Below are positions 1-43,230 of a DNA stretch of 43,230 bases, in pieces. How positions within the stretch are numbered: position 1 is the stretch's first letter; each line of letters begins with the position of its first letter. The position numbers and the translations under genes are program-made. Source of the stretch: an uncultured Candidatus Poseidoniales archaeon (lineage in GTDB: Archaea; Thermoplasmatota; Poseidoniia; Poseidoniales; Poseidoniaceae); the NCBI GenBank assembly GCA_964526445.1, contig CAZGIY010000003.1, forward strand, positions 1-43,230. Direction: 5' to 3'. The notes under the pieces were generated by a model. It saw only the letters and a program-made list of their open reading frames with translations, did no database searches and was not told the origin of the DNA.

Positions 1-742
1 CAACGACATTCTCGCGACGTGAAGATTGTGCCACAACCCTTCGATAGCGTCTCTGTGCCTCTGGCGTCAATGAATCCATCAACCATTTCTTGTCAGCCCT
101 ACCTCTACCTATCAACAATGGTGGAATCAAGAATACCCACCATATCGGTGCAAGTAATGCTGCTACCAAGAACATGGTTCCAAAAAATCTCCAGAAAGTT
201 GCCCAGAATAGCGCTAGCCATCTCTCTCCACGTTGCCCCCTAGAGCCCTGTCCCGAACTTATGACTGCCTCCATCTGCGGCATGAATACTACTAGGATCG
301 CAATGCTGGCTCCAACAGTCAACGTCAAACCATGAATTCGTAACAGCTCAAAACCAAGTCGTACTGCAACCATTGAACCCATTGCTAGCCCTAAAGCCCA
401 ACCACTAGTGGGGGCAGATTTGTTGAGGCGTACACTACGGCGAGTCAATAAGAACATCACGACCAAAGAAGTAAGGTTGGCAACGAATAATGACACCAAC
501 AGACCTGGCCATGTCCCAGTTCCACCACCTCCTTCTGCTGCAAGAACATAAGAAGGCAAGAATATCAATTCGTCAATCGCCAAAGCCAAGAATGACCCCA
601 GAATCAAACCGTATAGAATCATCCTAACTGCTGGTTGAATGTCATAAAAACCGTGCAATCTACGCATTCCACCTTGCCAACCAAGACCCATCCCCAAGAG
701 GCCGAAAAACAGCATCAGGTTGACCTGCGTTAGTTCGTTCAC
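1..742 (-). CDS. Multi-pass membrane protein of unknown function, truncated by the window edge
   Basis: Not in the ORF track. Read manually from GTG at 742: MNELTQVNLMLFFGLLGMGLGWQGG...LALAIDELIFLP...WALGLAMGSMVAVRLGF..., open to the window start with several hydrophobic segments. Confidence 0.75.
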   Translation of the reverse strand, partial: MNELTQVNLMLFFGLLGMGLGWQGGMRRLHGFYDIQPAVRMILYGLILGSFLALAIDELIFLPSYVLAAEGGGGTGTWPGLLVSLFVANLTSLVVMFLLTRRSVRLNKSAPTSGWALGLAMGSMVAVRLGFELLRIHGLTLTVGASIAILVVFMPQMEAVISSGQGSRGQRGERWLALFWATFWRFFGTMFLVAALLAPIWWVFLIPPLLIGRGRADKKWLMDSLTPEAQRRYRRVVAQSSRRENVV

Positions 743-822
743 ATTTACGCGTCAAGGCCATCATTCAAAGGTAATCCGCCTCTTCGCCACAATTAGGTTC
801 AATGTAAAACTCGATACTTATT

Positions 823-3800
823 CTAGTCCCAAAGGACTGAATATGGATCATCATCATCATCAGAATCTGATTCAACCGGCGGCTGTTCGATAGGTAGAGA
901 TTGAGGGGATTGGCTAGGTGGCAGAGGTGGTTTAGGCTCAACTTCCGGCAATGCAGGAGCAGGGGGAGCTTCCGGTAATGCAGGAGCAGGGAGGACTTCC
1001 GGTAATGCAGGGGCAGGGTGGGCTTCCGGTAATGCAGGAGCAGGTGGGGCTTCCGGTAATGCAGGAGCAGGCGGGGCTTCAGTAGATACTGGAGTTGACT
1101 GTTCAGGTTCTGAAGCGGTTTCATCAATTGTCTTGGTATCATCTTGAATCTGAATGTCGATTACAGGTGCTGCTGGACTAGTTTGGCTCTCCTTGGGCTT
1201 CCGAATTACTCTTTTTGCATCTTTGAATTTTTCACTCCACTTACCGAGAGCATGCAACCAGTCCTCCTCAGAAGCAACGCCAGAATCCGAACCACTAGTC
1301 ACTGAAGAAAATGGGTCTTTTGTTGCGAATGGGTCATCTTTGTCTGTAGAAACAACATTCACTTCCATATTTACGCCAACAGATTGCTCATTTATCACCT
1401 TCTTGACAAAGAATTTCTGCCATAACGTAGATGGATAAATCTGTTCTAGAGACGAATCAACTTCATTTCCTGTAAGATAATCATTGAAGTTATCTGGATA
1501 CTTGGTTCTGAGGTAATTTATCGCTAACATATCTGGGATATGAAGGACACCTCTCATTCTTTGATTCCTAACGGATTCATCCTCAGACCATATGTCCAGC
1601 ACAGATTGCCAACGATTGACATCATCCTCAGGCAGTGCATGGGCAGTCATGTCACCGCTCTGCCTAACTGACTCGATAGCCTGATCAATAAGAGCTGGAT
1701 TTCCATACACCTTCCTTACCACATCAGATGGGACATTGAGTGCATCAAGATATTTGGGTGTAGGTTCATTCAACCATTGACCATGGAAAGTGGTCATCCA
1801 CAAGACATTCCTGAGGAAGGAGTAAGGATGTACCAAGGTCTTTGAGGCGGTAGAGAGTTGTCTTGTGGAAAGATCCTGATACACCTTTTTCATATTTTCA
1901 GCAATCTCAATTGAACCAGTCTTCTGCATCAATATCGTCATGGAAGCCAAAGGTCCTGCCTTGATATGTTGAATGAAGGTCTTGCCAGCGGTTTCAATCG
2001 GTCTGATGTATAAACGGAAATAATCATTGATGGTTTGCTTAATCTTTGAGGTCTCGACACCTGAACTGGTATTGATGACTGTCAAAAATTCATCTGGTTT
2101 TGATCTAAAGGCATCGACAGAACCTGTTAATTCAAAGGATACACCTTCTCCACCACGCATCTGGTGATTGAGGAATTTATGCTGCCTGACTGCTTGGAAC
2201 AATGCTGTGGATAATTTAGAAATGAAATTTCCGATATCTTTTGCAGCTTTGTTAACCCTGTGATGGTCAGCCTCTAGTTCTGCTTCTGCAAGTAATTCAG
2301 CAAGAGGCTTTTCACCACCCAATTCATTGTTGATGCTGTCCAATATCGCACGTAGAGAGTTAAGGTCGCGCTCAAATTCATCAGATTGTAGGATATCCAA
2401 CATTCGCATCTGCACAAGACGGAGGACTATTTCATGCTCATTCAATTCCGTGCTAGAACCAATTTCTACCTCTGCAAACATTAAGATGCGTTGTAACAAG
2501 GTTTCTGCAAACTTCTTTGGAGAAAAATTCCTTCCGAAATCATATTCTTGGTGACTCTGAATATTAGAAATCCATTGTGAACGAGACATATCCCCAAGAT
2601 ATGAATCTCTTAATGCCTGTTCTTGATGATTTGAATCCTCATATTTCTCGCCAAGAAGGGATGTCCTCATCATCGTCAATGACAATGGTTCTCCCAGATA
2701 CATTGGCCGAATAAGAGACATTCGATCGAATATCAATCGCGATTGTCGGAAGTCGGGAGTTTCTGAAGGTTCCCTTATCGCGGAATTGTTCTCTGGGTTG
2801 GAGCTCGAAGAAATCAGGGTATCGAACAGCGACAATGTACAGAATTCTGGAGATTTCTCAGCCGCCTTTAACTTCAGTCTAGAAAGCCATTCCACCGCCT
2901 CAGTCTTCAAGTGTAGCAACTTAGGGCCGTTTGCCCCATCTTCCCACATTGAAAGAAGGGTTTTTGGAGAATAATTCCGCTCATCGGCCAACAATGCTGG
3001 CAACACAACGGCATTGCGTTTTCCATCAGGCAATTTTCTGTACCTTGCTGCGCCCGCTACATGATATGCAGTAGGTGTAGCAAGGAATTCAACAACTCTT
3101 TCCTTTGAAATCTTTTGTTCATTGAAGATCAATTCGTCAGGAGTAAGAATGTATGCTGCAGGTTCGAACAGATAGCCGCTTTGGACTGCAGAAAGGTGAG
3201 AAATATCGAGAAGTCCTAGTTTCATCAACAGTTTTGCCAATTCTTCTCGATGCCCTCCCATGACTTCCATTCCAAAAACATCTCCAATCAAATTTGAGAA
3301 TTCAGCACTGCGGGTCTCCGGCTTCAATATTGAATTCTGTCCAGTGTAGCCCAGGATTCTACCTTGAACTGCTATCCATTGACTGGCAAGATTGCTAAAA
3401 TTCTTCACTTGTTTGGGTTCAAACTCCGCACTTAGAAAGCCTTTGATTAATTCCACAGGAATCAATCTTATCCAATGTAACATATTCACGGCCTCATCGA
3501 CTCCAAAGGAAAAACTACTCTCTAATTCATCAACATCCAGTCCCTCGGAAACAAGCAGTGAAAAGAAATTTCTCACAGCGGCATCATCAGAGGAATATGA
3601 CTGCCAAACTGGGTCTGAATGTGTTTGCCGATAACAATCAATGACATCGCGGGGATTGATATTGAACATATGACTCATATTACCACCAAAATACAGCGTG
3701 AATAAGGCCTTCAATGAATCACCGCCGATAGGGACCTGTTCATTCGATTCAGCGGAATATAATGGCGACGATGTCTTGGTGAAAAATCTATCAAAAACGG

Positions 3801-6800
3801 AATAGGGTGAAATTCTATCATAATCTTTCAACTGAGGTGTTTTGAATTGAACGATAGAAGATAATTCTTGAGTTGCTATAGGGTTCAACATAACTGCGGC
3901 CATAGGTGGTTTACTACGGCGCCGCATATCGCTTACATCCATTATTTCGTGTGTCCCTCCAGCATCAGAATGTGAACCGTCCTCGGAACACACCATACCA
4001 TGAACTATATTCACAAAGACCTCCGCCATAGTAGAGTTGTAAATCTCATATGTCGGCTCATTTCCATCATAGAAATTAACTGCCATATCAAGATGAGCAT
4101 TGCTGATAATCACGTGTTTAATCAAAGTATCATCAAGTACACCTCTGTTCATCAATATGCGCTCGCTCATATTGTATATTCTAGAATGATAACTTTGCAT
4201 TTTGATAGCATATTGCGCAATGAGATCACTTAATTCTTCATATGTATCAATAGATGTCTCACTATCGCTCGAAGAAGCCAAATTAGCATTGAGGGCAGCA
4301 GATTTTATTCCCTCTTTAACTCCTGAATGCTGTTCATCTGCAAGAATATCCCTGAATTCATCGACATCATCTACTTGGCCCCTCTTCTTCAGCAATGCCG
4401 ACAACGTCCTTAGATTTCCATAACTCAATTTATATCTCAAACCGGTTCTAACATCACTTTCCTGTGAACTCAGTTCATCTCCTCCAACTGCTACGTCAGC
4501 CCAGATGTTGGCTGGATCCGATGCAACTCTCAACCACTTTGCCCACACGTCAAAGAACTCATCACTATTGATTCCTACCAATCCATCGTGATAAGACGTG
4601 GCTTCTAGTTCCGTTAAAGGTAGTGATTCAAAAACGCTGAGATTTGAGTTTTCATCCCCAGTCATGGCTTTGAACGAATTGCCTCCAACGTGATTGAATT
4701 CCTCAAGAGACCTCCTATAGGAAGTTTTGCTGCTTGTGATTCTGTCTTGTAAATCTCCAAAATTTGAGCCAAGCGGACGTGAAATCTGTTCCCATAGGGC
4801 ATATAATTCCTTGAGGTTAGTGCGGCCTTTGTTTGAAAATCCTCTCCAATTAGTCTGAGTTAGTTTCTCAGCCCTGTGGTGCAAAGCATTGTAGTGAGAC
4901 TGTAGGACTTCACTTGTGATGTAGGATACATTGTGAGGAGTATAAGCACCCGTTCCATTCTTTTCATCACCAGCGGAAAGTACCCAGATATCAGCGTCGG
5001 GATATGCCAATTTGCATTCACCGAGCAGCGGCAATATCATCCCACTACCACTTCCTCCAGCAAAACTGTGAATGACTGCAATCTGTGTGACGTTTCGACT
5101 TCTGTTTTTGTATAATTCCAAAGCTTCTCTGATGTAGTCTCTTGCTGTAAATGCATAAGCTCGACCCTTACCCATTCTACCGCCGGCTCCTTGACAATCA
5201 GGATCCAACAACAATAGATTCGGAGATGGTCTTCGAATTAGTTCATTGTTATACTGCTTGTACGCATTATCACCTGCTCGGCCCCAAATGAAACTATATG
5301 GTTGCCTTAGTAACTGTTCAAGTTCAGGGCCAAGATTCAAGGCCAATAAATTAGCTTTCTTACCGAAAAGATTCTCCAGTTTTTCACGATTACGAACAGT
5401 GGGATTAGAAAAATCCTTCTCTTGGTTTCGACAAGCATCAATAGTTTCAATATCAGAACTGCTCAATCCCAAACCGTCCAACATGTTCCGAGAGCGACTG
5501 TCCGAAGTCGTGTTGAGAAGATTGGCCATGGTCGCACGAAGTATCTGCTGCCCTCCTTGACCCAGTCCAATCAATAAAGCACCTACGCCCTCAGATTGAA
5601 CTGTATCTGCACCCGAATCGTCAACAATATTTCGGAAATGATCGAGTTCCTGCCACATTTCCTTCTGAAATCTGAGCAAGGCGTCTTTTACTTCAGATGG
5701 TTCTGCCTTCTCAATGAATCTTGATGATTCCTGAGCCCTGTTCCTTAAGTTCCTACGCGAGGATTGCAAATCCTCTAACAAAGTCCCACCACCGGACAAT
5801 CTATCTATCGTAGATTGATTTGACATATGTTTCATCTGCACCTTGTAAGAACGTTCACAAATTTCTGCAGACTCGATGACATTTCTGAGTATCTGCTCGA
5901 TATCTGAAACGCTCAATTGTCCCTTAACAGCATCAGTCAGTCTTGGAATACCAAGGAACTTCTCAAAGTTCAGGATCCTTTCATTCCACGTGGCATCCAA
6001 TTTGTGCTCATGAGCATAAATGTCCAACTTTCTATTCCAGACACTAGGTGGGCTCGTTAAGATCTCCAATAACCTACTGAAATGTTCTTCGGACATATTT
6101 TCAGATTCAAGTAGTGAAATCTTTTTGGCAATAATGTCCATGTCATCGATGACACTTTCCTTTGCACTAGCAGGAATGCCGTCAATGATATGCTCGTATT
6201 TACTAGATACTTTTCTGTACTCATCTAGATAACGCTGATTGACTTCTGCATGGAGTCTCTCCTCCAATGAAGGAATTTCAAGGAATACAGAAGTCCTAGT
6301 ATTGTCAAGCCCCGGTGGTGATTTCCGCAATCTGAGAAAGAAATGTGCCTTAGTTGTCATTGAAAGTGCAGTATTCAGCATATCGTATTGTGACCCGCCC
6401 TTCTGCATTCCATTTGGCTCAAAAATGAATTGAGAGAACATATCATAAAGTACATCATCAGTAGAAAAGATGAACAGATTACTGCCCATTTGATTGTTCT
6501 CATAAATGTCAAGCAATGATGCGAGGAACTTGTGCACCTCCTCCATATCCAAGCCATGTTTATCTTCAATATCCCATTCAGCCTCAACAGAATTCAGTGG
6601 ACTAGTGAATTGCAGAAAACCTGCAAATGCTCTAGAGATAGTAGTAAGTTGATTTTTTGCCTGTGCCTCTACTTTGCCTGCACTAGCGATAATTGGAGAT
6701 ACTAGATGTTTCAGACCTTCGTACTGATCATGGATGAATTCTCTAATGTTTTTCAGAACCAAAGTCAAATGAGTGGATTCCATAGCCAACAACAAGCCGA

Positions 6801-7284
6801 AATATGACCTTTGGATTCTTGCGGAATATTCCTTCCCCTCAACTTCAAAAATTTCTCCTTCTACCAATGCTTTACCGAATAGATGTGCTAGATTGAGAGA
6901 TTTCATGTATAATGCAAACTCAATATTTGAAAAACTCGAATCATTATCCACGTTGTTTCTGTATTGTTTGATACAGTGAGATTCAACTGGAAATCCGGCT
7001 AATTCAGCAGCATCCAAACTAAAATCATTACTTGAAGAAACAACCCAATAATCATCTTCACCGCTTACCTTGAGGCGACCTCCAGAAAATGGAAGTCGTT
7101 GACAGAATTTTTGTTGTGGATTGATGGTCGATGATCTCTTCTTCAACCTCTTGATTGGTTTACGCTCATCATTTGCCCAAGCATTCAATGAACTACTAAT
7201 TCGTCGGGATTCTTTTTTTGTGGTTGACAAGACGGCGAATTCCCTGCGTAAGGAAGGAGGTGCCCCCTCAGAATTTGCGGACAT
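823..7284 (-). CDS. Giant (2153 aa) tubulin/FtsZ-superfamily GTPase-domain protein with N-terminal helical/coiled-coil region, large insertions and a Pro-rich acidic tail
   Basis: Motifs in canonical order: LLIGLGQGGQQI (T1), GAGGRMGKG (T3), VIHSFAGGSGSGM (T4 signature), TPHN, VIISNAHL, EPTYEIYN, EIMDVSD (T7 loop). Confidence 0.85.
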   Translation of the reverse strand: MSANSEGAPPSLRREFAVLSTTKKESRRISSSLNAWANDERKPIKRLKKRSSTINPQQKFCQRLPFSGGRLKVSGEDDYWVVSSSNDFSLDAAELAGFPVESHCIKQYRNNVDNDSSFSNIEFALYMKSLNLAHLFGKALVEGEIFEVEGKEYSARIQRSYFGLLLAMESTHLTLVLKNIREFIHDQYEGLKHLVSPIIASAGKVEAQAKNQLTTISRAFAGFLQFTSPLNSVEAEWDIEDKHGLDMEEVHKFLASLLDIYENNQMGSNLFIFSTDDVLYDMFSQFIFEPNGMQKGGSQYDMLNTALSMTTKAHFFLRLRKSPPGLDNTRTSVFLEIPSLEERLHAEVNQRYLDEYRKVSSKYEHIIDGIPASAKESVIDDMDIIAKKISLLESENMSEEHFSRLLEILTSPPSVWNRKLDIYAHEHKLDATWNERILNFEKFLGIPRLTDAVKGQLSVSDIEQILRNVIESAEICERSYKVQMKHMSNQSTIDRLSGGGTLLEDLQSSRRNLRNRAQESSRFIEKAEPSEVKDALLRFQKEMWQELDHFRNIVDDSGADTVQSEGVGALLIGLGQGGQQILRATMANLLNTTSDSRSRNMLDGLGLSSSDIETIDACRNQEKDFSNPTVRNREKLENLFGKKANLLALNLGPELEQLLRQPYSFIWGRAGDNAYKQYNNELIRRPSPNLLLLDPDCQGAGGRMGKGRAYAFTARDYIREALELYKNRSRNVTQIAVIHSFAGGSGSGMILPLLGECKLAYPDADIWVLSAGDEKNGTGAYTPHNVSYITSEVLQSHYNALHHRAEKLTQTNWRGFSNKGRTNLKELYALWEQISRPLGSNFGDLQDRITSSKTSYRRSLEEFNHVGGNSFKAMTGDENSNLSVFESLPLTELEATSYHDGLVGINSDEFFDVWAKWLRVASDPANIWADVAVGGDELSSQESDVRTGLRYKLSYGNLRTLSALLKKRGQVDDVDEFRDILADEQHSGVKEGIKSAALNANLASSSDSETSIDTYEELSDLIAQYAIKMQSYHSRIYNMSERILMNRGVLDDTLIKHVIISNAHLDMAVNFYDGNEPTYEIYNSTMAEVFVNIVHGMVCSEDGSHSDAGGTHEIMDVSDMRRRSKPPMAAVMLNPIATQELSSIVQFKTPQLKDYDRISPYSVFDRFFTKTSSPLYSAESNEQVPIGGDSLKALFTLYFGGNMSHMFNINPRDVIDCYRQTHSDPVWQSYSSDDAAVRNFFSLLVSEGLDVDELESSFSFGVDEAVNMLHWIRLIPVELIKGFLSAEFEPKQVKNFSNLASQWIAVQGRILGYTGQNSILKPETRSAEFSNLIGDVFGMEVMGGHREELAKLLMKLGLLDISHLSAVQSGYLFEPAAYILTPDELIFNEQKISKERVVEFLATPTAYHVAGAARYRKLPDGKRNAVVLPALLADERNYSPKTLLSMWEDGANGPKLLHLKTEAVEWLSRLKLKAAEKSPEFCTLSLFDTLISSSSNPENNSAIREPSETPDFRQSRLIFDRMSLIRPMYLGEPLSLTMMRTSLLGEKYEDSNHQEQALRDSYLGDMSRSQWISNIQSHQEYDFGRNFSPKKFAETLLQRILMFAEVEIGSSTELNEHEIVLRLVQMRMLDILQSDEFERDLNSLRAILDSINNELGGEKPLAELLAEAELEADHHRVNKAAKDIGNFISKLSTALFQAVRQHKFLNHQMRGGEGVSFELTGSVDAFRSKPDEFLTVINTSSGVETSKIKQTINDYFRLYIRPIETAGKTFIQHIKAGPLASMTILMQKTGSIEIAENMKKVYQDLSTRQLSTASKTLVHPYSFLRNVLWMTTFHGQWLNEPTPKYLDALNVPSDVVRKVYGNPALIDQAIESVRQSGDMTAHALPEDDVNRWQSVLDIWSEDESVRNQRMRGVLHIPDMLAINYLRTKYPDNFNDYLTGNEVDSSLEQIYPSTLWQKFFVKKVINEQSVGVNMEVNVVSTDKDDPFATKDPFSSVTSGSDSGVASEEDWLHALGKWSEKFKDAKRVIRKPKESQTSPAAPVIDIQIQDDTKTIDETASEPEQSTPVSTEAPPAPALPEAPPAPALPEAHPAPALPEVLPAPALPEAPPAPALPEVEPKPPLPPSQSPQSLPIEQPPVESDSDDDDDPYSVLWD
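946..1080 (-). repeat. 5 x 27-bp coding tandem repeat, consensus EAPPAPALP
   Basis: The unit ggggcttccggtaatgcaggagcagg recurs with a few substitutions and translates to EAPPAPALP, EAPPAPALP, EAHPAPALP, EVLPAPALP, EAPPAPALP. Confidence 0.95.
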
Positions 7285-7304
7285 AATTAACCCTTGAAGA
7301 AGGA

Positions 7305-7322
7305 TGTATTAATTGTTTATCA
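7305..7322 (-). promoter_or_regulatory. Putative BRE/TATA element for the tubulin-like gene
   Basis: Minus strand reads GATAAACAATTAATAC, with the AT box about 23-30 nt upstream of the ATG at 7284. This fits a leaderless archaeal promoter. Confidence 0.4.
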
Positions 7323-7326
7323 ATAA

Positions 7327-9681
7327 TCACCCACCGATTCCCCCCACGAATACGAATTGGGGTGAAAATTCTGATGCAGCCAAAGCGGGGTGCCAAGCAA
7401 CAACTGACTCACTCAATACATCCTCTCGAACACCTTCAAATGAATGGCACACGGGGCAGTCCTGAAAATCAATCCATTTTTCTCCATAGTCACTCAAAAG
7501 GCATGTGAATTTAATTGTTCCATGTTCAGCTGAATCGAAGGGAGGGAAGTGATTGCTGTTGAGTTCATTCATTGTTGAGAAACACGATACGCGCTTATTA
7601 CCACTTGAATGAATGAATCGCAGGATTCTCGGAGACAATATTTGGCTAACTGGATGATTATCCGATAGCAACTCCATGACTCCTTCAGAGCACCATATAG
7701 CGCCAAGACATGAGTCGACATCAGCAATGAGGTCCTCAGACAGAAATGTTTCTTCGCCACTAGAATGCGTCCAGTTCAAAGCGCTCAGAACTGGAAGGAT
7801 AAACTTGTTACCCAAGCCACCATTGGCTACGACCTTGAATGGGTCCTCGGATCGACCCTCATTTCCTATTTCCTTCGATTTCTCCAGCCCTCTGTATAGA
7901 TTCCTGGCAAGCACCAAACGGCCTGATGAAACTGGAATTTCGATTGTCTCCCGTTGAATATCTAATATGTTCAATTCGCCCATTTGCCAAACTATCGGCT
8001 CCAATCTAGATTCTGAATCCAATTGCCTAATAGCTTCATTTGGTAACATTTTTCGTATCAATGGATCAGATAATTCTTGCCTCAACTTACTATTGATGGA
8101 AAATGTTCCTTGATAATCAAGAAATTTGCGCAAATCATTCCAGATTCTATGGTATTCGGGGCCATAGGCTGCTGAAACTCGGTCACGAATTTTTTGATGT
8201 ATTGCATTCAGAGATGGCCATTCCGAATAGGGAATGGTAAGGAAAAATGGATGAGTTCTTCTATAGTGGAGTAGTATTTCTTCCTCACTTGCGTCATGTT
8301 CTGCAAATATACCGCATTCACTACATTCTTTAGTATCATTAGATTGATTGTGGCGCAAATGGTGCTCTCCAAAATCATCAATGTGTACCAAATGGGAGCC
8401 GATTCTGCTCAGAAGTTTAGAATTCAAGGATGAGGCAGAAACTCTTCTTCCAGACGTAGGGATGGAAACAATACAATTGCGAACATTGTCGAATACTGGG
8501 ATGGTGAATGGAGGAACTCTTTCAAAGTCACAATCGATCATTAACCATGGAATTGAAATGCCATGAACTCTCTTACTTCGAATCAATTTGAAACCATTTG
8601 CCAATAAGTTGACTGAATCCATGTTTTCCGGAATTAACAAGATAACTTCAAGGCGCGACTGAACTAAAGGTTGATTCAACATATCTTCTTTCAGACTTAT
8701 CTTCAAACTTCCTTGATTCTGTCCATTATTGCCAGATTGCAAATCACTTAACTGGTCGATGTCACCATCAAAAAATCGATTCATCTCAACCATTTCATTC
8801 AAATTGATGGCCAAGGAATAAAGGAATCGAATCGATTCATCCCATGCATCGGTCAATTCCAGTTCCCCGTGAAATGCGATTTCGGTTCCAACATCATACA
8901 AGCCCGATGAGTGGAAAGTCGAAGTGAATTCAATAAAGTCCTTGAGGTTATTCAAAAACCCCTTGGTTTCAAGTGAATCCTTGAATCCATCGATTGATGA
9001 AACATCAATCTGGAAATTTTCAATCCACTTCAGAAACTCACCTCCAGTGATTACCTGCTCATTGAAATTTGCTACATTGCTGAATCCTCCTCCGTCAATA
9101 ACGTCATGCAATCGTTCAATCATCTGCATTTCAAACAGTGTCAGAGTTCGGAGTAATGCGGGGCAATAGAACAATGACCCCCATGGTGTGCTTGTTTCAT
9201 TAATTGGTTGAATGATTCTCGCGCCTAATGGTTCACAATAGATATCGCGTGAGCCAGCCGATGCCCAACCTATCTGAAAAGGGTCCTTGGATTTAAAAAT
9301 CTGATCCTTGTATTGCTCGCTCTCTATGAATCTCTTTACAAACTCATTTTCCGGATGTTCTGAAATGCGAAAATGTATGGCTTTGGCCTTGGCATATACG
9401 GAATTGCTCTTACAACTAAGGCATCTAGGGCACCAACGGCATACCATCTCATCGACGAAAACATCTGAATCATTCTCCAAGAGGCAAGTAACCTTCTTAT
9501 CGACAACCAAATCATTGGTCATTTTTATGAAATCCAAATCTGTGGACTGAGAAGGCTCAATCCCAAGAATAGATGATATTTCTCTTACATAATTTCCTAA
9601 TGGCGCTCTTTGCCCTTTCCTCCGAAGTTGTCGTCTCCCTTCTCCGCTGATATCGACACTGGCAATAATCAAATCACTCAC
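7327..9681 (-). CDS. Hypothetical soluble protein (784 aa) with several putative zinc-binding motifs
   Basis: CRWCPRCLSC near the N-terminus, C2H2-like CSEC-x14-HYRRTH in the middle, CPVCH near the C-terminus. The start overlaps the upstream stop. Confidence 0.8.
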   Translation of the reverse strand: MSDLIIASVDISGEGRRQLRRKGQRAPLGNYVREISSILGIEPSQSTDLDFIKMTNDLVVDKKVTCLLENDSDVFVDEMVCRWCPRCLSCKSNSVYAKAKAIHFRISEHPENEFVKRFIESEQYKDQIFKSKDPFQIGWASAGSRDIYCEPLGARIIQPINETSTPWGSLFYCPALLRTLTLFEMQMIERLHDVIDGGGFSNVANFNEQVITGGEFLKWIENFQIDVSSIDGFKDSLETKGFLNNLKDFIEFTSTFHSSGLYDVGTEIAFHGELELTDAWDESIRFLYSLAINLNEMVEMNRFFDGDIDQLSDLQSGNNGQNQGSLKISLKEDMLNQPLVQSRLEVILLIPENMDSVNLLANGFKLIRSKRVHGISIPWLMIDCDFERVPPFTIPVFDNVRNCIVSIPTSGRRVSASSLNSKLLSRIGSHLVHIDDFGEHHLRHNQSNDTKECSECGIFAEHDASEEEILLHYRRTHPFFLTIPYSEWPSLNAIHQKIRDRVSAAYGPEYHRIWNDLRKFLDYQGTFSINSKLRQELSDPLIRKMLPNEAIRQLDSESRLEPIVWQMGELNILDIQRETIEIPVSSGRLVLARNLYRGLEKSKEIGNEGRSEDPFKVVANGGLGNKFILPVLSALNWTHSSGEETFLSEDLIADVDSCLGAIWCSEGVMELLSDNHPVSQILSPRILRFIHSSGNKRVSCFSTMNELNSNHFPPFDSAEHGTIKFTCLLSDYGEKWIDFQDCPVCHSFEGVREDVLSESVVAWHPALAASEFSPQFVFVGGIGG

Positions 9682-11053
9682 CTACACTCTGAAACAAGGT
9701 GTCAATAGTTGATACTGAACTATCGGCATTTGCAGAAGAACGAATCTCATCAGCCCTTCTTATTCCAATACTGGGAAACTCTAGATTATACATAGACAGC
9801 ATGTGCTCCTTTCGCAGTTCTTTCAGCAGTAATGTCTCTGCTTCGGACATTGCTGTATGCCTATTGAAATTCATTAAGAGATCACTTTCACGGGGATCGA
9901 TAATCGAACCATTAGCAAAAATTCTGGCCCTGTTCAACAAACCGTGTTCCGGAGGCTTTCCGCAAGAATCTGTTAGTTTCTTGATATTTTGCTTGTATAA
10001 TTCATCAGGGAATCTCCCCCCCACATCAGCCCAATGATAGAGAATTGACTTGGTAAGTATCGAGGCCCGTTGCAGCATAGAATTGATATTTCCAATTCCG
10101 TTATCATTGTCAAACAACTCTCCCTCAGAAACCCCTTTGGATGTCAATATACCAAGGACCATGATATTGTTCAATTCAATTTCCCCATCTAAATGACCGA
10201 CATTGCAAATGTGGTGGATGAGTCTATCGACCATTTCCTCTCCATGTTTATTGAAAATGTATCTATATGTGTAATTCTGTAATTCAATATCATCTTTCCA
10301 GCCATGGTTCAACCCCATCTGCATCCAGAAAGCGGGGAAGAATCTTCCCATTATATTCTCTACAGAAATGAAAATGCCTACTTCCTTGAAAGAATTTGCA
10401 TCACGTTTGATTATGAATTCGTTGAAAGTCTCCAGAATTCTATCATCCAAAATCTCTCCCATTCTAATTGATTCAGATTCTTCAACAAGTTTTGGATTGC
10501 GGAGAAATTCCTTCCATTTATCTTTCATAGTCAACAATTCTTGGGAGCCTGAATCATCCTTGGATTCTGTTGTTCCAGAACCTGCAGCTCGCGCAAATGT
10601 TGCTAGCAAATATGCTAAACAGTATACAGTTACGATGAATGACGCACCAGTAATTAGTGACATGACCAGAGGGGCCTCTGCCCATTCACCAATTTCTCGA
10701 GGTGAAGCAGAACGGATTGTATAATAAGTAGCGATTCCAAATGCAGCAAAAATTGAGATCGTCATATATCTGGTGAACGAACCGGAGGATTGGGAATGAG
10801 ACCCCATCTTGTTTTGAGCAACACCAAAGAGTAAACTCGTGTTCACCACAAAGATGATCGAGATGAATATCGCTGAAATCAATATTCTCACGATGTCAAT
10901 TTGCCAGTCAGAAAATTGTATCTGGACGTACTCTGTACTGCGCTTCATGAATATCTCAGAAATGAACCACATTGGCAGAAATAGCAACATCAGCACCGTC
11001 GATACTGTTGGATAATCACTGATTGCAAGGTTTGGGTTTCTATCCGATGCCAA
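9674..11053 (-). CDS. Membrane protein (459 aa): about 4 N-terminal TM helices and a soluble C-terminal domain
   Basis: Four hydrophobic stretches in the first ~155 aa, then a hydrophilic domain. GGAGGTGA Shine-Dalgarno-like motif upstream. Confidence 0.8.
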   Translation of the reverse strand: MASDRNPNLAISDYPTVSTVLMLLFLPMWFISEIFMKRSTEYVQIQFSDWQIDIVRILISAIFISIIFVVNTSLLFGVAQNKMGSHSQSSGSFTRYMTISIFAAFGIATYYTIRSASPREIGEWAEAPLVMSLITGASFIVTVYCLAYLLATFARAAGSGTTESKDDSGSQELLTMKDKWKEFLRNPKLVEESESIRMGEILDDRILETFNEFIIKRDANSFKEVGIFISVENIMGRFFPAFWMQMGLNHGWKDDIELQNYTYRYIFNKHGEEMVDRLIHHICNVGHLDGEIELNNIMVLGILTSKGVSEGELFDNDNGIGNINSMLQRASILTKSILYHWADVGGRFPDELYKQNIKKLTDSCGKPPEHGLLNRARIFANGSIIDPRESDLLMNFNRHTAMSEAETLLLKELRKEHMLSMYNLEFPSIGIRRADEIRSSANADSSVSTIDTLFQSVGE

Positions 11054-11057
11054 TCTT

Positions 11058-12224
11058 TCACCTCCACAAAATTATGCCATCAAGTTCTACAATAATCGAG
11101 TTTGTATCTGATTCTGCTGCCAATGCATCAGTATCATCTATGAATATCGGCGTCATTCCTGGAAGGCGCTCCATCCTATCTCCCAAGATGATTTGCATCA
11201 ACCTTGGAGGGCACCAGACCCTAAGTACTGGCCATCGCAAGTTGTCAGATATGTTGACATTCGAAGAAAACAACTCATGGATACTCTTGAAGCGCTGTGG
11301 GACCCAAGTAGTTTCTGCGACACTGATCAAAGAAGACAAGTCATCAAGAATAGCCTGAAAACTACCCTTCTGTCGCCATTTCTCCTCAGTGGAATCAAAC
11401 ATCTTTTCCTTCCTCCCCAGGCCTGAACTTTGCCATACTGACACCAGCGAAGAATTGTTTGCAATGCTATGAGGCCATCCATACTTGATAAGAAAACGTC
11501 CAGAGATTTCTTCACTTGTCTCGATATAATGATTACTAATCAATTCAGGATGAGACCGTTCGAGCCTTCTTTTCAGTGCTGATGTCAGAATAATCTGTGT
11601 TACACGAAATCCACCTTGAAGCTCACGATCAAATCTGACACTTGAATGCTGATCAAGGATCAATCGGAACCCCATTCCGCTGGTAGCCAACATTGAATCT
11701 GAACGGAAAATGCAATCTGGCGGGTTGTATTTTCCCTGAACCAAAATGTTTCCATCTCGATTTTCTGTTGGATGTCGATTAACCAAGCAATTAGCACAAG
11801 TGGGTTCTGACGGGTCATTTTCAATCAACATCTGCTTCATCATAGGATATGTCCTTGGTGAAGAATCATGACTTGTGTAATCAATAGACTCGTTCTTACA
11901 ACCGAAACCTGTGATTAGTGAATCGAACCATATACTGGGCTCATCCAATTCATCTTCTATTTCTGAATATATTGATTTCAACGATTCATATCTTGAGTCA
12001 GAAGGTGCTTCATCATAATTATCTCCTGCAACCAACTCATTGAAGCGTTCCGATCTTTCTTCGATGAACTCAGAAATCAATACTTCTCTGAAATCGCTCA
12101 CTGAATGTAGTCGGGGTGAAGTTGCAAGTGCCCGATTGAAATGAATATATGTGGCCTTCAAAAATTGTTGCAGCCATCTATTGTCTGCCCTCATCGACAT
12201 TCTTCGTTCAGCTTGCATTCTCAC
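11058..12224 (-). CDS. Hypothetical soluble protein (388 aa)
   Basis: Long ORF whose GTG start overlaps the upstream stop (GTGA). Contains CANC plus a distal Cys. No family recognised. Confidence 0.75.
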   Translation of the reverse strand: MRMQAERRMSMRADNRWLQQFLKATYIHFNRALATSPRLHSVSDFREVLISEFIEERSERFNELVAGDNYDEAPSDSRYESLKSIYSEIEDELDEPSIWFDSLITGFGCKNESIDYTSHDSSPRTYPMMKQMLIENDPSEPTCANCLVNRHPTENRDGNILVQGKYNPPDCIFRSDSMLATSGMGFRLILDQHSSVRFDRELQGGFRVTQIILTSALKRRLERSHPELISNHYIETSEEISGRFLIKYGWPHSIANNSSLVSVWQSSGLGRKEKMFDSTEEKWRQKGSFQAILDDLSSLISVAETTWVPQRFKSIHELFSSNVNISDNLRWPVLRVWCPPRLMQIILGDRMERLPGMTPIFIDDTDALAAESDTNSIIVELDGIILWR

Positions 12225-13945
12225 GCCCCCAAAAATGGCACCATTTCCTTTAACGTCTCCATCCCTATTGTAGTGCCAACTACAACACCTTTACGTCTGT
12301 TGATTAATGATTTCATCTTAAATGATTCATCATTATTGAATGATTGCGACGCGCTCGTTGTCCGTGCAATTTCCTTCCTCAATCTGATAGAGTGTATTCT
12401 AGTTGTAATTTTTGAAATTACTTCGTCCAAATCCATCCATGCAATTGGCAACTCTTGAGTCGATTCTTGCATCTCCAATGAATTCACAATATCGTCATGA
12501 TGCTGTATGAAATTCTCTACTGGTACTCTGGCGATATCATCCATTCTTGCTCCCCACGAGGATATTCTTGAAGGTTCAAACAATTTGATGATGATTTCTC
12601 GGATATTTCTATCAATAATGTTTCGCGCTCCATCGATTGCACCCATTCTATCCATTGCAGACATAACATTTTCACCATCAATATAGATTTGAAATGGTTG
12701 ATTTGGATCAGTACTCTTGACAATATGCGCTGTATGACTCTCATCACCATAAAACCACTCTACATCACCCCTCTTTCCAAAGGAAGGATTTGCCATAATC
12801 TCACAATATCCGCGTACCATTTCCTTCCACCTTTCTGCATTGTAGTCATTGTTGATGTTCAATCGGGATAACAGAATGAGATAGTTCCGAATCTTCATGC
12901 GTTCCTCAGGTTCTAGATAATGCATCAGTAGTTTTGTGCATTTGTTCACGATTGGATGCTTTTGGGGATCTAGTAACCTTGCAGCTGCACGACTCAGATG
13001 CTCTGGTTCAAGACTCAAATGGATAAATCTAGCACCTGTGGGAGAAGATATCTCTTTACTAGTCAAACTTCTTCGATCCACGATCTTGTCTCCTGAATAT
13101 ATGGTCCAGCGTTCCTTTGAAGACAAAATGAACAGGAGAATGAATGCAGCACTATTATCCTCAAAATTGATAAGATTTGGTAAATCACCGATGAAGTTTC
13201 CTTCTCTTTTCAAGCGTTCCATGGAACGTATAGTTGCAGGTTCGAGGTCCCTGATATTCGCATTGAATACAGTACTATTCTTCCCTGACCTCAATGCGAG
13301 GGGCACGCAGAATGATGCATCGACCAGTGAATAAGAACCAATTGGTTCTGGGCAATAGATAATATCAGTTTCATTAGAATGCAATGGTCGAAGTTCAAAA
13401 TTAAGAGTGGTTTGATTGGTTCTAATATCTGTCGACACTAGGGGAGCCATTGTCAGCACCATATTCAACTTGGAATAGTGTTTCAAGAACCTCAGAACAC
13501 GTTCCTTGTCGGTAGGGACAAACATTCCTCCCTGTACAGCGAAAAACAATAGGAAGAATATGCCTATTAGTGATGTGAAGAAACTTGTATGATACAATCC
13601 TATTTCGGCAAAACTTTCCGCCAATAATCTAACTGGAAGCGAGGCAATCGAACTGAAGAAGATGATTGGCTGCAATATTTCCAATGTTCTTACTTTCAAC
13701 TTCCGTAAATGGGGAATAATCGTCATTACGAAATACAGGATGAATAGAGAGGTGCAAATAAACAGTCCAAGATAGATGTTTGTCGCCACTTCATCATCAG
13801 AGATTAGAGTGAAATAATCCGCAATCACCGCCAACTGCAGTAGACTGAGCCACAGTATTATCCTTTTGTTCTCAATAATATTTTGGGATAACCAGGCAAT
13901 TTTTGTTGCGAATATTCTTAGCTTCTCAAAACTAAACAACCCCAT
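12221..13945 (-). CDS. Membrane protein (574 aa): about 4 N-terminal TM helices and a large soluble domain
   Basis: Hydrophobic segments at about aa 28-140, then a hydrophilic domain. Overlaps both neighbours, suggesting translational coupling. Confidence 0.8.
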   Translation of the reverse strand: MGLFSFEKLRIFATKIAWLSQNIIENKRIILWLSLLQLAVIADYFTLISDDEVATNIYLGLFICTSLFILYFVMTIIPHLRKLKVRTLEILQPIIFFSSIASLPVRLLAESFAEIGLYHTSFFTSLIGIFFLLFFAVQGGMFVPTDKERVLRFLKHYSKLNMVLTMAPLVSTDIRTNQTTLNFELRPLHSNETDIIYCPEPIGSYSLVDASFCVPLALRSGKNSTVFNANIRDLEPATIRSMERLKREGNFIGDLPNLINFEDNSAAFILLFILSSKERWTIYSGDKIVDRRSLTSKEISSPTGARFIHLSLEPEHLSRAAARLLDPQKHPIVNKCTKLLMHYLEPEERMKIRNYLILLSRLNINNDYNAERWKEMVRGYCEIMANPSFGKRGDVEWFYGDESHTAHIVKSTDPNQPFQIYIDGENVMSAMDRMGAIDGARNIIDRNIREIIIKLFEPSRISSWGARMDDIARVPVENFIQHHDDIVNSLEMQESTQELPIAWMDLDEVISKITTRIHSIRLRKEIARTTSASQSFNNDESFKMKSLINRRKGVVVGTTIGMETLKEMVPFLGA

Positions 13946-14225
13946 CCAAATTCCCCCCAGTCATCAACAAGAAAGATACAGGAGCGATATTTTCTGTTAT
14001 TTCTATACTTGTCAATCCATTATCATGCATCAAGATGCTGACCTCGATTCTCAACCTCCTTCTTGCAACTTCCAACTTCTTATCATAGGATACTTTCTTT
14101 CCATCCGCAATTCTATCCTCTATCCGTTCAAGGGCCCTCTCGGCACGAGAAATTTCTAGGGCAGTCTGCCTTCTGAAAATATATGAACCTTCAAGAGCTG
14201 AGATGAAGGCCCTGATATCAATCAT
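13932..14225 (-). CDS. Small helical/coiled-coil hypothetical protein (~97 aa)
   Basis: Track ORF 13932..14243. ATG at 14225 (MIDIRAF) is preferred because GAGGAG lies upstream and it overlaps the stop of a small upstream ORF. Confidence 0.65.
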   Translation of the reverse strand: MIDIRAFISALEGSYIFRRQTALEISRAERALERIEDRIADGKKVSYDKKLEVARRRLRIEVSILMHDNGLTSIEITENIAPVSFLLMTGGNLDGVV

Positions 14226-14328
14226 CTTTGACACTCTCCTCAAGGACCTTTTTCACTTCATCCAAACATACCGCAATGAAATTATCAAGATTAAAATCCT
14301 CAGTGTTGTGGCCATTCACGTTTGTCAA
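14218..14328 (-). CDS. Putative 36-aa small acidic protein (MTNVNGHNTEDFNLDNFIAVCLDEVKKVLEESVKDD)
   Basis: Found manually. GGAGG lies 8 nt upstream of TTG at 14328, the stop overlaps the next ATG (ATGATTGA), and the ORF fills the intergenic gap. Confidence 0.45.
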   Translation of the reverse strand: MTNVNGHNTEDFNLDNFIAVCLDEVKKVLEESVKDD

Positions 14329-14347
14329 GAATAACCCTCCTGCTCAG

Positions 14348-14971
14348 TTATTTGAGCCAGAGTTCTGAAACTTTTTGATACTCCTTGCCACTGATATCCA
14401 ATGCGCTCATGGCCTTACTCAGTGCTTGCTTGGAACGTGTCTTGATATCATCAAATTCAGATTTCATGATTTCATCAACAGTCTTACGGTCATGACCCCT
14501 TTCAACTTGTGTGAGAAATCTCTTCTGCGCAAAATATGACCAAAAACTCTTCATATCGTCAGAAATCGCCGAAAGTAAAGCAGAAAACTTGTGCATTATC
14601 GGCATCAATTCTGATTGAGCAGCAACTTGTTTCTCACCATCTGTTTCCATGGTATCAATCCTGTTTTGTGAAATGTTCAAATCCCTTCGATTATCTTCAA
14701 TCTCTTCAATATGCGATTCAAGACTCTGATCTATTTTTTTCAACAGATTTTCTACCTCCACAAGTTTTTTCTTTGCTATCTCAATCCTCTTGTCCCGTGT
14801 TTTTTGAAATATCGTAGAATACATCTTCTCATTGGGTAAGTTGTAATCATTCAACCGTCCCCGCGTTAATAATTCTGGACTTTTGTTAATTATATAATTC
14901 CTCAATAACAGCAAACCAACACCGACGCCCGCACCGATGGCAGATCCAATCAACAACGAAACGACATTCAT
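14348..14971 (-). CDS. Single N-terminal TM anchor plus coiled-coil protein (207 aa)
   Basis: Gly-rich hydrophobic N-terminus (LLIGSAIGAGVGVGLLLL) followed by an E/K/L-rich heptad region. Confidence 0.8.
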   Translation of the reverse strand: MNVVSLLIGSAIGAGVGVGLLLLRNYIINKSPELLTRGRLNDYNLPNEKMYSTIFQKTRDKRIEIAKKKLVEVENLLKKIDQSLESHIEEIEDNRRDLNISQNRIDTMETDGEKQVAAQSELMPIMHKFSALLSAISDDMKSFWSYFAQKRFLTQVERGHDRKTVDEIMKSEFDDIKTRSKQALSKAMSALDISGKEYQKVSELWLK

Positions 14972-14992
14972 GCTACCAACAAAGAGTTATTG

Positions 14993-15008
14993 CGTTTTAA
15001 GTTTCCTA
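14993..15008 (-). promoter_or_regulatory. Putative BRE/TATA element for the 14971-7327 gene block
   Basis: Minus strand reads GGAAACTTAAAACG, with TTAAAA about 24-29 nt upstream of the ATG at 14971. Confidence 0.4.
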
Positions 15009-15015
15009 AAAGTGG

Positions 15016-18000
15016 TTAATCTTTCTCTTTTCGTTTCAGCAAACCTGCAGTGATTAACCACTGGGAAATAACGGGCCAAAATTGCCAAATAATTATGCCA
15101 GCCGCTCCAGCGCCGAAAAAGTACACTACTTCTATCATTACTTCTGGATCCCTGATAGTATTATCTTCATCCCTAATCAAGAATACACCTGTTGGGACCT
15201 CCTCGATATCGCCATCACCATGCATACATCTTATGTCACAACTAATCGCAGTCACTTCAATGGCTGCATATCGTTTCTCTAGATTCAACTTTGACAGATT
15301 TTCGGAACCCATCTCATGGCAATCCTCTAATTTCCCCTCCCCTGTTCTTCGAATCCAATCATTAAGTTCCTTGGGCAAATTGTTTCCATTCTGACACATC
15401 ATGTTGATTATTACAGGATCAGAGCCAACGAATGGTATCAAGGAAAATCTAAGCCCCACCTGCAACGCGTAATCAAAATCAAGAAGATTGGACAAACAAT
15501 ATGCAGGGCCATAGTTTTCCAATGTATCCTCAACATAATTGAATTCTGAGTTGTCAATGACATCGATAACCTCTGTGCAAGCAGGAGAAAGATCGGGGAT
15601 TGATGAAGGAGTGCGAATGATATCTATTTGATTACCAACTTCCCTGAAGATCATATCGTGACTATACCCATACTCGTCAGTGTAACGTATCAAGAAATCA
15701 ACATTCTTCAACAAAAAGAATGGAAGGCCTATTCTCCCGCTATCCCAATCCCAATTTTCAGTCAATATCAATACGCCTTCTTCGTCTGTAAGTTTTAACG
15801 ATTCAATTCTCAGACTAATTGTATTACTGTTTGCATTTCTAGATACCTGCCAATATGGACTCTCTCCAAATTTGCCAAATCCACACTCCCATTTCACTGT
15901 GAATTTGTCAAAACGATTTGATTCTACATTCCACCGTTCTCCTATCAATGAACACTCAGAATCTCGTAGACTCATCTCTTGAGCCTCCAAAACTCCTTCA
16001 GGTTCAAGACTGAGAATCGAGTCATCAGAAATATCCAGGCTGATATTCACCTGTCCATTGAAATTCAGTTCACCGGTCTCTGCTATGGACATCTCTGTCC
16101 AAGACCACTCCCCTGATACTGAAAACATATTGACATCAAACAACGATATCTTGAATATGATTGAAGGCCCATATGGGTCTTCAATGGAGAATGAATGGTT
16201 TATCCATGCGTTATTACTATTGACACCAACCTGTTCCCACACACTCACCGAGAATTCTACGCCGCCCTTAGATAGTTCATTCAAGGAAAACTCCTGTTTA
16301 TTGTTGGTCACCATGGCATCAATATCATCTCCAACGACATGTCCTATTATGAACGTTCTTTCAATATCATTTTCATGCGGCCAAATAATTGATAGATTGA
16401 TTCGATTTGATGAATCAGTATCCTCTCTCCGGTAAAAACAAACAATGTCAGAATTGATCCCGGAATCATACTCCGAGCCTAAATCACAAGAATTACCGGC
16501 AGGGTTCATGACCACTATTTCCCTGACCATGAGAGTGTCAGATACTGTCAAATTGATTCTATGAACAAGTTTCCTACCCGAAGTAGAAGTTACTTCAATC
16601 GTCAATGAATTATACTCATCACCTTCTTCACTCAAAGAAATTACATAGTTCTGACCAGACTCATTAACCAAGAAACTCCAATCAGAATCATCTCCGAATC
16701 TGTAGCGAATTTCCTCTAGACTTTCTTCCTCGATGCTAAACACAATTTTACAATTCTCAACACAACGTACGAATTCATAATCAGAAACATATCCCTTTGA
16801 AGCATCTACTTCTATGTGAATAACTGGATCGTGGAAATCTAATTCCAGCACGAACATCTTCCTGACTGAACGCCCTAGTTCGTCATACTGCAATACTTCA
16901 ATTCTCTTTATTCCATCCGACAATTGACTTCCAAAACCGTCCCAATCTGCAGTATCCAATGCGCTAAAGCCCATTTGCCATGGTTCCCATTCCATAGATG
17001 AGCAATGCTCCTTTTCACAGACGCGGAAATCGAACGTCGAATCCAAAGGCGTTTGATCTTGAGTATCAATGTTTTCAAATCCAATCACACCATGTTGAGT
17101 CATCAATAATCTAGAGTTGAAGTAATCACAAGTATTCGAGACAGAGTTACATGTGTCATCAGAAAATGAAACATCGAGAGTGTCTGAAATAATGATTGAG
17201 AATAATAATACTGCCACCTTCCCAGTTGCATCCTTTGCAGATACACGTACGTCGAAAACCCCTGCCCCTTCGTACTCAGCCAAGGGGATTGTCATGAGGT
17301 CTTCGTACTCGCCCACCGACACATTATTGATCCAGCCCTCAATATTTACTAATTGAGAGCGAGCGATTGAATCATCACTGGTGGTCAAAGACAACTGGCA
17401 AAGAGACGTCAAATAGTGTATCACTTCTTCATCTGACCATCTGCAAGTTCCAGCATTCAAGATTATCGATGGTATTTCATTATCAATGAATAGAACTTCA
17501 TTAATTATTCTAGTATTCAAAGCCACATCGGTAGCAGATACAGTTATATTTACGTATTCAGAATTACAGTTTTGAACATATGTCATATTCAATTGATGCG
17601 TGATATTGTTTCCACTCAAACCAACATTTGACAGAGGATTGGAGCCTTCACATTCAAGAGTGACACTGGCATGATTGATTCCATTAATATCAGTGATAAT
17701 AATCGCAAATGAGCCATCATGATCAATAATTCCGGTGTCGAGTGAGGACCCCAGAGCTCCCGAAACCGATGATGATACGATGGTTGGCACAAGTCTATCT
17801 ATCAACACCTTAAACAGCCTTTCATTAGGGTTACCAAAAGCATCAGTGGATATTATAGAGACATTGAACACTGTTCCATCTACCATAGGATTTGGATTGT
17901 TGATGTTAATGACTGAATTGTTGAGGAATGCACGGATACATCCATTGCAGGGGCTAGAGGCTCCCTCCAACTCAATTGTCCAATTGGTATGGAATGATGA

Positions 18001-21000
18001 CTCGTCACTAATGATGCAGTTGATATTGACGTTTTGAAGAACAATTAGAGAATGATTGAAGCCAATACCATTTGCAGAGCAATTGATTACTGGCTGTGAA
18101 ATATCCATGAATATTGTCAGATTTTTCTGATAGGAATTTCCAAAACTATCGTTCGCAAAAAATGTCCAAACACTAGAGGTGCTAAGGTCAAAATCTGCGG
18201 CCTCAATACCATTTTCTTCAATGGGTTGGCCACTTGAAGGCACCATAACTAGGCTCTCAATATTGGACATAGTATCAGTGCAAGATACGTTAACAACAGT
18301 AGAATCGTCCAATATCCAAGTATTTCCAATCCCCTGTTCGCCCTCAATTGTACATACAGGTGCATCAACATCCCACAATACCGTTCTATTGACCCACCTG
18401 TGCAAGTTCACTCCATCAGTGAATTTCATACTGAAATTGGCAAAGGTCAAAGAAGATGAAAGATTGGTACTGACATTAATCGACCATTCATTCATCACTC
18501 CCGGAACCAAATCACAGGTTATCGTCGCACCGCTGGTAGTATAATTACAATCCAGAGAAATGGGCATCTGAGGGTCATTGATTGATACTGTCATCTCAAC
18601 ATAATCCTTACCAATATAGACTGTTGTTCCATAAACAATAGTGGGTGAAAATACCGCCACATTTGGAACAAAGACATCATACCTCTTTTCAACAGAATAA
18701 TGAGTGGTATTGAAACTGCCCACACAATCCACCACAGTAACATTTACTGCAGTGATCGATGAAGATAGAACCCAAGTCCAATGCGTGATAGCCCGAGTCC
18801 CTAGGGCTCCATTGAAATAGACTTCAATATCGGTATTGTTGCAAGTTGGATCGAAGGCATTGACTTCCACAAGAGTTGTAGGAAGGGAACCCTGCACCAT
18901 AATTGTCGCATCATCAATCTCGATTAATGAATGATCGATAATCGAATGTTGCGGTATGTCCGAATCGATTGTGATGTAGAAAGATAGATTTCTTGAATAC
19001 CCCAAAATGGAATGGGCCCATACATCGATTGCGCGCGTGCCAGGAGATAAACCGGACAAGATGAATTCTCCTTCGAATGAAGAAACATTGGCACCTCCGT
19101 CTATGGAATAGTTGACATGAGATACTGACTGATTCGCAGTGACATTGAGCAATACATTTCCTTTCCCATAATTGGAGAAACTGTAATTCGCACCAAAGGA
19201 GTTATTCAAATATTCAAACTCAACTAACAAATCATCATGTACATGAACAATAACAAATGTGGAATCATCACTGTTGTTTAAAGAATCAACACCCGAGCAA
19301 ATAATCACACCATGACTGCTAATGTTACTTATTTGGCCGCCATTTTCAATGGCATTGCCGATGTCACTCTCTACATCAACTGTCATAGAGGAATACAATG
19401 GATGTTGGCTGTAGTTACAAGAAATGATTGAGTGTATTGATACGTATACAACGTCATCTACCTGTACGGCAAACTGAAGATCAAGTAATGGGGGCACCAT
19501 TTCTCCGACAAAACTCAGATTTCTCGTGAATAGAGTACTGCGACCTACAATATTTATTGCCAATATTGAGATTTGGAGAGATTGAATTGATTCATCTGCA
19601 ATACTACATCCGGGAGTTCCAATAAGAGAGCCTATGGTGAAATTGTCGTTAAATGAGAAAGTTGAGAGATTATATAGTTGGGTGCAATTAACATTGCCAT
19701 CGCTAATGGTGATACTATAGGAAGAAATTACTGTCAAATCTTCAGAGACCTGTAGAGTCAGATTCGTTTCAGAGCCTAGTGTCAATATTCCATTCCAAGA
19801 AAGATTGATTTGTGGTGAACTGAGATCAATTATCACAGTCACATTGACGTAAGTGCTTCTTTCCAATGCATCCGTAACAACCGTTTCAAAAATAATCAAT
19901 CCGCTCCCTGAACCGATGTAGACACGCGAATTATTTGAAGTGAAATTGCCAACTGACATATTTTTCATAGAAACAGTGAAGGGTAAATTATGGGGACTAT
20001 CTACTATGAGGTCTATGTATCCGTTTGATGATAAGTTGTGATGCAGATCAGTAGCACTTGATCTAGACTGCGACCATTGTGAAGAATAGAAGTATCGATA
20101 ACTGTATATTGCTTGATTACCATGTAAATCAATCGCCTTTACATCAATATCGTGGTATCCAGTTAAGTTGTGCAGGGTGGCGTAATTGATCCAGTTTGAA
20201 TTATTGTTGCAGGTGTGGTAATCACTTCCATTGTCAAGAGTCACACAAAGAATTGCAGCAGACTCACTTAGTCGGAAACTGATGATTGAGTTATTCGTCA
20301 CATTGTCTAGATACATGTATCGTGAATCATCCCTATCTAGATGTAAACCCTCGACTAAATCATCAACATAAAAGGAAATGTTAGCCGTTAGTTTCTCACC
20401 GGAGTCACTTAGAGCGTCAATTATGATATCTCCTTGTGATCCATGTGTGAAATTACCCTTTGATGCAAGAGTGAAACCGCAGCTGGTAAGATTCTGACAC
20501 AACAGAATTGTTGAATTTTGGTACAATATGCTGAAGTTGATATACTGAAACCCGGAATCATCAGTGAGATTCAGAAGTAACGAGTTGCTACTACTTGTAC
20601 CACTTGAGACTAGGCCACTAATAACATACGATGGGGGAGATACATCCCTAACGATGCTCCTGTTCTGCGAGGCATCGTTGCCCAGACAGTCACGAATAGA
20701 AATGTGCAGAGTCTCATTGTTGACAATTCCAGGAGGCATGGAGAAAGTGAATGTATCATCTGAGAGATTGAGACTGCCATTCTGCGAGGCAATATTGAAA
20801 TCAACTAATATCCAATTACATGGATTGCTATCTAATGTTACCAACGCACTTGAACCATTGGCAAGCATAGTGCGATTGATGTTATCAATACCTGGGGCAT
20901 CAAACCATGGAGTGTAAGGTCCCACAGTAGTCTTGGATGTCAGATTTGTTTCAACTGAATAATGCAAAATAGTGAACAGCACAGATGATGGTGAACTGGA

Positions 21001-24000
21001 ATGGGTGAAAATAGCCTCGAAATGAGTTACATTCAGATTCATGTGTGAAGAAGTCGGAACATCTAACCACCAAATCTCAGTTCCATTCCATGATGCACTG
21101 ACATTGATACGGCCAATCTCCACTGATGGAGAAAAATCAATCACCGAGGAGTTACCAAGTATCGTGGAAGTTACACCATTGAAAACATTCTGGTGAGATA
21201 TTTCGACACTGATGAACTCCTCAATATATACGAAAGATAGATTCTGTGAATTCATTCTATTGTCAGCCCGATCCTTGCACACGAACATCATGTACAACGT
21301 GTCTCCATTTGAGGCAGAAGAAGGAACAAGAGACGAGATATTGCCACTCCAATCATCATCAAGATCATTGAAAGCATATACAGTTGATGCAAGAGTCCAA
21401 CGCAAATCAGTTACAGTCGCTCCACCGCTATCTGTGCAGTTGTATTGTACTGTAGTATCAGGATAGATGTATCCACTATCATCATTCACCGACAAAGAAA
21501 TCGTTGGTGCTTGATGGTCAAAACTGAAATTCCATGTACTGGAAACACCTGGGTTGTTGAGATTGTCATAAGCAGTGCAATTGATTCGCGGGGTCGTGTT
21601 ATTCAATGTGACATTCCACATTGAAGGCTGCCACCATACATCAGCACTCAGATTCATCGACAAGTAATTTCCAGACCAATTGCAATCAACTCTTGAAAGG
21701 CCGGAACGGTTGTCAAACAAAGACGTCATACGTAAACGTGTATCCATCCCGACAAGTATCAATGAAGTTCCATTAAAAACATCACCTCCAGCACTGATGA
21801 AGAGTGGAGTTCCAGTCGGTCCATCGGCATCAATCATAACTTGCATGTTGTTCATTGTACAAGTCAAAGGCGAACAAGTCTTGGCGGATATCTGATATCT
21901 GCCAGAACTCAGATTGCTGATATCGATACTGCCATTATTAGATACGTTGAAATCATGATACGTATGATTATGTTCTGAACTGAATAGGGTAAATTGTACA
22001 GTGATGTTCACATGCCCATTACTGTTTAGACTATATCTCACAGTGGTATTGCTTTCATGATATTGCCCATGGGCATCACCTACCAGAACTACTTCTGATG
22101 AAGGAGAAAAACTCGTGAAATACAATCCTGACAGGTTGTACTGGCCAATATTCCCAAGAACATCCCTGCATTGATAGATCAAATTCAATGTCCCAGAAGG
22201 TAACAGATTCAAACTACTGAGCATTGGATTCAAACCTGCCAAAGAAAGATTTCCTTGTGTAGTGTTGGTTGCATTGGATTGGACCCAGTACAGATGGTAT
22301 CGTGAAGAAGCCAATGTATCACTGCAACTGAAACCGATGGTTGAATTGTGAGATATGACATCTCCACTTTGGTAAGAAACGGAGACATTTGGCTTCAATG
22401 CATCAATAGTTCCATTGAGAACACTATCGATACCATGATTTCCAAGGAGATCTACAATTCTGCATGTAATAGTGAAATTAGTTTCTGCATTGGGTTCAGA
22501 ATACAATGACAAAGAACTAGAGGAAAGGCGAACATAATCACCACTACCATTCTTGCACTCAACGAAATCATAACCTACTCCAGAAGAATCATCCCTAAGA
22601 TTGCTCACCGAGATGTAGGAACTGGAGGAGACAAATCTAGCACCATTTTGCATAACAGAATCACCGTTGATAAAAAGCGTTGGTATCGTCCCTACTGTTC
22701 CATCTACAGTATAGTTCCAACTACGATATACCGAACGCCCGAAAGCATCAGTGGTAGTGACATTTATCCACAGAGAACCATCAGTGAGATTGGTGAAAAC
22801 TTGCGAAACAGTGCTATTGTTCAAGCCATTGGCATATACTGTTCCATCATGCTGTACTATCGACCAATTCATGATTGCCGCAAGGTGCAGTCCACTGGGA
22901 GGAGTTAGGTGTATTGTAATGTTATTCGACGGTAGATACCCGTTCACATCAGAACCATTAATCGACAATATTGATTGCGGTAAAGTAGTATTAAGGTTCC
23001 ATTGATATGTGGATGATGTCCTGTGATTGTTCAATGAATCATATCCCTTGACAACTAGAGTGATTACACCATCATCCTTCACACCAAATACAGAGGTGGA
23101 ACTACCATTCCAACTTGCTTCAGAGAATGAGTCATTGACCCATACCGTACTGCTGCCATCACTCCATGTCCAAAACAACCTGCTGGTTCCAACGCCTTGA
23201 TTATCAGTAAGGTTCACATAAATGATTGAGTCTTCTGCAAGAGTCGAAAGGCCATTTGAAGAAACCGTAATGTTTGGAGCAAGGGCATCAATTGTACCAT
23301 TCTTCCACACTATTGGTCCTCGATTGCCGAATCTATCGATAATCCTGCAAGTAACACTGAATAATGTCTCTTGATTAGAAACGGAAAATATACTGAAATT
23401 ACCTGAGGATATCGATGCCCAAGTGCTGCTACCGTTTCTACATTCAACCGAATGATATCCCACGCCCCAGGGATCATCACTGAGGTTACTCAACCTTATT
23501 TCTGCGTCGGCAGAGACAAACAGATTCGGACTTCCCCCAACCGTTTCGCCAAACACCGTCAACACAGGCAACACCCCAACACTCCCATCGATCGTGAATT
23601 GCCAAGATTGTACGACTGTTCTTCCATAGACATCTCTAACGGTGACATTGACCCATAACGGGCCATCTGACATGTTGGTAAGCGATTGTGAAACACTAAC
23701 ATTACTACTACCATTTCCGTATACAGAGCCATTGGAACGTTCAATTGACCAATTTAGCACTGCACCAAGATGTGATCCACTAGGCGGACTGAGATGTATC
23801 GTGACATTGTTTGGAGGAAGATATCCATTCCACTGGTCCCCTGAAATCGAGATGGAGGCCAAGGGCAAAGTCGTGTTCAATTCCCATTGATATCCTTGAG
23901 ATTCGTTCAAATTATTCAGGGCATCGTATGCGTAGATTGCCAGTGACACTGTCCCATCACCCAAAGTTCCAAACACACTTGCAACAGTGCCATTCCAATA

Positions 24001-27000
24001 GGCACCTTGGAAGGTTACATTTCGGTAAGCTGTAGCAGAACCATTGTCCCAGATAAATCTGAGACTAGAGTTTGAAAGACCTTGATCGTCACTCAGGGAA
24101 ACATTCAGTATTGTATCTGCTGCGACTTTGGGGTTACCTTGTGGAGATACAGATATTTCTGGTTTCAGCAAATCGATGGTCCCATTAATTCTTGTTGTAT
24201 TTCCTCTATTACCCAATTCATCGACTATTCTACATGAAACATCAAAATCAGTCTCCTCATTAGCGACTCCGGATATTGCAAAGTATGTCGTAGTCACGCT
24301 GGTCCACGATGCATCATTCAATTCCATGCATTCAACATGTGAATATCCAACTCCCCACGCATCATCTCGTAAATTAGAAACCTTGATTGAAGTCCCTGCG
24401 GAAACAAACATAGTACCATTCAATGTCTCCTGAGAAGTCAAGGGTATCGATAGAGTAGGAGCGGTCCCCACGGAACCATCAATGGTGAGGTTCCAAGTCT
24501 GGTTGACCATTCTTCCAAATGCATCAGTAGTGGTGACATTAATCCATAGAGTGCCATCGCTCATATTACTCAATGATTGAGAAACCGTATTGTTGCTACT
24601 ACCATTGGCGTATACTACGCCGCTGGAACGCACTATGGACCAACTGATGTTCGCAGCAAGATGAGAGCCACTCGGAGGATTAATGTGAATCGTGACATTA
24701 TCTGAAGGAAGATAATCATTCCATACTGTGCCAGTGATTGACAACATAGCCAATGGCAGAGTGGTATTGAGAACCCATTGATGTCCCGAGGACTGCCTGA
24801 CATTACCGAATTCATCGTAGGCCAGAACTGTCAATGAGATGTCTCCGTCGCTGAGTGTTGCCCCAAATACACTGGTTGCGTTTCCTTCCCACAAACTACC
24901 GCCGAAAGATTCGTTTTGCCATTTCGTTGATGAGCCATCACTCCAAGTGAATCTAAGGATTGAAGTTCCGAAGCCACGATCACCCGATAACTGAACTTGT
25001 ATTGTGGAATTCACTGATATCTTGGGGTTCCCAGATGGAGAAACCGAAACTGCTGGTGCTGAAGCATCTATGGTTCCATTAATCCACACAGGGTCACCAA
25101 TATTCCCTAATAGGTCAACAATTCTACAAGAAACCTTGAATCCTGTCTCTTCGCCATGTGTTGCAGACAAAGCGAATGAAGTAGATGACACCCGAGTCCA
25201 ACCACTATCAGCAACTTCTTTGCATTCACTGTATGAGTATCCAACTCCTATTGCATCATCACTTAAATTACTTAGGCGCACGAATGCTGAAGCAGAAACA
25301 TAGAGTGTGCCATTGCTCAAATTTGTTGCACCGCTGATAGTGAGAACTGGGATGTTGCTCACATTACCATCGATAGTGAATTGCATGCTCTGATTAACAG
25401 AACGACCGAATGAATCGGTAACCGTAACATTGACCCATAATCTACCGTCAGTCAATCCAGTCAAAGTTCTTGAAACAGTCGAGTTGACCGCGGTGCCATT
25501 ATCATGAACCGATCCATCATCCCTCTCCATCGACCAAACCATGGTCACTGCACTATGCCAACCACTCGGTGGATTGATGTGGATAGTCGAACCTGAGGCA
25601 GGGAGGTATCCATTAACCTCCGTTCCAGACACCGAGATGGTTGCAACCGCAGCAGTAGTGTTCAACACCCATTGATGTCCGCTAGATTGCTTGAGGTTGC
25701 TCAAATTATCATATGCATACACAGTTAAGGAAATATCACCATCTCCAATGCTGCCAAAGAGGGAGTACGGCGTTCCGTTCCAACTGCTCCCTTGGAAAGT
25801 AAGATTCTTCCAAGATATGTCTGAGCCATTGTCCCAAGTAAATCTCAGAATTGAAGTTCCCATATCCTGTGTATCTGTGAGATTAACCCAGATGCTCGAA
25901 TTCAAGGCAACCTTGGGAGTTCCCACTGGCTCCACAATGACACTAGGAGCCAATGCATCGATGGTGCCATTGATCGAGGAAGCATCTCCTCTATTACCGA
26001 GTAAATCCACTATTCTGCAAGAGATGTTGAACTCGGTCTCTTGTCCTGCCACAGGACTCAATGCAAATGCGGATGCTGTAGCCCGGGTCCAACTCGAGTC
26101 AGATTCCTCTTTACATTCTGTGAATGAATACCCTACACCTTCAGGATCATCAGACAAGCTGCTCAAACTGATGTATGCTGTTGCGGATACAAATATTTCA
26201 CCACTGCTGTTGAAATGGCTTCCAGAAATGTTGATGATTGGAGTTGAAGAAACATTACCATCGATAGTGAATTGCATGCTCTGATTAACAGAACGACCGA
26301 ATGAATCGGTAACCGTAACATTGACCCATAATCTACCGTCAGTCAATCCAGTCAAAGTTCTTGAAACAGTCGAGTTGACCGCGGTGCCATTATCATGAAC
26401 CGATCCATCATCCCTCTCCATCGACCAAACCATGGTCACTGCACTATGCCAACCACTCGGTGGATTGATGTGGATAGTCGAACCTGAGGCAGGGAGGTAT
26501 CCATTAACCTCCGTTCCAGACACCGAGATGGTTGCAACCGCAGCAGTAGTGTTCAACACCCATTGATGTCCGCTAGATTGCTTGAGGTTGCTCAAATTAT
26601 CATATGCATACACAGTTAAGGAAATATCACCATCTCCAATGCTGCCAAAGAGGGAGTACGGCGTTCCGTTCCAACTGCTCCCTTGGAAAGTAAGATTCTT
26701 CCAAGATATGTCTGAGCCATTGTCCCAAGTAAATCTCAGAATTGAAGTTCCCATATCCTGTGTATCTGTGAGATTAACCCAGATGCTCGAATTCAAGGCA
26801 ACCTTGGGAGTTCCCACTGGCTCCACAATGACACTAGGAGCCAATGCATCGATGGTGCCATTGATCGAGGAAGCATCTCCTCTATTACCGAGTAAATCCA
26901 CTATTCTGCAAGAGATGTTGAACTCGGTCTCTTGTCCTGCCACAGGACTCAATGCAAATGCGGATGCTGTAGCCCGGGTCCAACTCGAGTCAGATTCCTC

Positions 27001-29529
27001 TTTACATTCTGTGAATGAATACCCTACACCTTCAGGATCATCAGACAAGCTGCTCAGTGAAACCACAGAACCGGCAGAAACGTATCTAGTGCCATTTTGA
27101 TTAATGAATTCAGTACCAGATATCGAAAGCACTGGTTTCTTTGAAACTGAATTGTCGATAGTGAAATTCCAACTCTGGAATATGGTTCGCCCTTGTGAAT
27201 CCGTAGTAGACACGTTGACCCAGAATGCTCCTTCGATGATATTTGCCAAAACTTGGGTTACCGTGCTAGAACTGGAGCCATTGTACACTACACTACCATT
27301 GTTCATCACCATGCTCCAGTTCAGAGTCGAAGTAGTTCCTGAGCCACTTGGGGGATTGATGTACATCGTAGCCCCACTTGAAAGAAGATAATTGTTCACT
27401 CTTGTTCCCGAAACAGACAAAGTAGAACCTGTTTGTGAGGTGTTCAACGTGAAACTATGACCTGAAGAGATATTTTCATTTCCAAGAACGTCGTTTGCAT
27501 ATACTATGAGGGTCAAATTTCCATCACTCAGCGAATTACTGAATATCGTATTGACACTTCCACTCCATGAAGAACCACTGAAATTCTTGTATCCCAAAAT
27601 GGTTGAAGTTTCATTGGACCACTCCCAGACAAGTCTGGAGGAGCCCGCTCCTTGACTATCAGTGAGTGAGACCGAAATCGTGCTTGAAGGCGCAATTGTT
27701 GGATTTCCTGATGGAGAAACTGAAACTTCAGGTGCTATAGCATCAATCGTCCCATTCTTCCAAATAATTTCACCTACATTCCCCAATAAATCAACAATTC
27801 GACAAGAGACATTGAACCACACCTCTTGTCCCGAAACCCCTTGTAAGGAAAATGTACTACTGGAAAGGGCAGTCCAATCACTGCTCGCATTGTCCCTGCA
27901 CTCGCAGTGTGAATCTCCTACTCCCCCTGGATCATCGTCCACATTGGTGATTAGCAGTGAAGCAGAAGCGTCGACAAACAATTTGCCATCCTTAATCACG
28001 CTATCTCCAGAAACACCAATTGTTGGTGTTGTACCTACCTCCGAGTCAATGGAATAATTCCAACTATGGCTACCTATTACGGAGCCATTTGTCCAGTTCA
28101 GGATTAACTCTACAGATTGACTGTGTGAAAGATTAATGCCCTCGCTTTTTGTTTGATTGAAATATATCGTCGAGTCCAGAGAACCATTGATATTGATATC
28201 CAATTCAGCAGAGAATCCTGTCGGGAGCCCAACCCACATCGACATTGAATCGTTTGAATATCCAGCGATTGAAGTAGAATTCAAGATGTAAGATATAGAT
28301 TCTGAAATGCTTGAGGTAGCAGCGACCCATATCGAGGAATAGTTACTGGTTCGAGACGCCAAATCGACAGAATGGATATGTAAACGCGATGATGTCAAAT
28401 TGAATGGAGATGGTATCGAAAATGATTGATTGGAAGGAATGAACCAAGATGAATAACTGCCATTACTCGATTCCCATCTCGCCAACAAAGAAGGAGAGGG
28501 ATCACACTGGTCTGAAACAGATACGGTGAAGTATTTGCCAGTGGAATTCCATGATGCATTGATTACAGGAGGTAATGAGTCGACAGTGATTCCTGTGATG
28601 TTTGAATAATTGTCTAATCCAACTCCATCAATCGCACGATAAGAAATGTCTCCGGAGAAATTCAACGTTGGGCTGTAGGGGTTTTGATGAGTATTCCATA
28701 CTGTTCCATTGTCGACTGAAACATACTCGGAAACGGGACCTGAAACATCGCTCATACTAGTCCACACGGACCAAGTAGGACTTACACATCCATGTGCTGG
28801 AACTGCAGAACTGAAAATATGACTGATTGACGGCAATACATCATCAACCGTGATATTGATGCTCCGAGAAATGATGTTTCCTGCAATATCCTCACACTCT
28901 ATGTTTCTGCTTACAACAACCCCCGCTGTCAAACCGGAAACTCCAAACAACAGGCTAGATGTTGTTGTCGAATCTACTTCTGTGGCGCCATTCATCACTC
29001 GAATCTCACTTAGATTACTGTTGGCGTCTGCGCAGGTAATGCTGATGCTGCCATTGCTTGCTGCTCTGAAATCATAACCGGAACTCTCTCCGCTATCCAC
29101 TGCATTGGCAAAAGGGGAGATAGACAATGTGGGTTTACTCTGGTCGAATAATATGGAAACTGTCCTATTATCCTCCATACCCCCAGTTCCATTTGCTCTA
29201 TATGACACATTGATGTATCCAGTCTGCGTATTTGGAGGTTGAAGATTGAGTGTTGTGCCATTTTGATATGTACCGGAGCCAGTCTTCAAACCTGTGTACC
29301 AATAGGTCCCATTACCGCTCGTTCCAGAACTGAAACTGATATTGAAATACAAATTCACTGAATCTTTGGTAGTTACCTTGGTGTTGTTGTCTTCTACCGC
29401 TGCTGCGCCTGAGAAGGTCAATTCAGTTTCGGGTTTTACTGATCTTCCGCCCGCAGCCTGAACCGCTTCTGTTGGCGCAAGTAAAAGTATACAAAGAAAT
29501 ACTGTCTTCAAGAATCCATTCCGGTTCAA
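15016..29529 (-). CDS. Giant (4837 aa) cell-surface glycoprotein/adhesin with tandem Ig-like beta-sandwich repeats, signal peptide and C-terminal TM anchor
   Basis: Signal peptide MNRNGFLKTVFLCILLLAPTEAVQA. Recurrent ~100-aa units ending D.LGN...D...P, very dense N-x-S/T sequons and paired Cys. C-terminal hydrophobic helix followed by KRKEKD. Confidence 0.9.
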   Translation of the reverse strand: MNRNGFLKTVFLCILLLAPTEAVQAAGGRSVKPETELTFSGAAAVEDNNTKVTTKDSVNLYFNISFSSGTSGNGTYWYTGLKTGSGTYQNGTTLNLQPPNTQTGYINVSYRANGTGGMEDNRTVSILFDQSKPTLSISPFANAVDSGESSGYDFRAASNGSISITCADANSNLSEIRVMNGATEVDSTTTSSLLFGVSGLTAGVVVSRNIECEDIAGNIISRSINITVDDVLPSISHIFSSAVPAHGCVSPTWSVWTSMSDVSGPVSEYVSVDNGTVWNTHQNPYSPTLNFSGDISYRAIDGVGLDNYSNITGITVDSLPPVINASWNSTGKYFTVSVSDQCDPSPSLLARWESSNGSYSSWFIPSNQSFSIPSPFNLTSSRLHIHSVDLASRTSNYSSIWVAATSSISESISYILNSTSIAGYSNDSMSMWVGLPTGFSAELDININGSLDSTIYFNQTKSEGINLSHSQSVELILNWTNGSVIGSHSWNYSIDSEVGTTPTIGVSGDSVIKDGKLFVDASASLLITNVDDDPGGVGDSHCECRDNASSDWTALSSSTFSLQGVSGQEVWFNVSCRIVDLLGNVGEIIWKNGTIDAIAPEVSVSPSGNPTIAPSSTISVSLTDSQGAGSSRLVWEWSNETSTILGYKNFSGSSWSGSVNTIFSNSLSDGNLTLIVYANDVLGNENISSGHSFTLNTSQTGSTLSVSGTRVNNYLLSSGATMYINPPSGSGTTSTLNWSMVMNNGSVVYNGSSSSTVTQVLANIIEGAFWVNVSTTDSQGRTIFQSWNFTIDNSVSKKPVLSISGTEFINQNGTRYVSAGSVVSLSSLSDDPEGVGYSFTECKEESDSSWTRATASAFALSPVAGQETEFNISCRIVDLLGNRGDASSINGTIDALAPSVIVEPVGTPKVALNSSIWVNLTDTQDMGTSILRFTWDNGSDISWKNLTFQGSSWNGTPYSLFGSIGDGDISLTVYAYDNLSNLKQSSGHQWVLNTTAAVATISVSGTEVNGYLPASGSTIHINPPSGWHSAVTMVWSMERDDGSVHDNGTAVNSTVSRTLTGLTDGRLWVNVTVTDSFGRSVNQSMQFTIDGNVSSTPIINISGSHFNSSGEIFVSATAYISLSSLSDDPEGVGYSFTECKEESDSSWTRATASAFALSPVAGQETEFNISCRIVDLLGNRGDASSINGTIDALAPSVIVEPVGTPKVALNSSIWVNLTDTQDMGTSILRFTWDNGSDISWKNLTFQGSSWNGTPYSLFGSIGDGDISLTVYAYDNLSNLKQSSGHQWVLNTTAAVATISVSGTEVNGYLPASGSTIHINPPSGWHSAVTMVWSMERDDGSVHDNGTAVNSTVSRTLTGLTDGRLWVNVTVTDSFGRSVNQSMQFTIDGNVSNIPVLTISGATNLSNGTLYVSASAFVRLSNLSDDAIGVGYSYSECKEVADSGWTRVSSTSFALSATHGEETGFKVSCRIVDLLGNIGDPVWINGTIDASAPAVSVSPSGNPKISVNSTIQVQLSGDRGFGTSILRFTWSDGSSTKWQNESFGGSLWEGNATSVFGATLSDGDISLTVLAYDEFGNVRQSSGHQWVLNTTLPLAMLSITGTVWNDYLPSDNVTIHINPPSGSHLAANISWSIVRSSGVVYANGSSNNTVSQSLSNMSDGTLWINVTTTDAFGRMVNQTWNLTIDGSVGTAPTLSIPLTSQETLNGTMFVSAGTSIKVSNLRDDAWGVGYSHVECMELNDASWTSVTTTYFAISGVANEETDFDVSCRIVDELGNRGNTTRINGTIDLLKPEISVSPQGNPKVAADTILNVSLSDDQGLSNSSLRFIWDNGSATAYRNVTFQGAYWNGTVASVFGTLGDGTVSLAIYAYDALNNLNESQGYQWELNTTLPLASISISGDQWNGYLPPNNVTIHLSPPSGSHLGAVLNWSIERSNGSVYGNGSSNVSVSQSLTNMSDGPLWVNVTVRDVYGRTVVQSWQFTIDGSVGVLPVLTVFGETVGGSPNLFVSADAEIRLSNLSDDPWGVGYHSVECRNGSSTWASISSGNFSIFSVSNQETLFSVTCRIIDRFGNRGPIVWKNGTIDALAPNITVSSNGLSTLAEDSIIYVNLTDNQGVGTSRLFWTWSDGSSTVWVNDSFSEASWNGSSTSVFGVKDDGVITLVVKGYDSLNNHRTSSTYQWNLNTTLPQSILSINGSDVNGYLPSNNITIHLTPPSGLHLAAIMNWSIVQHDGTVYANGLNNSTVSQVFTNLTDGSLWINVTTTDAFGRSVYRSWNYTVDGTVGTIPTLFINGDSVMQNGARFVSSSSYISVSNLRDDSSGVGYDFVECKNGSGDYVRLSSSSLSLYSEPNAETNFTITCRIVDLLGNHGIDSVLNGTIDALKPNVSVSYQSGDVISHNSTIGFSCSDTLASSRYHLYWVQSNATNTTQGNLSLAGLNPMLSSLNLLPSGTLNLIYQCRDVLGNIGQYNLSGLYFTSFSPSSEVVLVGDAHGQYHESNTTVRYSLNSNGHVNITVQFTLFSSEHNHTYHDFNVSNNGSIDISNLSSGRYQISAKTCSPLTCTMNNMQVMIDADGPTGTPLFISAGGDVFNGTSLILVGMDTRLRMTSLFDNRSGLSRVDCNWSGNYLSMNLSADVWWQPSMWNVTLNNTTPRINCTAYDNLNNPGVSSTWNFSFDHQAPTISLSVNDDSGYIYPDTTVQYNCTDSGGATVTDLRWTLASTVYAFNDLDDDWSGNISSLVPSSASNGDTLYMMFVCKDRADNRMNSQNLSFVYIEEFISVEISHQNVFNGVTSTILGNSSVIDFSPSVEIGRINVSASWNGTEIWWLDVPTSSHMNLNVTHFEAIFTHSSSPSSVLFTILHYSVETNLTSKTTVGPYTPWFDAPGIDNINRTMLANGSSALVTLDSNPCNWILVDFNIASQNGSLNLSDDTFTFSMPPGIVNNETLHISIRDCLGNDASQNRSIVRDVSPPSYVISGLVSSGTSSSNSLLLNLTDDSGFQYINFSILYQNSTILLCQNLTSCGFTLASKGNFTHGSQGDIIIDALSDSGEKLTANISFYVDDLVEGLHLDRDDSRYMYLDNVTNNSIISFRLSESAAILCVTLDNGSDYHTCNNNSNWINYATLHNLTGYHDIDVKAIDLHGNQAIYSYRYFYSSQWSQSRSSATDLHHNLSSNGYIDLIVDSPHNLPFTVSMKNMSVGNFTSNNSRVYIGSGSGLIIFETVVTDALERSTYVNVTVIIDLSSPQINLSWNGILTLGSETNLTLQVSEDLTVISSYSITISDGNVNCTQLYNLSTFSFNDNFTIGSLIGTPGCSIADESIQSLQISILAINIVGRSTLFTRNLSFVGEMVPPLLDLQFAVQVDDVVYVSIHSIISCNYSQHPLYSSMTVDVESDIGNAIENGGQISNISSHGVIICSGVDSLNNSDDSTFVIVHVHDDLLVEFEYLNNSFGANYSFSNYGKGNVLLNVTANQSVSHVNYSIDGGANVSSFEGEFILSGLSPGTRAIDVWAHSILGYSRNLSFYITIDSDIPQHSIIDHSLIEIDDATIMVQGSLPTTLVEVNAFDPTCNNTDIEVYFNGALGTRAITHWTWVLSSSITAVNVTVVDCVGSFNTTHYSVEKRYDVFVPNVAVFSPTIVYGTTVYIGKDYVEMTVSINDPQMPISLDCNYTTSGATITCDLVPGVMNEWSINVSTNLSSSLTFANFSMKFTDGVNLHRWVNRTVLWDVDAPVCTIEGEQGIGNTWILDDSTVVNVSCTDTMSNIESLVMVPSSGQPIEENGIEAADFDLSTSSVWTFFANDSFGNSYQKNLTIFMDISQPVINCSANGIGFNHSLIVLQNVNINCIISDESSFHTNWTIELEGASSPCNGCIRAFLNNSVININNPNPMVDGTVFNVSIISTDAFGNPNERLFKVLIDRLVPTIVSSSVSGALGSSLDTGIIDHDGSFAIIITDINGINHASVTLECEGSNPLSNVGLSGNNITHQLNMTYVQNCNSEYVNITVSATDVALNTRIINEVLFIDNEIPSIILNAGTCRWSDEEVIHYLTSLCQLSLTTSDDSIARSQLVNIEGWINNVSVGEYEDLMTIPLAEYEGAGVFDVRVSAKDATGKVAVLLFSIIISDTLDVSFSDDTCNSVSNTCDYFNSRLLMTQHGVIGFENIDTQDQTPLDSTFDFRVCEKEHCSSMEWEPWQMGFSALDTADWDGFGSQLSDGIKRIEVLQYDELGRSVRKMFVLELDFHDPVIHIEVDASKGYVSDYEFVRCVENCKIVFSIEEESLEEIRYRFGDDSDWSFLVNESGQNYVISLSEEGDEYNSLTIEVTSTSGRKLVHRINLTVSDTLMVREIVVMNPAGNSCDLGSEYDSGINSDIVCFYRREDTDSSNRINLSIIWPHENDIERTFIIGHVVGDDIDAMVTNNKQEFSLNELSKGGVEFSVSVWEQVGVNSNNAWINHSFSIEDPYGPSIIFKISLFDVNMFSVSGEWSWTEMSIAETGELNFNGQVNISLDISDDSILSLEPEGVLEAQEMSLRDSECSLIGERWNVESNRFDKFTVKWECGFGKFGESPYWQVSRNANSNTISLRIESLKLTDEEGVLILTENWDWDSGRIGLPFFLLKNVDFLIRYTDEYGYSHDMIFREVGNQIDIIRTPSSIPDLSPACTEVIDVIDNSEFNYVEDTLENYGPAYCLSNLLDFDYALQVGLRFSLIPFVGSDPVIINMMCQNGNNLPKELNDWIRRTGEGKLEDCHEMGSENLSKLNLEKRYAAIEVTAISCDIRCMHGDGDIEEVPTGVFLIRDEDNTIRDPEVMIEVVYFFGAGAAGIIIWQFWPVISQWLITAGLLKRKEKD
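25361..27056. repeat. Direct repeat: 805 bp at 25361-26165 and 26252-27056 (period 891 bp = 297 aa)
   Basis: Both copies start acattaccatcgatagtgaattgcatgctc and end cagacaagctgctca. Sense and antisense translations are identical over the repeat. Confidence 0.95.
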
Positions 29530-30189
29530 TCATCTACCCCCTAGAATTTCTCCAAAATGATTCAAGTTGGGTAACAAAGCCATAAGCAATGATAACAACC
29601 CTGGCGCAAGAAATGTCAGATCAATATTGTTCCTCAAACAGAAATGGTCATAGAATACGAATCGCGCGTTGACAAGCGCAAGAACTAAAGCAATTTGAGA
29701 AAGAATGCTATCGACCACTGGTACCGAACCCATTGCAATCAGAATGATGACTGCATAACCCATACTTGCACTAATCGCATCACCAATGCTGTGTTCAAGA
29801 AACAAAGTTGAGACTGGGTCCACCAATAGCGCTACTGAAATAACTAGGAGAATTGAACCCGTCAACGAGAATTGGTGACTAAACAACGCCCAGATGCTGA
29901 ACAATACCAACAATCCAAACAATGCTGGCCCAATGAGAATAAACGGTGTCAGTAACTTGTCGCCGACAGCGGCCCTTATCTTCTTGACTCCATTGGTAGA
30001 TACCAAACGGCGTGAATATTCTGAATTTTCACTCCGAAAGAATACATACCTAACCAACAATTCCTGCATGATTAGACTTGATGCCAATAATAGAAGGATA
30101 TTTTCTCCATTAAAGATATAATAGAATAGCCCTATGACAAAAACTGGTGAAATAATGCAAATCACCTTTCTCTGAATCATCGGACCCAC
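29530..30189 (-). CDS. Multi-pass membrane protein (219 aa), first gene of the cluster
   Basis: About 6-7 hydrophobic segments. The stop directly abuts the TTG start of the giant surface protein. AT-rich TATA-like element at 30211-30220. Confidence 0.8.
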   Translation of the reverse strand: MGPMIQRKVICIISPVFVIGLFYYIFNGENILLLLASSLIMQELLVRYVFFRSENSEYSRRLVSTNGVKKIRAAVGDKLLTPFILIGPALFGLLVLFSIWALFSHQFSLTGSILLVISVALLVDPVSTLFLEHSIGDAISASMGYAVIILIAMGSVPVVDSILSQIALVLALVNARFVFYDHFCLRNNIDLTFLAPGLLSLLMALLPNLNHFGEILGGR

Positions 30190-30297
30190 TAATTCCAGCC
30201 ATTAATCGCATATTATTTTATTGAGGCATTATTCATGCATCAAAAGTAGAATCCAGCATGAAGTCAGATTGAAATGTGATGCCTTGAAGCCAAGACC

Positions 30298-31539
30298 ATG
30301 GGCCGGCTATGGTTGTTCGGAGGCAAAGGAGGAGTTGGTAAGACAACCTCGTCTGCAGCGACTGCTCTATGGTTAGCAAGGGCGGGTTTTCGCACATTGG
30401 TAGTATCCAGTGATCCGGCTCACAGCACTAGCGACTCATTGCGATACCCCTTGGGACCAGAACCAACTCCGGTTGCAGATGAAGAGAATCTATGGGGCAT
30501 GGAACTAGACCCTGAGAGTACCATAGAACAGGTACTACCAAAATTCAGTGAAGCCATGTCAGGAAGTATGGGGAATTCATTGACTGGGATGTTCACCGGT
30601 ATAGACACCGATTCCATTCAAGATGAGATGAGTCAAGTAGAGGCCTCACAATTGATGATTCCTGGACTCGATGAAGCCTTGGCATTTGACCAATTACTGA
30701 GGTATGTCGAAGACCCTCGTTTTGATGTCATCATCTTTGATACCGCACCCACGGGACATACCTTGAGATTCTTGTCTCTACCAGAAGTTCTAGATTCATG
30801 GATGGATAGGATTCTGCGATATTACAGAATGACTGGAGGATTGCGTATGATGTTGTTCGGTGGGAAGAAGCAGGATGCTATGCGCGAAGAGTTGGAGAAA
30901 TTTCAACGCAGAGTCTCACATGTCAGGAGGGTGTTGACAGACCCCGAACTGGCAAATTTCACTCTGGTATGCATTCCTGAGCAGATGGCAGTAGCCGAGA
31001 CAACAAGGGCTGCTGAAGCATTGGACGAATATGGCATTACAGTAAATGGGATAATCGCAAATAGAGTAACTCCCGACTTTGATCACCCCTTTATCCAATC
31101 GAGGAGAGAAACTGAGCAAGGTTATCTTGAAGATTTGAGGCAATTATTTGGCGGTCTTCCCGTAGCTGAGATCCCCCTTTCTGAATCCGACGTACACGGC
31201 CTAGATTCCTTACATTCACTTGCACTAGGCTTACATGGAGATGAACCCACACTTCCTGAGGACATGAATCCAATCTCAGTATCTAAAGGAATTCCAATCA
31301 ACTTGCGAAGAGGTTTGAACATTAGAAAAGAGGCGGGAGAGTTGGTGGTTGAGATGTATCTGCCAGCAGCAAATAAAGAAGATTTGAATCTGCGTTCAGA
31401 GGGGAATGATCTCTATATTGGAGTAAATGGCAGAGAAGCAAGAATCGAGGTCGGACACAGGGTCAAAGTCAAGGATGCTGAAGCACGATTTGAGGATGAT
31501 ATTCTCAGATTAACTGTCAATGATGAGTCGTTGGATTGA
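30298..31539 (+). CDS. ArsA/Get3(TRC40)-family ATPase with C-terminal HSP20/alpha-crystallin-like domain
   Basis: GKGGVGKTT deviant Walker A, SSDPAHS switch I, PGLDE, DTAPTGHT switch II. The C-terminal VEMYLPAANKEDLNLRSEGNDLYI...AEARFEDDILRL segment is HSP20-like. Confidence 0.9.
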   Translation: MGRLWLFGGKGGVGKTTSSAATALWLARAGFRTLVVSSDPAHSTSDSLRYPLGPEPTPVADEENLWGMELDPESTIEQVLPKFSEAMSGSMGNSLTGMFTGIDTDSIQDEMSQVEASQLMIPGLDEALAFDQLLRYVEDPRFDVIIFDTAPTGHTLRFLSLPEVLDSWMDRILRYYRMTGGLRMMLFGGKKQDAMREELEKFQRRVSHVRRVLTDPELANFTLVCIPEQMAVAETTRAAEALDEYGITVNGIIANRVTPDFDHPFIQSRRETEQGYLEDLRQLFGGLPVAEIPLSESDVHGLDSLHSLALGLHGDEPTLPEDMNPISVSKGIPINLRRGLNIRKEAGELVVEMYLPAANKEDLNLRSEGNDLYIGVNGREARIEVGHRVKVKDAEARFEDDILRLTVNDESLD

Positions 31540-31564
31540 AACGATACTAGGGGGTCGAAGGAAC

Positions 31565-32932
31565 ATGGCACTGGAGGGTCTGGCAAATGGTATCTTCAGA
31601 GCCATCGGTCGGCTAAAGGGTAGAAGGCGCCTCGATGAGGATGAACTCAAGGACATGTTACGCAGTCTCCGAAGGGCCCTGCAAGAGGCGGATTTTAACG
31701 TCAGGCAGACCAAGGAGATTACCGACCGATTGGAAGAGCGAATTCGCAATGAGGAGCCACGTCCAGGGATCACATTGCAGACTCACGCGATGAATATTCT
31801 CTATACCGAACTCGTCAGGATGCTCGGCCCAGCCCGAGAGATTAGGCCACATGGTGCAACCATCATGATGGTTGGCCTATACGGGCAAGGAAAAACTACA
31901 ACCACCGCAAAACTAGCAGAGTGGTATAGACGTAGGCATTCTCTCAAGGTTGCAGTAATTGAGGCAGACGTACATAGACCAGGGGCATATGCCCAATTGA
32001 AACAACTCTTGGAAGATAGTTCTGTAGAGGTGTATGGAGAGCCTGATGAAAAAGATGCTAGTGCTATAGTTCGAAGAGGGCTAGCCAAGCATGCTGCGGC
32101 TGATGTCGTAATCGTGGATACAGCCGGCAGGCACAGCTTGGATGAGGAACTGGTAGAAGAACTCAAGCAGATGTCCGATTTGATGAATGCTAGCGAGAGA
32201 TTTCTGGTAATAGATGCACAAGTCGGCCAAGCTGCTGGTCCTGTTGCGGCATCATTCAACGAATTGGTAGATGTAAATGGAGTCATTGTAAGCAAATTGG
32301 ACGGAACTGCGAGGGGTGGTGGCGCACTCTCAGCAGTTGCTGCTACCGGCGCACCAATCGTTTACGTTGGAATCGGTGAGAAAGTCGCTGATATCGAGAA
32401 ATTCGAATCTGACCGGTTCATCTCTAGGCTTCTCGGAATGGGAGACATCCAAGGTCTGATCGACCTCGCACCTGAAGACCTTGACGAAGAAGAGGCTATG
32501 CGCCTGACCGAGCGCATGATGAGTGGTCGCTTCACTTTGAACGATATGTACAAGCAAATGGAAATGATGTCTAAGGTTGGTACTGTTGATCGCTTGCTAT
32601 CTTTCCTGCCCGCAAACATGTTTGGCGGCATGGGAGCAATGGGTAAGGCCCAGAAAGAAGGGATGCAGGAGAATCTTGAGAAATATCGAGTCATTATGGA
32701 CAGCATGACCAATCACGAGAAGGACGACCCCCTTTGTATCAAGGCAGAGCGAATCAAACGCGTGGCGCACGGCGCTGGAGTGAAGGAAAAAGACGTCAGA
32801 GAATTGATTGCACAGTGGAATCGTTCAAAGAAGATGATGAAAGGTATGTCAGGCAATAGAAAATTGTCAAAGCAAATGCGACAGATGATGAAATCTGGAG
32901 ATTTCGATGACATGCAGAATATGGGGATGTAG
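31565..32932 (+). CDS. srp54: Signal recognition particle protein SRP54 (Ffh)
   Basis: ALQEADFN, GLYGQGKTTT, DTAGR, SKLDGTARGGGALS, RLLGMGD and a Met-rich M domain. Start ATG 31565 (MALEGLA) is preferred over 31520. Confidence 0.97.
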   Translation: MALEGLANGIFRAIGRLKGRRRLDEDELKDMLRSLRRALQEADFNVRQTKEITDRLEERIRNEEPRPGITLQTHAMNILYTELVRMLGPAREIRPHGATIMMVGLYGQGKTTTTAKLAEWYRRRHSLKVAVIEADVHRPGAYAQLKQLLEDSSVEVYGEPDEKDASAIVRRGLAKHAAADVVIVDTAGRHSLDEELVEELKQMSDLMNASERFLVIDAQVGQAAGPVAASFNELVDVNGVIVSKLDGTARGGGALSAVAATGAPIVYVGIGEKVADIEKFESDRFISRLLGMGDIQGLIDLAPEDLDEEEAMRLTERMMSGRFTLNDMYKQMEMMSKVGTVDRLLSFLPANMFGGMGAMGKAQKEGMQENLEKYRVIMDSMTNHEKDDPLCIKAERIKRVAHGAGVKEKDVRELIAQWNRSKKMMKGMSGNRKLSKQMRQMMKSGDFDDMQNMGM

Positions 32933-33523
32933 ATGCAAAGACGCTTCGCCATAATCGGTCACAGAGCCACCTCAAATGGCAAGTTGAATCTCAACGACCT
33001 CGCAGGTTCTTGTGGACGAATGGATGTTCTTATCAGAGCGGTAAACAGCGCACTCTTCCTTTCTCACGGGCTCAGAGAAAATTGCCACATTACATTGCAC
33101 TTGATGGGTGGACCCGGCCCATGTCGTAGAATTTGGTTTGACTCGAATAGGCTCAAGGGCTTACATGTTGAGGAACGCGCAATTGCGGGGAGAATTTCTT
33201 CTATTCTACAAGAGCCAGTTCCTGCAATCGGACAGATGATCGAATTCAGCCCAGGAATATGGCACTCAGGAGGAGACATATCCAATACACTATCAGAATG
33301 GTTGCGCGAAGAGTTAAGCATCATTCTACTCGACGCTGAAGGTCCCGAATTGGAGAACGGCCATGATGAAGAGCGAATTGGATTCATTTTGAGTGACGAC
33401 CAACCATTCAGCCAAGATGAAGAGGAATTATTCGGCGAGTTCCAAAGAAGATCGGTAGGCAAGTTGTGGTTGCAGGGTCACTCTGCGATTACAGTAGTAC
33501 ACCACATTCTAGATCAATCTTGA
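32933..33523 (+). CDS. trmY: tRNA (pseudouridine54-N1)-methyltransferase, SPOUT family
   Basis: LNDLAGSCGRMDVLIRAVNSALFLSHGLR, EER, FILSD and SVGKLWLQGHSAITVVHHILD match TrmY motifs. Confidence 0.92.
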   Translation: MQRRFAIIGHRATSNGKLNLNDLAGSCGRMDVLIRAVNSALFLSHGLRENCHITLHLMGGPGPCRRIWFDSNRLKGLHVEERAIAGRISSILQEPVPAIGQMIEFSPGIWHSGGDISNTLSEWLREELSIILLDAEGPELENGHDEERIGFILSDDQPFSQDEEELFGEFQRRSVGKLWLQGHSAITVVHHILDQS

Positions 33524-34383
33524 AACCAAGTTGGCCAACCATTCCTGGCTTGCATATGTTCCTCAAATACTGTATCAGGTGGAAAATCTGGGTGCTGCGA
33601 AGGATGTGCAGATAGGAGACTTATCGAAGCCTCCCCTCGAACAATCGCATCTACATCTCCAGCCTCAGATTCCCCATTCACTATCTCGCTTGCACCGATT
33701 TCGATATGATTACCTATAAGGCTCAAAGCACCGAGATAATACCGCCGACCTAACGTAGTACAAGTGAAATCCCCCGTCCATTCTGGTGGTATGTTCACAT
33801 TGAGGAATGACTGTCCACTAAGGAATGATTGCAAGGCATTATCTTCCAGACCCGCGTCTATGTCTCGTGGCCAATTAACCGGTTCTTCTGGAATTATTTC
33901 AAGCACCTTCTGCAGTTTCTTACTACTCGCATTCAATGCTCTCGGCATATGAGATTCATCAAATGTAGTTAGAGAAATTGCAACCCCTGGAATCCCATAT
34001 AGAGAAGCCTCCCTTGCCGCTGCAATAGTTCCACTGTGCCAAACGTCAACAGATAGATTTGAGCCCACATTTACCCCACTTACCAACAACTTGGGTTTGC
34101 TATCGATACCCAATTTTTCTAGGATTCCATCACCTATTGCTATGGCACAATCAGAAGGTGTTCCTGCTAATGAAAACACTCTGAGCCCTTCCTTTTCCAG
34201 TGCAATATGGTTCTTCAGTTCCAAGGGCTTTCTCAGAGTCAGAGACATTCCACAAGCACTGCGGTTCTCACTTGGAGCAAAAATGACCACTTCCATTCCC
34301 ATGTCAAGAAGAATTTGCGCTAGAGTATGAAGCGCCGGGGCAGCTATTCCATCATCATTACAAAGTACCACACATGAGCTCAT
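33514..34383 (-). CDS. surE: 5'/3'-nucleotidase SurE
   Basis: CNDDGIAAP, FAPSENRSA, GTPSDC, VSGVNVGSN, SGTIAAAREA, GIPGVAIS, LNVNIP. Confidence 0.95.
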   Translation of the reverse strand: MSSCVVLCNDDGIAAPALHTLAQILLDMGMEVVIFAPSENRSACGMSLTLRKPLELKNHIALEKEGLRVFSLAGTPSDCAIAIGDGILEKLGIDSKPKLLVSGVNVGSNLSVDVWHSGTIAAAREASLYGIPGVAISLTTFDESHMPRALNASSKKLQKVLEIIPEEPVNWPRDIDAGLEDNALQSFLSGQSFLNVNIPPEWTGDFTCTTLGRRYYLGALSLIGNHIEIGASEIVNGESEAGDVDAIVRGEASISLLSAHPSQHPDFPPDTVFEEHMQARNGWPTWFQD

Positions 34384-35318
34384 TCCTCTTCATCCCCCTT
34401 AGCTAATTCCAAAGTCACCAACAACGTTCCAGCAATAATCAATGGGCCTCCCAACCAAGTCCAAATTCCCGGTATACTCTCAAGCCCCAATATCCAACCC
34501 ATCAATGAACCGATTAATGGTTCCATAACAAGTGTCACCGAAACCACAAGCGGAGGTAGCCAATGCAAAACTGCATTGATTCCAGTATGGCCGAATAAAC
34601 CGGGCCCAAGTGCAAGATATGCAACATATGGCAACCAAATCAACATCGACCAACCCAAGAGGCCAGTACTCACCATTCCTAGAGGTGCACCCTCAATGAT
34701 CATCGCTGAAATCGAAAGACCGATGGCGGCGATCAATGTAACTGGAAAAGCATAGAGGAACAAAGGCATCCACTCCCTCAAGGTCCTACCTGCCGCTAGA
34801 TAACCCACAATAGCAACTGCTCCTAAGAATGCTAACATGTCGCCAAGAACAGAAACACCTTCCTCACTCCCTGCTCCCATTATCGCCAATGCTGCACCAG
34901 TAAAACCGAGGAGTGCTCCAATGATTTCTTTGCTAGATGCAGGCCGGCCAAGAACCCACAATCCAACAATTATGACCAAGGGGTGAGCCGTGACGAATAG
35001 AAGACTATGAGTTAGTGTAGTCTCTTCTAAAGACCATAGCCATGAGCCAAAATGAATTGTGAGGCATACTCCTGAAGCCAGAATTATCAATGAAGAATTC
35101 TTGCTAATACAGCGCTGACGTATCTCCTGTCCACTAGAACGCCATTGTAAAACAAAACCCGGTAACAATACAACTGCTGTAGCCTGTAACCTCCAGCCTG
35201 CCTTGAGCAATGGACCTGGCCCTTCCATCATCTCAAAGACGGCGCCTGCACTACTGACAGCAAGTAACGCAGTTCCTAGAATCAACCATGCCCGTAAAGG
35301 CACTGAAGAGTTGGACAT
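34380..35318 (-). CDS. DMT/EamA-family transporter
   Basis: About 10 TM helices in two repeats, with HFGSW, GDMLAFLGA, GHT and MEPLIG motifs. Confidence 0.88.
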   Translation of the reverse strand: MSNSSVPLRAWLILGTALLAVSSAGAVFEMMEGPGPLLKAGWRLQATAVVLLPGFVLQWRSSGQEIRQRCISKNSSLIILASGVCLTIHFGSWLWSLEETTLTHSLLFVTAHPLVIIVGLWVLGRPASSKEIIGALLGFTGAALAIMGAGSEEGVSVLGDMLAFLGAVAIVGYLAAGRTLREWMPLFLYAFPVTLIAAIGLSISAMIIEGAPLGMVSTGLLGWSMLIWLPYVAYLALGPGLFGHTGINAVLHWLPPLVVSVTLVMEPLIGSLMGWILGLESIPGIWTWLGGPLIIAGTLLVTLELAKGDEEE

Positions 35319-35327
35319 CCAGACACC

Positions 35328-37871
35328 TCAGGCAGACAACTTTGCGTCTTCCACATCATTACCGCCGATGATTCCAGCGCGCTTGAACAACACGTAAATT
35401 ACCCAAGCCATCAAAACGTTGAGTAACAAGAATCCAACCAAACGAATGTATTGCCAAGAACTACCAATAATTGTCCCACACTCACCTGCACCTGTGTCCA
35501 TGTACAAATTACATCCAGGCGCATCGTAATTTGAGAACCATCTGTCGACATAAGAGGGAGTTCCAGCATCGACCAACACTCCTAACTCATAAGTTGGCGG
35601 AGCATATCCAATTGTATCGATAAATGCGAATACTGAAGCTTCAGTTCCAAAGAAGGCTTCGCCAGTAAGCATACCAGCAGCAATCATGAAAGTACCTAGC
35701 AGGATAAGCGCCCGTCTTTTCTCGGCCATAACCGGACCTTCAGCCTCTCTGATCTTCTCCACTTTCGGATTTAGGCGCTTAGCCTCCCAATAATCCCTAG
35801 CTCCTCCACCGATTAGCATCGGGAAAGTATGTGGCACAGTAAGATACATTCCAAGCCCGAATGAAGTTCCCATTCCTGTAGACCATTCAACGAATACTCC
35901 AAGCAGGAATCCTAGACCGAGTAGAATCAAATCTCCTTGCCCCTCAGAAAGTAAGACCGAGAATGTGGCGAAAGCATTGGCTTGTGGGGCCGCAAGGTCA
36001 ATGGTTCCATCTGCAAGCATCTTGGAAAGGAATATCGCAACTCCTGCTCCAAGAATACAACCTGGAACTACACCGATTATGTTTCCCTTGGAGATATGAT
36101 AGGGTCGATTTCCAATATACAGGCTGTTCTTGTAATCAGCAACTACTGTTCCAGACATTGAGATTGCTGATCCGAAAACTGTAGTTCCAACCAAGCCCAA
36201 TAGAATCGCCTCTTCTCCAGAAAGTCCCAACTGAGTATCAAACGTCAAGAACAATCCCATCAACATCAGCAGTACGATGAACGAAGTTCCACTGACTGGT
36301 TCAATACCGGTCTCACCCATCACTCTGACCGCGATTGCTCCAAGCAAGAAGGTTGTAGACAGTAGAATGATTGCGAAAATTATTGCAGGAAGAACTCCAA
36401 AACCTCCAGCAACGAAAATTACGACCATCGCTATTGCGGTAATCAACATGAGGATTGGAATATGTTTGAGAGGCCACTCATACCATCCTTTTCCAGGCAT
36501 GTATTCCTGACCTGCATCGCCGCGGAACGCATCAGCGATGTCCTTACCGATGGTTGCAAAGGTCTTCCACATCTTAATCAAACCAAACAAACCTCCACCA
36601 ACAATTGAACCAATGGCAATCATTCGGATAACGTTCTTCCATGCGATCAACGATAACGCGCTCTCACCAGATGCCGCAGCATAGTCTAGAATCGGAACGG
36701 TTTCCTGCAGACTAGCATCGTAAATTGGATAGTTGAAAATTATGACTAGCGGGACCAAATATAGCCAACCTACAATCGTACCTAGATTTACCAAAAGGGC
36801 TACTCTAAGTCGCATGAACCAACCTATGGCAAGCATAGAAGGAGTCAGGTAAACTCCTACCCAAGTATAGGCGAAAGGGTTCCAAACAGTATCAGGTTCA
36901 CTACAGCCCTCTGGAAATCTTGCTGTCCATTCTGCATCTGTTGGAGAGATACCGTCGCAAGTATATGGGTAAGTAGTGACATGCTTTGACTGTCCCACTC
37001 GAGGACCGGTATCATGCAAACCTGCTGGCTGATGTAATACACTGCTTGAGTAAATATTCGCTAGACCATATCCATTGATTGTCATAGTTTCAGCCAACCA
37101 ATCCATCAAAGCAACCCTTCGTCCTTCAATCCAAATGAGTGGATATTCAATGATGAAAAGAGCCCCCATGGTCAGAACTGTCCAAACTCCAACCTTTCGT
37201 AAGGCGTCTTGAGCCTGTTCCACAGCCCCTACATTGACATCGCTGGCAATATCCAACATCTTGAGATAGGCCTCGAATCCAGGAAGCGGCAGAGGATCTT
37301 CAACCAACCATACTCTTCGGAAGATGATGAAATACATTACACCAAGGAAACCTGCGAACATGCTTGCGATAATTCCAATGAATGCCAACTGCCAAACATC
37401 TGGAGAAGATATCAACGGTTGACCACCGACTAGATAATTCGCTGCCGGCCCAGTTTGTGCTAATAGAAAAATTGCGGGAAAAGTGAAGATAAAACCAGTC
37501 GATGCATGAGTTGCTCCCGTGGTTGCTGAAGTTGCAATATTAACTTCAGAAGGAGACCACCTAAGGGCCATCCCCAGTAGGTAGGCGATATACCAAGCGG
37601 CTGAAATCGCTAGTCCTAGTTTCAGACCGATATATGCAGTAACTCCAGAAAATACTGCACCGATAGCGACGCCAATCATGACTCGACTTGTGCTCCAATG
37701 GCTTATCTCAAACGTTTCTTCGAGGTTCTTCTCCTCAAGATATTGTTCTAGCACACCGGTGTTGATATTGTTGTACATGTTGTCGTCAAGCCAAGTCAAC
37801 TCGCCCTTCTCGATAGCCTTCAGACCTTGAGAGGTAACCGGCTGTCGGTATGCGCTTCTCTTGACCCCCAT
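35328..37871 (-). CDS. OPT-family oligopeptide transporter
   Basis: AYIGLKLGLAIS, FIFTFPA, LPLPG, GETGIEPVSG, APQANAFA and FGLGMYL motifs, many TMs. ATG at 37871 (TTG 37874 is an alternative start). Confidence 0.92.
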   Translation of the reverse strand: MGVKRSAYRQPVTSQGLKAIEKGELTWLDDNMYNNINTGVLEQYLEEKNLEETFEISHWSTSRVMIGVAIGAVFSGVTAYIGLKLGLAISAAWYIAYLLGMALRWSPSEVNIATSATTGATHASTGFIFTFPAIFLLAQTGPAANYLVGGQPLISSPDVWQLAFIGIIASMFAGFLGVMYFIIFRRVWLVEDPLPLPGFEAYLKMLDIASDVNVGAVEQAQDALRKVGVWTVLTMGALFIIEYPLIWIEGRRVALMDWLAETMTINGYGLANIYSSSVLHQPAGLHDTGPRVGQSKHVTTYPYTCDGISPTDAEWTARFPEGCSEPDTVWNPFAYTWVGVYLTPSMLAIGWFMRLRVALLVNLGTIVGWLYLVPLVIIFNYPIYDASLQETVPILDYAAASGESALSLIAWKNVIRMIAIGSIVGGGLFGLIKMWKTFATIGKDIADAFRGDAGQEYMPGKGWYEWPLKHIPILMLITAIAMVVIFVAGGFGVLPAIIFAIILLSTTFLLGAIAVRVMGETGIEPVSGTSFIVLLMLMGLFLTFDTQLGLSGEEAILLGLVGTTVFGSAISMSGTVVADYKNSLYIGNRPYHISKGNIIGVVPGCILGAGVAIFLSKMLADGTIDLAAPQANAFATFSVLLSEGQGDLILLGLGFLLGVFVEWSTGMGTSFGLGMYLTVPHTFPMLIGGGARDYWEAKRLNPKVEKIREAEGPVMAEKRRALILLGTFMIAAGMLTGEAFFGTEASVFAFIDTIGYAPPTYELGVLVDAGTPSYVDRWFSNYDAPGCNLYMDTGAGECGTIIGSSWQYIRLVGFLLLNVLMAWVIYVLFKRAGIIGGNDVEDAKLSA

Positions 37872-37934
37872 CAACTCACTCCGCGCTGCCGGCGATCTTG
37901 TCGAAGAAGAACCACTTCAATACAATATCTATTC

Positions 37935-37955
37935 TTGCGCCCCTATGGGGCGCAA
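37935..37955. terminator. Perfect GC-rich hairpin (9-bp stem, 3-nt loop) downstream of aIF5A
   Basis: TTGCGCCCC-TAT-GGGGCGCAA, 10 nt after the aIF5A stop. Its function as terminator, processing site or operator is unproven. Confidence 0.45.
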
Positions 37956-37965
37956 CAAATAATGA

Positions 37966-38352
37966 TCAATGATCTCGAATAATCTTGTATCTTCCCAAGG
38001 CTTCCATCCACATGATTTCGCCTCCGGGTTCGATGTTCAATCCATCGTCCAATGGCAAGACCATCATCTCGTATGTTTTGGCGTCCATAGCGTGAACTTC
38101 CTTACCCTCGATATGAGTGACCGTTGCGCTACCTTTCTCAATCATCGGGACGTTGATTGAATCGGTGACACTCCCAACGTGACTGATTTTCTGCCCGGTA
38201 AATAGATTGGTACATTCAATACGAGCCTTCGCACTACCGTGCTTTCCGGGCTTAGACTTGGAAATACTGAGAATCTTGTAAGCCTGGTCATCCACGCAAA
38301 GATATCTTCCAACCTTCAATGTTCGAATCTCTACTCTAGTTGTTCCGGGCAT
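37966..38352 (-). CDS. eif5a: Translation factor aIF5A (eIF5A)
   Basis: Hypusination motif SKPGKHGSAKAR, 128 aa. Confidence 0.97.
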   Translation of the reverse strand: MPGTTRVEIRTLKVGRYLCVDDQAYKILSISKSKPGKHGSAKARIECTNLFTGQKISHVGSVTDSINVPMIEKGSATVTHIEGKEVHAMDAKTYEMMVLPLDDGLNIEPGGEIMWMEALGRYKIIRDH

Positions 38353-38394
38353 GACGCCTGCTGGGATATGTGGCTTATGAGAGTTGGCTAAACA

Positions 38395-41300
38395 TCACTC
38401 CTTCCAAGGCCGCCATCTACCGTCACCTTGGTCGCGGTACCAATTCTCCCCACTATATTCCAACCATTCCCAACCGTCTTCATCGAGGATCCCTTGTATC
38501 TCCCTCGAAGGTCCCGTATAATCACTCAACGTATCTGGAGAAAGTCCCAATTCTGCTTCTTGCAAATCATTCTCAACATTGGAACGTACTCGCTCGAGCA
38601 TCAGCCCTTGATGAGGGCCTAACAATCTGTATTTGAGAGCATTCTCGTAATCCTTACTGGCGTCTTCAAGGGCAATGAGGTTCTGGCAATTCCGCAAACG
38701 CTCAGCAAATCTTTCACCCCTACCCTTGCGAGTTAACAAACCAAAGGACAACCACGAGGCCATAGGTAGCCCGACTAAAATTCCTAACAAATCCCATGCT
38801 CCCAATCCAATCTGTGTACCTGGAACCACGACTTCGAATGATTCAATCGGCTTCTCTGCCGAACTGAATGCATCGGTACCCAAGCGTTCCTCTTCTGAAT
38901 CTGACCAGCCATCATTATCATCATCGTTATCTTCGTTATCGCCAATGCCATCTCCATCAAAATCGCTGCATTCTTTAGATAGGGTTGGAAACAGGTCTAC
39001 CTCGTCCATGCATCCATCAGCATCTAAATCTCCCGGGCTGGAGAACTTGGGGAGAATATCCATTGTGTCATTGTATCCATCATTATCGAAATCATTCAGG
39101 AATGGATCGGCATTTACGCCGCTCAGATTATCGCCGAGACCATCGCCGTCAGTATCATACCATTGACTAGCTTCATCTGGAAACAAATCCGGTTGATTAC
39201 CATTGGGATTATCGCCATATCCATCTCCATCCCGATCCGTGCACTGTGTGAAATCATAAGGGAATGCATCTGGATTGACCCCTAGTGGGTTATCTCCACA
39301 TCCATCTCCATCTAAGTCTGACCACTGAGTCGGCTCGGAAGCAAACCTATCTGCTTGCAAACCACTCTGGTTATCTCCCCATCCATCACCATCTGAATCC
39401 GACCATTGTGTCGGATTGTAGGTGAAAGCATCAGGCTCATTACCAGTGGGATCATCTCCATACCCATCGCCGTCCATGTCTGACCATTGTGTAGGGTCAT
39501 CTGGGAAGTGGTCTCCTAAGGTGCCATATCGGTTATCTCCGTGGCCATCATAATCGGAGTCTGCCCATTGTGTTGCATCATTAGGCCAAAGGTCCAATTC
39601 CGGCGCCCCTGAATTGTCTGCATACCCATCACCATCCAAATCCGACCACTTCAGGGAGTTGTCAATGAAAGCATCTCCATCATCCGACCAATCATCAGAA
39701 TCGGAATCTGGACAGCCAAATCTGTCTGCACTGGATGTGCCATGCGTTGAGGGGCACGCATCCCCTTCAAAACCCAGCAGATTATCCCCGAATCCATCTC
39801 CATCAGAATCTTTCCACTGCGAAGCATCATCGGCAAAGACATCTCCTTGATTTGACCAACCGTCCTCATCCGAATCTGGACAGCCAAACATATCAGCATG
39901 GCTTACTCCATACTCTTCTTCACAGGAATCCGGCATGTTTCCAGACTGATTGTCACCATAACCATCATCATCACTATCCTTCCATTGGGTCGAATCATCA
40001 GGCAACTTGTCAAACATATTGGAAACGCCATCGCCATCAGTATCAGGACAACCAAAACGATCCAAGGTCGAGTTTCCCCATTGTAAAGGACAATCGTCTG
40101 GATTATTTCCTTCTGAAGAATCTCCTAAACCATCTCCATCGCTATCGCGGAACTGCGTGTCATCGAGGGGAAAGGCATCGTTTCTGGCGGAATATCCGTC
40201 ACCATCTTGATCGGATTCAAATATCATCAGCGAATAACCATCCAATGACAATAGATTACCAACTACCAATGCTCCTGTTTCATTGGCAGATAAAGCCCCA
40301 GGACTGCTTTCAAGACCATAAGCCGAAGCTTCAATTGACCAAACCTCCTTTCCTCTTTCCGATTCAACGGTCAGCAATGCTACACCCATTTCTGCCACTC
40401 CAGTAATCAGATTTGCTGCAAGAGTTATCGAACCCTCGTGACCGATACTGAATGTTGTAAGGTTCTCGGTCAATCTAGAAACTGCACCACCGTAGTCATC
40501 TCCTTGTCCACCATATGATCTAGCGTGTTGCCATGTTCCATTCTGAATATCCAATATCCCAATAAATGCATCATGACCACCCCTAGTGGATACTGGAATC
40601 ATTCCTGCAGAAACTCGCTTTCCTTGAGTGCCATACACGGTACCAACAACGTACACATTGTCAGAATGAACAGAGACATCATTCAATTGTTCATCTCCAG
40701 CAGTTTCTCTAGAGCCAACACTTGCAGACCATATCAGATCAAAATTGGAATCTAACTTCAATACCACCCCTTCTGAATTTTCATCATTCACTCCTGAAAT
40801 CAATGTCGTGCCATTGTATTGCACACCTTCATCAGCAGAACCTGAAATCAGCAAGTTTCCATCAGAATCTATTGAAATCGCATTGAAGGATGCATCCTGA
40901 TACGAGTTAGGGTTGGTACAACAACTTGTACTAGCGAGGGTTTCCCATCCTCCCGCATTGGATACATGGCTAACAAAACCAACGCTACTTGAACCAAGAT
41001 TAGATATTGAATGCGATCCAAAAGTTGCTTCCGAATTAGCCTGACCGACCACGTAGGCACCAGTTTCTGATATTTCTAGATCGAAAACACTGGCTTGTCC
41101 CGAGTTTCCATCAGAATGTTCATGATCAAGAAACCCTCCATTTACATCCAATCTGCCAACTATTGCCCTGACTTCGTTATTGCTTGCAGATGCTGCTAAT
41201 GTCTGGGAACCTATTGAAATCGAACCCTGAAAAGCGCCTCCTATCCATATCGTTGAATTATTTCCACTTGCATCACCATCCTCTTTTTCTATATCAACAC

Positions 41301-41694
41301 TATGCAATTTATCTTCACCACTGCAATTTGCTGTTAAGGACCATACTACTCCTTCTCCTAATGCAATCCGTGCGACCAACATATCGCTGACACCTTCAGT
41401 ATCGACAACCAATGTTTGATTGCCGACAGATACGTTGGAAGAGTACCAACCAACAACGATAATTTCCTGTTCATTCAGCCAAGCAGTATCACTAATTGAA
41501 ACACTCGAAGAAAGTGTTTCTTCCAATACATGAGGATAAGTGACCAATTTGCTACCTCCCGAGTGGCTACCTCCACCGATATCTCCAGAATATGCTTGAT
41601 TTTCCATCTCAGACATAATCTCTGAAATCGGATCTGAGATTGGGATAAGAACTGCGCAGCAGGTCAAGACAATCATGACAGTGTAGGTTCGCAT
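38395..41694 (-). CDS. Membrane-anchored surface protein with N-terminal beta-propeller-like region and thrombospondin type-3-like Ca-binding repeats
   Basis: Signal-like N-terminus (MRTYTVMIVLTCCAVLI, ATG 41694 preferred). Many W.D.DGDG.GDN and DRFGCPD.D repeats, a TM helix near the C-terminus and a Trp-rich tail. Confidence 0.85.
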   Translation of the reverse strand: MRTYTVMIVLTCCAVLIPISDPISEIMSEMENQAYSGDIGGGSHSGGSKLVTYPHVLEETLSSSVSISDTAWLNEQEIIVVGWYSSNVSVGNQTLVVDTEGVSDMLVARIALGEGVVWSLTANCSGEDKLHSVDIEKEDGDASGNNSTIWIGGAFQGSISIGSQTLAASASNNEVRAIVGRLDVNGGFLDHEHSDGNSGQASVFDLEISETGAYVVGQANSEATFGSHSISNLGSSSVGFVSHVSNAGGWETLASTSCCTNPNSYQDASFNAISIDSDGNLLISGSADEGVQYNGTTLISGVNDENSEGVVLKLDSNFDLIWSASVGSRETAGDEQLNDVSVHSDNVYVVGTVYGTQGKRVSAGMIPVSTRGGHDAFIGILDIQNGTWQHARSYGGQGDDYGGAVSRLTENLTTFSIGHEGSITLAANLITGVAEMGVALLTVESERGKEVWSIEASAYGLESSPGALSANETGALVVGNLLSLDGYSLMIFESDQDGDGYSARNDAFPLDDTQFRDSDGDGLGDSSEGNNPDDCPLQWGNSTLDRFGCPDTDGDGVSNMFDKLPDDSTQWKDSDDDGYGDNQSGNMPDSCEEEYGVSHADMFGCPDSDEDGWSNQGDVFADDASQWKDSDGDGFGDNLLGFEGDACPSTHGTSSADRFGCPDSDSDDWSDDGDAFIDNSLKWSDLDGDGYADNSGAPELDLWPNDATQWADSDYDGHGDNRYGTLGDHFPDDPTQWSDMDGDGYGDDPTGNEPDAFTYNPTQWSDSDGDGWGDNQSGLQADRFASEPTQWSDLDGDGCGDNPLGVNPDAFPYDFTQCTDRDGDGYGDNPNGNQPDLFPDEASQWYDTDGDGLGDNLSGVNADPFLNDFDNDGYNDTMDILPKFSSPGDLDADGCMDEVDLFPTLSKECSDFDGDGIGDNEDNDDDNDGWSDSEEERLGTDAFSSAEKPIESFEVVVPGTQIGLGAWDLLGILVGLPMASWLSFGLLTRKGRGERFAERLRNCQNLIALEDASKDYENALKYRLLGPHQGLMLERVRSNVENDLQEAELGLSPDTLSDYTGPSREIQGILDEDGWEWLEYSGENWYRDQGDGRWRPWKE

Positions 41695-41815
41695 GTTTAT
41701 TTGTAGAAGTCCATATTCTTCAATCATTTGCAAAGAACAGTCTTACCATTAGCGTCATTGATAATGTAATGGAAAGTGGTTTAGGCTGGTTCTATTTCAA
41801 CGTAGCAGGGCCGTC

Positions 41816-43230
41816 ATGTCAATTGAGAAGCATGCAACCATCTCGAGTGAATTTACTCCTGATGCATTCTATCCAGTTGTACTAGGTTTAGCCCTTGCTA
41901 CAATCATCTGGCACTTTTGGGTGCCGCGCTCCCTCAGACGTATTCAGATCGCCTTCAATACCGGAGGTGATGATTACGAAGTGCATCGAATTTCGGAAAC
42001 TGTTTCCGAAGCACGGGACCTACTAGGAATCAAGGGTGCAGGCTGGGGAGTTCTACTCTATTTGATGGCAATTACTGGTGTCATGATTCTCACCATGGAG
42101 ATTCTGATTAAACCATTCAATCACAGCATCTACGTATTCCAGATCGTATTCGTCATGATTGGCATCCCAATCTTAATCTCACCAGTCTCATCAATAGCAG
42201 CACAAATATCACCAAAGGTTGGGCATAAACGTAAGGACATTGAAAAGGCCGAGAAGCGCAAGTTGCTGCGGTTTTTTGTAGGTGGAATAGCACTTTCTAT
42301 ATCTGTTTGGCTTGTTAATCTACTACTTCAAGAATCAAATGCTCCATTTGAGCAAATCGCTGCATTTACACTATTGATTATGCTCCTACCATCGATTGTA
42401 GCATATGGTAGAATATTGGGTTCGTGTTGGAATGTCCTGCTGCATTCCAAGTATCATCGTGCTGCGGGTCGTATATCTATCCTATACCCTGATGCACCAG
42501 GATTCTGGGCACGTGTAATGGCGATGATTATCTTCGTCAACGCATTACTAATGCCATTAACAGCCCTTAATGGAATGGTATCATGGGTCATTCAATTCAG
42601 CGATTTATCCGCACTATTCGTCCACACTGACAGAGTTCTAGAAATGGATGGATACCAAGCCAAATCACTATTGGGAGAAGGAGGAATCATCGGATACTAC
42701 TTCGTCGAAGTATCTTGGTACATCAACGATTACACAATCAGAAATTTAGCCACTGCATTGGTAGTCATTTTCTTGTTATTGAACGTCACAATCGTTGGAA
42801 TTGCCTTCGTCTATGAAGTTGCACGATTGATGTTCCTTGGAGCCTCTCATATCAGTGGCAGTGGTGGTATAGTTTTCGCTGACCCAAGAACTCTAAGGTC
42901 GGAAAAAAGTCAGCAAGCGCGGATTTTGCAGTTCTGTTTCATGGGATTCGCAGGATACACTGTCCTACTACTATTGGTCTCACTATTCCATCGATTCCCT
43001 CAATTCCTCCCAGATACTTCAGGTTGTGCGACTTGGATACAGAATGTGGATGCAATAGACGCAGGTTTCTGTCCGATATTTGAGCCAGATGTACTCGAGC
43101 AGTTATTATTCACTCTCGCTGTATCTGGTCAAGCAGTTTTCTTTGTTGTATGGTTGATGTCGATTAGACGTGCAGGTCGACTACGTAGAATTAGATTTGA
43201 TTTGAATAGCAGTGATCTAAAGGAAGCCTC
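41816..43230 (+). CDS. Large multi-pass membrane protein of unknown function, truncated by the window edge
   Basis: Not in the ORF track. Read from ATG 41816: MSIEKHATISSEFTPDAFYPVVLGLALATIIWHFWVPRSL..., open to the window end with many hydrophobic helices. Confidence 0.8.
   Translation, partial: MSIEKHATISSEFTPDAFYPVVLGLALATIIWHFWVPRSLRRIQIAFNTGGDDYEVHRISETVSEARDLLGIKGAGWGVLLYLMAITGVMILTMEILIKPFNHSIYVFQIVFVMIGIPILISPVSSIAAQISPKVGHKRKDIEKAEKRKLLRFFVGGIALSISVWLVNLLLQESNAPFEQIAAFTLLIMLLPSIVAYGRILGSCWNVLLHSKYHRAAGRISILYPDAPGFWARVMAMIIFVNALLMPLTALNGMVSWVIQFSDLSALFVHTDRVLEMDGYQAKSLLGEGGIIGYYFVEVSWYINDYTIRNLATALVVIFLLLNVTIVGIAFVYEVARLMFLGASHISGSGGIVFADPRTLRSEKSQQARILQFCFMGFAGYTVLLLLVSLFHRFPQFLPDTSGCATWIQNVDAIDAGFCPIFEPDVLEQLLFTLAVSGQAVFFVVWLMSIRRAGRLRRIRFDLNSSDLKEA

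What the first reader, a model, noticed from the sequence alone, without database searches (positions are those of the whole stretch)
3920..5590. GTPase motifs look more like eukaryotic tubulin than FtsZ
By-eye comparison with remembered tubulin motifs: GLGQGGQQI vs GQCGNQI (FtsZ has GVGGGG); GAGGRMGKG vs GAGNNWAKG; VIHSFAGGSGSGM vs alpha FHSFGGGTGSG and beta HSLGGGTGSGM; TPHN vs EPYN; ISNAHL vs DNEAL; EPTYEIYN vs PTYGDLN/PTYTNLN. The T7 loop (GTHEIMDVSD) keeps an FtsZ-like DxxD, suggesting polymerisation-activated hydrolysis. Close prokaryotic tubulin relatives are known from few lineages (BtubAB, artubulins, Asgard tubulins), so one in a marine euryarchaeon would be notable.
Basis: partly seen in the sequence, partly recalled or inferred. 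Interest (0 to 1): 0.85.

Follow-up and report, generated by a model that had tools for sequence, protein, structure and literature searches.

The report
Giant archaeal protein with split tubulin-like core
A 2153-residue protein of a marine Poseidoniales archaeon carries a very divergent tubulin/FtsZ-type GTPase core, split by huge insertions and closer to tubulin than to FtsZ in its motifs; it defines an undescribed family in a conserved gene cluster.

Summary
They lie in one 2153-aa ORF (window 823-7284, minus strand), and the key residues are invariant in 27 aligned relatives.

AlphaFold2 models give a tubulin/FtsZ GTPase domain (Z 17-18). They also give, weakly (Z 6.5-7.6), the C-terminal domain. 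Large insertions of about 250 and 570 residues split the core.

The family profile scores tubulins best:
- tubulins: 20-41 bits
- Tubulin_2/FtsZl1: median 9 bits
- FtsZ: 2.9 bits at most
- hhalign scores: tubulin 93, Tubulin_2 56, FtsZ 44

The T3-to-T4 spacing (44 residues) also equals tubulin's.

It is not a close tubulin relative. Identity is 12-19%, Pfam scores fall below threshold, and no Tubulin_C is detected by sequence. The tree gives a separate clade (99/97) on an unresolved backbone. AU tests reject neither tubulin, Tubulin_2 nor FtsZ as sister.

The gene ends a conserved co-directional cluster of 8-9 genes that includes membrane and coiled-coil proteins. The cluster was found in 5 of 401 Poseidoniales genomes and on 41 marine metagenome contigs.

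Verdict: a new deep family of the tubulin superfamily. It is probably a GTP-driven scaffold at the membrane, but that function is inferred.

The parts
823..7284 (-). ORF of 2153 aa: giant tubulin-superfamily protein (P0001)
   Evidence: 28 relatives of about 1900-2200 aa (one of 1223), 27-70% identical over res 560-1300.
5605..7284 (-). N-terminal extension, res 1-560; not modelled; only coiled-coil-like weak PDB matches
4876..5592 (-). GTPase domain, first part (S1 to H5, res 565-803). Holds T1 GLGQGG (5551-5568), T3 GAGGRMGKGR (5161-5190), T4 HSFAGGSGSGM (5038-5070) and the H5 motifs TPHN...SHYNALHH (4876-4941). The H1-S2 and H2-S3 regions are enlarged (T1 to T4 = 170 residues).
   Evidence: AF2 model; VIA Z 17-18 to tubulin, CetZ and FtsZ; invariant residues; hhalign to tubulin, prob 97.7; spacing
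4141..4875 (-). Insertion of about 245 residues (res 804-1048), helical, between H5 and S6
   Evidence: AF2 secondary structure, model residues 256-493; poorly conserved columns in A3
3910..4140 (-). S6, T6 (SNAHL, 4090-4104), H7 (PTYEIYNS, 4033-4056), T7 (EIMDVSD, 3928-3948); res 1049-1125
   Evidence: D1116 and D1119 are invariant. This block alone gives no significant profile match. The T7 stretch has low pLDDT.
3859..3897 (-). Short strands right after T7 (res 1130-1142): proposed S7 of the C-terminal domain
   Evidence: model 2. VIA alignments to FtsZ, TubZ and tubulin C-terminal domains start at model residue 1. Weak; inferred.
2134..3858 (-). Insertion of about 575 residues (res 1143-1717), mostly helical, confidently folded. 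Its place corresponds to the S7-H9 loop (inferred).
   Evidence: model 2: pLDDT 84, pTM 0.82; order of matched elements
1858..2133 (-). Strand-strand-helix-strand-strand-helix unit (res 1718-1809): proposed S8-H10-S9-S10 plus the following helix of the FtsZ/tubulin C-terminal domain. It is the second most conserved block (G1714, V1715, G1721, D1724, R1727, N1738, K1768, F1770, G1777, P1778).
   Evidence: pdb_via: M. jannaschii FtsZ res 251-340, Z 7.6, 88 aligned, rmsd 2.7; TubZ Z 6.8; beta-tubulin res 270-438, Z 6.5, 141 aligned. No sequence-level signal.
1165..1857 (-). C-terminal helical region (res 1810-2040) with the conserved motifs VHPYSFLRN and LHIPDM
826..1164 (-). Tail: Pro-rich repeats (27-bp unit x 5.1 at 942-1080) and an acidic end, DPYSVLWD
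   Evidence: end peptide shared only with P0004
7327..9681 (-). 784-aa gene directly upstream (cluster C2); no known family
   Evidence: C2 sits directly upstream of the tubulin-like gene in 23 of 43 loci; a C4+C3 pair takes its place in the other 20
9674..11053 (-). 459-aa protein with about 3 hydrophobic helices
11058..12224 (-). 388-aa protein (cluster C5), no known family
12221..13945 (-). 574-aa protein with about 4 N-terminal hydrophobic helices
13932..14243 (-). 103-aa charged, coiled-coil-like protein (C19)
14348..14971 (-). 207-aa protein: N-terminal hydrophobic helix plus coiled-coil-like rest (C10)
15016..29529 (-). 4837-aa ORF: signal-peptide-like N-terminus, C-terminal hydrophobic helix, Big_13 Ig-like domain. 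Its 3' end (C12) lies upstream of the cluster in 11 of 43 loci, this window among them.

Best explanation
The ORF 823-7284 (minus strand) encodes a member of an undescribed, deep-branching family of the tubulin/FtsZ superfamily, so far seen only in marine Poseidoniales and marine metagenomes. Shown: the protein has a complete set of nucleotide-binding motifs (T1, T3, T4, T5/H5, T6, H7) and an invariant T7 DxxD. The N-terminal GTPase domain is predicted with a tubulin/FtsZ fold. By profile scores and motif spacing it is nearer to tubulins than to Tubulin_2/FtsZl1, FtsZ or TubZ. It is nevertheless a clade of its own. [quoted passage not shown] The roughly 400-residue core would then be spread over about 1250 residues, with further long extensions at both ends. 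Inferred mechanism: GTP binds in the N-domain pocket. Head-to-tail self-association brings D1116 and D1119 of T7 into the next subunit's pocket and triggers hydrolysis, as in FtsZ and tubulin. The insertions sit in the H1-S2 region, the H5-S6 loop and, by inference, the S7-H9 loop. In tubulin the H1-S2 and S7-H9 loops make the lateral contacts (recalled knowledge). So the protein would form single filaments or oligomers decorated with large helical arms, not microtubule-like lattices. Those arms would bind the products of the conserved co-directional cluster, which include three membrane proteins and two coiled-coil proteins. That would make a GTP-driven scaffold at the membrane. It is not the division machine: the genome has three ordinary FtsZ genes.
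For: Fold: model 1, pLDDT 70.7. VIA Z: alpha/beta tubulin 18.2, Asgard AtubA/B 18.1, OdinTubulin 18.1, CetZ 17.2-17.5, BtubA 17.4, FtsZ 17.3, PhuZ/TubZ 12.5-14.6, next unrelated fold 9.7. Foldseek's top rows are beta-tubulins, E 2e-4. Motifs are invariant in 27 members. Leaning to tubulin: PDB best 60 all tubulins. In 1.84 billion representatives, 117 hits at E<=1e-3. Of the 20 non-family-range hits scanned with Pfam, 6 carry Tubulin_C and none carries FtsZ_C. HMM bits: tubulin 35-41, Tubulin_2 at most 19.3, FtsZ at most 2.9, TubZ at most -0.3; the reverse test agrees. hhalign scores 93.4 / 55.8 / 43.9 / 40.6. T3-T4 spacing: family 44, tubulin 44-45, FtsZ 37, Tubulin_2 49. Own clade 99/97. C-terminal domain: model 2, pLDDT 84.2, matches whole FtsZ C-domains (88 aligned, rmsd 2.7, Z 7.6), TubZ (Z 6.8) and tubulin res 270-438 (141 aligned, Z 6.5), and FtsZ, CetZ, OdinTubulin and chorismate mutase in the Foldseek-independent search. 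Cluster: C2 or C3 lies directly upstream of the gene in 43 of 43 loci, with the same gene sizes and order in two subtypes. Hydrophobic helices in neighbours. Three FtsZ genes with FtsZ_C in the same genome.
Against: Pfam scores are below the cut-offs: PF00091 25.8-29.8 against 33; PF13809 21.7-24.6 against 27. The tree backbone is unresolved, and AU tests do not separate tubulin, Tubulin_2 or FtsZ as sister (p 0.43, 0.28, 0.28). The six tubulins in my hhalign and HMM sets were picked as top hits of the family profile, which inflates those scores; only the PDB ranking is free of this bias. The S6-H7-T7 block and the proposed C-domain pieces give no significant profile match to any family. All C-domain Z values lie under the tool's stated noise level of 8, and a ThiL domain scores the same (7.4). 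The T7 stretch has pLDDT under 50. No test of self-association or GTPase activity was possible. No neighbour has a recognisable family, so the function of the cluster is a guess.
Confidence: 0.62

Rival explanations
1. It is a specific sister or derivative of the tubulin lineage: an archaeal tubulin relative outside Asgard that later gained insertions and extensions.
For: Tubulins are the best outgroup in every profile test. T3-T4 spacing is 44, as in tubulin. H5 'HYNALHH' and H7 'TYxxxN' resemble tubulin signatures (and the sequence itself). Helices follow the last strand, and tubulin aligns over 141 residues up to res 438. Forcing family+tubulin costs the least likelihood (dlnL 2.29, against 6.08 and 7.43).
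Against: The free tree does not join them. The ML neighbours are two unnamed proteins, P0124 and P0140 (77/69). The AU test has no power here. Identity is 12-19%. No Tubulin_C by sequence. T7 is DxxD, as recalled for FtsZ, not the tubulin form. The family HMM gives only 8.5 bits to L012, a tubulin-like protein from the same phylum. Long-branch attraction between divergent groups is possible.
Confidence: 0.2
2. It is a very divergent offshoot of the FtsZl1 / Tubulin_2 family of Makarova and Koonin (2010).
For: Similar overall style: very large proteins, inserts between T1 and T4, long helical parts, sparse distribution, operons with membrane proteins, presence beside ordinary FtsZ (PMC2875224, Findings section read). 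PF13809 matches res 570-754 over profile positions 1-183, and all 27 members hit it (best E 1.8e-10). NCBI names one partial member 'tubulin-like doman-containing protein'. The AU test does not reject family+Tubulin_2 (p 0.28).
Against: PF13809 is below its cut-off, and ordinary FtsZ proteins cross-hit it at 29-37 bits, so the hit is not diagnostic. 20 archaeal Tubulin_2 proteins score a median 9.1 bits with the family HMM, against 35-41 for tubulins. hhalign 55.8 against 93.4. Tubulin_2 forms its own clade without the family (84/98). No similarity outside the GTPase domain. No vWA, P-loop GTPase, OmpA or kinase neighbour. T6, H7 and T7 are recognisable here, whereas the paper could not identify them in FtsZl1.
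Confidence: 0.13
3. The domain is a GTP-binding switch or a degenerate module inside a large structural protein and does not polymerise.
For: The insertions and extensions make up about 80% of the protein. T7 is modelled with low confidence. There is no experimental or in-silico evidence of self-association. Makarova and Koonin also raised non-filament roles for FtsZl1.
Against: D1116 and D1119 are invariant across members only 24-64% identical to the window's domain. Such conservation of T7 is expected if it completes a neighbour's active site (established for FtsZ and tubulin; recalled knowledge). All nucleotide-contact motifs are kept.
Confidence: 0.3
4. The cluster belongs to a mobile element, virus or defence island, and the tubulin-like protein serves that element, as TubZ and PhuZ do.
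For: Sporadic occurrence: 5 of 401 Poseidoniales genomes, in 5 of 26 genera, and none of 6 other genomes of the same genus. GC is 0.40-0.42 in 1-30 kb against 0.45-0.48 beyond.
Against: No relative in 2.9 million viral contigs. No PADLOC hit and no meaningful PHROG hit. No tRNA in the window, and no integrase-like Pfam hit among the ORFs scanned. TubZ and PhuZ are the poorest structural and profile matches. Housekeeping genes flank the cluster. MAGs often lose variable islands, so rarity may be overstated.
Confidence: 0.1

Closest known systems
Tubulins (eukaryotic alpha/beta/gamma; BtubA/B; Asgard AtubA/B and OdinTubulin)
   Same: Best profile and PDB sequence matches. Same GTPase fold, Z 17.4-18.2. 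T3-T4 spacing of 44. T3 GxGxxxxKG and T4 HSxxGGxGSGM alike. H5 YNAL.H and H7 TY...N alike. Helices after the last strand of the C-domain.
   Different: 12-19% identity. 2153 aa against about 450. Insertions of about 245 and 575 residues. T1 is GLGQGG, not GQCGNQ. T7 is MDxxD. No Tubulin_C by sequence. Own clade. Part of an operon with membrane proteins.
FtsZl1 / Tubulin_2 (PF13809; Makarova and Koonin 2010, PMC2875224)
   Same: Giant multidomain proteins with a divergent N-terminal-type GTPase domain, inserts between T1 and T4, helical remainder, patchy distribution, gene clusters with membrane proteins, coexistence with FtsZ.
   Different: Below the PF13809 cut-off. Lower profile scores than tubulin. 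Separate clade. The GTPase domain lies 560 residues from the N-terminus. T6, H7 and T7 are recognisable, and a C-terminal domain is probably present. No vWA, GTPase, OmpA or kinase partners.
FtsZ and CetZ
   Same: Same fold (Z 17.2-17.5). T7 with two acidic residues three apart, as in FtsZ. The C-terminal domain matches FtsZ best (Z 7.6, 88 residues).
   Different: Family HMM gives at most 2.9 bits to 34 FtsZ. No FtsZ_C by Pfam. T1-T4 spacing is 170 against 89. The genome already has three FtsZ genes. CetZ was tested only by structure and by its absence from the PDB best 60.
TubZ / PhuZ (plasmid and phage tubulins)
   Same: Divergent superfamily members encoded in accessory DNA. The single-sequence PDB search gave TubZ as nominal best hit (E 0.12).
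   Different: Lowest structural Z (12.5-14.6). At most -0.3 bits with the family HMM. No TubR-like partner. No viral relatives.
Unnamed proteins P0124 (993 aa) and P0140 (515 aa) from public assemblies
   Same: hhalign prob 97.9 and 97.2 to the family profile. Shared LAINxGPE, GCGxxMGKGR and ISNxxF motifs. ML neighbours in the tree.
   Different: Half or a quarter of the size. P0124 has a Cys-rich N-terminus. Source organisms unknown. Support only 77/69.

Membership tests
Tubulin (bona fide: Pfam Tubulin + Tubulin_C) | PF00091 above the gathering score (33 bits) | tested here: not met
   25.8 bits for the whole protein; 29.8 bits for the excised region. All 27 members match at E<=0.01, best E 1.8e-12.
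Tubulin (bona fide: Pfam Tubulin + Tubulin_C) | Tubulin_C (PF03953) C-terminal domain | tested here: not met
   No PF03953 hit at E<=0.1. Structure gives only a weak match to tubulin res 270-438 (Z 6.5).
Tubulin (bona fide: Pfam Tubulin + Tubulin_C) | Falls inside the tubulin clade in a tree | tested here: not met
   Separate clade 99/97; tubulins plus L012 and P0130 form their own clade 98/87. A sister relation is not rejected (p 0.43).
Tubulin (bona fide: Pfam Tubulin + Tubulin_C) | Signature motifs and spacing (T3 GAGNNWA, T4 GGGTGSG, T3-T4 about 44-45, H5 EPYN, H7 TYxxLN); the motif strings are recalled | tested here: inconclusive
   Spacing of 44 is met. The motifs are similar but not identical. 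T1 and T7 differ.
FtsZl1 / Tubulin_2 (PF13809) | PF13809 above the gathering score (27 bits) | tested here: not met
   21.7 and 24.6 bits. Ordinary FtsZ proteins reach 29-37 bits by cross-hit.
FtsZl1 / Tubulin_2 (PF13809) | Groups with Tubulin_2 proteins | tested here: inconclusive
   Tubulin_2 clade 84/98 excludes the family. AU p 0.28 does not reject a sister relation. Only 11 archaeal Tubulin_2 rows were in the tree.
FtsZl1 / Tubulin_2 (PF13809) | Operon partners: vWA protein, P-loop GTPase, OmpA, kinases (PMC2875224) | tested here: not met
   No Pfam or NCBIfam family in the six neighbours. No Walker A motif.
FtsZ | FtsZ_C (PF12327) and an FtsZ-type profile match | tested here: not met
   No PF12327. 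No NCBIfam hit at E<=0.1. An FtsZ HMM gives 1.5 bits to the window's domain.
CetZ | Groups with CetZ; CetZ-type C-terminus | tested here: inconclusive
   Structure ties with tubulin and FtsZ (Z 17.2-17.5). No CetZ among the PDB best 60. No CetZ sequences for a tree.
TubZ / PhuZ | TubZ-like fold and plasmid or phage partition context | tested here: not met
   Z 12.5-14.6 against 17-18. At most -0.3 bits. No viral relatives. Only 2 TubZ sequences were used.
Tubulin/FtsZ superfamily | Two-domain fold with T1-T7 motifs | tested here: met
   N-domain Z 17-18, well above the next fold at 9.7. Motifs invariant. The C-domain is only weakly supported.

The most novel reading that the evidence does not exclude
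This family is a second archaeal lineage, outside Asgard, that is specifically related to tubulin. Its lateral-contact loops (H1-S2 and the M-loop position) have been replaced by domains of hundreds of residues. It would therefore form GTP-driven single protofilaments carrying large arms. These would organise a membrane machine of 8-9 genes linked to a 4837-residue surface protein in planktonic Poseidoniales.
Probability: 0.15. Interest if true: 0.85.

Novelty: new variant of a known kind. Interest (0 to 1): 0.6.

Why it matters
The tubulin superfamily is central to ideas on how the eukaryotic cytoskeleton arose. Known prokaryotic members that lean towards tubulin are few.

This family shows that the core fold tolerates insertions of hundreds of residues at the very loops that build the microtubule wall. 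Its nucleotide site resembles tubulin's more than FtsZ's.

It also marks a conserved and wholly uncharacterised multi-gene system in one of the most abundant archaeal groups of the surface ocean. The system has a clear enzymatic handle (GTPase, T7 aspartates), so it can be tested.

Tried and rejected
Single-sequence searches were too weak to decide anything. phmmer against PDB gave TubZ E 0.12 and beta-tubulin E 0.23. The full-length family profile mostly picked up coiled-coil noise.

A search for shorter relatives found only two fragments.

The viral-contig scan matched 210 patterns, none a relative.

PADLOC gave 0 hits. PHROGs gave one meaningless hit at E 0.0037.

The Atlas search with the 784-aa neighbour gave a best score of 0.76, uninformative.

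hhalign of the T6-H7-T7 block and of the proposed C-domain pieces against tubulin, FtsZ, Tubulin_2 and TubZ gave nothing significant.

hhalign of the full-length family against full-length Tubulin_2 showed no similarity beyond the GTPase domain.

The look-up of sequencing runs listed five marine-metagenome DNA runs from 2 studies, three of them possible sources of this DNA. No RNA holder was listed.

There is no tRNA in the window.

I first read model 1 as lacking a C-terminal domain, because everything after T7 was helical. Model 2 changed that reading.

Complex prediction was not used. Two copies of the uninterrupted core (574 aa each) exceed the 1000-residue limit, and split chains would only rebuild the monomer.

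Contiguous pieces and column-trimmed alignments were used instead.

CetZ, artubulin, OdinTubulin and BtubAB sequences could not be obtained, so they are missing from the tree and from the HMM tests.

Literature searches found no paper on this family. Of PMC9258230 and PMC9871819 I saw passages only. Of PMC2875224 I read the Findings section.

Rows dropped:
- L004, L049 and L050 (near-duplicates) from the synteny clustering.
- 12 of 27 family rows, 9 of 20 Tubulin_2 rows and 18 of 34 FtsZ rows from the tree, for size; the FtsZ-type ORF of L007 was added.
- P0121, P0123 and P0127 (short hits to insertion or C-part profile positions) were not scanned with Pfam.


Full report
WHAT IS THERE

The finding's coordinates (3920-5590) lie on the minus strand inside a single ORF, 823..7284, of 2153 aa. 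Residue n starts at base 7284-3(n-1).

The window is archaeal. Downstream of the cluster lie ArsA/Get3, SRP54, SurE and aIF5A genes. Related loci in species genomes are titled Candidatus Poseidoniales or Poseidoniaceae. The window is contig C3 of a 1.92-Mb assembly that is 79% complete.

THE FAMILY

- A word-indexed search found 28 relatives, all 1924-2188 aa except one of 1223. They are 27-70% identical over res 560-1300 and almost all unnamed.
- An exhaustive HMM search of 1.84 billion representatives with the family's domain profile (A3) gave 117 proteins at E<=1e-3. About 31 are near full length (E 1e-107 to 1e-197); the rest of the family-range hits are fragments. After a gap come hits at E 4e-6 to 8e-4.
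- One partial member is named by NCBI 'tubulin-like doman-containing protein'.
- Five literature searches found no description of the family.

FOLD

An AlphaFold2 model of res 555-1330 with a 29-row alignment has mean pLDDT 70.7. It shows strands S1-S5 with their helices, a helical insertion (model 256-493), S6, H7 and a poorly defined T7 stretch.

Foldseek's best rows are beta-tubulins: E 2e-4, about 240 columns, 17-18% identity.

A Foldseek-independent comparison with 48,161 representative chains gave these Z scores:
- alpha/beta tubulin 18.2 (255 aligned, rmsd 3.4)
- Asgard AtubA/B 18.1
- OdinTubulin 18.1
- gamma-tubulin 18.0
- CetZ2 17.5
- BtubA 17.4
- FtsZ 17.3
- PhuZ and TubZ 12.5-14.6
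- the first unrelated Rossmann-type fold 9.7

So the tubulin/FtsZ GTPase fold is clear. Structure alone ties tubulin, CetZ and FtsZ.

A second model, of res 1130-2040 with 39 rows, has pLDDT 84.2 and pTM 0.82. It contains no GTPase domain. Even so, Foldseek's top rows were beta-tubulins and TubZ, at weak E values of 0.04-0.1. The second-look aligner matched entire C-terminal domains:
- M. jannaschii FtsZ res 251-340: Z 7.6, 88 aligned, rmsd 2.7
- S. aureus FtsZ res 226-315: Z 7.6
- TubZ: Z 6.8
- beta-tubulin res 270-438: Z 6.5, 141 aligned

The independent wide search again listed FtsZ (7.0), CetZ (6.2, 5.5), OdinTubulin (5.4), beta-tubulin (5.2) and chorismate mutase (5.3). It also listed ThiL at 7.4.

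These Z values are under the tool's noise level of 8. But the matches cover whole domains and come from the right part of the right families.

The matched model range, 1..660, joins the strands just after T7 (res 1130-1142) with a strand-strand-helix-strand-strand-helix unit at res 1718-1809. That unit is the second most conserved block of the protein.

My reading is that the C-terminal domain exists and is split by about 575 residues at the position of the S7-H9 loop. This is inferred from the order of the matched elements, not from a residue-level alignment. No sequence-level signal supports it.

TUBULIN OR FTSZ?

1. The family profile against PDB sequences gave 124 hits at E<=10. The 60 listed are all tubulins: BtubB 4.8e-6, AtubA 6.1e-6, gamma 1e-4, beta 1e-4 to 2e-3. 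No FtsZ, CetZ or TubZ is among them. This ranking is free of any choice of mine.

2. I scanned 20 of the 23 weakest hits of the exhaustive search with Pfam.
   - 6 carry Tubulin_C, among them Theileria and Necator gamma-tubulins.
   - 11 carry PF00091 only.
   - 3 carry nothing.
   - None carries FtsZ_C.

3. Family HMM bit scores:

| Set | Scores |
|---|---|
| 34 Thermoplasmatota FtsZ | max 2.9, median -1.0 |
| 2 TubZ | at most -0.3 |
| 20 archaeal Tubulin_2 | max 19.3, median 9.1 |
| 7 selected tubulins | 35.2-41.3 |

   In reverse, median bits on the 27 family members were: tubulin HMM 24.9, FtsZ 4.9, Tubulin_2 6.2, TubZ 6.5.

4. hhalign of the S1-H5 part:

| Comparison | Score |
|---|---|
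| family vs tubulin | 93.4 (prob 97.7) |
| family vs Tubulin_2 | 55.8 |
| family vs FtsZ | 43.9 |
| family vs TubZ | 40.6 |
| control: tubulin vs FtsZ | 64 |
| control: tubulin vs Tubulin_2 | 67 |

5. T3-to-T4 spacing: family median 44, tubulin 44-45, FtsZ 37, Tubulin_2 49, TubZ 55.

Caveat: the tubulins in points 3 and 4 were themselves top hits of the family profile, so those scores are inflated. Point 1 and the FtsZ and Tubulin_2 sets are not affected.

Both Pfam matches of the window protein are below their cut-offs. The PF13809 match is not diagnostic, because ordinary FtsZ proteins cross-hit it at 29-37 bits.

TREE

The tree has 55 rows and 164 columns of the S1-H5 region, under LG+C20 PMSF.
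- The family is one clade (99/97) on a stem of length 1.0.
- FtsZ (85/67), Tubulin_2 (84/98) and tubulins with L012 and P0130 (98/87) are separate clades.
- The backbone is unresolved.
- In the ML tree the nearest rows are two unnamed proteins, P0124 and P0140 (77/69).

hhalign confirms these two as distant relatives: prob 97.9 and 97.2, with shared LAINxGPE and GCGxxMGKGR motifs.

AU tests reject none of the three groupings:
- family+tubulin: dlnL 2.29, p 0.43
- family+Tubulin_2: dlnL 6.08, p 0.28
- family+FtsZ: dlnL 7.43, p 0.28

The tree therefore shows a distinct deep family and nothing more. CetZ, artubulin, OdinTubulin and BtubAB were not available as sequences.

CONTEXT

I clustered the ORFs of 42 related loci plus the window. 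The tubulin-like gene (C1) is present in 43 of 43. It is always preceded, on the same strand, by C2 (about 750-790 aa; 23 loci, the window among them) or by C4+C3 (about 410+350 aa; 20 loci).

Further upstream, two subtypes share the same order and gene sizes:
- about 215 aa, with a hydrophobic helix and a coiled-coil-like rest
- about 100-130 aa
- about 500-570 aa, membrane protein
- about 360-390 aa
- about 450 aa, membrane protein

Many loci end at contig borders, so the counts for the outer genes are minima.

In the window these genes are 14348-14971, 13932-14243, 12221-13945, 11058-12224, 9674-11053 and 7327-9681. None has a Pfam, NCBIfam, PADLOC or meaningful PHROG match.

In subtype A the cluster follows the 3' end of a giant surface-protein gene. 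In the window this gene has 4837 aa, a signal-like N-terminus, a C-terminal hydrophobic helix and a Big_13 domain.

The genome has three ordinary FtsZ genes, each with FtsZ_C.

DISTRIBUTION

- With the domain profile, 5 of 401 Poseidoniales species genomes match, G000 included. They fall in 5 of 26 genera and in both large families. Only 1 of 67 high-quality genomes matches, and none of 6 other genomes of the same genus.
- With the single protein, 2 of 201 match.
- Four loci were found among the 185,579 species genomes scanned by pattern, and 41 loci in marine metagenomes.
- None was found in viral contigs.
- GC is lower in the cluster region than beyond it: 0.40-0.42 against 0.45-0.48.

The cluster looks like flexible-genome content. 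MAGs under-sample such regions, so it may be less rare than the counts suggest.

HOW IT MOST LIKELY WORKS

Shown: a full set of nucleotide-site motifs and an invariant T7 pair of aspartates, in a tubulin/FtsZ fold.

Inferred from what is established for FtsZ and tubulin (recalled knowledge): GTP binds one subunit, and the T7 aspartates of the next subunit complete the active site. Hydrolysis is thereby coupled to head-to-tail assembly.

The insertions lie in the H1-S2/H2-S3 region, in H5-S6 and, by inference, in S7-H9. They, and not the longitudinal faces, carry the extra mass. This fits single filaments or rings with large helical arms that dock to the cluster's membrane and coiled-coil proteins.

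Polymerisation, membrane association and any link to the giant surface protein are untested.

COMPARISON AND VERDICT

The protein works like a member of the tubulin/FtsZ superfamily, and in its nucleotide site it resembles tubulin most. It fails the membership tests for bona fide tubulin, FtsZ, Tubulin_2 and TubZ.

In overall style it recalls FtsZl1: giant size, inserts, helical parts, membrane-protein operon, patchy spread (PMC2875224, Findings section read). It shares with FtsZl1 neither that family's profile score, nor its partners, nor similarity outside the GTPase domain.

I file it as a new family, that is, a new variant of a known kind. The interpretation as a close tubulin relative is only partly supported.

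Noticed in passing
window 15016-29529 (minus strand): ORF of 4837 aa with a signal-peptide-like N-terminus, a C-terminal hydrophobic helix and one Big_13 Ig-like match. It is probably a giant cell-surface protein. Its 3' end lies upstream of the tubulin-like cluster in 11 of 43 loci, this window among them.
   Followed up: partly
window 1-30000 against 30001-43230: GC content shifts from 0.40-0.42 to 0.45-0.48 at about 30 kb, where the cluster with the giant gene ends and the housekeeping genes (ArsA/Get3, SRP54, SurE, aIF5A) begin. This suggests a genomic island.
   Followed up: partly
L012:1099-2520 (+), genome G029 contig C101 (Thermoplasmatota): A 474-aa open frame with tubulin-type motifs. 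My tubulin HMM scores it at 70.6 bits, the FtsZ HMM at 8.2. It is 24-28% identical to eukaryotic tubulins and groups with them (98/87). It is a more direct prokaryotic tubulin relative than the protein of this finding.
   Followed up: partly
protein cluster of P0119 (82 members, contigs up to 44.9 kb): Proteins of 331-333 aa with Tubulin plus Tubulin_C. They match only PF00091 profile positions 75-189, so they appear to lack the T1-T2 part. They lie on long contigs of unknown origin.
   Followed up: no
P0124 (993 aa, on a 48.9-kb contig) and P0140 (515 aa): Smaller distant relatives of the family (hhalign prob 97.9 and 97.2). P0124 has a Cys-rich, zinc-ribbon-like N-terminus and a Gln/Gly-rich tail. 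Their source organisms are unknown.
   Followed up: partly
window 942-1080 and 826-849: A tandem repeat of 27 bp x 5.1 encodes PAPALPE-type repeats near the C-terminus. It is followed by an acidic tail ending DPYSVLWD, which only the closest relative P0004 shares (DPYGVLWD).
   Followed up: partly
window 38395-41733 (minus) and 41816-43228 (plus): ORFs of 1112 aa and more than 471 aa without any Pfam match.
   Followed up: no
L001:8822-14121: In this MAG the homologous gene is broken into several frames (1117, 113, 345, 184 and 135 aa). These may be frameshifts or assembly errors; the same holds for L003 (1740 + 302 aa).
   Followed up: no
window about 2842-3321 (protein res ~1322-1481): In model 2 a helical bundle (model residues 193-352) gives weak matches (Z about 6) to SAM domains and helix-hairpin-helix modules.
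   Followed up: no
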